This document shows, one piece after another, positions 1-64,000 of a stretch of 64,000 nt of DNA (position 1 is the first letter of the stretch; every line of letters starts with the position of its first letter). The stretch spans positions 1,922,001-1,986,000 of the forward strand of contig CDPCPM010000418.1 of NCBI GenBank assembly GCA_976551045.1, written 5' to 3'. This stretch comes from Glaucostegus cemiculus. Taxonomy: Eukaryota. The notes under the pieces were generated by a model that saw only the letters and a program-made list of their open reading frames with translations, ran no database searches and was not told the DNA's origin. The translations under genes were made by a program, and so were the position numbers.

Positions 1-2238
1 ATGCAGAGGTGTCAAACTCTTCCTATTCATGGGCCAAAGTCTACCAATTGCTGACATCCAAAACCAAAGATCAGAGGCTCAATGTGGTTCAGTAAAACAC
101 CAGGCATTGCTTTAATCTTAATAGCCATTGGGGATTTAACATGTTAGAAAAGAGATTCAGAATCACCAGATAAAATGCAATACAAAAATTGCAAGAATAA
201 AACCAAAACCAGGCTGTACTCAATAGGAAATGTTGAACACGCTGAGAATCCAACAAAAAAACTCTCAATCCATTATCTGAGTCAACAGGTGGATGCATGA
301 ATGATAAATGCACTCTTTCCTATGGAACTAGACTGAGCACCAAGGTTCTGATGATGAGGGGAACTAAGGGACTGCATTCCTGCCCCTCGTGGTCCATCAG
401 TAGTGCTGAAAAGCTATCTATCTTTGCTTCAAAGTCATCCAAGCCACCCTAAAGGTGCTAGATTTTCAAAGGTCTGGGAAACGCAGCCTACCAACCTAAG
501 AAGCAAATTAACTCAGAGGATGTCAGCCTCTTTAAAAATTTTTAAATCAGTAATTCTGTCACTCCAATCTAATCACAGTCTTTGGTTGGTGATGGATTTG
601 AAATTCTTAAAATGTTGACAATATATGGGTTGGATCTGAAACCAACCCATCCATCTTTAGAGGTTAACTTTTACCTGGCTAGTTCCAATGAGAGAGAAGT
701 GTTTCCACAAACTGGTGGAATGTACAATACAATCTGACAAAAATAATTATACTTGCAGAATAATTTCATTGCAAATTACACTATTTCCACATATCCAATA
801 CTGATCATTTAATTAGGGTGACAGTATATAATTTTATGATAAGAATCATAGGATAATTGATGTGATTAATGACATACATTTCCGCTGCCAGTCATAACAC
901 CACCCACCTCCTCCCCGGTGACATTAGTTTTTTTTAAAAATAAGACATCACAAGGATAGTTTCATTTTCATTCCCATAAAGCAGCCAAAATTACAGAAGC
1001 AAGCAAAAGCGAATCAAGCACTTTTAAAGCAAAATTTTATTCAATAACTACAGGAACAAGTATTTAACAAAAATGCAAAAGTTGATTTTCTGTAATGTCC
1101 ATGGTCTGGAATGTGATGGTGATGCTTAGTTACCAAGGATGATGCTGTTTAACACCCATCCAAGAAGACTAACAGACTAATTCTTTGGAGTTTTCCAGCA
1201 GGCAGGTGATGAGGTCAACAGGGTCTGATTGTCCAGGAAAGTTTCTGTGATTGCCAGTTGCTTCTAGATTCCCCAGCTACTGGGGTCCTAGTCTTGTGGG
1301 TGAGGGGCGATGGAATGGGGTAACTCAACAAGGAGTGGGCTGTCTGTATCTTTATGAATACTTTGAAAACACGTTTGAAGCATAATGCTGTAACTGATGG
1401 ATAAGCCCCAGTCATAAGACTATTACTGTTAATGGTACTTTGCAATATGAAGTTTATATCAACAGAGTAGACAGCAACATGTGCAGAAAAAATTATTATA
1501 GGCAGTTAAGATGACACACAGGAAAGTCTTCCAGTACACTAAGAGATGGATTATTTTGTCATCTAACACCAATGAACCATTGATTAAGGCGTGAATTCTG
1601 CTGGCTGAAATTCAATCTAAGGCCAAATGAAATCCCACCTTTCTTTTACAGATTCTGCAACTGAATGCAAATAGTTCCTAGCGTGAATAACCTTGTAAGG
1701 TATTTTAAAGTGAAGAGTAAATCTAATTGCTCTCCTCATGAAACTATTTAAGCAATATTTGAATTTGGAGAAGTAAAAACATCACAAAGAAAGTCAAAGC
1801 TGTGGCCAATAATGAACGCTGAAGGAATAACATACTCAATTTTGTAATAGTAAATGCTTTATAATTATAATGCACAGCATTTGAAGAAAGGCCTCTCCAG
1901 AGCAGCCCAGTTTCAAAATGCTTCACCAGTTGCAAAACCAGATTGGTGAAGATTCCATATTCCACCTATCTAACAGTACGAGTAATGAATGTACAATGGG
2001 CAAAATACATGCACACAAACTAGTTTCAAAAATGAATTGCAAAGTGGTGCAAGTTAATAATGCAAGCAGGTCAGCTGGTTTACGCCACAAGAAAGCTGGT
2101 ATGTCGCTGTTGCCATAAAGATAGCACTATTTCAGAAAGGATTCATTAAATGGCGGAGAAACAACATCAGTGATTCCCACGATGGCTATCCCCGCACCTG
2201 TGGTTATAATCTACCATAAACCTGCACTAGAAACTCAC

Positions 2239-2368
2239 CTTGCTGTCATAATATTTCTCTCGTTTGTCTGTGAGGACAGATCGAATGACATTACCCGAAT
2301 ATTCGATGACCATCTCACCTGCATCAATGTTTCGCTTACAGAAAAGGCCCCGTCCATGGATTGGTGAC
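2239..2368 (-). CDS. KMT2A: KMT2A exon ~35 (130 nt), SET domain
   Basis: ctgtag|G...AAG|gtgagt; SPIHGRGLFCKRNIDAGEMVIEYSGNVIRSVLTDKREKYYDSK; the final exon was not found in the window. Confidence 0.96.
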
Positions 2369-5300
2369 CTACAGCATTTACAAAGATGGAAAGAGTAGAA
2401 GGAAAAACAAAACAAATATCATTTATTATGAACAAAGTTACGACATCACAACAGCTGTATTCTCAAAATCATGTTGCCTGATAACAGAAAAAAATCATTT
2501 TTCTATTTTATTAATACCATTAACTTGCTTGGATGTGTTATCAATTTTACTGAAACTCTTTTTCAGTTCCAAATAATTTGCAACACAACTGCATGGTTTC
2601 ATTCTCCTACCCATTTCCCTTACCCCCCCAAATGCAATCCCCCAACCACTAATCACTGATCCGATTATCTCAAGATCCAAGTGAAACTGTATGAAAATTG
2701 GGGTGTTTCACTGTACTGACTTAAGCATGCTAGATCTTGCTCTCCTCAAGATCACTGGCCTAGAAATAAGTGCTTCAGCAAACATAATTGCATTCCTTTA
2801 CATAAAAAAAAAAGCAAGCATGGAGAACTTTCATTTCATGCTTTGATTGAATGCTAAAGGACTATTTTGAAAGGCTCAAAAAAATCAATAGCACTCTACC
2901 AACTGTAAAACCTCTCACACCATAAGGTTAAGAGAAGAAATGGCTGCGTAGTATAACCGGAAGATAACCATTTACTTCTGAGCACATCTTGAAGGAACCT
3001 TCTCAAACTAGATTTATCCATGGGTTCAAGTACACTTACCTATCAAGCCCAATACCACTCATGTGTCTCAGCTTTAAACATAAAACATTAACAAGCTATT
3101 CAGTTTTTGATTCAACACAGATGACCTCAATCCAGTCTTCAACTGAGATCACACACACTTCCAGCTAGAGTGACCGATCTACTCAAGGACATGGTCACTT
3201 TTTTTCTCTCCTTGGCTCAGTGCCATTGAAGCTATTTGCTTCTCGTGGAGATTACATTTGATGTAGCTCATACAGCACATTCTGCTTCACCTGTCAACAA
3301 AAACTTGTCTCCACAATCAGAGCATCAAATAGTTGTTTCCAGATTTTGTTTTGTATTCTACTCCAATTAATCTCTTGTGACTGACTTTCAAGTTTGCATA
3401 TATTGTTTCTCAATTTCTCTTTTAATAGTTTGAACCTTGTTCTGTCTTGATCTCACAATTTTCCAGACCACCTACTGCCTTGCACGTTCCTCCATAAGAT
3501 CACTTCATTTTCTTTCTTGCAAAGCTGAGAAGTTCAAATTTACTCAATTTTTTTCTCATACCTCTGACATTAAGGGACCAGCCTTGTTGACTGCCTCCAG
3601 TGCTGAATGTCTTCGTGTCATGACCAGAACAGGGAACAACACTCACAGTGTAGTCTGACTAGTGCAGAATAGTTTGAGAAAGATCTCATCCAACTTGTAT
3701 ACTACTGATCTAGTTGAACTATTCAGAAATCTCCTTAACTTTGATAATTGTTGTTCTTATGGGTGGACACATTGAACATCCAGTCAACCAATATCCTCAG
3801 ATTTCTTTCAACTCAACTTAAATTTAACACTAATCATGATGTTTGCACATGTCCCATCTTCCCATTCTACACACAGAATTTTAAATACATCAACATTAAA
3901 TTTCACTTGGTACAAATCATGATATATTTCCTGAGCTGGTTCTTCAGGATCATACACTCTCCTAGTTTGAGGACATGTGCGAAGTTGTTTTAAATCTTTG
4001 AATCCAGAACATTAGTACTCCCTAGAACACATCACTGACATCTCATGCGAATTTTTGCTCTTGTCTACCTACAGTCAAAGCTTTATCTATTCTTGATGTT
4101 AATCTTTAGATCATCAAAGCTCTAACCTTATGTAACTGCCTTTAGTGTGAAACTTCCATGATTTTTGGAAGTTTGAGCCAACCACAGCATAATTCCTACA
4201 AGAATGCACTGTCAAAGTCGGTCAACCAGGCTGACTGGATAGAAACGAAGTCCAACACTTTTTGTTCTTTACTATGTCATTGCCATACTGATGTTCCTGA
4301 TTTTCAATTTCATTATTTTAAATGGCATTAAAGAAAGAACAAGAGGTCAATCAGCAGCTCTCTGATGAAAAGTCACTGTTCTGAGATGTTAACTCACTCT
4401 TTCCATCGAATCTGTCTGTCTTGTGGAATTTTTCTGATATTTTCTGCTTATGTTTCAGATTTCCTGCATCCACAAATTTTTTTTATACCCTTGGATCCTA
4501 TTTTTGAGCACTTATCTTTTGATTTGCAGGTCAGTTACATCAGCAATTGATTGAAGTGAATTCTGTTCATTACTTTCTTAGTATACTGTATGTACAAGGA
4601 GGGATATTACATCGAACAGTACAGCACAGGAGCCGGTCCTTTGGCCAACAAAGTTGTACTGAACTAATTACATTAGTAATTAAGTGCCTCCTGGGTGAGC
4701 ATCCCATATGGGAACCTTGACAAATGCCTTACTAAAATCCACATAGACAACATCCACAGCTCTATCTTCATCAATCACTTTCATCATCTCCTCGAAAAAC
4801 TTACTCAGGTTAATAAGACATGACATGCCCTACACAAAGCCATGCTGATGGTCCTAATTAGGCCAGGGTTTTCCAAATGCTCATAAACTCTATCCACAAG
4901 AAGCTCTCAATAGCTTCCCTACCACTGACATGAGACTCACCGGTCTATAGTTTCCAGGATTATCCCTATTTCCCTTCTTGAATAATGGAACAACATTATT
5001 CTATATTTCTCAAAGCATGGCTGCAATTATTGTACTTTTATTGTACTTTTAGCTTCTTAGACTGTTCCCCTACAATTAAATACTGAGAGAATATTCTGTT
5101 GTTTTCTTTTATAAATGCAAGTATGATTTTATTTCTGTTGTCCACCAGCCCCACTAACCACCTTTTTAATATGATGTTGCATGTCCATGATTTTATAATA
5201 AAAGCTTCACCATTTCTCCACATGGTATTGCCTTTGAACTACATTAAGTAAAGCTTGCATTTATCACTTAGCCCTTAATTTACTATGAATGCCTGACCCT

Positions 5301-8300
5301 TGTATTTCAATACCAGCTCATCTGATTCAATGTATTCATTTTGTCAAAATCTGCCAATTCAGTGCAGATGGGGCCAAGTATCTGAAACTTCTTTCATCTC
5401 TACATACTGATTGATCAGAGAAGCCTCTTTCCTGGCTTTGGATTATTATGGAAGTTAGCACTCTCTGAAATAGAGACCTTTGGGTGGCTCAGGACAGAAA
5501 CTTATTCCACAATAACTGCAGGTAACCTCTGAATGGAGTGAAAATGATGGATTTTGTTGTCTTTCACATAGGTTCTTTTCTATATTCCTATATCTTGTGT
5601 CTTTGATGGGGACTTCTACATTTAATAACCTTGCCCTATTTTCCTCTTCTAATCAGAGTTTAAACACAGCCAGAAGATGGGATACAAATCTATGCTAACT
5701 GTTAAGGAAGTCTAACTGAGTCATCAACTTTAGTAATCTCCAGTCATATCCTAGTAAATGCTGACAGATCAAAGTGGCCAACCAAAGGAAGATCCTTCAA
5801 TGGTTAATCAAATAAATATACATCTGGAAAGATGACATCAAGATTTAATGTATAGAACTGACAATAAGTAAAAAAAAAATCTGTAGGTAGACAATACTGC
5901 CCACGTAATGATTGATTCTACATACCCCATCAATTGGTAACTTGTATTATTGTCGCATGTACCAAGATACAATGAAAAGCTTTTGCTTGCATGCCATTCA
6001 GACAGATCATTCCATAGATACCCATCAAAATATACTCATGCAGCGCTGATCACTGTGCAGTGCTTAAAATGCAACATGTTATTTGGCCAACTGAATTTAT
6101 TCTAAAATTCTGTTAGTCATGGCAGCTTTTAAGCTTTTCACAGAATTTGTAGATAGAGGCTATGGCCTCCCAAGTTGTAGTTCTGCATGGAATGAAATCC
6201 TTTTAGCGATAATAAGTAAGTTGTTGCCTAGAGTTTGAAAGTTTTGTTGAAAGTTTGACTAAGAAAATATTGCATAATATTGGTTTTCTTCTTGTGGCAT
6301 ACTTCAACATGACCTCCTTCTTGCATGGTGAATTGGGATCAAGGATAACTTTATTCAGCATGATAGTAACCCAGATACACAGCAATTTAAAATACTGTGG
6401 AAAGTAACATTAATACAGCCAATAATCATCAGCTTATTAATGGCTTAAAGTTCCACCATAAACTAGGAGCATTATGCAGAAATATATTTTGCCCTTACCG
6501 GTAGACACCAACTGCCTCCTTGGATGTCTTTTTCAAGTGCCGGAATCGCATGGCCATAGGAAGGTCCATGCTGGTTGCCCGTCTACAAGTTCAAAGAAAG
6601 AGATGGCACTTGGTTCATATAATGTACAACATTCCAAAAAAAATTGTATTTATTTCTTGGGGAAAAATTAAACAGAAGTTGTGATTGCCTTAATTTACTA
6701 CCCACTTCAAATGTACAACTTGCCCTACAATTTAGTTTCTGAAACCCCATGAAATAATATACATCTTATTTTAAATACACACCCAACTTATGACATAAAC
6801 AAATTATGGGGAACATTTTCTGACTAGCATATTTTAGGTACATGTTAACGACAAACTTTATTCATACCTGCCTTAAGATTAACTGAAGAATTAATGCCAA
6901 CGTTTCCAGCAAAAATATACCCATTCATGTTAAAAGACACTTTGCTTCATGTGAAAAAATTAGCTGTTTAAGGTACTTATGCAAGTGACTTTGCATGGCT
7001 CATCATTATGCTAACTGCCACAAGCTTACAATGATAACCTTTGCTGTATGACCTGCTTATTGAATAAACAGTCTGAGGCAGTGCAAATGAGATGCAAACT
7101 ATATCAATTTACCATCCAAACAAATAACTTGCTTTTAGTTATTGCTGACCCCATGTGAATAAATCACAGTTCTATTGTTCTTTGACAAACGTCCTATTTT
7201 GAAATCTTAAAAAAAATCCCTTAAGAATATTTAATACCAAAATATGAGTTTATCAGTTAGATGCTGATAGACCTGACAGTTGCCTGTCTGCAATCATATT
7301 TTACCTTACACAAAGGTCAAACTTGAAAAGGCAACTATTTATTCCCCCAAAGATGCCACCCAACTTACTAAGTATTTCTAATATTCTGCATTTTATTTTA
7401 TACCTTCCCTATCTGTGAAGAATACATAGTACCCATTATATTTTTATACACAAATGTGTATGTTTTACAATCCATTACTTGAACCCACCGTGCTGATTTA
7501 AGTTGCACCTCCTCTTCTTCCTCCTCATTGGGACAATAATCTGGTGGCTGCCGGTGTTTAGAAGCCAAGAAATTGAACATGTCAAATGCTGACTTCCTGT
7601 GCAAATAAAACAAAGCAATGTGTGAATCGCTTTGAGGCAATTTCAACACAACTTTTCCCTTCTTTGGCCAAACACAGGTGATGCTTCTGTTGTTTTAACT
7701 GCTAAAGAGATGCATGGGGGTTGGGTGGAGTCAAAATAAGACCTCAAACCAAAATTGCAAAACACATTTAATATAAGACTCTATGACAGAGTTAAAGTTA
7801 ACACTTTGATGGCCACCTGGAGAATCACAAAGTGACTGCTGCTTAATTGGGTTTTGTCGTTGTAGGACTGCAGTGGCATTTTGGTAGCTGGCATTTGAAC
7901 TAATACTGTCTCACAATAGCTGACTGGGGATTTGTAAGTTGTTACTGAGCAGTACTTTAAGGTGTTTTACTGAATACTGTTGTTTCTACTCCAGGTTTGA
8001 ACACATTGTGGAGACTTTCTGGGACACTTTTCAAGACTTCACCAAAACTTTCCACATTTATTAAAAAATCCTTGATTCATACTTATATTTGTTTCATACT
8101 TGATCTTTTAGGAGTCACCAGGAAAAAGGAAATGCTTGGCTATCTGGATCCTGAGGGACTAAAGAGAGAATAGAGGATGTATAATAACATCTGCTGCTGC
8201 ACTAGAGGGAACAGGAGATGGAAATGGACCCCCTCCCCACTGCGTGCATTAGGGTTCTCCACAAACCCCATCCCTCTGGAGTTCTTCCACCAGGACCTAT

Positions 8301-11300
8301 GCACTTCTTCACTCATACAAGCGAGCCTGAATCATGGATGAAATTCAGCCAGCATATTTCATACTTGCAGTGGATGTGCAGAGCCCACATACATAAAACT
8401 TAATAAAAACAGCATCTAATCAATCCTCAAGTCCTACATTCATCGAAGTTCAGAACCTGCAGGCAAATTCAAACAATGCTAACTGGCAATTTCTGGTGCT
8501 GAAATCAGCACAAATTTTCACATTTATACAAAAAAAACAGGCATTCCAAAATACAGTTTATGGATCATTTAGTGATACTATTGACTTCAGGAAAGGGGGC
8601 AGTGTACATGCACCTGTCTACATCAATGGTGCTGAGGTTGCGAGGGTTGAGAGCTTCAAGTTCCTAGGAGTGAACATCACCAATAGCCTGTCCTGGTCAA
8701 ATCACATAGATACCACTGCCAAGAAAGCTCACCAGTACCCCTACTTCCTCAGGAGGCTAAAGAAATTCGATATGTCCCCTTTGATACTCACCAACTTTTA
8801 TCGATGCACCATAGGAAGCATCCTATCTGGATGCATCACAGCTTGGTATGACTACTGCTCTGCCCAAGACCACAAGCAACTGTAGAGTTGTAGACAGAGC
8901 CCAGCACATCATGGAAACCAGCGTCCCCTCCTTGGACTCTGTCTTTACCTCTCGTTGCCTTGGTGAAGCAGCCAGCAATCAAAGACCCCACCCACCTAGA
9001 CCATTTTCTCTTCTCTCCTCTCCCATCAGGCAGAAGGTAGAGGAGCCTGAGGGCACATACCACCAGGCTCAAAGGACAGCTTTAATCCCACTGTGATAAG
9101 ACAACAGAACAGTTCCCTTATACAATATGGACTCTGACCTCACAATCTACCTTGTGTGATCTTGCACCTTATTGTCTACCTGCACTGCGCTTCCTCTGTA
9201 GCTGTGACACTTTACTCTGTACTGTTATTGTTTTTACCTGTACTACCTCAATGCACTCTGTACTAATGCAATGTAACTGCACTGCGGAATGAATTGACCT
9301 GTACAATCAGTATGCAAGACAAGTTTTTCCACTGTACCTCGGTACTTGACAATAATAAATCAATACCAATACCAAATAGTTACATGATGAAGCATGAATT
9401 CTCAGCATTGAAATTAATAGCAATCATTCCCCTGCTGCAGTCCTCAAAACAATAATCCTTCTACCTACTAGTGAAAAGGTGCACGGATTCTCAAAAGCAG
9501 GTCCTGACGAAGAGCTTCAGAGGGATGGGGTTGGTGGTGAATATTTATACACGCAGTGGGGAGGGTGTCCACTGCTATCTCCTGTCTTGGACAGGATACA
9601 AACCCAGGACTGACATCATCTGGTCCTCACTGTACCCCAACTCACACTTTTCAACCTTGGTGATTAATTTTATATATATTTCTTATACTTAGAACAAAAT
9701 TCAGGTTCAGGCTATTGATGCCATGAGTTTTCTTCTTTTGCCAACAAAAAAAAACGAGAACTAAAAGGGTGGGAAGCAAACAACTCTTGAAAATGCATCA
9801 AGTATATTTTAGTAAAATCTTTGTCACCAACATACTACATCTAATGCCTTGACACTCCAATGCAATGTGTAGTAATGTTGTTATCTGTGATAAGCCCATT
9901 GCAACAGAATATAAGCTTCTGTCTTAGGTTTACCTTTGGTGTATCTCAGCTCTTGCTGAACCATGTGGATTGATAGGAAGCTCATCTACTTCTTGGTGTT
10001 TATGGAACTTGAAGCTGTAATTCTTGCAACGCTTTGCTCCGTAAAGTTGTTCAATTAGGAACACCACTGCATCGTGGGAAATGCCCAGCATTTTCAGGCC
10101 ATTTATCCCTGCAAATGGAAAAGCAAAAGCATAAACTAATGCATGCTTATAACCAACCTATGATCTCAAAGTTCTGGATTTGCCATCAGAGAACATTAGT
10201 CTCGATTAGTCTAAACAATCTATCCATTCCTATCATGTCAATTCCACTGAAATGAGAGAAGGTCAACAGAAAGCATTCTCGAATTATGATTGTAGAAAGC
10301 TTCTGATCAATAACAGAAGATTAGGGGGTGATTTGGTAAGCTTTCACACACAATCGAGATGATAGTGTAGGTGGAGAGAAAATAATTTTTTTCTGGTGAG
10401 AGACCAGAAATAAAGAGGCATAACCTCATATACAGCTTGGCCTTCAATGAGTCACATCCGGAAACATTTCTGCACATAACTACAAATAAAAAAACCTCTC
10501 CTTAAAAAAGCTATCAGGACTGGGTTAGGAGAGGGGGGCAGTAGGGGAATGGGGAGCAGAAGGTTGAAAATGTCAAAATTGAGGTTAACGTAACAGAACC
10601 ACAGTAAGAAGGTGGGATTCACATTATCGGTAGATCAGTAGCGATCAAACAGAATGCTGGAAAAAGCTCAAGGAACTGAATGACCTATCCCTCTGTCTAA
10701 GATAAGCAAAGAACATTAGCAGAAGGAACAGGTGACCCTCAAAATTATCCTATCACCAAAGCAACATCATGCACATAGCTGGATGTTGAACATGGAAGAG
10801 TCAAAACACAATTGAAAAAGGAAACTGAGATTTAAAATGGGAACAGTAAATGCAATCTGTGCAAAAAATTCACACCAGAAACACCATGAATAGCATTAAA
10901 GCCTGAAGAACAAGCTTTTACAAATTAGCATATTAGAACACTGTACTTTAAAATCCTAGTGTTCACTTATTTTGCCAATTAATGGATGAGCATTATAGCT
11001 CCTGGAGCCTTTGACATTAGGAAACTGCGTGATGCAAACTGACTGTCCTCCCTCCTTAAAGCACGGCTCCATCTACAAAACAAATGTACCAAGAACCTAT
11101 CACATCAGGCAGTCAAAGTCATGGTAGATAGGATAACATTTGATAAGAATTAGAATGCATTTGTTAATTTTTCTGCTGTGGGATAGATTCGCCTGTGTCC
11201 AGGTGTAAAACATTTGTTTTTTTTTAAATCAGCCACCTGGAAGATGGAATTCCCTTTGCAGTAAATACTCCTTACCAGAAAACGATATGTGCTTCAGACG

Positions 11301-13655
11301 GGCATTGGATCGAGCTTCCTGTACTTTGTCTGTTAACACCTTCCACCCCTCTACAAAAAAAAGTGTTTACAACAATCAGAAGCAAAACAAATTGGCCCAA
11401 TTTATTTTTTTCCATTATTGCCACAAAATTCAGCTTCTTATTAGTTAGGCAGATCCGTAATTCCAGTTGTTAGGCTACAGCAGACTTAATCATATTCGTG
11501 TTTGGACTATGTCCTTCCCCAAACTGGAAACCCAGAAGTAGTGCCATACACTGTCAATGTTGAAAAGGATAAAAGACAACATGCATTTACATTGTGATTT
11601 TCATATCTCAAGATGTTTTAATGTATCCTATAGTCTATGTACTCTTTTGAAGAATACCATAGATAAAATCAGCAATCAATGGGCAGAAAGCAACATCTCA
11701 GCAATACTTATCACCAGATAATTGGTTAGAGGATGCAGGTTGAGGTTGAATTAAAATGGGAGAATTCACCTCCTCTGTGTCAAATACTGCTACAGGATAT
11801 TTTGCCTCTACCTACAAAGGAACCTGTAGGTCTTTCAATATTTTATCCAAAATGAAAAAGGTTCATTATTCAATAAACCTTCCTCAATAATGCATGAAAT
11901 TTTGTGGCCAAGTCAAAGTACTGTGATTCGAATCCACAATCACCCTACGTGGACCAGAGTACAATCAATGGAACTGTGGATGACACATTGGGATCGCATA
12001 AAATAAGATAATTCCATGATGCATTTTGATTTTTCAGGGAATAGAGTCCAAAGAACTGCATGTGCTCCAGTGTACTGTGGTATGTGCACTGAGGATTGAC
12101 CCTGGTCGAAAACCTTGTCCAGCAATTTCAAATCTCTATTGTACTGCCATAACATCTATTTCACTAGTGTTGAATATTGCCTCTCTTAAATGGTTTGTAA
12201 ATTACTTTTCAGTTTAAGCTTTTATTATTAAGCTTCAAAATCAAGTAAGTATCAAAATAAAAAGTCATGCAATAATTGTGATCAGGACTACCGGATATTT
12301 AGTCCCAGATAGTTTCTAACGTCAGTGTGGACCAATTATGAAGAGGTACTTGGAAATAAAATGATTTCTCTGTCAACCCTTAGTGGCCCAAATGCAATCA
12401 TATTGTTAATCAGTTTGTTTCTAAGGAGATGGAAATATTCTCTGCATCAAACTCCTAGGATCAAAGCCCTCATTCCACATGAGCATGGTCAGCAAATTAA
12501 ATCTACCTTCAATGTTATCACACTGGATCTGAAACCCATCATCGCTTGTGATTTGAAATAGCAGGCCTTTTTTCGATTTCTTCTCACTCCTGATCTCTCT
12601 TCTCTTTTCCTCTTGCTCAAGCAGAGCAAGTAGTGGAGAAGTGAAGGTGTCATCATCATCTGAACTTTTAGATTCTAAGGGGAAAAGAACGAAGATTATC
12701 AATAAGAATTTTATTTCTGGCTTTCACATACCAGAGCTAGGTGTGAGCAAGTCCCAAGACTAAAATTTGCTAATATGGCTGGAAGGGTTAAAAGAACCTG
12801 CTAAAAAAAAAACCCTCACTAAATAGTACAGCAAGCTTTTCCATGCACAATATAACATGATCATGAGTGCAACACTGGTTGTGTCTACTTCTAAAATGCT
12901 TTGGAGGGTTCTCTCTTATGATCTTAGCTAGCAGTGCCTATTAGCAAGCATCCCTCCATACCCAGGATCATCCTGGTGAATCTTCTTAGAACTGACACCA
13001 ATTAAATAATATCCTTCCTTAAATAAGGGGATCTAAATTGTTCACAGTACTCCAGATATGGTCACATTTATGCATTGCGGAGTTGCAATGAAACTTCCTA
13101 TCTTAATGCTCCAACCCTCTTGAATGAGAGCCTACTTTTCATTATCCTTCCCTACTATCTGCTGCCCTTGTGCAATAGCTCTGTTTCTCTATGAAATGCA
13201 AGTCAGAAGTGTAGGAAATGCTCAGCAGGTCAGGTGGTGTTAGTGAAGAGAGAAAAACCAAGTTATTACAAATGGATTGCTTAAAGAGTGGGCCAGCTCG
13301 GATACAAGCAGATAGTGCATCACCCAAAATTCAACAATTCCCTGCAATTTTTTTGATTTTCATTAACTTGCCTTATTTTACTCTCTCTGTACTTTATCAT
13401 CTGGGGGCTTTAGATTTGTCTCTCTAGCTTTCTGGGAACATTTACAATGAACCCGTTGAATTTCCTCATCTAATGCCTACAACTGCTCTAAAACTGACTA
13501 AAGTAGTTGTTTCTAGCCTACTTTTACTAAAATATTTCTCACTCTAGTAAAATTGGTCCACCCCAATTTAGAATTTTAAAAACTTCTTCTTAATTAATTT
13601 AGAAAACCTATGTCCTCCACACCTTTTATTCTGACTGTATCTCAGTTAACTTTAA

Positions 13656-13699
<44 letters not shown>

Positions 13700-16600
13700 A
13701 CGCGTGTGCGAGCGTGTGTATTTCTGCTCTTGGGTTTTTCTATAACTTTATCTTCTTTGGACTACCATAGCATTTCCAGTAATGTGACGAGTCCATTTCT
13801 GTTCTCATTTGATGATCTAACATTTCATTTCTTTTGACTGCTGCAATTGCTTCTTCAACCAATATTGCTGCCACTAATCTTTTTTTTTAAATTTCTTTTC
13901 TCATCTCCTTTGAAAATTCTAATCAGGGAAGTTAAGCTGCCAGTTCTGTTCCTCCAACTGTGTTTCAGTAACAGCGATCATACTTTGCACCTTGATTGCC
14001 TTCAGCCTTGTCTGCTTTATTCACTATACTTTTTGCATTTAGGTACATCATTTAGTTAGACTTCTTTGCTGGCCTTTTTGCAACATTTTGTTCTGCCTTC
14101 CAAACTCTAATTTTGCGCCTTCCATTTCCAGCTCTGCTTTCTCCCCTTCAGAAACTACCTGTGGCCTCCCATCCCCTGGCCAGCTAGTGGAAACCCTTTT
14201 CTACAGCACCAGCAAATCTGCCTATGAGATAGTGGCCTCAGTCTTGTTGCGGTGCAACCTATCCATTTGTTAATATAGATCTCATCTTCCCCAAAGTTGT
14301 ACCCAATACCCCTGGAATCCTCTCTTGTGCACCAACTCTTGAACCAGACACTCCCCTGTAGGATGCTCTTCGCGTACTCACTTACATGTAGCATCAGGAG
14401 TGAAGATTTCTGTTTATGAGAACCTGCTTCTGAATCACTAACTCTCAAAATATGCCAGCAGGACATCCAATATTTTTCTACCTATGTCATCAGCATCTAT
14501 ATGGATCTTGATCTCTAGCTTTTCACCTTAGGGAGTATTCTAAAGCAGTTCAGTGATTCCTCAGAGTCAGAGAGATACAGCATGGAAACAGGCTCCATGG
14601 CTCACTGAGTCCACATTGATCATCAACCGCCCATTAATACTAATTCGATATTAATCCCATTTTTGTTCTCCCCACATTATCAACCTCCCACCCCCCAATT
14701 CTACCACTCACCTACATTAAGGGCAATTTACAGGGTCCAATTAGCCTACCAACTCCACTTTTTTTGGGGGCGTGGAAGGAAAGCAGTCCACCCAGAGGAA
14801 ACCTACGCAATCACAGGGAAAACTTGCAAACTCCACACAAATAGCAACCAAGGTCAGGTTTGAATCCAGGTCTCTGGGGCTGAGGAGCAGCAGCTCTATT
14901 AGCTGTGCCACTGTAAGAATGACTGAGGACTGAACCATCTGAAGAACAAAATAAGTTTACAACACAGAAACATATCCCAAATGGTATATGCCAATGTTTA
15001 TGTCCCATGAGAGCTTCCACCCATCCAAGTCTGTAATACTTTAACAGCTTATGCCTCTGTTCCTTTCTCACTTGTGTGTTACCCAAGTTCCCCTTAAGAG
15101 GAACCCTTTAAAAATAAAAAAAGCCATCTTTCAGGAATGTACCACTGACTAATTCACTACCTTAAAGAGCTGGATTATTGAGGGAATCTCAACTGTTATT
15201 TCTTCTGACATCAAAAATACAAGCAATTAGTAGTAGCATATACATTGAGTCATAAACACTTCTAATTGCTCCCTGGTACAGAGTTTCTCAGAATCCCACA
15301 ACCTGCTTAGTTGTCTTATTTTGATAAAGTGATAACAGTGCTTCCAATAATTAGTTTCTTCTCCTCATAGTTCATTACTCTATGACAATGCAAGTTGCCT
15401 CGCATTTTCACTTGCTGGCCTACTTTGCCATTGTAGCTGATAACATAGGAAACACTTGGCCATAAGAACATTTCCTCTGATTGAATTAAGCAGAAATCTG
15501 AAGGCTCTTGAGCTCATATCCTGACAGTCCAAGTGCTCCGATTACAGTATTTCCATGTTTTTGCATGATACTTGATGCTTACCAGTGACAAAGTCATCTT
15601 GTCCTTCTGTATTTGAGGTTGCTGTGTTCATTGGTTCTAGGGGCTGCAGTATTGGCACATGTTCCATTTGACTGGGGAGAGAAAAGACACCACTTTAATT
15701 AACAATGTCTCAATACAGATTTGCAGGCAATTACTTAGGTAAACACGAATTCAAGCACTGAATACCTAAAAAGGGGAGTCAATTCTAAATGTTTTGAAAT
15801 GTTTTTGACACTTATTTTAAATTAGGTATCAGCTGCAACTCAGCTTGATGCGTACTAAACTCTGAACTAGAAAATGCATGTTCAAGTTTTACTTCAGAGA
15901 CTTGAGCACAAAAATCTGTCAGCATCTGACAGTACTGAAAGCATATTACAGTACAGTAAGAGGTGACATCTATCAGATGAGACAAGTTGAGGTCTATCTG
16001 CCCTCAAATGAACCATACAATCTTGTAGCACTATTTGAAGCCCAACAATGGCTGATATAACGGTTATTTTTTCCCCTCAACCAACAGCATTAACAAACAG
16101 ATCTACTAATTGCAACACGTTGCCTGTGGGACTTTGGTGTGTACTGATCACTACATTTCCAACAGTATTATAGTAGCCACATTAAATAACTTCTCAACTG
16201 GTTCTATAATTCCTTGGAACAAACTGGATTGTTACAGGTGGAAATTCATCTTCTTTCATTAAGGAATAAAAGGTAGACCTGAGTAGCGTGCTCCTGCCAA
16301 ATCTAATAACTCTTTATAACTTTATTTCACAAAGCTCTGCACTTCCTTCTTAAACTTTCCTAAATGGAGAGAAAAGTTAAAGGGACATGAGTAATCAGGG
16401 TGGCTTCATATTCACTGGTGTTTCCCAAGCCCAACCATCTTCAGCTGTTTCATCAATGACCTTCTTTCCATTATATGGGCAGATGTGGGATTTTACTGCA
16501 TAATATTCAATTCCATTTGCAACACCTCAACAAATAACGTAGTCTATCCCTGCATGCTGCAAGAGCCAGTCAACATTCAGGCAGTGGCAAGTAATGTTCG

Positions 16601-19600
16601 TGCCCCAAAAGCGCCAGGCCATGACTATCTCCAACATGAGAATCTAACCATTTTGACATTCAACGGCATTATCATTACCAAATTTCCTATTGTCAACATC
16701 TCGGGTGGTAAGGGGTATATGAGAGAAGAGCAGGGACTGGGTATCCTAGGGCAAGCATCTCAGCTCTTGACACTCTAAAGACTTAAGGCATAAGTCAGAG
16801 TGGTGGAAGACGCATCACTTGCTTGGAAGGGTGGAGCTCCAACAAGAGTCAAGAAACTCAACACCATCCAGATAAATCAGCCCACTTGAGTAATACTCCA
16901 TTCATCACCCTAAACATTCAGTCCACCCAACACCAACATATTGTGGCTGATGCACCATCTACATAATGCACTGCAATTACTCCTTAGGCTACTTCACAAC
17001 ACATCCAAAACATTCAACTATGACTACTGAGAAGGACTTCAGGCATATGGAAACACCACTACATGCATGTTTCACTCCATGTTGCACAGCATCCTATCAT
17101 GAAAATGTATCACCATTCCTTCATCATCATGGGTATAAATACTGGAATTCCCTATTTGGCAGTACTTCAGGAGTATCTTCACCAGAGTGATTCAAGGCAG
17201 CAGCTCGCCATCACTGGGCAATAACACTGACTTGGCCTTGGCACTGACACCCAGATCCCAAATAAAGATTTCCAGTCACCTCTTTACAATGCTGGTTAGC
17301 CATGGCTAGACTAGATAGGCTGCTCTGAGATGAAGTGCATTCACATGAGGGACAGAGATCAGGGATGTGTTCTAAGTGTTACTGACAGCAGGTGTATACT
17401 CCCTTCTGTTCATTTTCCATATTTGACCAGGCAAGGATGCAATTAAGGTAGTGAATGAATGGGAACTAAATGTCCAAGCCAGGATGATATGGACTTGGGA
17501 GGTGATAGTTTGTCCTATGCATCTGAAGCTTTGCACTCCTGGGTGACAGCATTTGTGTATTGAGTTCATCTCCATTCCTGACTCTTGGTGGAGTGGAGCT
17601 TTGATACTGGGCTCACAAATGGTTTCTATAACACTGAAAAACCTGCATGTCATGGACATCAGAGAGTTGCTGAGTCTCCTGCACTCCCTCCATTCACCAG
17701 AGGTCCAGTTGAAATCCCAAGATCTTTTAGGTCTTGGGATTTCAACTGGACCTCTGGCTTCTGGTGCCCATAAAGCTATTTCTTTTCACTTGAGAGGGTG
17801 GAACTTCTAGTCTAGGAATGCCTTACATTTGCAGTAGTTTAAATGCAAACATAAGCATCCACACCATTCTGCTTTTCCCTTACGGGAATGGTTTTGGTAA
17901 CATCAGTGCCAGCTGTATCCACATAACCAATCTTCTTTTCCGCTTCCCTTTTTCTCAACTCAACCTCTTCCGACCAAGATACAGATGGTGTTAGCCTCTG
18001 TCTCTTATTCCGTCCCCAAGGGGCAGAGACCGTTGGGAGCTTGAGTATTTTCCCACCCCTTCTACCCATCAACATTTTTCCTGTAGGATGTCAGGTCAGC
18101 TTGCTGCTACCCATACTGGAAGCAACCAATTCAAGTTACATACTTTTCCCCCTCTGAAGCATTTTCCTACCTGGGCACATGGCATTGAGCTGAGCATGCA
18201 TTAAGAAAACAACCCTTGAGGTCACTCTGCCTGCTTTTCTCTGACAAAGAACTCAAACGGTTATCTAAAGTCATGACAGCAGAGATGATGTCACTGAGCA
18301 CATCAAGTCTGTAGCAGTTCTCTGCAGAGCAATCAAGTCAATGCTACTTCTCAAAATTCCCCAGCAAAATTGATACCTTCAAACATTTACCCAATTTCCC
18401 CTTGAAAGTCATAACTCAACTTCTGTCCACCATACTTTAGGTGGTGCAGGACAGATCATAACTACCTCATGAGCAGTAAGGTCACTCGTGGATCTTGTAA
18501 CATTCATTACCTCCTTTGGTCCTCCAACATTATACTAGTGAGATTAATTTCATTCTTAAACATGCAATTTCAATAAAAAGATCGTCCCATAAGCTCTTCT
18601 CACCTTGGTGAATCAGAATCCTGGTGGGAATCTTCATGCTGTTGCTCATCAAGTTCCATAGCATCTTGCACTGTTGCCTTTATTCTTACAGGAACAGAAC
18701 TGAAACAATATTAAATGTTACAATCAGGGGACAGTGTTGTCAGCAGATTTATTTAACAGAGTGACAACAGCATTAAGGCTATCAAACTTGCTTCATGTGT
18801 CATCACATTGTTCTTGTGTGATCATAAATTTTAAAACTGTAGCCTCTGACTATGCCATTCCTGCTAATTCAATTATTTCTTGCTTATAAACAATATTTTC
18901 CCAATAATTTGTAACAAATAAATTACATTATCTGAGATAGGAGATAACATTCTGCCAAACCAAAAAATAACACCTCTGAATTTTGACGATTCCCATCATT
19001 AGGTAGCTGGTAGGTTCCAATCAGATATCTGTCCAGAAATGAGATGAGTAACTACTTCCAAAATGCCCTCTCTCTCCATTGATTTTTGGTTCTAGAAGAA
19101 CCTCATATAGAAGTACTCATGTTAGCTGAGAAAAATGAACACATAATGGATGCAAGCTGAAGAGCTTTCAGTTGAACTTTTGCTTAGATCAATTTGCAAT
19201 TCACTGCTACAATGCTCCTATTCAAAATCAGTTCACCAGATGCCAGGAAAGCTCATTCAGTTGATGCACTTGGTGGTGAGAAAATCAAAAATCTTTCAGC
19301 AAAGAGCAAGCCTGGGAGAGGCATGATGTGTGGGCAGCTGAGATTAACATTAAGTTAACAATACTGCCTCTATGAATTTTAAATCAATTTTTACTCAAAG
19401 ATATATAATACTTCAAGTAACTTGAATTAAGCAATTAAAAATAACCATAAAGGATTTTTTTGTGCAAGATTTCAATTCAACTACATTTAAAATAAAAATA
19501 GACTGCTTGGAGATGAAGAAGAAAAAAAAGACTAGATCAAAAAATATATTTTGTAGACAAGAAGATTGAGGGATATGAGAAGTGCTTATTATTTACAAAA

Positions 19601-22600
19601 TTTGGTACAGAGTTCAGAATACTGTCTTCTGGTCCAGTATACCATTTGCTATTCAGAGTGCTTCCATGAAATAGCCGATAACCAGACAAATTCCTTCTAC
19701 TCACAACCCAGGAGCTTATGATGTAAGGGGAAAAGGAACATGGAGGATCACCATTTAAGGCAAACAGGAAATTCACACAAAAATGTATATATCCTTCAGT
19801 AAGGTTGAAAAATTGCTACATTTATTAGTTTCCAAAAGTATTTTCTAAAATATTAAAATGACAAGGAAAGTAAGACTTTGAAACATGTACTTTGGTCCAC
19901 AGTGTTCATGCAGACCATCAAGTAACCATCTTAATCCCACCTTAATACCAACATTCAGTCTATAGCCTTCTATACCTTGGTGATTCAGGTACTTGTCTAG
20001 GTACTTCCTAATCGATGTGAATCAGTCAGTGTGTTCCAAACACTGTTAGAGTAAAGAAAATTCTCTCAGATTCCCCCTGAACCACCTACCCTTTACCTTA
20101 AAACCTATGCCCTCTGAATTTAAGCACCTACTACGGGAAAAGTGTTTCCTATCAACTTAAGCCCCCTCATAATTTGTATACCTCTATCAGGTCCCCACTG
20201 GACCTCTTTCACTGAAAGGAAAGCAAACCCAGCCTATCCAGTCTCTTCCTGTAAATGAAAAACTCCATCCCAGGCAACATCCTGGTCAATTTCCTTTGCA
20301 CTTTCTTGAGCGCAATTATGTCCTTCCTGTAGCGTGACAACCAGAGTGGCAAGTTACTCCAGCTGTGGCCTAACCAATATTTTATAAAGATGTACTATAA
20401 ACTCCCTGTTCTTACATTATATGCCCCAGCTAATGAAGGAAAGTATCCCATATGCCTTATTGGCCACCTTCAGGGATCTTTGGACTAGTACACCAAGGTC
20501 TCTTGATTCCTCATTACTCTCTAGGTCCAACCATTTATGCAGGAATGTGGCATTCTTAACATTTGTTAGAAGCCGATTTAAAAAACATCGTTATTACTTA
20601 CCCTGCACTAGCGGATAGGGGCATGTTAGCTGAATCAGACTCCAGAACATCTTGATGACCTCCACAAGATTCAGTCATGACATGTACCACCTTGTGCTTT
20701 TTATTGCTCATTTTGTCAGAAGAGGATGATGTCCGTTTTACCCTGGGCTTGGTTCTTGGAGATCCTGGAGATACTACAGGCATACTACTGACAGAAGACT
20801 GGTCCGTGGTGGAGGAAAACACAGAAGTTACAGGAGCTGGTGAAGCCATGCTGGTGTTTGAAAATACAACTGTGTTGCTCATGACACTAGACGACACGCA
20901 CAATGTGGTAGTTGATATCTGGCCACCTGAAATGCAAACAGCATCTAACTGGGCAGTTGTTGCTACACATTTACTTGGCAACAGCTGAGTTCTCTGATGG
21001 TGTAGCTGATAGGTCCCTTCCTGGTCAGGTGGACTTGGTGCAACTGGTACAGAGACTGCTGGGGTGGAAGGCAGCAAGCATATACTCTGTGCTGGAGATA
21101 GGGGTCCACTGTTAGGGCTTTGTGATGGCCCTAAATGTTGAAACATTCCTGCTCCGGGCAATGATACTGCTTGATCTGAAAGTCCTAAACTCTGTTGACT
21201 AGCTTTGATTAACAGATTGCTTATTGAGCCAGTGATATCTGTTGTTCCTAGCAACATGGGAGCAGCTAAGGTGACTGAACTTTGACCCAGAATATGCCCA
21301 GTTACAGCACCAGCACTGGTTGCTGTTGTTGCTGCATGCATAGATACAACATTCAAAACAGACTGGCCTGATCCTAATCCTGATACATTTCCGGCTGCCA
21401 AATGAGTATTTTCTGGACCAATGACGCTTGTGGAACCGACTGCCCCCAGCGTTTGTTGAAGCTGAGGCACAGCTAAAGATGCCTGTTCAAAATACATCAC
21501 AGCAGACTTTGGACGTTTGATTATGTTTGGAATTGTTCGCTGGGGTCCTGTGTTTGCAAGTGCTCCTAAATCCACTAATCCTGACTGGTTAGTAATCCCT
21601 CCAGGGACCTGTGATGATGGAAAGTTAATTGAAGTCATATTCGGTACTATTTCTGAAGAAGAGCTTGAAGTTTGCTGGTACGAAGGTGCTAGTTTCTTGC
21701 CTTTTTTAGAAGGCAGTCGGTTTATTGGCCTTTTCTTAGCTTGAGTGGATCCTGGACTAGAGGTCATGGCAGTGACAAGCTCTGGCCTCTGACTGGGCTC
21801 TGAACTTAAGAGCTGAGGATCCTGAGATGGCTGGACCCCAATGAGGAGGCCAGAGGCAGAGTTGGCGCTGTTGGGCTGAAATGCTGATCCAGTGGGTCCC
21901 GCAAAGGAATGTAACTGAGGGTGTTGTGATAAAGTCATCAACCCACTGCTGTTGGTCATGGTAGCAGAAGTGTATATCGACTGTGAAGCTGGCAAGCTAA
22001 CATTTAAACCAGTTGCCAAAGCTGGGCTGCATCCCATAGAAACATTTTGCCCAAGAACTGTATTGTTTGCCTCTATAACTGCTTGTGCAGTTCCAACTGA
22101 AGGTGCTAGATTTATCTTTTGTGCAACTCCATTGGCAAGTGTCTGCAGAACATACAGTTGTCCATGTTGATTGAAAACAATGAGGTTTTCTGGTCCTGGT
22201 TTAGGGAGTGCTGTAGTCTCTGCTGTAGAACTTGCAATGGGAGAAGGTCCAGGACTATCTGGACTCGTGACATATTTCTGACCTTGAGGTAGCACTGAAG
22301 GTGAAACAGATACTGGAAGGACAATTGGTGAACTCGCGCCAACCCCTGTCAGATCCTGGTTGTTAAGTCCTTGTTCCACCTGAGTGCAGGTTGGCGAAGT
22401 TAGCTGGTCGGTGTCCATGTGACTTTGCATGAACTGATCTGATGCCATGTGACTTTCTCCAGATGGCTCCACCACTTGATGTCCCATCAAGGAAACTTCA
22501 GGTTCATTCACTGTCACTGATTTCTCCCCAGTCACTGTCACCCCCTTTTCCACTGTCTCAGCGGCAGGTAAATTTAGTACCGACTGATCTTCTGATGGGG

Positions 22601-25600
22601 CTAGCTGGGATGTTGAAATAACAGTAAGGCTGCTGTGGCTTTGGTTAGAAACAGTTGGGCTGCACGTTGTTAAAACAGAAAGGTCAGACGGCAACTCAAG
22701 CGGCAGTTCAAATGGCTCCTCAGCAGGAATGGAGGCCGAGACGACACTTTCCACAGGTTCCGTGCTAGGCAATGGCTGGGAAAATACTTCAAACAGACTG
22801 CCCATATCCTTTCCTCTGTTACTAACCAGACCTAAGCCCTCACCCAGTGTTATAAGTTCAGATGATGACGACTCTGGACTTTCCCCTAGTGCCTGCATAG
22901 ACTGTGTATTCTTAAGAACAAAGTCCATGATGTCAGATGGGAGAATATTGCCACAATCATCACTGTTATTATTGTCTGAATCATTGGCAGCCTTCAACAA
23001 GTCTGTGTTGAAACTATCCAGCAAATTCTTTTCAGAAGGCGTGCTGGAGTGGCCTCGTCTTGGAGTGTCTAATGAGGTGAGAGAAACCTCCGCCAAGGAG
23101 TCTTGGCCCTGAGACTTCACTCTACTCACTGGAAGGCAGTTATCTAACTTTGAATCATTACCTTTCAGGTCAGAAACTGTTTTAATACCATGGTTCTCCT
23201 TTTCTCCATCAACTGCACCACTGTTAATTGCTCCATCAAGGTCTAGGCTTTCGGTTCCATTTTCTTTGGATTTTATTTTGTTCACCTGCGTTGTTTTCCC
23301 TGTTGTTGTGGTTACACTAACATCACTTTCTGTGCCATCATCAACACCATCAAGTTGACTTATCCTGGGTATGCGGCAATCTTCCTCACCGTCAAAGAAA
23401 CTGCATGGCTCAAGCCTTCCCTCTCTATCAGAGGTGATAACTGTTCTCGTGAAATTGTAGTAGTATTCCATATCTTCATCAGATGATGTACTTGGATCAT
23501 CAGCTCCATCTACCTGTCCTTGAGTTGACTGCTCTCCTCGTTTTTTCCCAGAGGGATCTCGATAGAATGGAAAATCTTCTTCACCGTATGATTTTACCCC
23601 ATAAAAGGGAGTCAACCCAAAAAAAGTAGTTGAGCGTGCACGGGCACTGCGGCGGGGATACCTCCTTTTGTTTGAATCATTGTCCTGAGCTTTGTTCCCG
23701 TCACCATCCTCCTGTGTAGTCTGATTTCCACATTGCAGCACGTGCTTTTGAAACAGATTCTTCACCCTTTGTTTGTAGACCTTGTTGCATTTTGGACACC
23801 TCAGGTTTTCCTGCTCATTTTCTGGACTTCCTGCCATCGAAGGTGGCACAGCTGAGGACAACGGCTCATCAACTTCCTGAGAACTGGCCGACATGGATGT
23901 GACCATACTTTCATCATGATCCTCATCAACAAGATAATCAGATTCTAAATATCCATGAATTTCTTGCTTTTGTGAAGTATGCATTTCTTTTTTGCGAATA
24001 TCAGCCTGGATCTTGTCAGATGGGGGTTGGACCCCTTCACTAATACTTGCAGAGAGATAATGTTCAGTGCTAGCAGATTTGTCACTAAATACCTGTTCAG
24101 GTTCTTCTATAGTTTGAGTGTTCTCAGCCAGTTCAAGTAGTGAATTGCTGGATGCTTTTTGATTAACCTTTAGATCTGCAGCAGAATCGGAACATGGGCT
24201 TCCCTCAAAATGCTTTCCTGTCTGTACTCTGCTGTTTCTGGGAAAATCAGCTGAGGACACTTTAGTGACTGGTCTCTTCTCTGTACAGTTTGACCGAGAG
24301 TATTCATTTCCTGCAGTCACAGTATGGCTAGCTCCAGCAGACTGTAACCTCGTTCTCTCAGTGCCTTGACTGTGAGTGTGCTCCTTGCTCGATTTTCCTG
24401 CATGCACAGTGTCCTTGTATTGCTCATTTGGTCTTCTGGAATCCTTTTGTTGGAAAGGTAACGTGCAAGTTTTTGTTTCTTTGGGGAGTGGTGTCACTGA
24501 ATTAGAATTTGTAAGCAACACACTGTTGTTACGTGCTTCTTTCTGTGATGTACGTGATGCTGGTACTGTGGGAACTGAGGTAGACGTCAATGGTGACACT
24601 GACGTTGTCACTGAACCGTCCAGCGTACTTGCAGGTGGATTGGTCTCACTTCGAGAATGGTTACCAGATAAAGTCAGAGAATGCTCTTTTGAACTGTGAT
24701 GCCCAACACATGTTGGCTCTGTCCTGTTAGGCTGTAAACCTAATGTGTGAGAAACTCCTGTATGATGTACAGGGACAGAATCAGCACTACTGATGCGTTG
24801 CCGGCTGGAAGGACCGGTATACGCCTGGAGTGAAATGCCAAGTTTGTCTGTCTGAAGTGCTTTACGAAAAGTTTCAGCAGGTTGGCTTCCTGTGTCTGTA
24901 TCTGACGATACACTGAGGGAGGTCAGTGGTGATGTATTGATGTTACCACTTGATCTTACATATGTTATGCCCATTTGGGAAGGAGAAGCCATCTTGTGCC
25001 TGGAATGTTGGGGTGATACTGAAGTTGTACTATGTCTCCTAGAAATGGTGCTCCGTCTCCCTGACGACAGCAGGGCATCGGCAAATGTAACTTTCTCATG
25101 AATCATTGGTGTGGGGCTCCCTTTAAAAAAAACATAAGTTATGAATATTTCAAATCCCATTTCTACAATTGTTTATCAAGATGCAAGGACTAGAAAAAGA
25201 ATCATCTATTATTTTCTGTTTTGGTTCCAAGAACTTGTAACACTAACAGGCCAGTCTTTCCAATTAATTAAATCAAGGATCATCTGAACTGCCACTCCAC
25301 TCATCCTTTGAAACTCAGAGATGCATGGCCTCCAAGTAAGAATGCCAATTTATTAACAAATGCTATGCATTTGTACTCAGTCAGATGGATTGAGATTACC
25401 CAACAAAATAATTTCCTGTCGTACCTATTCGGATGATAAAGAAAACCTTCATCCTCTTGGAATGAGCTATATTCAGAAGTAGGCCAAATGATACAGCATA
25501 CCATATATCCCCAAAACTACATTCTTACGAGCTGAAGTGAAGGTACATGCTGATATATCACTTCAACAGCATGAACATTCCTACCCAATATACTAAATGA

Positions 25601-28600
25601 TTCACAAGAGAAACTAGAGTATGAGTGAAAACATATTTTAGTTTCCAGTATCCTAAAGTGCATATTAAGAATCATCTCAAGAACAATTAAAATGTATAAC
25701 ATTTTAACAATAAATTATATTGCCATTATAACCAGCACTGCAATTCAACAAAATCATGGGTGATCCAATTGTGGGCCTCAACATTTTCTACCTTAGTCCT
25801 ACAAACTTGGAATTCCCATGGTCCAATATTCTAAGCCTATTTAATGGTGCATATCTTTCATGCCAAACAATCTAAATAGAGAAATTGCAAGAGTGGAGTT
25901 CTGGTTCATGAAAAACAAAAAGTTAGCATGCAGATACAGCAAACATTTAAGACAGCAAATGGTACAGTGGCTTTAAAAATAAAATTAGAGAAGTGTTGTT
26001 CTGATTGTACAGGGTATTGGCAAGGTCACACCTGGAGTACTCAGTACAGCTTTGGACCTCTAATTTAAGAGCCAGCATTGGAAGCAATTCAGAAGAGATT
26101 TAATCAACTAATTCCTGGAATGAATATGTTGTCCTGTTGAAAACAGCTCAAAAATGTTAAACCTGTATTCTTTGGAGTTTGAGGTGTGTCTAATGAAAGA
26201 TATTAGATCCTCGGCAGGAGAGCATGGCAAGAGAGATGCTGACACAGAGTCTCAAATGAGGAGACATAATTATGAAGGCAGTCATTTACAACGGAGGTGG
26301 GTATAAATTTCTTCTCACAGGTGGTAAAACTCTGGAATTCTTCACCCCAGAAGGCTGTCGAGGCTCTAACAGGGGAGTTATTTGAGGAGGTAGATACATT
26401 TTTGAAAGATCAGAGAATTGAGGGCTTTGTGGAACTACCACAGAAGAGGAGTTGAGCATTGGGCCAACTCAGTCATGATCATATTGGAGGCTGACTTGAG
26501 GAGGTAAAATGGCCAACTCCTGCTCCTATTTTCTTGTACGTTCCTGTGTGCGCGCAAGGCAACAGAGATACCTGGTGATGGAAGGGGCCTTGATCCTGTG
26601 TTAGTGGATCGGCGAGACAGGGAGAAACTAGATATTTGAGTTCTATTTCCTGGCTGCGATCTAGGAGGTATTGGCCCAGGTCCATGAGAGGCTGGATGGC
26701 GATCTGGCATTTCTGATGAACCTGTGTTTTGATTCTCTGTTGTGTCAATTTCTGTCAAAGAGAAAGAGAAACCAAGTCAGTTATTAGCATTTGACCAAGG
26801 GAAATGGAACACTGCAGGCTCATAGAATGAAAGAGCAAAGAATGACGCCATCTTGACACACAGCCCACCTGAGTTTTAGAAGTCCATACTCTCAATGCAT
26901 TGTTTGATGGAGGTAAAGATCCTCCATCAATCTAGATATATCATTACAAATGACAGCACTTCTGAAAGGTAAAGATCCAAATTTCCCCATGTTAGCCACA
27001 CTTCTGAACATAAACAGTGGAATTTCAATGGACTGATAGGAGGAGTAATACTGTCTGAAATTAGACCCTTCGGCCCACTGAATCCAAGCTGATTCTAAAA
27101 GAACCATTTATACCAATTCTACATTAATCCCATTTTATTCTCCCTACATTTTGATCAACTCCCCACAGATTCTGCCACTCACCTACGCTTCAGGGGACAT
27201 TTTACTGTGGCCAATTAACATTCCAACCCTCACGTAGGAGGAAACAGAAGCATTAGAAAGAATGAAAACCCAATGATGCTGGAGGAACTCAGCAGGCCAG
27301 GCAGCATCCACGAAGAAGAGTAGGCAGTCAATGGTTCAGGTCAGGACCCTTTTTCAGGACCTGCAGCATCATCATGCTTTTCATCTAGACTCCAGCATCT
27401 GCAGTCCTTTGTTTCGCTAGCATCATGAGGAAACCCATACACAGGGAGAACATGCAAACTCCACACAGCCAGCACTCAAGGTCAGGAAAGAATCAAGATC
27501 ACAGGCTCTACTAGCTGTGCCACTGTATCACTTCTAGCTACAGAAACATGAACTCTACATCAGATTTTGACTGTTACTTTCCTGGAAAATTCTATATTCT
27601 GAGCTGGTGCTCTGCATTCAGTCCCTGGATGTCCATACATTTTAGTACAAAGTAGCATTGTAGATAGTGCTGCTGACACACAGCATCAGCTACCCGGATT
27701 CAAACCCTATCCTGGGTGCTACACACAAAGTGCTGAAGGAACTCAGCAGGTCAGGCAGCAGCTATAGAGGGAAACGTCGACTGACCATTTCCCTCCATAG
27801 ATGCTGTCTGACCTGCTGAGTTCCTCCAGCACTTTGTGTGTTGCTCCAGATTCCAGCATCTGCAGTCTCTTGTGTCTGGGTGCTGTCTGTTTAGAGTTTG
27901 CATATTCTCCCTATGATTACGTGTGTTTTCACGAGTTTCCTCACACATTCCAAAGGCATGAAGGTTGGTTGGTTAATTGGCTTGTGTACATCACCCTTGG
28001 TGTAGGTGGGTGGCAGAAGAATCACAGCAGAGTTAATGGGCACGTGAGAGAATAGATTATAGAGAACTAGGTGAGACCAATAGGATTGATCTGAGAGCAA
28101 TGAGTTGAATGGCCTCCCCATACATTGCAAGAAATTACAATGTGAAAAATGACGTCTGCCTGCAAAAATTAGCTACAAAACTATGAGAGGGCCTGAAGGA
28201 GGCTCCTGATTGCAGAGAGAAACAAGGTACATGTATTAAAAGTAGTCACTCCAGTGTTTTGCACACATTTTGACAATTGAACTAATTTTCAAATTTCTTA
28301 ATTTATTGTGCAAAGTAATTTGATGTACTCAGTTTACAAGGCCACAATCAAAATGAATTATATCTTGCTTAATGCATTAACTTTTGTTTTCACATTCCCT
28401 TATAACAAAGGGTATTCAAGTGCCTGAGAGGTTGAACAAAGTTTTTCTGTGTGGGCAAAAGGTACCTTTAATGCTGGAGTCATCAGTATGCATGACGATC
28501 AGTCACATTATCCTACTGGACACACACGATAGTTTGGAGCAGGATGTGGAAGAGGAAAGATGGCCCAACTCAGCCAGGAATATAAGGGATTGCTGGGGGT

Positions 28601-31600
28601 TTGCTGAGCAGCACACATTGCCACCTTAAGACAGGAAGCCAGTGAAAGTCATACTGAAGAACTTCTTCAACTGACTTTACCTACCATTCTGATACATTCC
28701 AGCTCAATTATTGAGTATTTTCTTTTTCACCTGCTGAGTGGCCCAATGTGTGCTTATGGCATTTTTCTTATGCAAACAATGTTCTTTACTTGCACCATCT
28801 ACGTACCTGCTGGGCTGCTTGGACTATGTGCCACGGTTCTGTTTTCACTGTGCTCTAAAGTGCTGTTTTCTTCTGCTTCCACAGGAGGAGGTCTATGTTC
28901 CAGGATCTTGCATGTGTACACACATCGCTTCCTAGCATCAGTCGTGCTCCAGTACACCCTTGAACACCTGAAAATGTACACAACATGCCAACAAAAATTA
29001 TCAGAAACACGTGATAGAACATGGAAGCAGCCCAGATCAGTGTTACCAACCACCAAACAAAAGTTCTAATTTTAAATTTTTCCTACCTGTACTTAAATTT
29101 TCTTCTTGATTTAGCAATTGAGGTGCATTCTCAAAGCCCAAGATAAAGAACACTACTAAGGTTGAAAATAGTGGAAGTAGGTGAACCAATTCACGAGACC
29201 AACAAGATTGACTCCTACACCTCTCAGCTCAAATATAACAACTTAAATGAAACTACAAAATATGTCAGGTATTTTCCAAGGCAACTACATCATAAAAATA
29301 AATGCAGAAGTGATGACAGACAAGTGAGCAGTTGAGGATGATTTTGCAACAATGCACTCCAAGCGGTAGGTCTGGCACACAGAGATTGCAGGCCAGACAG
29401 TGTTAGATCTCCATCTCCAGCCCACTTCTTTCAAATAGGGCTTCTGCACTTATCATGGACTACACTGTATAAGAACTCATTTGTAAATTTAAGTTCATTA
29501 TTTTATTAATGAAACTAGCAATACAAATGTATATTTATTACAATTTCAAATTTAGAAGAATCCCAACTCAAATGTTTTTCTTTTGTTACTGTGACAACAA
29601 ATGCTGCAGCCTAAATCTGATCTGCACGGTTTAGATAAGAAAAATCTAAAGGAGCAATAGAAAATAATGTTAAAGCTTTACATGAAATATTAACATCTTC
29701 ATTTTCAAATGTCAGAGCAGCTGTGAACATCTGGTGGTTAATGCAGTAACAAATGTTCCTGAAATTTGGAAGAAGGATGTCAACAATATTGAACAACAGT
29801 GTACAGAAAACATCCTGCAGCACTTCATGGCATAGGAATACAAAAGAAAACTTACTGATAGCCAATGGGAAAAAGCTTTGCTTCACAGTCAGAAAGATCA
29901 TTGAGTATCCCCAAAGAATCTATTGTCATAGAACCTAGATTGAAGGATGAAACTAAATTATTATGGAAAACACCTTCATCAGTAAATAGTTCGACAGTTG
30001 CTATTTCACAAAAGGTGATTGATATTTACTCAATTATTTGTCTTAAATCCCAGATAATATGTTTGGTTAATAAAAGTATATTTAAGAGATGTAGAACAAA
30101 TGTGCATATTTCAGAGTCAGATCACAGATCAGCCACGTTCACAATGATTAGCAGAACTGGCTCAAGCAGCTGATTGGCCTAACCTATGTCTTCACACAGA
30201 TGCTTTCACCAAATTAAAGTCAATGTTTTGACAAATATTTGACAATTTGCCTCATTTTTTCCCCACACATCACATTCTGTCATTATAAAAATGCAACATT
30301 CTGACATTTCACTAACCAATCATCATGTGGATACTCTCTGGCTCCAGGCCAGTCAGGAACTTCCTTCTTAAAGTGATGTCCTCAAAGTCAACAAAAATCC
30401 TTCTTAAAACCTCAAATCCATCCTCAGCCACAGTCTGTAACAAAGATTGCATGGCACATCAAAAATGACAGAGAACATTTTCCTCCATAAAGAAAATAAT
30501 GGAGATTTAAATACCACATTTTGTGCCTTCAATTCGCAAAGCAAAATAATAAAAGGATGGTTTTACTTAAGGCTCTAAGATTACTACTCAGGGTTCTCTT
30601 ACAAAAAGAAATCATGTAAACCAGAGTACATTTCTCACAGAACACAGTCGACAATTTATGATGACCCTGTTATCAGTGAACACAACTTTTTTCAATTATT
30701 TTAATGAAAACAAATCAGTCTCAACCACTGAAGCACTTTCACAGACCTTTCAGCAGCTGCTACAGAGTGATACTGGCATACGTGCATGTCACTTTATTTG
30801 TCTGCATTCTCTGTCACAAATGGGTAAATGCAATTACAGCAAGGGGAAAAAATTCAAGTGCGATATGGAAGTGGGACAAACTGAATAGGTCTTTCAAAGA
30901 ACAAGGCAGAAAGTGGGAGTGGGAGATATAAATAATGAAGTATACAGGGTGGCAAGAACTGAAAAAAAAAAAGCTTGCTCTGAATAAACTCACAAGAAGT
31001 TTTTACAAAGAAAAGCAAAGTTATGTCGATTTCTTAAATATAGTTGGAGGAGACATTGTAACTAAAATTCAGTAATGGGCAGACTTGTTAAAGAACTACA
31101 TTTCTGTCAACCCTCACTTTAAATGATGAGGATAAAATACCCACAATGCAAGAAAACTATAAATAAATCAAGAGGAGAAACTAATTAGATTCATCAGAAG
31201 ATTAGAAACAAAATGGTCAAGGCTAAGGAAAAACTAATGAGAGCAAATGTGGAGACACTTATGGAATGTCAGCTTCAAAACACTGTTGTAAGTATCAATA
31301 GTTCATGTGCTAGTTCTGAACTTCCAAAAACTCACATCATTTAGAAATAATCCCTTAGGTTGGAAAGTTATAAATGTCACAATATATGCTGAATAGCAGT
31401 TACACTGCTATTTTTCTAACTCTTATTTAGGACAGAGTGGACAAGCATTTGGATAAATGTAAGCTGATCAGAATGGCATTTGTAATGGGCAAGCCCTGTC
31501 TAACAAACCTAGTTGAATCTTTTAACTGACAATGAGCATGGTATATGTAAGGTAGTATATCAATTTTATTAATGTAGACTTCCAGAAGGTATTCAACAAG

Positions 31601-34600
31601 GGCAAGAAAGAGACAGTTAAAAATGAGAGCTTTTGTATTTGGAAGCAACCTAATGGCTGAGACAAGAAATTCGTTGGGAGGTAGGAGACAAAGTGCAAGA
31701 ATAGTGGAAATCTCTACTTAAGTTGCAGGCTTTCATTATACTTATAAATGACTGGAAGGATTTGGCATCCACTTGCTTAAGTTTAGTGAGAATAAGGTGG
31801 TGATAATCATGAACATAGGAGCAGAAAGTTGCAATGGAGCGGTGACAGATTAAATAAGCATTCAAAGATGTGAGTGATAGAGTTCCAGTAAAATGGGAGG
31901 GCTACAGAGGAAAAAGGTGAAGGGAAACTGAACCGATAGGATTATTCTGCTGAATTTGATGGGTCAAGTGGCTAACCTGTGTTGTGATAACTATGTGGCA
32001 AGTGGTAGATCAGGGTATATTCTCAATGGCAAGAAGCTAGGAAACATAAGAGTGGAAGTTATGAGTCTCAGTACAGAAACAGTTAAAAACACACTGGACA
32101 GGTAAAAGAAATAATGAGAAAGGTTAACAGAATCTCAAAGTGTGAAGTAATGTATTTTGGAAAGGGAGGAGGGATGTGCAGTCTAATAAGTGTAAAACAT
32201 ATGCCATGAATAGTTGGGCCCTGAGGAAAATTAGGAACTAAGGGACCTTCGTTCACACGTCCAAAGATCTAAGAAGATGGCAGCACACGTAGTCAAGGGA
32301 GTGAAGCAACATTCAAGATGTTTGCCTTCATTAGCTGGGGCATAGAATGCAAGTGCAGGAAGGTTTTGGTACAACTTTATAAAACATTGGTTAGGCCATG
32401 GCTGGAATGTTCTGTGCAATTCTGGTTAACACACTATTAGAAGGATGTGACTGCAATGGAGAACATGCAGAAGAGATCCACCAGGATGTTGCTTGTGAAG
32501 GAACGTTTCAGTTATAAGGAGAGACTGAATGGGCTGGCCTGGTTTCCCTTGCAGCAGAGGAGGCTGAGGCAGATGGTTGGGTGGGGGTGGAGCCTGATGG
32601 AGGTATACACAGTTATGAGAAGAAGAGCAGCACAGATAGGGGAGATGGTTTAAAAAAAATTCCCTGTAGCAATGGTGTAAGACCAGAAGGCATAATTTTA
32701 AGATGTGGAGTAAGAGAGAATCTGAGGAAGAATTTTTTCTCCCAAACAGTGGTTGAAATGGGCCAAAGGATCTGTTTCAACACTGCATGACTCAATGAAG
32801 GCTGGAATAGAAAAGTGTAAAGTTATGTTATTGCTACTGCAGTTCTGGGCACTGCATTTCAAGAAAGAGAGCAGCATGAATTCCACAGACACTACTACTG
32901 ATAGGATTAAATTATGAGGACAAGTTGGACTGACTAGGCTTCCATTCATTTGAATATAGAAGATTAAGTAATCAAACTGAGATGCTTGAGATGATTAAAG
33001 AAGCTGATAGAGAGAAACTATTTCTTCTGGTCAGTACATTCAAAATAAAGGATACAAACTTAAATCAGGAATGGCTGCCCAGAGGGGATGTCAGAAATTT
33101 GTGCATCACCTAACAAGTACTGGAAATCTAGAACGGTCCCTTCCAAAAGCTATTAACACTGAAAATTTCCAAAATGATGTGAGTTTTTGTTCCAATAAGG
33201 ACAGTGCTGCAGGCACAAGTATTTCTGATGTATAATTACTTCTGTAATATAGACAATGTAGCATCTCAGCGAGGTTTCAAAAACATAATAATGACCAGAC
33301 CTGTGTTTAATGCCATTGATTAAAAAATGAATATTGGCCAAAATACTGAGAATAACTTCTACAAAATAGTATCAAGGGATCTTTTATGTCTGCCTAGGAG
33401 AGAAGATTTAACATTGGAATGCCAACTTTGATTGTTAGGCTTGAGTGGGACAGACCCAAAACCATGCAACTCAGACCAGAGAGCTGTCCAATGAGTCATG
33501 GCTGATGCAGTTATTGGTTACCCACAAGAACAAAGGAAGTAGAAGCTGACTCAATGACCCCTTGAGGCTGTTCTCTCATTCAAAGCTGAATTTCCACATC
33601 AACACCACTTCCTCCTTATCATAATATCATACACCTTTGTGCACCATGAGAATCAAATAATCTACATGCAAGAGCCAGTGATACCACCCCGTTGGGCAAA
33701 ATGGTCTTGTATGCCATGTTTACTTCTTGGTTATTTTTCTAATAAAACAAGTTCAATCATTCAAAAGATTGGTTTGCTTTAAAAAAAATTGAAAAAAAAC
33801 CAGTAATCTACAACTCCAATTCACTGTCAACCAGATTCTTCCCTATATTATTGTGCTACTCACTAGGACTTACAATACCAGCAGGTGCTTTGGTTGGTGG
33901 ACTGAATTATTGAGGTAAATTGCTCATATACCTTGAACCTACCTCTCCCTTGACCAGATCTTTATGCCGCTGACAATATACTTTCTTGTCATCCAGGAAC
34001 ACACAGTTTTTTGCTCGAGCACACATGAAGTGATAGTTGCTCTGGCAAGACGTAAGGCAGCAGCCAACAGTAGCCCCAGCTTTCTGGCAACGCTCACAGC
34101 GCTGAAAAAAAAAGCATGAATTTCCATTGGCTAATAAATGTTACATTAATGCTATAAAGCAAAACCTCTTTGGACAGCCTTCTGTCATGATATGGCTTGA
34201 TAAAGTTTAACTTTATGACAATGTTATCAAATCACCATCATAGACAATTTGCTGCTGCTTGTTCCCCACACAAGTGTTCAGTGCTGACTACTGACAGGTA
34301 TTTTTGTTCCAGAGTGCTCAATTTATTTGTATAGTCTATGTAGAGAATGATTAATTTCCAAATTAATAAGACTCCAGACAGTAACTGCTGAGTATTTCCA
34401 GCATTTTCTGTTCTCAGGAGATTTGCACTTCATTATTCAAGGTTTATTTGATTTTTTTTTGTTATTTACTATTCCCTTTCCTATTTCCATTATCATGATA
34501 TCAATGACTAATCTATTAGATCACTCCCAGCAGAATGTGGAAAGTATAGAGTACATGGAAAAGTACTGTAATAAACATTTTAAAACACCCTTAATGGGTA

Positions 34601-37600
34601 TAAAGTATATGTGGTGAAAATATAAAGAATATTATCAACAATGAAATGAACTTTATTCTCTCAGTGTTATGCTGCTTCTTCATCAGGGCAGTCTTCTCTA
34701 CAGAACACTGAAAGACCAAGAAAATTCTTTACCCTTTACTTTATACCAGGTTAGGAAATTCCTGTGGAACTACTGGAGCTCACCAGTTGTTTGCCTCTGA
34801 TAACAGCCATGTGGACATTCTTCAATGAGCCATCATCATCCTCAAAGACTTCCGCTGACCACAAGGCACAGTTTATGTGTGTCCACTCATTCTGACCGAT
34901 GTACAGAAGACGTCCAGCATCCTAAAAGATTCAGTTATATCAATACTTGGATTCAAGATAGGTTTACAACACCACTGGAATCGCCATGTCCCAATGGTTA
35001 GTTATTGTGTAAGCTGAAGATATCCTTTGAGATAACTCAAATGAAGTACTGTTTTCCCTCAGCCAGCTTTAGTGAATCTGTAAATAAAAAACTGGAAATA
35101 CTCAGTTCTATCGTCTCAACAACTTTCAGAACGCAGTAAGAACCAAAAATTCTTCAAACAGTTTACTTTTTAATCTATTAATAACCTTAAGGAAGGAATG
35201 GTACGATAGCGTAGCGGTTAGCGCAACGCTGTTACAGCGCCAGCGATCGGGGTTCGATTCCTGTCGCTGACTGTAAGGAGTTTGTACGTTCTCCCGTGTC
35301 TACGTGGGTTTCCTCCGGGTGCTCCGGTTTCCTCCCACATTGTAAAAGACATTACCATAAAAAAAGGTTAATTTGGGGGTTTAAAATGGGCGGTGTGGAT
35401 TTGTTGGGCTGAAAGGGCCAATTACCATGCTGTAAATAAAATTTAATTTAATTTAATTTAAAACTGGTTACTTTTCTACCACTTATTTATTTGTCCTCAG
35501 AATGTGGGCAATTCAGGCAATTTGTTTGATGTAGCTAGCTGTCCTGAGTCTGCTGCAGTCTCATGGTGATGTTAAATTCGGACAATGCTGGTGAGAACCC
35601 ACTGACAATGCAAGAGTTGCAACACATGTCAAATTAGGATAGAGGGGAAATGAGGTATCTTTCATGGTGGAAAACGTCAGAATAGGGTGATGCTGTTGAT
35701 AATATATAATATATCCTGTAGTTCACTAATGTTACAGAATGTATTATCTAGTGACAGGAATTCCAACTCAGCCATGCATCTTGTCCAGGAAGGCATTAAC
35801 TTCCAAGTGCTGATGTAGCTGCACTCATTCAAGCAAGATTCCCGCATTACACTTCTGATTTAAGCCTCATATGGTGGAGAGGTTTTGATGAATCAAGTTT
35901 TTCTACTGAGGTATTCCCAAAACGTTGATGGGGTGGAACTTGGAAATGATGTCAGTATTGAAAGTTCAAGAAGTGATCATTGGGCACTGTCTTGCTTAAG
36001 ATGGTCATTATAAACTATTTAACATAGTACTAATTTAACTGCAGCTCATCAGCCAAAGTCTTGTTTTCTCAAGTCCAACTATAGGTTGCAGCAATAAAAG
36101 CTACCACACTCAATTTTAAAGCTGTCAACTGGTACTTTCAAGTATACATTAAACCAATTTTAATTTGTAACAAATGAAACAGCATTTGACTGATGAAAAT
36201 TGCAGAAGTAATTTCTGATAGTCAATTGCATATCTACGGAACTACTTCAGAGCCCACCAGAGTTATATGCAAACGTGACACTAGGCATTTTATAGGTAAC
36301 ACTTTAAATCAAAACGTAAACTAAATTTCCAATACATCATGCAAGCAAGCCATCATGCAATAATTCGATCACAGCAATGTTTAGCCTTAATTTGGTAGAA
36401 TACATTTATGTGCAAAAATAAATGGCATGTTTTGTAGAAGTATCAACTTTAAATTGGTTGCAGATACTCACATTTTTGTTGTCATCTCCATATTTCAGGC
36501 AAAGTACACACTGCCTGTTGTCTTCAACATCTGGAGGAGGGTCAATATCTGGGCTCTCTTCTCGACTTCTGTCTGAGCCTTACCAAAAAAATCAAGCTTA
36601 AGTTAGTCCATACTTAAATAGTTATATTAATTAATCATGAATGTTCTTCTTTAAACACTTCCAAAACTTCCACAAGATACTAACATAGTAGTACTCTGAC
36701 AATAGTTATTCAGAATTGATATTTGCCTGGAGAGACCTAAAAGTATGTTGAACTAAATAAGTAACTTTTTTAAAAACATTATCAACTCTGCAGGGATCTT
36801 GATGAATCCAGCTAAATGAATACAGGTCCTCCCCAGGTTAAAACAGGGTTCTGTTCCTGAAAACTATTCTAACCTGAACAGTTTGTAAATCAGAAATGAA
36901 CCAAAACAGTGTACGGGAGAGGATCAAGGAAGTATGTTGGGAAAGTGAGTAGGTGCAGGAAGAGTGGCCACCAGCTGGTTTCACTGACTCAGTGAGTGGG
37001 CGAGTTTGCTTAGCACTCCCACTTCTGCTCAGCCCGGTTGTTGCGACTCAGTGAGAAAAGGCATGTGGAAATACTCCATTCCCACCCAGTAGAGGATGGC
37101 TGCGGCAGCTGGCAAATCCATCCCCTGGGCAGGACATGTAGGACAATCTGTCTATAAGATGCAGGGATGATAGACAAGTATGGCCCTGGTCCAGTTATTC
37201 ACGATGTAGATTCATGGCAGAAATTGCTTCTCATCTGGCATTTGGTTTGTGGCCTCATGGCCTGACAAGACCAAAAAAAGTTCTATGGCTTACTTGTTAT
37301 GCAATTCATCTTTATAAATTTGCATTGGGTGAAGGTTGGAGGGATAATGGATGGAGGAAGAACATAATGCGAATTGAATGTGTTATGATTTGATCAGTAT
37401 ATAAAGATACAAAGTTTGAATTAAACATGCAATTTATGCACAGATTTTCAGTTTTAATTCAGTTTCAGAAATAAAAAGATGAAACGATTGCTGCTTAATA
37501 TCTATGGGTTCTACTCGAATGCTAATTCAGCTACATACAACTAATTGGAATCAAACACTAATATTCTTTAAAGCTTTCTAATTATAACAATACTGGCTCC

Positions 37601-40600
37601 AACATCTTCATCAGCTATGCTCCTGCCTACTGTGATTTCTCCAGATACTGAATAGAGGATTGGCTGTTTAAATTGGAAGACAAAAGGGAAACTTAATCAG
37701 AAGTGACTTGGTCCTATATTGGGGCAGTTACAATCTCATTTATCCGTTAAGCAATTAACAGTGTGATTACTCTAACATAAAACCTGAACACAACCAAGGC
37801 TCAGCAGGATCAATTTCTGTAGTACCACTGTAAATTATGCCACAACCAAAAGCAAACTGGGAGCTGGTAATAACTTGCTTGCACTTGGCTTGCATGCAAT
37901 TGATTTTATTGACCACATTGACTGTAGCTTTATTACTTTTGAATGTACTAGAGACACGAGGGTCAATTTTCTCAATTCCATGCTCCCTGGATACAGCCTT
38001 GATTTCTGACAGTTTACGAGAAGAAATTATAATTTTAATAATCATATGTTCACTAAAGGCAAATAGGTAAAAAACCCTCTGGGATAATGGCAGGATGTAC
38101 AGTTCCGTATGACATTCCATCAGCTCTTACATTTGAAAAAATCCTTCTCTGTAATTTGAAAATCTCCATTCACAGCTGCATTTGAAAAATGCAATACCAT
38201 TATATACCACTAGATGACTAACATGCACTGTAAATGCTACAGCAGGTCATTTAGAATATAATATGCAGCTGATACTAGAAAACTAGTATTGCATGCTTTC
38301 AAAATAAACTACGATGAGACAACACAAACACCTTGAGCTCATCCCAACCCACCCACTGAACAGGCTATATCAGTTTCAGTTTAGAACCTCCAACTCCAAG
38401 GGCCTCCTCCAGGCACCAAGCCATCAGTCATAAACCATAACCAGAGTTTGGTTATTTGATCCGAATGTCAGTGCTGAGTTTGGGTTTGAAAAAAATTAGG
38501 CTTAGGTCTGATCAGCCTAGGCTGCCTCTTTATAAATGAATAAGGATCAGTTCTTTGTACATAAATGCACTAATTCATGTTAGCTTGATTAACTGCAGAA
38601 TTCAAACTTATACAAGAGCCACCCTCAATCCATTGCATGGCTGTGTCAATACACATCATAAGATGGGTTTAAAAGGACACCTAAACAATCCATTAGTGGA
38701 GGTGAAATGATCAATAAATACAGTACCTGATCAGTTTTCTACATTTTACCCTTGGAATTGAAAAACCATCAAAGTGATCAATGCTACACTGAGGAAAACA
38801 AAGGCAACTGCCGTTGATGCTATCTATGAATTTTTCAGAGCAGACAGAATTACAATACCACTCTGTGCCCATTTATGGAAATGTTCACAACTGTGCCCGA
38901 ATTTTTCCTGAGCCCTTGGCTGATTGCCTGAATTCATTTCATAGAACAGTAAAACACAGGAACATGTTATTTAGCCCACCATGTCTGCATCAACCATGAT
39001 GCCAATGTAACTAATCCCATCTGCCTGTACATGGTCCATATCCCTCCATTCTCTGCCTGTCCGTGTGTCTGTCTAAGTGCATCTTAAACGTTGCTATCGT
39101 ATCTACTTTTACTACTTGCCCTGGCAGCATGTTCTAGGCACCTACTGCTCTGTGTAAAAAAAATTGCCTTGTAAATATCCTTTAAACTTTTCACCTCTCA
39201 CCTCAGACCCATGCCCCGTAGTATTTGGCATTTCCACCCTGGGAAAAAGACAGAATTTTTATGTTCTTCTATCAGGTTGCACCTCAGTCTCTGACGTTTC
39301 AGAGAAAACCATCAAAGTTTGCCCAACTTTCTTTATAGCTAATATACTCCAATCCAGTCAAAAACAAAATGGTGTATGGTTTTAAATATTCTGGTCATAC
39401 CAGCTGTTATTGCAAGTGGCGGAGGAGGCAGAGGCACTGGCGAATCTGGATCTCCTGGTCCTTTTGGCTGTGGTGCAGGTATAATCTTCTTAGTAAGTGC
39501 TGGCTGTTCAGTACGTGTGCTGTCATCCCGCTCTTGCCACTGAGCATAGTTGTGATCAGATGATGGTGGCAACACAGCATTGGGAAGCATTCCACTACTG
39601 AAATACATTAGATTTTGACAAATAATAATTTTTTGAATAATTGCTCTACTGAACTCAGAAGCAATTTAATCTATTTGGTTATGTCAATGGATGTGCACAG
39701 TAGTTCACTTGGAAGACCAAATGGCCCATCCACAAACAACTAAATGGCCGGTTAATTATCTCCAAATTATAAAGATAAGTAAAAATCACAGGGAAAATTA
39801 ATAAATTGAACAGAGTCCATGATAATACAAACTGAATAGGCCACATCCCATCTCTGCACTCTTCCTTTCTGACCAATTTCCTCCACTTCAATTCACATGA
39901 GTGGTTTTCTTATCTCTGTGGTACACTTCCACTAAATGTAGGTTCATACATTATTACAATAGCCAGTGTTAATGCACAAGCATAAACTGTGCCAAAGGCT
40001 GTTTGGGCATTACAATTAAATTCACTCCAATCCTTATCAGACCTTTGCACAAATGCACTTCTAGCAAGAGCAGAAACTTGCAATTTCCCCTCCTAGCCCT
40101 GTGGCCAATCAAAGGAAGCACCACAAAACTAACCAATATAGTTTAAGGCATGGAATAAAAATGATTGCATTACTTAACCCTAACTTGAAGGGGGGTAGTT
40201 AAGTTTTCAGATACTGTAAAATCAAGAGCCTTATTGCTCTTACCTAACTCAATGTTTCTTAAAATTGCTGACAATTAAAGCTGGGCCAAAATCCAGTGAA
40301 GATTCTCTCCTAATATGTAATATAAATATTAAGCTGAAACACAGCAACCAGGGTGTCACAAACATCAGTTAGGTACATAGTGAACCATGGGGAATAAGGA
40401 CACAAAGAGGTGGCAAAATCCTAACTGAAATGCTGACATGAGGGGGTATAAAAAAAATCAATAGTCAAGCCACAGAAAGGGAACAAATGCTAAACAAACT
40501 GAATCAACTTATACAAGCTGTTTTTCAAGCTGTGGTTAACATAATAGGAGTTTTATATGATGAAATGCATTAACACAAGATTTTAAATGTTGTGATATTT

Positions 40601-43600
40601 GCAGCCAAATGTTTTGCACGGTGGTGCACATGACCATTTTCATTCAGATTTACAATGCTGACAAAAGAGAAGCCAGCGAGCCTTACTTTGAGGCATCCTG
40701 TGACTCTGAACAAGAAGAAAACACTGAAATGAACCAAGAAAAATAAACCACTGCTCTAAGAATTGGGGAATTAAATCTAATTTTAATATAGCATTAACAG
40801 TGTATTTGAAGCATTGTCACAAATATTCCATACTGTCAATGTCTACAACATTCAATCTGCATTCCTGACCCCATTTCACATTCAAATCTACAATCCTGCC
40901 TGTGCCTGACTAAAATTCAATCTGCATTTCTGTGCCACACTGGGGTATAGAAAGGCATTCCTCTGAGTGAAATTCCAATTGTCATTCCAGTCCCACTACC
41001 CAGCAGAAGATCCAACATCCCTGTCCTCAATCCTGAGGCCAATTTCCATTATTGTTCCATTTTAAGATACAGAAGTGCATGCCTGTCACTGACTGAGGCC
41101 TCAATTTCCATTGTCCACGTTCCTGATTAAGATTCAAGTCTGTCACCCTGTCCCTAGCTAACACCAGTAGAATAGTACAACACAGGAACAGGCTCTTTGG
41201 TCCACCATGTCTGCACTGACCATGATGCCAATCTAACTAATCCCATAAAACTGCTTATGATCTGTATCCCTCAATTCCTTGTGTTATGTGTCTGTCTTCA
41301 TGTATATTAAATGTTGCTATCATATCTGCTACTACCACCAACCCTGGTAGTGCACTCCAGGTACCTACCACTCTATGATTAAAAAACTTGCCTTGTTCAT
41401 CTCCTTTAAACTTTCCTCCTCACCTCAAACCGATGCGCACTAGTATTTGATATTTCCATCCTGGGAAAAAAGATTCTGACTATCTAACCTATCTATAGCT
41501 CTCATAGTTTTATATACTATTATCAGATTACCCCTTAGCCTCTGATATTCCAGAGGAAACTGTCCAAATTTGTCCAACTTCTCCTTGTAGCTAATACTCT
41601 GCAGTCCAGACAATATCCTAGTGAACATCTTTTGCACTCTCTCAAAGCTTCCACATCCTTCCTATAATGTGGTGACCAGAAATGCACACAATACTTCAAA
41701 TGTGGCCTGACCAACGTTTTACACAGCTGCAAAACAGCTTCCTAACTTTTATACTCAAGGCCCTGACTGATGTAGACTACCATGCCATATGCCTTCTTAA
41801 CCACCCTATACAGTTATGTTGCCACTTCCAGGGATATATGGACTTGCACCCCAAGATCCTTCCATATATCGATGCTCCTAAGGGTCCTGTCATTTACTGT
41901 ATACTTTCCTCTTGCATTTGACCTCCCAAAATGAAACACCTTACACTTGCATGGATTCAATTCCATCTGCATTTCTCTGCCCAAATTTCCAATTGATCTA
42001 TATTTTGCTGTATCCTTTAACAACCTCCCTCACCACAACTCCAGCATTGTTTGTGTTGTCTTTAAATGTACTAATCAGACTATCTACATTTTCATCCAAG
42101 TCATTTATATATTACAAGCAAGAGGTTCTAGCACTGATCCTTGTGGAACCCCTGATCACAGACCTTCAATCAGATAAACTTCCTTTCACTGCTGCGCTCT
42201 GTCGTCTATGACCAGGCCAATTTTGTATCCAACTTACCAGTGCACCATGAATCCCATGTGATTTAATCTTCTGGGCCAGCCTACCATGAGGGACCTTGCC
42301 AAATGCTCTACTAAATTCCATGTAGAAAAAATCCACTCTCCTACCCTCTTCAATTATTTGTCACTTTTAAAAAAAAATTCAAATCAAATTTGAGAGACAG
42401 GACCTCCACTGAACAAAGCCATGCTGACTTTCCTTAATATCCATGCTTTTCCAAACTCAAGTAAGTCTTGTCCCTAAGAACCTTCTCCAGTAATTCCCCT
42501 ATCACCAACATAAGGCTCACTGGCCTATAATTTCCAGGCTTGTCCACATTGTCCTTAAACAGAGGAACAGCACTGGCTAATCTCCAGTCTTCTGGGACTT
42601 CACACGTGACTAAAGAGGATACAAAGTTTATGGTCAAGGCCCAAGTAATCTCTTCCCTTGCCTCCCTCAGTATCCTGGGATAAATTCCTTCAGGTTCTAA
42701 GGACTTATCCACCTTAATGTTTTTTCAAGAAACCTCCTCCACCTCAATATTGACATGCCCCACAATATCGATGTACCCCTTCCTGATCTCATCATCATCT
42801 ATGTTATTCTTCTTGGTGAATACCGAAGCAAAATACTCATTTAGGACCTCACCCACTTTCTCTGGCTCCAGCCACAGTTTCCCTCCTTTGTCCTTGAGTC
42901 GACTTACCCTTTCCCTAGCCACCCTCTTGCTTTTAATATACGTATAAAATGCCTTGGGATTCTCCAAAATCCTACTTGCCAAGGACATTTCACGGCCTCT
43001 TTTAGCCCTCCTAATTACTTATTTAAGTTCTTTCCTGCTTCCTTTATATTTTCATCGAGGGCCTTGGTCAATTTCAGCTTTTTAAACCTTACATATGCCT
43101 TTCTCTTTTTGACTAAACTTACATCTCTTGTCATCCAAGGTTACTGAACATTGTAAGGGAGGCAACACACTACCCTGGAATCTCACTCACAGCCACAGGA
43201 ATGCTTATCTGTGCTCCTGACTGCAGAGTCCCCCATCACTAGCACTCGCAAACATTTCAACCCTCCCTGCTGAATAACAGAGCCAGTCGTGTTGCCACTG
43301 ACCTGGCTGCCACTGCGTTCCTCTGAGAGAGCATCCCAATAGTATACAAAAGGTTAAGTACAAACCAGTTCCTGATTACAAAGAAAATATAGCTCAGAAA
43401 TAGACAGAGCAATGAAATAAATCTATGCTGGTGTAAGTCTCCTCCCATTCCATCCACATCTTGGACTTCTAGATTCTTGATTCAGACCCACCTGGTTATC
43501 AAATTAAAACACTTATGTTTACATTTCTAAGAGTCTATCTCAGATTTATGTTTGTTCTTATTCATAGTTGAGATTCAAATCGTCATTATTGTCCCAACTA

Positions 43601-46600
43601 GGAATCCAAATCTCTAATGTATCTAATTGACAGGGGTAGGCAAAGATGAGAGGATGGTAGTGGAAGCTCAGAGACAGTCCAATTTTTAATTCCTGCATGC
43701 ACCCTTGCTAGTCCACATTGTGGTCGGTTCCTAATAATGAAAACCTCAAAATTTCAGTAACAGGATAGTTTCACAGCTTCAGGCGTCACAACTCAAAATA
43801 AAACCAGAAACACACTACTTTCCTCTTATACACAAAGGCCAATAATGCCAATAGTACTCACTTTGGGGTGACCTTATTAGGCTCCCAGAACTTTGACTCC
43901 TTCACACTAAACCACGGGAAGAATCGTTCCATTTGCTGCATAAGAAGCAAACACAGGTATTGTTAGATTGAAAGCTGTCCAAGAGTTCAATTAAACACAA
44001 GGTATCAGATTTGTGAAGTCATCCTTTTAATTACCATCCCCATCTCAAATCTGAGCCTCGGGGATAATGCTTTAACAGATCAGGCAAACACTCTTCACTG
44101 AAACCGAGCAACAACAACAAAAAGATGCTGCAAAACACCCAGCCAGTTAGAGCAATGCCTGGGGGGATAAAAAGTAAATCATTAGTTTTTAAAGCACATA
44201 ATTCTGTTTCAAGCATTTTGTAGCCTAAACCATGCAGAAACAATCAGTCACTGGGATTGTTTAAGGAGACTGGTGTCAATTGTGAAAGTAAAGGCTAATA
44301 TCCTTACACTGTTAAGACTGCTTGACCATCTGAGCTTAACACTTTTTCAGCAAGGTACAACAATTCATAATAAAGATTAAACAAACTTGCAATGGCAAAC
44401 AGTAGTTGGGTTTATATGACACTGTATACTGACCTTAACTCTTCAGTTAATTACTGTTTAATTAGGGAATTTGCAGACAGAAAAATTATTAAGAGATTCA
44501 CGGTTTTGGTTAGGAGACTCCAAAATAACTGAAGTTTATTTTTATATAAATTAATTTTATTTCTGTAAACACAATGTAAACTGGTGACCGCAGCATCTGA
44601 AACAAATGCTCACTAGACAACCCTTAACATTACACGCATACAACAAATGGATTATATCATGTGGTATGCAGGAGCAGCAATGAAAGGATATATCAAATGA
44701 TAGAAGTAATAGAAGCAAAGCCAAACCGCACTCCTTTGTAGTTTAAAGTCAGGTAATTTAATAACAAGTTGGCAAAGCGAGCATGTAGGTTCCATACTGT
44801 GAATACCCAAATTTTAAAAAAATTGTAGAAAATTCTGCAAATAAATAAATGTGTCTGAGAAAAGGGCAAGATAATATTTCTTTATGGACTGTTTGATAAC
44901 ACTACTTTTGTGTCAAATGATTTACTTTCAAACAATTTTTCTCTTCAGATGTGAATACGATAAGAATTCCATCAAGCAAACCTGTCAATGGGATAGCCAA
45001 ATAAACTGTTGTTCACTTCTGCTGATGGAAGTTGAAGCAGGAGCAAAAAGGCCAACTGTGGGAACATGGTATTTATCATTTTTTGAGATCAGGACAGAAG
45101 TAGTGATGAGCTGCCACTTTGAACCATTGCAGTCCTTCTGATGAAATTACTGTCACAATGCTGTTTGGTAGGGAGTTCCACGATTTAAAGGCAGCAATGA
45201 TGAAGGAACAGCAATGTATTTCCAAGACAAGATGAAGTACTACTTGGAGAGGAACCAACAGATGGTGCCTAGTGCCTTTGTTCTTTTTAGTATGAGTAAC
45301 TGCAATTCCTTTTTCAGATAGTACAAACTGTATATATTGTCCATCAGTGGTGGAGGGAATTAATGTTTAAGGTTATGGATGGGTTAACAATCAAGTTCAG
45401 TCATACTGCTTTGTCCTGGATGGTGGCAAGTGTTGCTGGAGCTGCACTCATCTAGGTTTCTGAATCCATCTTTGCAAGCTCTTACTGATCATCAACATCT
45501 ATGCGAGGAAGAGGAAGGACAAGGACAGATCACTGGAAATTTGAGAGACAAAAATACACAAGCAAGATATGATGGGTAGCTAAAAATAAGTTACTGACTG
45601 CAGAAGACGAAAGTCAAATGCACCATGGTCAGCTACAAGGAGGCAAGGGAAGAAAATGTTGACATTAATTAGGATTGTTAAAATCCTGTGGTAGACTTGG
45701 AAATCTGACTGAAAAACTCTAGCTGTGAGAAAGAAAATCAAATTTGAGAAACATCACTTCTCTTTCCTCCAAGCTCCAATTTAACAGCAAAGATTGGGAG
45801 GTGGAGTGGACAGGGCAGGGATGGAGGTGGGAGGAGTAGAGGAACTTACTTCTGAGAGGCCAATGATAACACACTTCAAAGTGAGGAAACAGTACCTGAA
45901 AAGAGGGATCCATGAGGCCAGGAAGGGAAACTAGTTGGTTAGCATTTTAGTGGAAATGCAGTCTAGGGGTCAGGAGTTGGGTCACATTGAAAAGATGAGC
46001 ATGGAGACAGCATGAGAGGAGATACAAAGATAAAAAGACCTGATCACAACCTAAACACTACAATTTTAAAACTCGAAAGAAAACTTATGCGGCTCTCTGG
46101 AATTGAATAATTTCAAATTACTGCTGAAATATTCTGATCAAGAAAATTAGGACTAAGATGGAACATTCAATCATTTAGCAAGAGAAATAACACACGAGTT
46201 GCTATGATTAACCTTTGATGATAGTTAGTGGTTGCTTGGAAACAATTTTTTCAGCATGATTGCATCTTAACATTTTAAAACTGCAATGTTATCTTGCATT
46301 CATATGCACTGCAAACCCTAGAGAAATGGTTCTTTTCCCCCTTACCCTAGTTCTTTTCCCCCTTACCCGGATAAAGAAAGCCTTGACCATGCTATTGGCT
46401 TTTTTGTTTTCAGGCTGCCCTCCATCGCAGTTCATTGCAGTTTGGATTATCTTCACAATGTCATCACTGAACTCCAGCTGAACATAACAACAGTAGATAA
46501 TCAGCCATTACAGCATTTGCCAACAGATAACATACGTTAATTATAGCAGAGTTTGACATGTGATGGAGAGAATATGATGCAGAACATGGGGTAAGTCTTA

Positions 46601-49600
46601 AGATTTTCCTCATGGACTATACATTGCTCAAAATATCTTTCCAAAATTTTTAGACAAGCAAATTTACGGGTATTTTACCACTGAATGGTATCGCTCCTGC
46701 TCCATTTTCTTCTTTACACCTTCCAGGTCAAGAGGTTGCTCATCTTGCTGGTTTACTTCTGTAAGAACTGGAGGATCAGGACCTTCAGGTGAGCTTCTAG
46801 CAGAGACAGCTTCTTCGGTCTCTGGATTTAAATCAGGTGGTTTGGCTGCCTGGTAAAAAGACGGTGTGGAACTCAGCTATATAATTTTTCACTTCACCAA
46901 CTAGCCACTTCAATTTCTGCATTATGAAAACTTCAAATCACAGGGGTGGTTCTGGTCACCCAGCTATAGGAAGGACATCATTCAGCTGGAAAGGGTACAG
47001 AGCAGATTCACAAGAACGTTACTGGAACTGGAAGGCTTGAGAGTTACATGAAGAGGCTCCACAGGTTAGGACTTTTTTCCCTGGAGTGTAGGAGGTTGAG
47101 GGGTGACCTTATAGAGGGGTGTAGATAAGGTGGATGGTCGCAGGGTAAGGGAGTCTAAAACTAGAGGGCATAGGTTTAATGAGAGGGGAAATATTTGAAA
47201 GGGACCTGAGCGGGAAGTTTTTCTACACAGAGGGTGGTGGGTATTTGGAATGAGCAGACAGAGGAAGCTGAAGAGGTGAGTACAATGACAACGTTTCAAA
47301 GACATTTGAACAGGTATGTGGATAGGTAAGTTTTAGAGGGATATGGCCCAAATGCAGGTAAATGGGAATAGCGCAGATAGATATCTTGGTTGGTGTGTAC
47401 TGGTTGGACTGAAGGTTCTGTTTCTGTGCTGTAGAGAGCTCTATGACTCTATAACTGTGATCCATCATACAAAGAAATAAGTTTCTGATCATTTTATAAT
47501 CTAAATCAAATGCTGATACCCAAGTAACATGGAATGTAAACCAAGAAAGAAGTACAAACTCATTGTTCCTTTCTGTTCAATTTTCTCCCATTTCATATTG
47601 TTCCTCTAGAAATTATTATTCCATACACTGTTAAGAGAGTACTTTTGTTGTGCATTTTCTGCAAGTCTTATGTGACAACCACCAGCTTACCTTTTTTAAT
47701 TAATACAAAAGAACACTCTTGCCTCATTGAACTTCAAGGCAAAAAAATGAAATGAAATTAAGCCTCTCAGCACACACAACACGGCCTGGAAGTTCAATCA
47801 GGCAGAGCCGTTTTCTTCAGCGTGACGTATGTATAAAAATCAATTTTCCCCCAGAATGGAATGCGATTCTGATCGTTTCCAGGTTGCACTGTGCCATTCT
47901 GGAAATCTTACTTAGCAGTTCCTATCATGAATCATGATTAATTCTTTTTTGGCATCAAACATGCAAGCAACGATGTCATACCCCTAGGCCCTGATCACCC
48001 CACACAAACCCCCCCTCACAACCACTTACCCTTCCTCCAAATACAGGCCCTTAACTCACCATCACAATCATGAGCACCCAGTTCAGGGTTCACCAGCATC
48101 CAATATTCCCTCACACCCTGTCATATCAATAATCTCCCCACATCCTTGGCCTCAATCCCCCATAACCTGCACAACTGGCCCCTGCCCCCAATTTATCCAT
48201 TTTCCTTTGTGCACGCTGCATTTAGAGAAAGGCCAATTCAGGAGCATCCAACACCTTGGGTGCTACAGAATTCTTAACAGTGAGTGCACAACCAAACCAA
48301 CATTAGCTTCCCATGCTTCAATTGATTACTGTACGATTGTGGCTAATGAATTTCTATGTCTTCAACTTTACAATCCTCGTCGGGTAAATGACACAGTTAG
48401 ATATTCTTTTCAACATGCAACAACATTTCATAAATTTGAAGAACTCAGTGAGGCAGTGTTTTGGCATAGTTTCCATAATCCTATAAAGAAAATTCCTGTT
48501 CTCCACCAGGAATATTTGAGATGCATCCACTGGAATGAAAGCAAATTCTTACAGGAATAAAACAGCCAAAGAAGAAAGAGCAATATAAACAATCAACTTT
48601 CATGCCCTCAAGGAACCTACAGGTTTCTATATTTAACACATTTGTTCCCTGAAGTGCATAATTGTTGTAATGGAGTTAAATATAGTAACTAAGCTACAAA
48701 CAAGGTCTCACAAATATCCATGAACATAATGAGCAATTAATTAAGAAGGAATGTTCGCCAAGACAGTAGGAAGCAGCTGCATCAGTACCACTGCTCCCAC
48801 CGCAACCCCCCAACACTCTTCTTCAAATTATGCCGTAGAATTATCTATACCACTTTAAATCAAACTCTAGGATTTTATTTCCTTAACATGGTAACACCTG
48901 CACCAGTGCAACCCAGATTATGTGCTCAATTTCTAAGTGTATCTTGAGGATACAATCTCCTGCTTCAAAAGATGACAGCGTTACCAACTGTGCTAAACGG
49001 TCGATGAAACAGACCTAGAGAGACCAATGTTTTATTCTCACTGAACCCTGATGTTCATCAGAACAATGGGTAACTGCTACAAATATCATGCACATTTCCA
49101 AACTGAAGGGAAGTAAAAAGAAATCTCAGCTGGGTTTCTAAACACAAATGGTGTTTGGTTACTTGTACCATCAAGTGCATGTGGACAGCAAGTACACAAT
49201 TTTGATTCTCTCCAAGGCAAATATTTTTAAGGTGAACAAGGACTAGGAAAGCACTAGGTGGAGTAGCAATCTGACCAAGGGAAAGAGAAACGCAAAATGA
49301 AAACAGAATTCATCAAATCAAACCACAGCTTTAGAGATTAAAATTGAGGGTGGGAAGGGGAAAGCAAAATTGAAAATAATGCACCTTAGATTGTTGCATT
49401 TTGTTAATTGCAAAACAGCATTTCTGTTTTCCCTTCTGATAAAGGAGGCCATTTGGCCCATCAGGTCCATGCCAGCTCACAAGGCAATTCCATCCCCCCA
49501 CTAATTTTCCCTGTAACCTATTCTTCCTCATATTCCCATTAACTCCCTCCAGGTTCTACCCACTTACTTACACACTAAGGGCAATTTAGGGAAATCAACC

Positions 49601-52600
49601 TACCAGCCCACATTTTTAGGATGTGGGAGGAAACCAGAGCATCCAGGAGAACGTACAAGTGACACACAGCACCAAAGATGAGGACCGAACCTGGATTGCT
49701 GGACATACAAGGCAATACCTATACCAGTTGTGTCACTGTACTGCCCATTATCAAATAACAAAGATCTAGTAACTTTTCCACAATGTTAGGTTTTATGGTG
49801 CTTGTACGGGGAAATGCTAGAAGACTACCTTTGAAATTTAAAAAAATCTCCTTTTCCTTTAGTCTACAAGAAAGAATAAAGTTGTTACTAAGGGAATATC
49901 TGGAAACATTACTTTTAACATTTATTCTATTATATAAATCATCAACTTAATACTTCATTTTCACCATCTATCAGATGTAAGATTTCAAGTAAAACTTAAT
50001 GGACCATCTATGAAGCATACTGTAGTTAAAGCTCTCAAAGATTCCAAAATACTTCGAAGTTAAAATACTTCATCCAGAGTCATCTATTGATTTACTTCAG
50101 ATGGCATAAAACTCAAAGATCCTAGCTTAATAACAGGAACAAATAACAGCAAACCAATGAATGAAAATCACAGCTGAAATTATGTAATGTCTCTGCTAGC
50201 AGTCTGATGACACCATCTCGAACGAGCAGCTCAAACTCACCTGTCTGTATCGTAACAAGTGACTGGTCGTTCTAGAGTTTAGCAATGCAGTCAAGACTTG
50301 CTTTAAAGAGATCTGCAGTTCCTTGCCTAGTGCCAGCCTCCATTCTGCAGGGTGCTGCTCCGTGCAATTTATGCATGTGTATGCCACACTTTCTGGAAGA
50401 TTTGACAAGATTTCATACATCTCATCTGGATGAAGATAAAATCAATGGTAAAAATTGTCATGCACAGCTAGACACCATTCTGAATAGAATAGATTCTCTA
50501 AAATTTTCAAATCAATATGGGGAACATATACAAATGAAGAGAACAGTGAAAAGCAAAGGATGCAAAGCACTGGTGCTGCTACATGCTGCACTAGGAAAAG
50601 GTCTTAGTGGCTTTAATCTTCCTGTCAACTGAACTGAGCAAATTCTGGCCTATCAGTCCATTGTGCAATATAAATGTGAAAAATAGCAGAACAAGCAAAC
50701 ATGTGTACAATCCTTTTAATGGACTGTACAATCCTTATGGGTAAGCCTAATAGTGTGGGGACATGTTCAGCACAGCTTTGTGGGCTGAAGGGCCTGAATT
50801 GTGCTGAAGGTATCTATGTTCTATCTATGTAAATGGGTCTGCTTCACAAGACATGGCTAATAACATAGAGATTTAGAGTTGGTGGGCAGGAGAGAAAATT
50901 AGCAGTGGAAAATGTAGAGGCCTCCTACAGACAAACAACTCTCACTAAAATAAACCTACTGGATAAAATGGGAAAGTTAAAATAGGTCATATTTGACACA
51001 AGTTCAAAGCAGAACCAGGATCACTGCAAACTCTCAAATTTGTGCCTGAACATAGTGCCATCTGCCAATTATACAGTATTCATCTTGGGATGATTCCTGA
51101 TATGAATGGTCAGCTGACTCAAGGATGCACCATTCTCCCAGCTAATATACAAGCTTATGATTTTAATCAGCTATATATTATTGGGGCAAGTTGGCCTGTA
51201 CTATCATGAAAGAAAATTGGGGAGGAGTGGGAGGAGAAGGGGAGAAAAAAAACCCAAACCAATGGCAAACAAGTATTTGCTATTTTTAATTCATTATGAA
51301 GGCAGGAGGCCATTCAGATCCATTATCCTGTACTGCCATTTGATACTGATCTGACTCTTAACTCTATATAGCCATCCTGGCACCAAAACCCTTAGTATCC
51401 AACAAAAATACAGTCAAGTAACCATAAAGAAGCAATGGTAAAATAGCAAAGAACATGGATGAGAAAGTCTCAACCAATGCAGAATTTCAAGATGGAAAAT
51501 GTCTAATGTAACCAATGAGATTCAACTAAGATTTGCCTTCCTACTTTTAAAATATTTATTTAAAGGAATTTTGATTTAAAGTATATCAAAAAGATGTCAG
51601 ATCCCCGCCAAAACTCCAGTTAAGTGTGGAACAAAAATCTGAATTAGGAGGAAATTAAAAATGGCAATTTAATTTTGATGATTTACTCATGTTAGAATTT
51701 GACACTCTAATGATTTACAGGCCAAGAAGGCTGTTTGTAGTTATGTATCAAACAACTAAACAGGACTTCAAGAGGCTAATATTACAATGAAGCCAGAATG
51801 AAAATATTAGGAATTGTAACATCACGTGGCCAGAATCATGCAGACTGTGATCACATGATACACTAAACATGAACTTGAGAGGCTACTGTTACATAACACA
51901 TAATGCATTTATAATTTGTACTGAGAACTCAAAACAACTGAAACCTAAACCAAGCAAAAACACGTCAACTAGCAATTGTATCTTCTTAATACAGGCTGTC
52001 AGTTTTCATCCAGAAATAAAAATCTGCACTTTAAAATACCTGACAAGCTTTCACACTTTGCATGAACCCAACGATCACACTTTCCACACTGCATCATCTT
52101 GCTCTCATAATCATCATCATCGTAGCACTTATCGCACAGCGGGCAGAAGTTTCCTAAAAATAAACAACAATTTACATCAACAAAGAGAGTGTCCTTCCAG
52201 TATTCTTGATGATCCTCAACACCACTGACATATGCTTTGTTCACAATTTTACGAAAATGGGTTGGCTTTCTATTGCGCAACATATTTAGATCCACACAAT
52301 ACCATAAAGCATACATAAGAGAGGCTAATCGACCAGCTGCTAGGTTATGCCATCAACCAATGACGCACTTAGGAAAACAAAAATAGCTCCTTGCATGGCT
52401 GTTCATGGACAAATAGAAGGGAATCACAGAACAAAAATCTCCCAGGTTGAATTAAATTAAATCAGAACTTTACTTATATTGTCAGTGGAAAAGAACGGAC
52501 TTGAAAATATTGTCATGTCTGTTTTATCCACCATGAATGATATAGGTTCCAGCTTACCCAAGCTAGTTTCCTGTTTATATGCTACTAGGCACAGCATAAC

Positions 52601-55600
52601 ACTTGCTGAATGTCATGTCCGTCAACAGTGACACAGTAATCACACAATTTAATCAGTGAAAATGACAATAATGACAAACTGATTTCAATTTTCAGAAGGT
52701 CACAAGTGTATCTTCCAGTTGCTCACATTTTAGGCAATGAGCAACTGTCGACACCAATCAAACCACAGATCTCAGTCTTTCATGTCAGTTTTCCATCCAA
52801 CTGTATTTCCCATCACCTTACAATTCATGCACAGTGAAGTGCAGAATCAGGCTCATCCATGATTACCCTGCCTTGGAATGGCCTGGCATCTCTCCAGCTC
52901 CTCAGGAGGTAGGCAATGCTCAGAAGGACAACCCAAGCCTCTGAAACTAACCTGAATAATGAATCAAAACCAAGAAAGGAACTGGAAGAATTAGCGTCTA
53001 TTGGAATGCCAGTGCCAAAGATACGCAAATTATTTATGTGACTTGCGGAACTTTCTCCCAGACCTCATTCGCTGGATCCTTTCCTCTTCCAGGTAGCAGC
53101 TTTAAAGATGAACCAAAGCCATCTGAAGAGACTTCCAACTATAAATAGTCTCTGGATTGCCATTTGGCTTCCACTAGAACTTCAGTATTTTTCTTGTCTC
53201 TACGTGGCTTAAAATGAGATTTTTTTAAATAGCTATCACCTGCATGTTTCTATGACAGACAAAACATCTAATAGAGTAAGCTAACGTAATTTTGTAAAGC
53301 ACAAGATCCCTCCAACCTCACCAAATACTTAAAAGGTATGGAGTTCAGTATGCCCATGACTCCTAACCTTAGCAATCACAATTTTGTTTTAATATATAAA
53401 AAAGAGTTAATTTGTAACCCGACTAAAAATCACATCCTCAGTGAACCTTCATATAATACCATTTGTTGTCTTAAAGGACTTTTCACTCAAGAACAGAATT
53501 TTCCATAACAGTACAAGTCACTTCCCTGATATACATCATCTAATTTGCTGTAAGCAAAGCTTTGTTAGAAATCTCTAATTCATTGTTTCTAAATTACTTT
53601 TCCTCAATTGCTGTATTATAACTGGTACCCAGTAATGTTCACTTTATTATAACTGGTACCCAGGAATGGTAACCTTGATAAACAAAATAATCATGCATGC
53701 TTACCTTTATCAAAAAGCTTTGCACATTCATGACATAAAGAAAAATCATGTGACCACTGTGCATCCCAGCCTTTCCCTGGCGTTGTAGCTCCACAGCTCT
53801 TACATCGTACACATTTGGTGCATATCTACAGCGGAGGAGATCTTTATTAGAAAACATTAAGGTTGTGTCAAATTAAAGCAGAAAATGACAGAAGTGAGCA
53901 GAGCATCACTCATCTGAAGCGGACTAAAAAAGATGGTGACATCTAAAGGATAAAATCTGTTCTGATAATAAATGCAAACTAAGATGTTAGTCTTCATCTT
54001 TCAGATTCTGCTTGGCTTGCTGTGCATTTTCTATTTTCAGTTCAGATTGCTGGATTTTTCTTTTATATCTTTTTAATAAATCTTAAACACATACATATCT
54101 AGAACTTTAAACCAAAGCCAGAGGGGTTATCGACCTCTCTTCCCGTGCCTAGTCAGGAAAGCAATGCTAGAAATCCCTTTGAGTTCTAATCGGATCCTCA
54201 AACTCTACCAGCATTTAGTGAGGCTTATGTACTTATGTACTTATCAAGTTCTTTGCTTGTTAGATAATAGCTACAGCAAACTAAGTTAGCTCACCCTCCA
54301 ATTTTTACATTCAGTAAAAATAAGCATTGGCAGGCTTGGTAGTTCACCCTATGGAAATCTATAGAAGCAGTTGTTATTCAGCTGTACATTACATGAACAC
54401 ACCCACAAAATGCTGGAGACACACTATGTCTCCAGACGCTCAGATTCCAATATCTGCAGAATCTCGTGTCTCCGTTTTGCTGCTCCGCTGCGAAGTCTCT
54501 TCAAGGTATGCCTACCCTGAAGTTGTTTTCCTCCTCTCTTCGACAGGGGTTCTCTGAGGCCCTCTCTCACTGCTCCCACTGTGATCTCTGCTGCTCTCTA
54601 ACTCCAGCATATTGTGTGTGTTGCTCCAGATTCCAGCATCTGCAGAATCTCATGTCTACATGAACACACCAATGTGTTGCTTCACTATGCCCTTAGTTAA
54701 TTGATTTGGTCCCATAGAAGTAACAGAAAGAATCTTACTGGTAGTTGCAAAAAGAAACCTGGTCTCAACTTGCTCACGCACGGATGAAGAGAAAGAAGAT
54801 CAGTACAATAATAAGTCTACAGACATGAAGATAACAAAGCAGAATCTTTATCCATTGGCAACAGAAATGGAAATACGTGGAAAACCAAAGCGGGGGAGGG
54901 TGGGGTTTAGATGCTTGAGAAGGAAGAGTCAAATCAATGCTCTTTTAAGTATTAAAGAGACTTGAATGAAACTTTCCTCACCAAGAGCCTGAGCTGATCC
55001 TGCTTCATGTATTCATAAACTACATTAAATTATTCAAATTAGGTTTACTTGATTAGCATTTCTTGAAGATGTCTCAAATACTCACTTTATCTTATCTATG
55101 TACATTCCACATTAAAATAGATAGAGGCAAGTAACAGACAGGTCATGTTATGAAGGTATTAAACAGAGATAAGATAGTCACAACTTTGCCTGAATTAACA
55201 AAACTTACCCAGACTTTCTTTTTCTTAGTTGGTTTTGTTGGGTAGTTTGGTCCCAGGCACTCTGGATGATAGCTGTTTCGGCACTTGCCACACTCAAGAA
55301 GCTGCTGTGTTAAAAGAAATATTTTAAGAATTGATATTTTTCTTTTGATTCAGCACAAGAAACTAATCATTCAGATCCTTTCCCTTCCTTATGGAAATTC
55401 TCCATTACTTAGTTCCACTTACAATCCACTTTCATCTTCATTAACATAAAGCTCACTCTAAAATTAACCACCTCAAAACGAATTAAAAAAAAACTAATAT
55501 TTTGAGTGCAAACTCCTAAATGGAAATGGTGTGGGCAAGCACTACAGCTCTTTAGAAAACAAGCCAAGCAATAAAGGAGCATTGAAAATCATAAGAAAGT

Positions 55601-58600
55601 CTAGTTGAACTAATTTTACCTAAAAAACACATTGGTGCTATATAGATAATACATTAATGCAGTACACCATGGTAAAACCATAGGATAAAACTCATTCTCT
55701 TTAATCAGATGTACTATAACACTCAATTTACTGATTTCAGCTGGGCCTTACTGAAGAAATTGTACAGAGAAGTGCTTCCCCAGGCAGACAGAAATTTCTA
55801 GGGTTTGGCACCTTTTGGCCTTGCCCTTCAGTAGCAACAGCAGATACTGAAGACAGGTAATTCTCCTGAAATTTCCAGAGCTGATGTTCACAGCACATGT
55901 TTAAATGTAGCTCATTATCCTGATTCACCATAGCATACTACATTAATGTACTATCTATATAGCACCAATGTGTTTTATAGATAAAAATGGGAGAAAAATA
56001 CATATATTTTGCAATTCCAAATATTTACCAAAATAAATGCTGCTGAGAGAAACTGATGATTTTTCTTGTGGGGGGAGGGGCAGGGACAGTTGAGAAGGCA
56101 GGAAGATATCCAAATAAATGTGAGGTTCGATTAAGGTTTAATTTCTGATTACTGTGTCTTATTTTAAAAATGTTAAAAGTCTTCTTAGTGACACATTTAC
56201 TCCATTCTTGTAGTTAGTGTAATGTATATGAAGGAGGGACTAGGAAAAGGATAACAATCCAAAATCGTATCAGTACCAGTACAGCAGAGAATGAAAATCT
56301 TTTTTGGGATCTCCCACTCAAGTTTAATTTCATAGGCAATTCTAAATGATGAATTAAGTCGGTATAAATTTTGTACTACTCTAAACACAATGATTCATCT
56401 GAAATTTCAAACATAGCCCATTATCTGATACCGTTACCTTTGAGGATTTATTTTGACGGCAACAAACGTGGCAAAACTTGCAGCGCCGGCAACACCAGTT
56501 CTCCCACTGCTCTTCCAGGGGACGCTCACTTTCCTCCAGGCAGAAAAGGTGGAAGGGTTCGCAGCATACCTGACAGTAAATAAACTGCAAGGAATTGAAA
56601 TGGAGAATAAATCAGGAAAGGCCACACTTGAAACAAAAACAAACTACATTGATACAGCACCCTTCACAATATTATTCATAATATACCTGTTAAGATGGTT
56701 CACTGTGAGAAATAAGGTCAATTCACACACAGTAAATTCCCTCAAACGTACGACTGTATGTTCCAAACATATAATCCATTTTAGAGATAATGACTGAAAG
56801 GTAGATATTGACTGGGGAATTGCATTGCAGTTCTTTCTCAAAATAGTGCTCTGCCATACTTTACATACACTCAGGTATAAACAGGACATCATTTTAACGT
56901 CTCATCCACAAAAAAAATCTCCTGACAGTATAGCATTCCCTCAAGTGCTATATTGGTGTGTCTGTTCAGGGTCTGCATCCAAATCCATGGAGAAGGATTT
57001 GCAGAGGACATCCTGACTCAAAGGTAAACACATTACCACTGTGCAACAGCTTGAATTAAGCAGTCTTATTTAGCATTATTGCAAGTACCACAGCGTAGAT
57101 AGATATTCTGGTGTGCACACCATTGTAAAGTCCATTGTGAAATCTACAGATGATAACTGTCAGATTTTTATTCTCCTATGCAATTAACACTTCAAACGTC
57201 ATGTAGCACCAGAGAAGTGTACATCAGGTTAAGAGAAATCAACAGCTTTGTTGGTTTCTCATGACCATTTCTCTATATTTTTCAATGCTTCCAGTAAATT
57301 TAAACATTCTTTTCTGAACCCTCACATTCAAATTTGCCTTATACCTGTTTAAACCAAAAGACCTAATAAGCTGTAGTGAGATTCCTCTAAAACTCAATTT
57401 TGAGAGATGCCCTCTCAAACAGAGGTTTGCTTCTGTCAATGCACTGACTAATATCTCATATCAAATCCAAAGTAATCTGCAATTAAATGAACATACGCAG
57501 GAAACCATACCTCAACATGTCCACTGCTGGCGCAGAGGAAGCACACCACCCTGGGAGTGATGGGTACAGAAGTCAGGATGCTAAGTCCACCCATTTCCCA
57601 CACATTTTCCACATCACAGTCCTCCTACAAAGAGTCAGTAGAATTATATCAAAAAATAAACAGCAAAATTCAATTACTCTTGTGGATCAGATTCAATTAA
57701 AGCTTTGCAAATATTGCTTCAAGTACTGGAAGGTTAGATCGCATGGTAACCAGGGACAGATAGCTAATTGATTCATAATTGACTCGATGGTAGGAAGCAA
57801 GAGCATGATAGATGAAGGCTGTTTCTCAGACTGGAGGCCTGTGACTAATGGTGTGTCACAAGGGTCGGTGCTGGGACCTTTGCAATTCGTTATTTATATA
57901 AAAGATTTGGATGTAAATGTACAAAGCATGGTTAGTAAGTTTGGGGAATTACACTGAGATCGTGGTATCGTAAATTACAGGGGGATATTGATCAGTGAGC
58001 TAAGTGGACAGAGGATTGGCAAATGGATTTCAATTTGGATCAATGCAAAGTGTTGCATTTTGGGAAGTCAAACCAGAGTAGAACCTATACTGTGAATGGT
58101 TGGGTCCTGGGGAGTGTTGTGAAACAGAGGGACCCAGGAGTATAAGTACACTGTTGGCTGAAAGCAGCGTCACAGGTAGACAGGGTGGTGGAGAAGGCAT
58201 TTAGCACACTGGCCTTCATTAGTCAGGGCAGTGAATACAAGAGCTGGCATACTATGTTGCAGTTGTACAAGACGTTGATGAGACCACAGTTGGAGCACTG
58301 TGTACAGTTTTGGTTGCTCTGTTATAGGAAAGACATCATTAAACTAGGAAGAGTGAAAAACAGATTGATGAAGATGTTGCCAGGACACAAGGGTCTGAGT
58401 TATAGGGACCTGACGGGTAACTTCTTCACACACAGGGGATGCATATCTGGAATGAGCTGCCAGAGAGAGAGATTGAGGCAGATACAATAACAACACTCAA
58501 AAGACATTTGGATGTGCATGGATAGGAGGCGTTTAGAGGGATATGGGCCAACTGCAGGAAAATGGGACTTTCTTGGTGGGCAGCACAGTCAGCATGGACA

Positions 58601-59674
58601 GTTTGGGCCAAAGGGCCTGTTTCTATGCTGTATTACTCTAAGACCCTACATCAACATCAGTAACTCCTTATGAATCCAAATTAATGCAACAGATTTCTGA
58701 ATATGTTGCTTGGTACAGGACTGAGCTCCATTGGGAATATCTTGACTCAAAAAGCCGTTCACAAGGAGAAGGTTCTGAACAATGTATGATACAATCACAT
58801 AGAATTACAAATGAAAATGGACAGCAAGCCAGGATGTAGATGCATCCACATAGAGAACACTGATATAGGGCAATGACTACTCCGACCATCCCAGAACATG
58901 CAAGAAGTTCATATGGAGGGGCATCTTCATTCATCAGTTAAACTCTGGCACAAACTGGAGTAAACAGCTTTTATCCCAGTTTTTAATTCAGATTACAGTG
59001 GTGCCCATGAGAATCCCCAAAAACATCACCAATGTTCCTTGTTTTAATGTGAAAATTAGAGGCTCATATTCACCTATAGACTTCCCTTCAAAGTCAGAAA
59101 CAAATTCAATGTAGATCAAAACAATGCCACAAGGTCGATGGGGGAGGTGGTAGGGCATGAACAAATGGAAGATTCCTACACAATCAATTCTAGAAGTTAC
59201 CCAAGCAACATATCACAAAGTAGTAACTTTGGTGGGAGAATAAAATAAAGAGTCATCATGTACTGGTTCATTACATGTCTTTACATCAATAGAATGTTAA
59301 CACGCAGGTGTCTTCCCTTGTTCAATGGTGCTATTCAAGACTGTTGGGCTCTGCACCACTGTCTTTGGCTTCACAGTTACAAAGATACATATTGAAAAGG
59401 TTGTAAGTGTGCACGTATGCTTGTAGAAAAACATGGTGGTTAGTGGTGGGAAGAAAATATAAATGAATATCGCACTCTCCATTTCCCAGAGCCAATGTGG
59501 TCAATAATTATTGCAAATGTAAAACCTTATATTTCTTGTTTCTACCTTGAAATCCACTCTGATCCTGTGGACTCCATCTGCCAATGGCTTTTGTTTTCCA
59601 CAACTGACATTTGTGAACGTGGTGAGCAGATTCAGAGTACTGGGTTCAAACTTACTGACAGGAATCACTTTGTC
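2239..59674 (-). CDS. KMT2A: KMT2A/MLL1 histone-lysine N-methyltransferase 2A, partial spliced CDS (27 exons, approximately human exons 9-35)
   Basis: Exons join with consistent phases and GT-AG sites to 7845 nt with no stop. Domain order is PHD1-3, bromo, ePHD4, FYRN, Taspase sites QVDGADD and QLDGVDD, TAD ILPSDIMDFVL, FYRC, Win SARAE, SET. Two Taspase sites and the TAD sequence favour KMT2A over KMT2B. Confidence 0.97.
4600..5000 (-). mobile_element. CR1-type LINE fragment (3' tail plus RT segment, internally deleted)
   Basis: Minus strand encodes PGNYRPVSL, also seen in the 41-43 kb CR1; boundaries approximate. Confidence 0.75.
5925..6015 (-). mobile_element. Rex1/Babar LINE 3' tail remnant
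   Basis: Reverse-complement similarity to the tail at 9310-9365 (tattattgtc...gtacc..gatacaatgaaaa). Confidence 0.55.
6499..6582 (-). CDS. KMT2A: KMT2A exon ~34 (84 nt), SET start
   Basis: ttgtag|A...TAC CG|gtaagg; RATSMDLPMAMRFRHLKKTSKEAVGVY. Confidence 0.96.
7489..7596 (-). CDS. KMT2A: KMT2A exon ~33 (108 nt)
   Basis: gcacag|G...GCA CG|gtgggt; KSAFDMFNFLASKHRQPPDYCPNEEEEEEVQLKSA. Confidence 0.96.
8579..9374 (+). mobile_element. 5'-truncated Rex1/Babar-type LINE
   Basis: ORF 8496-8885 gives IDFRK..PVYING..VESFKFLGVNITNSLSWSNH..LRRLKKF..LTNFYRCTI (post-RT C-terminus); premature TAG at 8883; (CAATAC)n tail. Confidence 0.85.
9934..10108 (-). CDS. KMT2A: KMT2A exon ~32 (175 nt), FYRC end and WDR5-interacting (Win) motif
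   Basis: ttgcag|GG...CAA AG|gtaaac; INGLKMLGISHDAVVFLIEQLYGAKRCKNYSFKFHKHQEVDELPINPHGSARAEIHQ. Confidence 0.95.
10230..10700 (+). mobile_element. Old CR1 3' remnant
   Basis: Degenerate similarity to the CR1 3' ends elsewhere in the window; boundaries approximate. Confidence 0.5.
11276..11350 (-). CDS. KMT2A: KMT2A exon ~31 (75 nt), FYRC
   Basis: ttgtag|AG...TCT G|gtaagg; GWKVLTDKVQEARSNARLKHISFS. Confidence 0.95.
11570..11960 (-). mobile_element. DeuSINE-like (SacSINE1-type) remnant
   Basis: Degenerate reverse-complement match to the 15826-16250 copy. Confidence 0.45.
12507..12674 (-). CDS. KMT2A: KMT2A exon ~30 (168 nt), FYRC start
   Basis: ccttag|AA...GAA G|gtagat; ...KKGLLFQITSDDGFQIQCDNIE. 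Confidence 0.92.
13659..13719. repeat. (TG)20 microsatellite with a degenerate alternating purine-pyrimidine tail
   Basis: Seen directly. Confidence 0.97.
14565..14915 (-). mobile_element. V-SINE/HE1-like tRNA-derived SINE
   Basis: Reverse complement resembles the 35200 copy (V-domain gagtttgca..ttc.c.tgtg..tgcgt.ggtttcctc.gggtg). Confidence 0.8.
15583..15671 (-). CDS. KMT2A: KMT2A exon ~29 (89 nt), poorly conserved linker
   Basis: ctctctccccag|T...ACT G|gtaagc; phase 2-1 as required; QMEHVPILQPLEPMNTATSNTEGQDDFVT. Confidence 0.75.
15826..16250 (+). mobile_element. DeuSINE-like (SacSINE1-type) element
   Basis: tRNA-like head (cagctg..actcag...gttcaagt...cagagacttgagcaca) followed by a Deu-domain-like body, recognised from recall of the consensus. 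Confidence 0.6.
16400..17260 (+). mobile_element. Decayed L2/CR1-clade LINE 3' fragment
   Basis: ttcagctgtttcatcaatgaccttc (FSCFINDL, RT motif) and downstream LINE-like segments; similar to the reverse-strand remnant at ~45.1-45.5 kb. Confidence 0.55.
18604..18699 (-). CDS. KMT2A: KMT2A exon ~28 (96 nt), poorly conserved linker
   Basis: tgtttcag|T...CCA AG|gtgaga; phase 2-2 as required; SVPVRIKATVQDAMELDEQQHEDSHQDSDSP; placed by splice signals and phase, not by homology. Confidence 0.72.
19880..20525 (-). mobile_element. CR1 LINE 3' fragment
   Basis: Colinear similarity to the 41165-41880 CR1 copy. Confidence 0.8.
20602..25120 (-). CDS. KMT2A: KMT2A giant exon ~27 (4519 nt): S/T-rich region, Taspase sites, transactivation domain
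   Basis: Within the 1520-aa ORF; tttaaag|GG AGC CCC...GCA GG|gtaagt; contains KRRYPRRSARARS, QVDGADD, QLDGVDD and SDDCGNILPSDIMDFVLKNT. Confidence 0.96.
23337..23516 (-). other. Encoded Taspase-1 cleavage sites CS1 (QVDGADD, 23496-23516) and CS2 (QLDGVDD, 23337-23357)
   Basis: Match to the established MLL1 Taspase-1 recognition sequences. Confidence 0.93.
25880..26545 (+). mobile_element. CR1 LINE 3' fragment
   Basis: tgtacagggtattggcaaggtcacacctggagtac (LY..LVRPHLEY-like) through a typical 3' UTR; ends about 25 nt from the exon 26 donor. Confidence 0.75.
26572..26751 (-). CDS. KMT2A: KMT2A exon ~26 (180 nt)
   Basis: tgacag|AA...CCA G|gtatct; phase 1-1; ends SRPLPSP, as recalled for MLL1 orthologues. 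Confidence 0.88.
27030..27535 (-). mobile_element. V-SINE with a nested Penelope-derived short element (~27260-27418)
   Basis: SINE similar to the 14565-14915 copy, interrupted by gatgctggaggaactcagcagg...ccagcatctgcag. Confidence 0.72.
27650..28140 (+). mobile_element. V-SINE interrupted by a foldback insertion
   Basis: tRNA-like head and V-domain resume after the insertion at 27721-27875. Confidence 0.75.
27721..27875. mobile_element. Penelope-derived foldback element with a 9-bp TSD
   Basis: TSD ctgggtgct at 27712-27720 and 27876-27884; 40-bp inverted arms 27721-27760 and 27802-27841 with 2 mismatches; family assignment is inferred. Confidence 0.75.
28807..28967 (-). CDS. KMT2A: KMT2A exon ~25 (161 nt), FYRN end
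   Basis: tttcag|G TGT...GCA G|gtacgt; CSRVYWSTTDARKRCVYTCKILEHRPPPVEAEENSTLEHSENRTVAHSP. Confidence 0.95.
29856..29934 (-). CDS. KMT2A: KMT2A exon ~24 (79 nt), FYRN
   Basis: atctag|GT...TAT CA|gtaagt; GSMTIDSLGILNDLSDCEAKLFPIGYQ. Confidence 0.95.
30317..30434 (-). CDS. KMT2A: KMT2A exon ~23 (118 nt)
   Basis: ttacag|ACT...ATT G|gttagt; TVAEDGFEVLRRIFVDFEDITLRRKFLTGLEPESIHMMI. Confidence 0.95.
32100..33190 (+). mobile_element. Cluster of CR1 3' fragments
   Basis: ORF 32447-32653 (MQKRSTRML..FSYKERL..L..FPLQQRRLR) is CR1 ORF2 C-terminus-like; older fragments extend back to about 31.0 kb. Confidence 0.75.
33250..33510 (-). mobile_element. DeuSINE-like remnant
   Basis: Degenerate reverse-complement match to the head and body of the 15826 copy. 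Confidence 0.45.
33943..34101 (-). CDS. KMT2A: KMT2A exon ~22 (159 nt), PHD4
   Basis: tttcag|CGC...GAG|gtaggt; RCERCQKAGATVGCCLTSCQSNYHFMCARAKNCVFLDDKKVYCQRHKDLVKGE. Confidence 0.96.
34784..34921 (-). CDS. KMT2A: KMT2A exon ~21 (138 nt), ePHD4
   Basis: ttttag|GAT...CTG|gtgagc; DAGRLLYIGQNEWTHINCALWSAEVFEDDDGSLKNVHMAVIRGKQL. Confidence 0.96.
35200..35462 (+). mobile_element. Young V-SINE (tRNA-derived)
   Basis: A box TAGCGTAGCGG (35207-35217), B box GGTTCGATTCC (35251-35261), V-domain, (ATTTA)n tail, CpGs retained. Confidence 0.9.
36472..36578 (-). CDS. KMT2A: KMT2A exon ~20 (107 nt), ePHD4 start
   Basis: ttggtaag|GC...AAT|gtgagt; SDRSREESPDIDPPPDVEDNRQCVLCLKYGDDNKN. Confidence 0.92.
36823..37138. 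mobile_element. Non-autonomous Tc1/mariner-pogo (Tigger-like) MITE
   Basis: TA|caggtcctccccagg ... cctgggcaggacatg|TA: imperfect 15-bp TIRs (2 mismatches) flanked by TA. Confidence 0.55.
38940..39360 (-). mobile_element. CR1 LINE 3' fragment
   Basis: Clear similarity to 41165-41610. Confidence 0.8.
39401..39597 (-). CDS. KMT2A: KMT2A exon ~19 (197 nt; 194 nt with the distal NAGNAG acceptor)
   Basis: tttcag|TAG...GCT G|gtatga; SGMLPNAVLPPSSDHNYAQWQERDDSTRTEQPALTKKIIPAPQPKGPGDPDSP; contains the HCF-binding-type motif DHNY. Confidence 0.94.
40845..41160. repeat. Degenerate tandem repeat
   Basis: Recurrent attcaatctgcatt.ctg and ctgaggcc..aatttccatt motifs. Confidence 0.45.
41165..43330 (-). 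mobile_element. Decayed CR1 LINE (~2.2 kb; ORF2 endonuclease-linker/RT/C-terminus, possible ORF1 piece)
   Basis: Frameshifted ORFs: ENPKAFYTYIKSKR, KSLEPEGIYPRILRE, KPGNYRPVSL, MELNPCKCKVFHFGRSN, LVRPHLKYCVHFWSP; GDS-like esterase motif near 43230. Confidence 0.9.
43862..43935 (-). CDS. KMT2A: KMT2A exon ~18 (74 nt)
   Basis: atgcag|CAA...CCA AA|gtgagt; QMERFFPWFSVKESKFWEPNKVTP. Confidence 0.95.
45060..45460 (-). mobile_element. Decayed L2-like LINE 3' remnant
   Basis: Reverse-complement similarity to 16800-17220 (WNSLP motif). Confidence 0.5.
46367..46477 (-). CDS. KMT2A: KMT2A exon ~17 (111 nt), bromodomain
   Basis: gttcag|CTG...CGG|gtaagg; LEFSDDIVKIIQTAMNCDGGQPENKKANSMVKAFFIR. Confidence 0.95.
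46679..46849 (-). CDS. KMT2A: KMT2A exon ~16 (171 nt), bromodomain
   Basis: taccag|GCA...GTG|gtaaaa; AAKPPDLNPETEEAVSARSSPEGPDPPVLTEVNQQDEQPLDLEGVKRKMEQERYHSV. Confidence 0.95.
46945..47450 (+). mobile_element. CR1 LINE 3' fragment
   Basis: ttctggtcacccagctataggaaggac...ggactttttt.cctggagtgtaggaggttgaggggtgaccttatagagg and a typical tail. Confidence 0.85.
48580..48995 (-). mobile_element. DeuSINE-like remnant
   Basis: cccagattatgtgctcaa...ttaccaactgtgc, head on the minus strand. Confidence 0.5.
49440..49745 (-). mobile_element. V-SINE
   Basis: tgtgggaggaaaccagagcatccagga is the reverse complement of the V-domain. Confidence 0.78.
50241..50425 (-). CDS. KMT2A: KMT2A exon ~15 (185 nt), PHD3 end / bromodomain start
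   Basis: atccag|AT...CAG|gtgagt; DEMYEILSNLPESVAYTCINCTEQHPAEWRLALGKELQISLKQVLTALLNSRTTSHLLRYRQ. Confidence 0.96.
52040..52153 (-). CDS. KMT2A: KMT2A exon ~14 (114 nt), PHD3
   Basis: ttttag|GA...TCA G|gtattt; GNFCPLCDKCYDDDDYESKMMQCGKCDRWVHAKCESLS. Confidence 0.95.
53614..53675. repeat. 31-nt tandem duplication about 30 nt into intron 13
   Basis: tattataactggtacccag at 53614 and 53645. Confidence 0.9.
53705..53825 (-). CDS. KMT2A: KMT2A exon ~13 (121 nt)
   Basis: ctgtag|ATA...AAA G|gtaagc; ICTKCVRCKSCGATTPGKGWDAQWSHDFSLCHECAKLFDK. Confidence 0.96.
54404..54656. mobile_element. Penelope-derived short insertion with a 14-bp TSD
   Basis: TSD tacatgaacacacc at 54390-54403 and 54657-54670; internal direct repeat cagattcca..atctgcagaatctc.tgtct; same terminus as 27721-27875. 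Confidence 0.78.
55209..55304 (-). CDS. KMT2A: KMT2A exon ~12 (96 nt), PHD2
   Basis: acacag|CAG...TGG|gtaagt; QLLECGKCRNSYHPECLGPNYPTKPTKKKKVW. Confidence 0.96.
56438..56584 (-). CDS. KMT2A: KMT2A exon ~11 (147 nt), PHD1/PHD2
   Basis: ttgcag|TTT...AAG|gtaacg; FIYCQVCCEPFHLFCLEESERPLEEQWENWCCRRCKFCHVCCRQNKSSK. Confidence 0.96.
56880..57055 (-). mobile_element. DeuSINE-like head remnant
   Basis: ctcatcc...ctcctgacagtatagcattccctca...ctgactca...taccactgtgcaacagct. Confidence 0.5.
57511..57624 (-). CDS. KMT2A: KMT2A exon ~10 (114 nt), PHD1 start
   Basis: ttgtag|GAG...GAG|gtatgg; EDCDVENVWEMGGLSILTSVPITPRVVCFLCASSGHVE. Confidence 0.96.
57700..58645 (+). mobile_element. CR1 LINE fragment (RT to 3' end)
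   Basis: WRPVTNGVSQGSVLGPL RT motif; ORF 58185-58490 LQLYKTLMRPQLEHCVQFW. Confidence 0.88.
59546..59674 (-). CDS. KMT2A: KMT2A exon ~9 (129 nt)
   Basis: ttttag|GAC...AAG|gtagaa; DKVIPVSKFEPSTLNLLTTFTNVSCGKQKPLADGVHRIRVDFK. Confidence 0.9.
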
Positions 59675-60494
59675 CTAAAAATAAGAAGCATGAAATCAAT
59701 GAGACTGTTCTATGTTACACTGTATCTGTTACAAATTTAAAAGCAGTGCCTCTGCAGGTTACACTACTTCAAAACATTTCTACATGAAAGCCTTTACTTG
59801 GGGTCAACATTTTCAAAGCATACAATTTCTGTAAGCAAGTTCAAATACAATAGATCTCTATGCAAACTAATTTCTGTACAATAAATGAAAAGAATGTCAC
59901 TTGAATGTGGTTTATTTCAACCCCCTCCCCCAACCAATTAATTTTTCCTATCCTAGTCCAGAGGAGTTGAGACCATCTGCAGAGGTTCAGTTGCTGTCCC
60001 AGCTGAGGTCAGCTCAATCAGCAGGCATTAGGAATTGAAACAGAAAACTTATCATCTGCATGACTCAGTATTACGAAATACAGTTTCATCCAGGGGAACA
60101 TTTGTGGATTGGAATTCAGTGCAGGGAATTACTTTTCTAACTGAGCGAAACAACAAGGGAACATTCAATTCCAAACTATACAGGTGGTATGTACACTGTT
60201 GGTTTGGAATTGAATGACTCAGGGGAAGGTGCTACGTCAAACTTGTCTTGTTGACAATTTGGAACTGACTGCTCTGACAAACTGCTTCAAGAACATATTC
60301 TTATTGCATACGACTGTGGTCCATTTGGGCTAGAACAAGATTCCAAACTTTATATCAAACTTTATACTGTTCCAAATTTGTCAGCTTTGTACCACTACCA
60401 TCATGTTTTGTTTTTTAACCACTTAAATGGTCATCATCATGTCTGACACTTACCCCCCCAAAAATGATCATTACCTAAAAAAACTCTCCAAATC

Positions 60495-60680
60495 AACAAA
60501 CAGCTAGGAATTCAGCAGGTTGAGCAGCATCTCTGGAGGCCAAAGGTATAGTCCTGATGCAGGGTCACAACTCAGAATGTCAACTATCCCCTTGCCTTCA
60601 CAGATGCTGTTCAACCTGCTGAGTTCCTGCAGCTGTTTGGTTCTTGCTCCAGATTCCAGCATCGGCAGACTCATATCTCC
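60495..60680. mobile_element. Penelope-derived foldback element
   Basis: Inverted arms ggaattcagcaggttgagcagcatct / agatgctgttcaacctgctgagttcc and the shared ttgctccagattccagcatc terminus. Confidence 0.7.
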
Positions 60681-63600
60681 AACCACCTAGATATCTCTCT
60701 CCAACATCCCCCACCCCAAGTTCTCTCTCTGATTGCCCCCCCCAAACTACCTTTTATATCCTCTCTCCAAATTTTATCTTACCCCTGCCCCCAACCCTCA
60801 CTCCCAAAAATACAGGTTCCCTGATGCTGGACATCTGCCATTACAGTTTAATCCCACATTAATCATAGAGATTCCATTCATCATCCCAAAAGCATGAATG
60901 CCACAGTTTGAGAACCTCTTATTCCATGTGCCTTTGTTCTCTACTCACAGCCTGAGCTGCAGGGGAAGTTAACCGTAACTGGATTTAATATAGCTAGGTA
61001 CTTACTCTCCAAAGCAAGTGTATGCCAAAATTTGTTAAAGCAAATATATTTGCTATTTGATTTTATATTTCCTTTCCATAGAAAAGTGCCAGGTCTCTGC
61101 TTCCAGTGACCAAATCCAAATTAGGACTACACCAGTACAAGACCACAACCTAAGTCACTCTATGGTAGAGCTTATTATGGCATTCTGCAGAAAACTGCTC
61201 AAATAAATGACAGGATGGAATAATGTGCTCCAAAGCAAAGAATTAGTGAATAACTTAGTTATAGGAAAAGAGTACGATAGTCTTATAAGTTAATAAGTAT
61301 ACCAGCACTCACCAATCGTGTGTTAATAGTAATAAACTGAGCCAATTATCATTAATAACCCATCATTTTTCTCAGGGACAAGCACTTAGGTCCTTATGAA
61401 TCTGTAACTAATGCAGTTCAATCCACTTGAATTCAATGGACACAGAATAAGCCAATGGAAAGTTCCTTACACAGAAGGGAATGATTTAACTAGGAATCGG
61501 GTGATTTAACCTCTAACGCTCATTTGCATTTACATTGCCTCATGTCTATCATATGTCATACTGAACGTAAGAAAGTATGAAGCCAATTACAGTGACGAGA
61601 TATCAGCAGTAGCCTTTTGCATTACCTTGCAAAATAAATTTAAACTTTATTTTTCCAAACCCGTAAAGAATTAACATTTTTTGTCATCAGTGCCGCTAAC
61701 TTTAGCCCTTGCTATTGGGAGCAACAATAAACCAATAGTGAAATGGGATTGTGGGCAATTAAACTAAATCAGAGCTAGTCCTCCCTAATAAGAAGAAATA
61801 AACAAAAATAGTTAGCAAGCATTATTGGCAACAAACTAGCTCTTTCAAGGGACTGTACATGGTATCCAATTCTAAAGCAGAGCAAGTTGTTTCAGTTACT
61901 GAACAGGAGAGAAAGAAAACATTATCTTAGACTCTTATAAATGAGTTGATAAAGATTGGAAAATTATTCCAGTACTCACAGAAGCTTTACTCCTTGTAAA
62001 GTAAATCGGAGTTTAATATTTCATCTCTCTTCTAGACTTTTTTCTGTGCCTCACTTTTTATACATCCTTTTTTCCTTCTCCACTCTCCTGTGCATTTATA
62101 TCTCAGTTGAAACTTTCTAATTCATGACTTCTTGTTGACAGTCTTTCTTGATCCTCTTCTCAGTGTCCCTTGTTCTCATCTTTCTTCTGCCTCAGTTTTC
62201 TCCTCTTAATTTTCATGCTTTTGATTCTGCTCTCTTTCAGTACTCCCTCTGCCTGCTCAACAGATACCTTCCATCAAGAAGCCTGGCCGTCTACTGAGAT
62301 TTTGTATGAATATACTGCCTCATCAGTGGTAGGACATTGTTCAGGTCCACTTTATCAAGTACAGTATCCCTGATTCACCCGAGCCAAGCTGCAGGAGACA
62401 TTAATCCTAAGGGATTAAAGGAATGTCGAACAGAAAATCAACCTAAGCCACACTTATAGATTGCTCGCAGATGATGGGGCAGCTCTGGCAAATAGCTGAA
62501 AGAAACCCGTCCTGACAGAAAGATGCTCAATAAAAGGGAGAAGCGCTGCTCTTAAGAATATATAAATTAATTCCACTACCCTGCTGTTTTCTTTCTAAAT
62601 CGGTGATATGTGGGTAAGATAAAGTAGTGCAACTGGAATAGTTCTTCCAGCTATTTCAAAGCACTGTGGGAAAGACATGTTAGTATCATGTTTGCAGGCT
62701 GGAAGACTGCATGAGTATTTATAACATGCTGTTCTTTAGCATGAACTCAACTTCAGGATCTAAGTCAGTAGTAACCACGAAGACGTCAGTGATCCTCTGC
62801 CTAAACCAGATGAATCCTATATAAAAAAGACTTGACTGACTCTGCAAAAAAAAATGCAATTTCAAAAAGCCCAATTATAGTCAAAAGAGGAATCATATGC
62901 ATTAACAGCACTGTCCTACAAATAATGAAACCCGATTTGAAAAATGATATTAATTTTCAGTACTCAAAGTAAACATCCTTACATTATATATAAGCTTTTG
63001 GGGTTTCAGTGTGTCTATTTCAACAAGACCTGAAAAGAAATCACCAATTCTCTAGTAATGAAAATATTACTGAAAAAGTTAAATGTGTTACTGAAAGTAA
63101 TAAAATCTGAGGTGATTTTTTTAAAAAAGAAATAGCACTCCCTGAGGTGAGCAAGGAGATCTGGAGTGCAGACTGAGAAATTACAGATTTGGTCGCCATG
63201 ATCTTCCATAATGGGGAGTTGGCTTCAATTGCTTCCTATACTTTACCAATAGGCAAGACTTGGTTCCTGGTTAAGTTGTAAAATTAACTCAAAAAAGGTA
63301 GCCAATAATGGATTACATTTCAAAAGTACCCACAAATGTCCGCACAGATAAAGGCACTACTACTTAGTACTGAACAAAGGCATAGAGGCCCAGAATGTGC
63401 TGTCAACTGCTCTCAGCCAGGGCAACAGTTGGGATGCTACAAATGGTCTCAGTATCCTGTCACAAACGTAAAAAGAAAATTATCAAGTAAAATGTCTGTA
63501 ATGCTCCATACAGTCAAGGAGTTTATGGCACTCACTGTCTGGATTCGCATACATTAAAATGCACATTTGGCAATGCACCAGGAAACTGCCAGCCTTAGTG

Positions 63601-64000
63601 GAACTGTACCTGCACAAAGTAGGAGGTGGGGAGGAAATAAGGGAATTCATTTTAAAACAAGGTAATCTCCCTTTCAAACTATAACGTTTCTACGTGAACC
63701 AAAATCAACAACACTACAAGTTTCCCCAACCGCATCAAATGATTCTCCACAGGTGGGAAAGACTAAGGAAGACATCAGGAAGAGACATGATGCTTTCCTT
63801 CAAGTGGCAAATGAAGTCCCAAGGAAAATCAACAACAGGCTTCTCTTGTACATCTAGGAAAATGCTGAAATCCAATAGTCCTCTTGAACTACATACTGCA
63901 CTTGTGTATGGCATGATGAAAAAGAAAATGGGTAGGGAAGAAATGACTACGAGGTAAGAGAAGCACAGCTATACAAGCTTTACAATTGGACACTCCTGAA

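Follow-up and report, generated by a model that had tools for sequence, protein, structure and literature searches.

The window analysed here, the whole stretch of 64,000 nucleotides of Glaucostegus cemiculus DNA, carries on its minus strand part of KMT2A (MLL1), a gene much studied for its roles in leukaemia and development. Rhinoraja KMT2A aligns to the window by tblastn in 27 pieces, which are collinear from 59674 down to 2239, and both orthology and the order PHD-ePHD-FYRN-Taspase sites-FYRC-SET identify the host as KMT2A/MLL1. Its giant exon (25121-20595 in the tblastn alignment) corresponds to amino acids 2075-3578 of the Rhinoraja protein with 88% identity and lies in an open frame of 1524 codons on the minus strand (20598-25172). 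The closest named matches to residues 400-640 of this frame, among the best 120 of the 317 returned by a protein search, are ray KMT2A proteins at 91-95%, and on a quick tree the window protein groups among batoids. In frame within this exon lies a predicted CCHC zinc finger, followed by a short linker, a basic block and the motifs QVDGADD and QLDGVDD, which match the Taspase1 site consensus (Table 1).

Table 1. Features of the KMT2A locus, in window positions.
Feature	Position	Strand	Remarks
KMT2A gene part in window (from the PHD fingers to where SET begins)	2239..59674	-	tblastn; gene continues past both window ends
Giant KMT2A exon, ~4.5 kb	20602..25120	-	holds finger, linker, basic block and both Taspase sites; boundaries inferred from AG/GT beside tblastn ends
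CCHC ββα zinc finger (predicted), residues 457-481	23730..23804	-	translation LRCPKCNKVYKQRVKNLFQKHVLQC
Ligand codon C459	23796-23798	-	
Ligand codon C462	23787-23789	-	
Ligand codon H477	23742-23744	-	
Ligand codon C481	23730-23732	-	
20-residue polar/acidic linker	23670..23729	-	predicted disordered (residues 34-40 and 42-45 of the model have pLDDT <50)
KRRYPRRSARARS basic block	23631..23669	-	found in every jawed-vertebrate KMT2A examined
Taspase1 site 1, QVDGADD	23496..23516	-	motif match
Taspase1 site 2, QLDGVDD	23337..23357	-	motif match

The finger occupies 25 residues with the pattern C-x2-C-x14-H-x3-C and contains 7 K/R and 0 D/E. Its distance to the KRRYPRRSARARS block, given as about 17 amino acids in the first-pass annotation, measures 20 residues. 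From the end of the finger to the Asp of Taspase site 1 there are 74 residues, and 127 to that of site 2; after cleavage the finger would thus lie near the C-terminal end of MLL-N, 74 residues from the end, a placement that uses the MLL domain order given in PMC8022399. Human KMT2A/MLL1 is the same gene and likewise has the basic block and the two Taspase sites, and its domain list in PMC8022399 shows no domain between FYRN and Taspase site 1.

When the exon was shuffled 20000 times the exact pattern appeared twice and the loose pattern 73 times. The pattern had been picked post hoc, and conservation is a stronger test of the finger than these shuffles. In the core of ββα fingers an aromatic residue stands four past the second Cys and a large hydrophobic one three ahead of the His. 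These places are taken here by Y466 and F474, both invariant. The marks of a Krüppel-type array (tandem fingers, conserved linkers and His-His ligands) are absent, as there is one CCHC finger in the interval.

The protein search returned 317 matches at E <=0.001, of which the best 120 were taken and two left out, leaving 17 chondrichthyan and 101 sarcopterygian proteins. The chondrichthyan ones come from 10 species covering rays, a skate, a torpedo ray, sharks and a chimaera, and the finger with all four ligands is present in 17/17, in agreement with the CCHC finger of the first-pass annotation, which had let its reading depend on the ligands being kept in other cartilaginous fishes. Furthermore, a word search with the finger only gave 17 candidates, each of them a chondrichthyan KMT2A. 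Across the 17 proteins, again from the best 120 of 317 matches, 21 of the 25 columns are invariant, the variable ones all lying in the hairpin, while residues 466-481 are invariant throughout (16/16), including exposed hydrophobic residues. Rays and chimaeras split about 400 million years ago. Between the window and the chimaera the finger is identical at 25/25 positions, compared to 28/50 for the 50 residues upstream, 85/200 for the 200 residues upstream, 12/20 for the linker and 958/1506 for the exon. Two copies in Hypanus have both kept the finger, with 24/25 identities in it and 32/50 upstream. Along the exon the finger falls within the top 8% of 25-residue windows for conservation (112 of 1482 score equal or higher).

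AlphaFold2 run on a single sequence of 39 residues returned a mean pLDDT of 77.9, with strands at 7-9 and 16-18 and a helix at 19-32, and when run with an alignment over 65 residues it returned a pLDDT of 84-93 for the finger and 47-58 for the tail, with no packing of the finger against the basic block. According to these models the finger very probably adopts a ββα fold with C459, C462, H477 and C481 as zinc ligands. Modelled with zinc as a homodimer, the finger scored 0.02, a result counted for neither side. In Foldseek NDP52 ZF2 ranks first (prob 0.96 and E 0.26, with an rmsd of 0.6 across 24 columns) and was recovered in a repeat run, and the best VIA match is the NDP52 finger as well (Z 4.3, rmsd 2.3, 32 aligned), the second being the MOZ CCHC finger (Z 3.5). 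All of these matches are weak, with no Foldseek E <0.001 and every VIA Z <5, as expected for the size.

At the curated cut-offs of Pfam no family was found for the finger, none was reported across the whole exon frame and none fell at the finger position in full-length shark proteins, consistent with the claim that an extra, unannotated domain lies near the C-terminus of MLL-N. The best score went to ZNF512_C2HC (PF21276; 17 bits against a cut-off of 27, E 0.0046); PF18112 (Zn-C2H2_12) reached 16 bits against 23.2 and PF18414 12.9 against 25.6. PDB sequence searches with the finger gave generic finger matches only. In the ESM Atlas the 39-residue piece matched 41-residue clusters without a name at 0.94, and its recognition value of 2290 is below the mark, which makes this look-up uninformative. 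The lack of a Pfam family at its cut-off and the low Atlas value could be expected if the motif were a chance arrangement of Cys and His or a functionless relic within disordered sequence, and bony vertebrates manage without it. However, the identity between batoid and chimaera at 25/25 positions against 85/200 just upstream, the retention of the finger in both Hypanus copies and the confident ββα model make this explanation hardly credible, and conservation has already largely refuted it.

The first-pass annotation had compared the finger with NOA-type fingers, several of which bind ubiquitin. The likeness stands for the spacing, as the ligands of the CEP55 finger (C440, C443, H458 and C462) are also x2/x14/x3 apart, but not for the type, NOA being a coiled-coil ubiquitin-binding domain and no finger (PMC6817665). 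The ligands of the NDP52 finger (C422, C425, H440 and H444) have the same x2/x14/x3 spacing (PMC5010046). The NDP52/CALCOCO2 ZF2 and the TAX1BP1 UBZ (PF18112; PDB 4xkl, 2mxp and 5aaq), which share the C-x2-C-x14-H spacing, align with the shark finger over 22 residues without a gap, with Phe at -3 and Val at +1 from the His in common, and include the best structural match. Unlike them, the shark finger has Cys instead of His as last ligand and K at the D439 place, stays below the Pfam cut-off and is an internal part of a histone methyltransferase, not the terminal part of an autophagy receptor. The CCHC UBZ fingers of CEP55, NEMO and optineurin share the ligand set, CEP55 having the same spacing (PMC6817665), and the optineurin finger matches with a Z of 2.9 and 32% identity, whereas the shark finger has Leu at the CEP55 E460 place, no upstream NOA coiled coil, a position that is not C-terminal and a net basic charge.

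The residues on which ubiquitin binding depends are acidic in these proteins. The NDP52 change D439K abolishes ubiquitin binding (PMC5010046), CEP55 E460 is modelled as a salt bridge to ubiquitin R42/R72 and its loss weakens binding (PMC6817665), and TAX1BP1 depends on an acidic helix residue (Q770A/E774K; PMC4599966). In the gapless alignment K476, just before the His, faces NDP52 D439, and L479, two past the His, occupies the place of CEP55 E460, so that the acidic helix residue of the UBZ is absent at both places. Given this Lys, this Leu and the lack of any D/E, ubiquitin binding is unlikely, and we infer that the canonical mode is probably absent from the shark finger, contrary to the suggestion of the first-pass annotation. 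Furthermore, the finger is not classed as a UBZ, since the scaffold is there and the defining acidic residue is not. A true ubiquitin-binding finger reading H2Bub or ubiquitylated partners would be in line with sequence and structure neighbours that include the UBZ of NDP52, TAX1BP1, FAAP20, WRNIP1, RAD18 and optineurin, with the hydrophobic L473 at the place of NDP52 I436, and with the existence of more than one binding mode among UBZ groups (PMC6817665). We regard it as improbable, because besides the substitutions, of which the Lys is the very change that abolishes binding in NDP52, the Zn-C2H2_12 score falls short of its cut-off and neither NOA nor coiled coil surrounds the finger.

In bony vertebrates the finger was not found. 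Among the best 120 of 317 matches, none of the 101 sarcopterygian proteins (coelacanth, lungfish, amphibians, reptiles, birds and mammals) has it, and in the 200 residues that precede the basic block none has even a CxxC. The five primate species of this sample lack it too, human KMT2A itself lying outside the sample and the human domain list of PMC8022399 being blank there. Likewise, it is absent from 3/3 teleost KMT2A proteins and from 16/16 further KMT2A relatives; of 12 such relatives placed on a quick tree, in which Protopterus is misplaced on a long branch, 8 form one clade that appears to be ray-finned fishes. The absence from mammals assumed in the first-pass annotation agrees with these data, while a loss particular to mammals does not. 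A search of 1.84 billion representatives with the finger and basic block as query gave 25 matches, 1 to both, 16 to the basic block only and 8 to the finger region only; the last are not KMT2A and were left out of further comparison. As this search missed the mollusc fingers described below, its result would be compatible with lamprey, amphioxus or KMT2B having a diverged finger.

The finger had also been described as inserted. In three MAFFT modes it faces, almost without gaps, an equally long Cys/His-poor stretch that lies between the same landmarks in the lobe-finned proteins, an alignment that does not support the wording, and no remnant was detected in bony vertebrates, as 0/11 sequences showed similarity to the finger above shuffles at p<0.05.

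Trithorax proteins of invertebrates were found by a search among proteins of 4546-5000 residues, where 43 candidates were reduced to 9, namely the 3 teleost KMT2A and 6 invertebrate orthologues from Ostrea (oyster), Liolophura (chiton), Lineus (nemertean), Argonauta (argonaut), Lytechinus (sea urchin) and Tachypleus (horseshoe crab); lamprey, hagfish, amphioxus and KMT2B, which would bridge the two groups, lie outside this sample. The first four, which are all of the lophotrochozoans, have one CCHC finger each between FYRN and FYRC, with the pattern C-x2-C-x12-H-x3-C and exactly one loose match per interval of 1650-2600 amino acids, and the finger block is the best-conserved stretch of that interval across the four. 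In Lytechinus and Tachypleus no finger was found in the interval. The four lophotrochozoan proteins share with shark KMT2A the architecture CXXC-PHD-ePHD-FYRN-FYRC-SET and a single-copy finger between FYRN and FYRC, and the fingers have C-x2-C-x-[KR]-[LV]-Y-[KR] and H-x3-C in common. In 3/4 of them an acidic linker and then a YPxR-like motif follow the finger, Liolophura being without the downstream motif, and the sea urchin has a YPxR-like motif without a finger, the same state as bony vertebrates. It is possible that the KRRYPRRSARARS block is the counterpart of this motif. On the other hand, the lophotrochozoan finger differs: its spacing is x12, it contains 1-3 acidic residues, a further conserved block lies upstream of it and its score is low; a canonical Taspase motif is present in 0/6 invertebrate proteins, so the register is not fixed. 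The constrained surfaces differ as well, with an invariant KRLYRT on the second strand and a partly acidic helix in invertebrates and an invariant basic helix in sharks. Sub-threshold zf-C2H2_jaz matches occur on two of the invertebrate proteins, and some of their database entries possibly bear automated C2H2-type tags.

With a shark-finger HMM the top two non-shark matches are two of the four lophotrochozoan Trithorax proteins, and an HMM of the invertebrate finger and tail aligns to the shark finger, mostly through KRRY(P), with a best E of 3e-4 among 144 proteins. In a post hoc test the real shark tail was equalled or beaten by 11-36 of 1000 shuffled tails and by 7-35 of 1000 other exon pieces (p ~0.01-0.04). 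Profile-profile comparison gave a prob of 78.5 over 30 columns. Shark and invertebrate fingers score 8.9-16.7 bits against each other, compared to 16.6 bits for shark and NDP52, so the similarity is generic, and the difference between x14 and x12 is a two-residue indel compatible with descent.

The first-pass annotation had left the choice between an ancestral finger lost later and a chondrichthyan gain. The existence of the lophotrochozoan finger favours the former, and from the sequences compared an ancestral Trithorax finger with loss in bony vertebrates is likely the best reading; common ancestry of the shark and invertebrate fingers is unproven and, in our estimate, somewhat probable. Since the finger is missing in 2/6 invertebrates, such ancestry requires at least three losses. 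A gain in the chondrichthyan stem, for instance by capture of a CALCOCO/CEP55-like or other x14 finger unrelated to the lophotrochozoan one, is plausible but rather doubtful. It would explain why the x14 spacing is that of NDP52 and CEP55 and not of invertebrate Trithorax, and it fits the generic similarity, the absence from one echinoderm, one chelicerate and all bony vertebrates examined, and a distance from exon start to basic block that is longer in sharks (~480 residues) than in tetrapods (426-457). However, a lone CCHC finger would then have been gained twice independently, both times in the same interval of one family and ahead of a YPxR-like motif; the lobe-finned alignments show no gap opposite the finger, and neither repeats nor a second copy pointing to a mobile origin were seen flanking it in the DNA.

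The charge of the finger offers a lead to its function. Its basic face, noted in the first-pass annotation as a possible sign of nucleic-acid binding, would suit nucleic acid or chromatin better than ubiquitin. The helix face, which is basic and invariant (K467, R469, K471 and K476 around V470 and L473), would bind an acidic partner. Together with the arginine-rich KRRYPRRSARAR block 20 residues further on it might hold nucleosomal DNA or the acidic patch of H2A-H2B in a two-part grip and so increase avidity where MLL-N is cut; of this grip, bony vertebrates would retain the arginine-rich half only. With the basic helix face and the arginine-rich block one flexible linker apart, chromatin would be the likeliest partner, through the DNA backbone or through the acidic patch, by analogy with Sgf11, whose basic helix sits on that patch of the nucleosome. 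This two-part grip, whose partner is read from charge alone, is a tentative proposal that could nearly as well be right as wrong. The same guarded standing applies to the explanation as a whole, that of a near-invariant ββα module inherited from Trithorax, lost in bony vertebrates and docking MLL-N on an acidic chromatin surface. Known chromatin CCHC fingers (MOZ/MYST C2HC, Sgf11, ZNF512 C2HC and BCL11A ZF0) are ββα like the shark finger, and their matches to it, the MOZ and PF21276 ones given above, Sgf11 with a Z of 2.0 and BCL11A ZF0 with an rmsd of 0.7, are all below significance or cut-off.

The main rival to this chromatin grip is that the finger docks a particular non-histone protein bearing an acidic motif, either a cofactor or another part of KMT2A, through its helix face in the manner of UBZ folds and myosin VI. 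A single zinc finger rarely reads DNA sequence alone, which supports this rival and makes sequence reading by the shark finger itself unlikely. The invariance of residues 466-481, exposed hydrophobic ones included, is also as compatible with a specific protein partner as with DNA, and the nearest folds bind proteins by the helix face, the fingers of TAX1BP1 and NDP52 binding myosin VI too (PMC4599966). No candidate partner was identified, however, and the basic face with the adjoining arginine-rich block suits a polyanion equally, so that we consider this docking rather unlikely. A bolder form of the chromatin reading seems unlikely too: bilaterian Trithorax would ancestrally have carried, in its disordered middle part, a finger-linker-YPxR module, whole in sharks and lophotrochozoans and reduced to its basic half in bony vertebrates and the sea urchin, the shark finger being a charge-reversed UBZ fold that reads nucleosomes.

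In the openly accessible literature we found no earlier description of a finger in KMT2A/Trithorax and no described function for the KRRYPRRSARARS block. The fold is ordinary and known, its presence in KMT2A/Trithorax is apparently new, and the lineage-restricted extra domain is real. Its medical reach is limited because the finger is absent in mammals and its fold is ordinary. Nevertheless, being unchanged from rays to chimaera and missing in the bony vertebrates examined, it represents a change in domain content that came with the divergence of cartilaginous and bony fishes, and as a small, readily made peptide it lends itself to partner hunting. It also draws attention to the adjoining basic block that bony vertebrates have retained, which, if the proposal is true, would be what survives there of a two-part grip on chromatin not described before.

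Among the KMT2A proteins of lobe-finned vertebrates (P0021-P0123), all without the finger, a basic motif containing VKVT is seen; it precedes by ~100 residues the basic block, the conserved segment located 20 residues after the finger in the chondrichthyan protein. This motif was found in 100 of the 101 sarcopterygian proteins and in 3 of the 16 unnamed KMT2A relatives, while it was detected neither in the 17 chondrichthyan KMT2A proteins nor in the 3 named teleosts. Hence, its occurrence across KMT2A proteins is nearly the mirror image of that of the finger.

KMT2A is present twice in one stingray, Hypanus sabinus (P0004 and P0019). The giant exons of the two copies are identical at 1178 of 1506 residues (78%), and both copies have retained the finger.

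The canonical Taspase motif was found in none of the 6 invertebrate Trithorax proteins (P0151-P0156). According to Pfam, the mollusc proteins P0151, P0152 and P0155 possess a nuclear-receptor-type C4 finger (PF00105) in addition to their CXXC domain, whereas the vertebrate proteins scanned display CXXC only; the C4 finger is another finger absent from the latter. In the lophotrochozoan proteins (P0151, P0152, P0153 and P0155), an extra conserved block directly precedes the finger, in the region 30-110 residues upstream of it, with an additional YP[L]R motif located farther upstream; neither has a Pfam match, and no shark counterpart was seen.

Within the giant exon, two blocks are near-invariant in addition to the finger, the one at 22716-22946 including a stretch that we take to be the transactivation domain. 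Three intronic frames may be decayed C-terminal fragments of LINE reverse transcriptase, which they resemble.

Additional features of the window and the evidence for each
Feature	Window position	P0003 (giant-exon frame) residues	Evidence
LINE-like intronic frame	8397-8885		translation
TG dinucleotide run, intron	about 13640-13700		C/V alternation in translations
LINE-like intronic frame	20417-20590		translation
Near-invariant block, giant exon	22716-22946	about 743-819	identity of windows 0.95-0.99
Near-invariant block, giant exon	23544-23669		identity of windows 0.95-0.99
LINE-like intronic frame	32273-32440		translation

Follow-up and report, generated by a model that had tools for sequence, protein, structure and literature searches.

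The pre-mRNA of KMT2A in the ray Glaucostegus cemiculus is predicted to fold into a long hairpin between the exons that encode PHD1 and PHD2, and nearly all mismatches in its stem are G-U wobbles on the transcribed strand only. The duplex is real and, on present evidence, lineage-restricted. It is new as an instance and belongs to a known kind; a search of the open-licence literature returned no paper on it. Whether the duplex has been selected for a function of any sort seems to us about an even question. The specific reading that we tentatively place first, at somewhat less than even odds, is that a repeat recovered in one copy only has been kept paired by weak selection and may mask cryptic splice sites, thereby letting the PHD exons join cleanly. 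All weightings of this type are matters of judgement and were not computed. Throughout, the window is the whole 64,000-nt stretch that was analysed, and coordinates refer to it.

The host gene and its intron

KMT2A, the gene that hosts the predicted hairpin, lies on the minus strand. One of its exons matches the human MLL1 PHD3 structures (E = 5e-23). Its large exon shares 88-90% identity with KMT2A from rays and skates (77% for one further ray entry), 75-82% with that from sharks and 62% with that from a chimaera. Mapping a stingray protein onto the window yielded 25 introns. The intron of concern (55305..56437, minus strand; 1133 nt, GT-AG) separates a 147-nt exon for PHD1-PHD2 (56438..56584) from a 96-nt exon for PHD2 (55209..55304). 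We call these exon 11, intron 11 and exon 12 after the presumed RefSeq numbering, the window being without the first exons of the gene. The 96-nt exon has a tandem CAG/CAG acceptor (55299-55307), whose additional Gln is kept in 112 of 120 related proteins and absent in 6. Both bony-vertebrate loci described below share this acceptor.

Several other features were observed in the window. In a KMT2A intron at 17697-17757, a nearly perfect hairpin of 29 bp is closed by a loop of 3 nt; it has a template-switch or miRNA-like shape and no Rfam hit. Head-to-head pairs of a dispersed repeat form intronic hairpins of 54 and 35 bp at 27715-27847 and 60497-60639, and pieces related to that repeat occur at 27277-27337 and 54602-54660. 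Decayed intronic fragments resembling a reverse transcriptase of LINE type, recognized from open frames and an inverted match, lie at 41656-43018 and 57815-58487.

A 63-bp inverted repeat predicted to pair best in the sense RNA

The two arms of the repeat, 55614-55676 and 55924-55986, are 63 nt each and align without gaps. Their 55 Watson-Crick pairs include a perfect 25-bp core (55624-55648), and the remaining positions are a single A/A mismatch (55623/55977) and seven A/C pairs (55619/55981, 55649/55951, 55660/55940, 55665/55935, 55666/55934, 55668/55932 and 55674/55926), with no G/T pair on the plus strand. On the minus strand, which is that of the KMT2A pre-mRNA, all seven A/C pairs become G-U, and 62 of 63 positions are predicted to pair. 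The geometry, the absence of plus-strand G/T and the conversion to wobbles are exactly as the original prediction had described them, base by base. Chance is excluded as the source of the repeat by its BLAST score within the window (E = 2e-15), and none of 100 shuffles contained two matches to a 22-nt core.

In the pre-mRNA, the 5′ arm of the stem (55924..55986, minus strand) begins 451 nt past the exon-11 donor, and the 3′ arm (55614..55676, minus strand) ends 309 nt ahead of the exon-12 acceptor. A contig from one read set, X1, which may derive from the source sample itself, represents the same sequence and is identical over 55782-56080 (0 differences), and the right arm is therefore confirmed letter for letter.

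The sense strand is predicted to form an unbroken helix of 53 bp, in which most pairs have a probability near 1. When the window was folded in 1.1-kb tiles, neither strand gave a longer helix, the runner-up being 34 bp. When both strands were folded, as had been proposed, the sense strand proved far more stable over 55600-56000 (-156 kcal/mol, z = -12.1) than the antisense strand (-122.2 kcal/mol, z = -7.4). For the arms alone, the duplex energies are -88.1 kcal/mol sense and -63.0 kcal/mol antisense.

The excess of sense-strand wobbles

Seven of the eight mismatches are G-U in the sense RNA, which has a probability of 0.0013 under either the window's own mismatch spectrum or the substitution spectrum of a relative (X2, below). 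Given a mutational bias of 58:42, the probability of at least seven in eight is 0.003, and at 70:30 it is 0.012. These are post hoc values: the repeat was picked from 7 local ones here and from an unknown number of windows. In simulations of the neutral decay of a perfect 63-bp repeat, the observed gap of -25.1 kcal/mol between sense and antisense was reached in 1, 1 and 9 of 1500 runs.

One way to obtain such a pattern without selection would be transcription-linked mutational asymmetry, with A>G and C>T changes on the sense strand producing the wobbles. A mild asymmetry of this sort does exist, as is evident from the ratios of G to A (0.70) and of C to T (0.56-0.58) on the gene's sense strand. 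However, 16 other inverted repeats found by self-BLAST of the window are balanced, with 145 sense G-U, 142 antisense G-U and 198 transversion mismatches, and this argues that general mutational asymmetry is no explanation. The six other local repeats have 7, 10 and 10 such mismatches, respectively. The controls may understate any bias because they are mostly transposon pairs, whose mismatches are partly older than insertion. Even so, the 70:30 calculation above leaves the pattern improbable, and we consider asymmetry, which had been offered as an alternative with the original prediction, to be the least probable of the explanations discussed here. The strand bias itself, as first claimed, is real and is unshared by the other inverted repeats of the window.

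Additional pairing inside the loop

Inward of the arms, about 35 further pairs are predicted, G-U-rich and interrupted by bulges, between a 5′ segment (55881..55923, minus strand) and a 3′ segment (55677..55726, minus strand). This extension is significant on the sense strand only: the inner 30-60 nt segments flanking each arm, which were cut without regard to strand, gave z scores of -2.5 to -2.8 in the sense orientation (p = 0.012-0.024) and -0.5 to -1.7 in the antisense. The entire 247-nt loop is unremarkable (z = -1.36 sense, -0.54 antisense), and the branched domain at its apex (55727..55880, minus strand) belongs to no Rfam family. Rfam covariance models, including those for miRNAs, snoRNAs, scaRNAs and ribozymes, gave no hit at gathering score in the whole window; within 55300-56300 there were four hits with E values of 0.76-5, all far under that score. 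A reading of the element as a C/D or H/ACA RNA was rejected by eye, there being no proper C box and no hinge. We also discarded a candidate in-frame exon of 54 nt within the loop (55865-55812), because its sites are weak (3.8 and 3.6) and none of 118 motif-bearing proteins has an insert.

Hairpins formed by single arms were considered as an alternative fold; of eight tests, the only notable one was that of the right arm on the plus strand (z = -2.9). The right arm consists of two overlapping imperfect palindromes, 55930-55958 and 55952-55983, whose fold is significant on the plus strand only and which may hint at repeated fold-back events.

Comparison with relatives

A second read set, X2, derives from a relative that is about 7% diverged. 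One of its contigs covers 55335-55936 with 42 differing letters, 38 of which are listed, and another covers 55964-56431 with 30 differing letters. Positions 55937-55963 are uncovered, most of the right arm is unseen, and changes near the ends of the pieces are seemingly unlisted, so that the counts below refer to listed changes (40 of 65 rows). The element is present in X2 and therefore predates the split from that relative.

Among the listed changes, the left arm has 3 in 63 nt and the flank plus loop 35 in 477 (p = 0.33, at low power); neutral decay predicts 4.6 differences in the arm. One of the three, at 55668, would convert a G-U pair to A-U if its partner is unchanged, and it is the sole listed change in 55627-55676. 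The other two, at 55622 and 55626 in the outer 13 bp, break pairs unless their partners changed in the unlisted zone. At the edges of the uncovered gap the X2 contigs are clipped, by one base at 55937 and three at 55963, which may reflect further mismatches in the right-arm core.

The interior of the element gives a similar picture. Over 55627-55905, 6 of 18 listed changes disrupt predicted pairing, where the null mean is 7.1 (P = 0.35), and 30-55% of random mutants made with the same spectrum match the inner fold of X2. Five changes fall within the 25 visible nt of the 5′ side of the inner extension, and the 3′ side has one substitution and a 4-nt insertion. No compensatory pair is found among the listed changes of this one relative, for which most of the right arm is uncovered or unlisted. 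A run of few changes at 55627-55748, with 2 in 122 nt, falls short of significance once scanning is corrected for (P = 0.086). We also set aside an apparent compensation in which two substitutions face the 4-nt insertion, as it is equalled by 34% of random mutants. A cluster of five substitutions in 13 nt (55892-55904) faces this insertion, which lies at 55708; the gain in folding is not significant, and the cluster could be a template-switch footprint.

More distant comparisons came from a query with exon 11, which found two orthologous loci among 253 stretches of metagenome contigs and no relative among 164 stretches of genome contigs. The first locus, L001, is of tetrapod type by its junction peptide (compare P0018-P0020) and has an orthologous intron of about 250 nt. 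The second, L002, with an intron of about 1250 nt, is probably from a ray-finned fish. Neither of these two bony-vertebrate introns resembles the element in sequence or forms a stem like it, their longest helices being 10 bp in L001 and 15 bp (unrelated) in L002. The L002 intron does carry a 48-nt palindrome (1251-1298 of that stretch), which is unrelated to the ray element and resembles the end of a fish MITE. Because the stem is absent from both introns, the link to the human MLL breakpoint cluster region that the original prediction had drawn is one of position only.

Copy number

MITEs are short, non-coding elements with long terminal inverted repeats. The ray element, at 373 nt, is likewise short and without a coding role and has long terminal inverted repeats, and it might thus be one copy of a multi-copy MITE whose ends acquired their bias by happenstance. 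Unlike a MITE, it has no target-site duplication at the repeat ends, as the original prediction had held and as was borne out when the flanks were read base by base. BLAST and a search for the core pattern found no second copy of the arms in the window, and the core pattern had no match in viral contigs. When three read sets (771, 1685 and 610 million letters) were placed on the intron at 80% likeness, 3, 2 and 0 contigs were recovered, respectively, all from this locus. Sampled words of the element occur in only two of the three runs. The lack of a second copy in the window and in all three read sets argues against a young MITE, although such searches lose diverged copies and old ones could be missed. 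We therefore consider a young or abundant MITE unlikely. The original prediction had named an old MITE as an alternative; we give the multi-copy MITE little weight, if slightly more than mutational asymmetry. Even jointly, these two explanations seem quite improbable.

Splice sites and a possible editing role

Splice sites were scored with matrices built from the 25 real junctions of the gene, whose leave-one-out medians are 5.9 for acceptors and 7.1 for donors. By these scores, the predicted stem buries three of the 11 cryptic donors in the intron that exceed 3, at 55928 (the best, 7.0), 55667 and 55619, as well as two cryptic acceptors, at 55637 and 55619. At the outer end of the stem (55614..55633, minus strand), a cryptic acceptor and donor stand back to back, with AG at 55621-55620 and GU at 55619-55618, and the G of this GU is part of one of the seven wobbles. 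The donor here scores 5.8, or 8.5 with the two pair-breaking letters of X2. The scores of this double site are moderate, and 13 of 231 AG|GT sites, this one among them, reach the same level; cryptic donors of at least 5.8 are common, numbering 138 in about 57 kb.

The donor at the stem's outer end and an acceptor in the loop (55750, score 6.3) delimit a candidate pseudo-exon of 131 nt (55750-55620) that would shift the reading frame and begins with UAA. No in-frame insert is present at the junction of exons 11 and 12 in 118 of 120 proteins, the motif not having been found in the other two; a poison exon would not show in this protein set.

The element might instead act as a landing pad for ADAR, resembling an editing inducer. 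Under this reading, the stem would recruit the enzyme to a nearby, shorter exon-intron duplex and so favour editing of the PHD exons, as recoding or at their splice sites. The stem is at or above the size reported for known editing inducer elements, 25-54 bp (PMC5654063). A weak candidate for the shorter duplex is intron segment 55550-55521, which lies 64 nt beyond the stem and can pair with nucleotides 81-110, in the 3′ part of exon 11. The predicted energy is -30.9 kcal/mol, a value that none of 60 shuffles reached. It may be an editing-complementary sequence, and looping-out by the stem would draw it nearer to exon 11. However, this duplex came first among 10 exon-by-region tests and is missing from the helices of at least 7 bp in a global fold from exon 11 to exon 12, and by our reading one of the two X2 changes within it breaks a pair. 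Moreover, the known inducer elements are conserved across mammals, whereas the ray stem is not deeply conserved. We regard an editing role of this kind as unlikely.

Weighing selection against decay

Evidence from within the genome, namely the G-U bias, the sense-only extension and the recovery of only one copy, favours selection on RNA pairing. The comparative evidence appears neutral but is thin, as it comes from one relative and one arm. Of the selected RNA duplex in the original prediction, the strand bias stands and has gained extra sense-only pairing in the loop, whereas excess conservation and covariation, the customary signs of selection, were not seen in the single relative.

If weak selection for splicing is at work, the element probably began as one local inverted duplication, through a template switch or from a long-dead transposon, before the split from the X2 relative. 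Subsequent G-U changes, which preserve pairing on the sense strand, would have been tolerated, and A-C and transversion mismatches would have been mostly purged. The folded stem would remove about 370 nt from the intron, mask cryptic donors and acceptors and block the stop-containing pseudo-exon. The 53-bp helix would also be an ADAR substrate, and its editing would probably be a by-product.

Nearly tied with this splicing role is a neutral history, which we hold plausible at a little under even odds. An old inverted duplication would then be decaying at the intron's normal rate; it would fold and might be edited, but nothing would depend on the stem, and the run of G-U pairs would be an extreme draw that the scan happened to select. 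The divergence between the arms (8 in 63) and between species (35 in 477) fits simple decay, with 3 left-arm differences observed and 4.6 expected. The two pair-breaking changes in X2, the random-like inner domain and the absence of the element in two bony vertebrates also agree with decay. In addition, template switching is described in a preprint as a single-step source of complete hairpins, frequently within introns (bioRxiv 10.1101/2023.04.19.537475). Such a history nevertheless requires an event of probability 0.001-0.01 together with a separate sense-only signal of inner pairing (p about 0.02).

A bolder version of selection, which we think improbable, is an RNA switch of the ray lineage. 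In this scenario, a recently born, G-U-tuned hairpin of 90-100 bp would bury both an AG|GU site and a poison exon in the KMT2A intron that separates the PHD1 exon from the PHD2 exon, and its folding or its editing by ADAR would set the level of full-length MLL1 message. If true, this would be a regulatory duplex caught in the act of evolving out of an inverted duplication.

Relation to known RNA structures

The closest precedents for a splicing role are the PCCRs and the long-range structures active in splicing of PHF20L1 and CASK. Stems of this type are reported to obstruct splice sites, to reduce the inclusion of looped-out exons and to carry A-to-I sites (PMC8052449; PMC10573301). Like a PCCR as described there, the ray duplex lies within one intron, spreads over less than 10 kb (with a loop of 247 nt) and is far below -15 kcal/mol, at -88.1 kcal/mol in the sense RNA. 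PCCRs, however, are defined by conservation over 100 vertebrates (PMC8052449), whereas the ray stem is absent from the two bony-vertebrate orthologs compared, shows no conservation beyond that of its flanks in the single relative and has no annotated exon in its loop. Five supplementary files of that study contained no match to KMT2A/MLL, and its full PCCR tables may lie elsewhere.

Editing inducer elements such as those of Gabra3 and GluA2 have their stems at 32-230 nt from exons in the reported cases (Daniel et al. 2017; PMC5654063). The ray element shares with them a long and stable intronic stem, with 53 unbroken predicted pairs, a few hundred nucleotides from coding exons. It differs in its greater distance from the exons (309-451 nt), in having no known edited site and in an arm that is not unusually conserved at the low power of the X2 comparison given above (3/63 versus 35/477, p = 0.33). 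Among template-switch hairpins, the miRNA-like class described in the preprint has stems of 30-55 bases, unlike the 63-nt arms and 247-nt loop of the ray element, for which no repeat-less ancestor has been reconstructed. A review of MLL fragility places a hotspot at the boundary of its intron 11 and exon 12 and a hairpin in exon 12 (PMC9832561), and none of the features in its available text match the ray element. None of these observations bears on human MLL translocations.

About 5.1 million dsRNAs have been predicted for human, 1,501 of which are called conserved (PMC11838218). If the ray element is neutral, it is one among very many intronic inverted repeats. If it is selected, it would show how an essential chromatin gene can gain a long RNA duplex specific to one lineage and retain it through selection that tolerates G-U pairs. 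In that case, an excess of sense-strand G-U pairs might also be used to screen single genomes for intronic duplexes with a function in lineages where alignments are thin.
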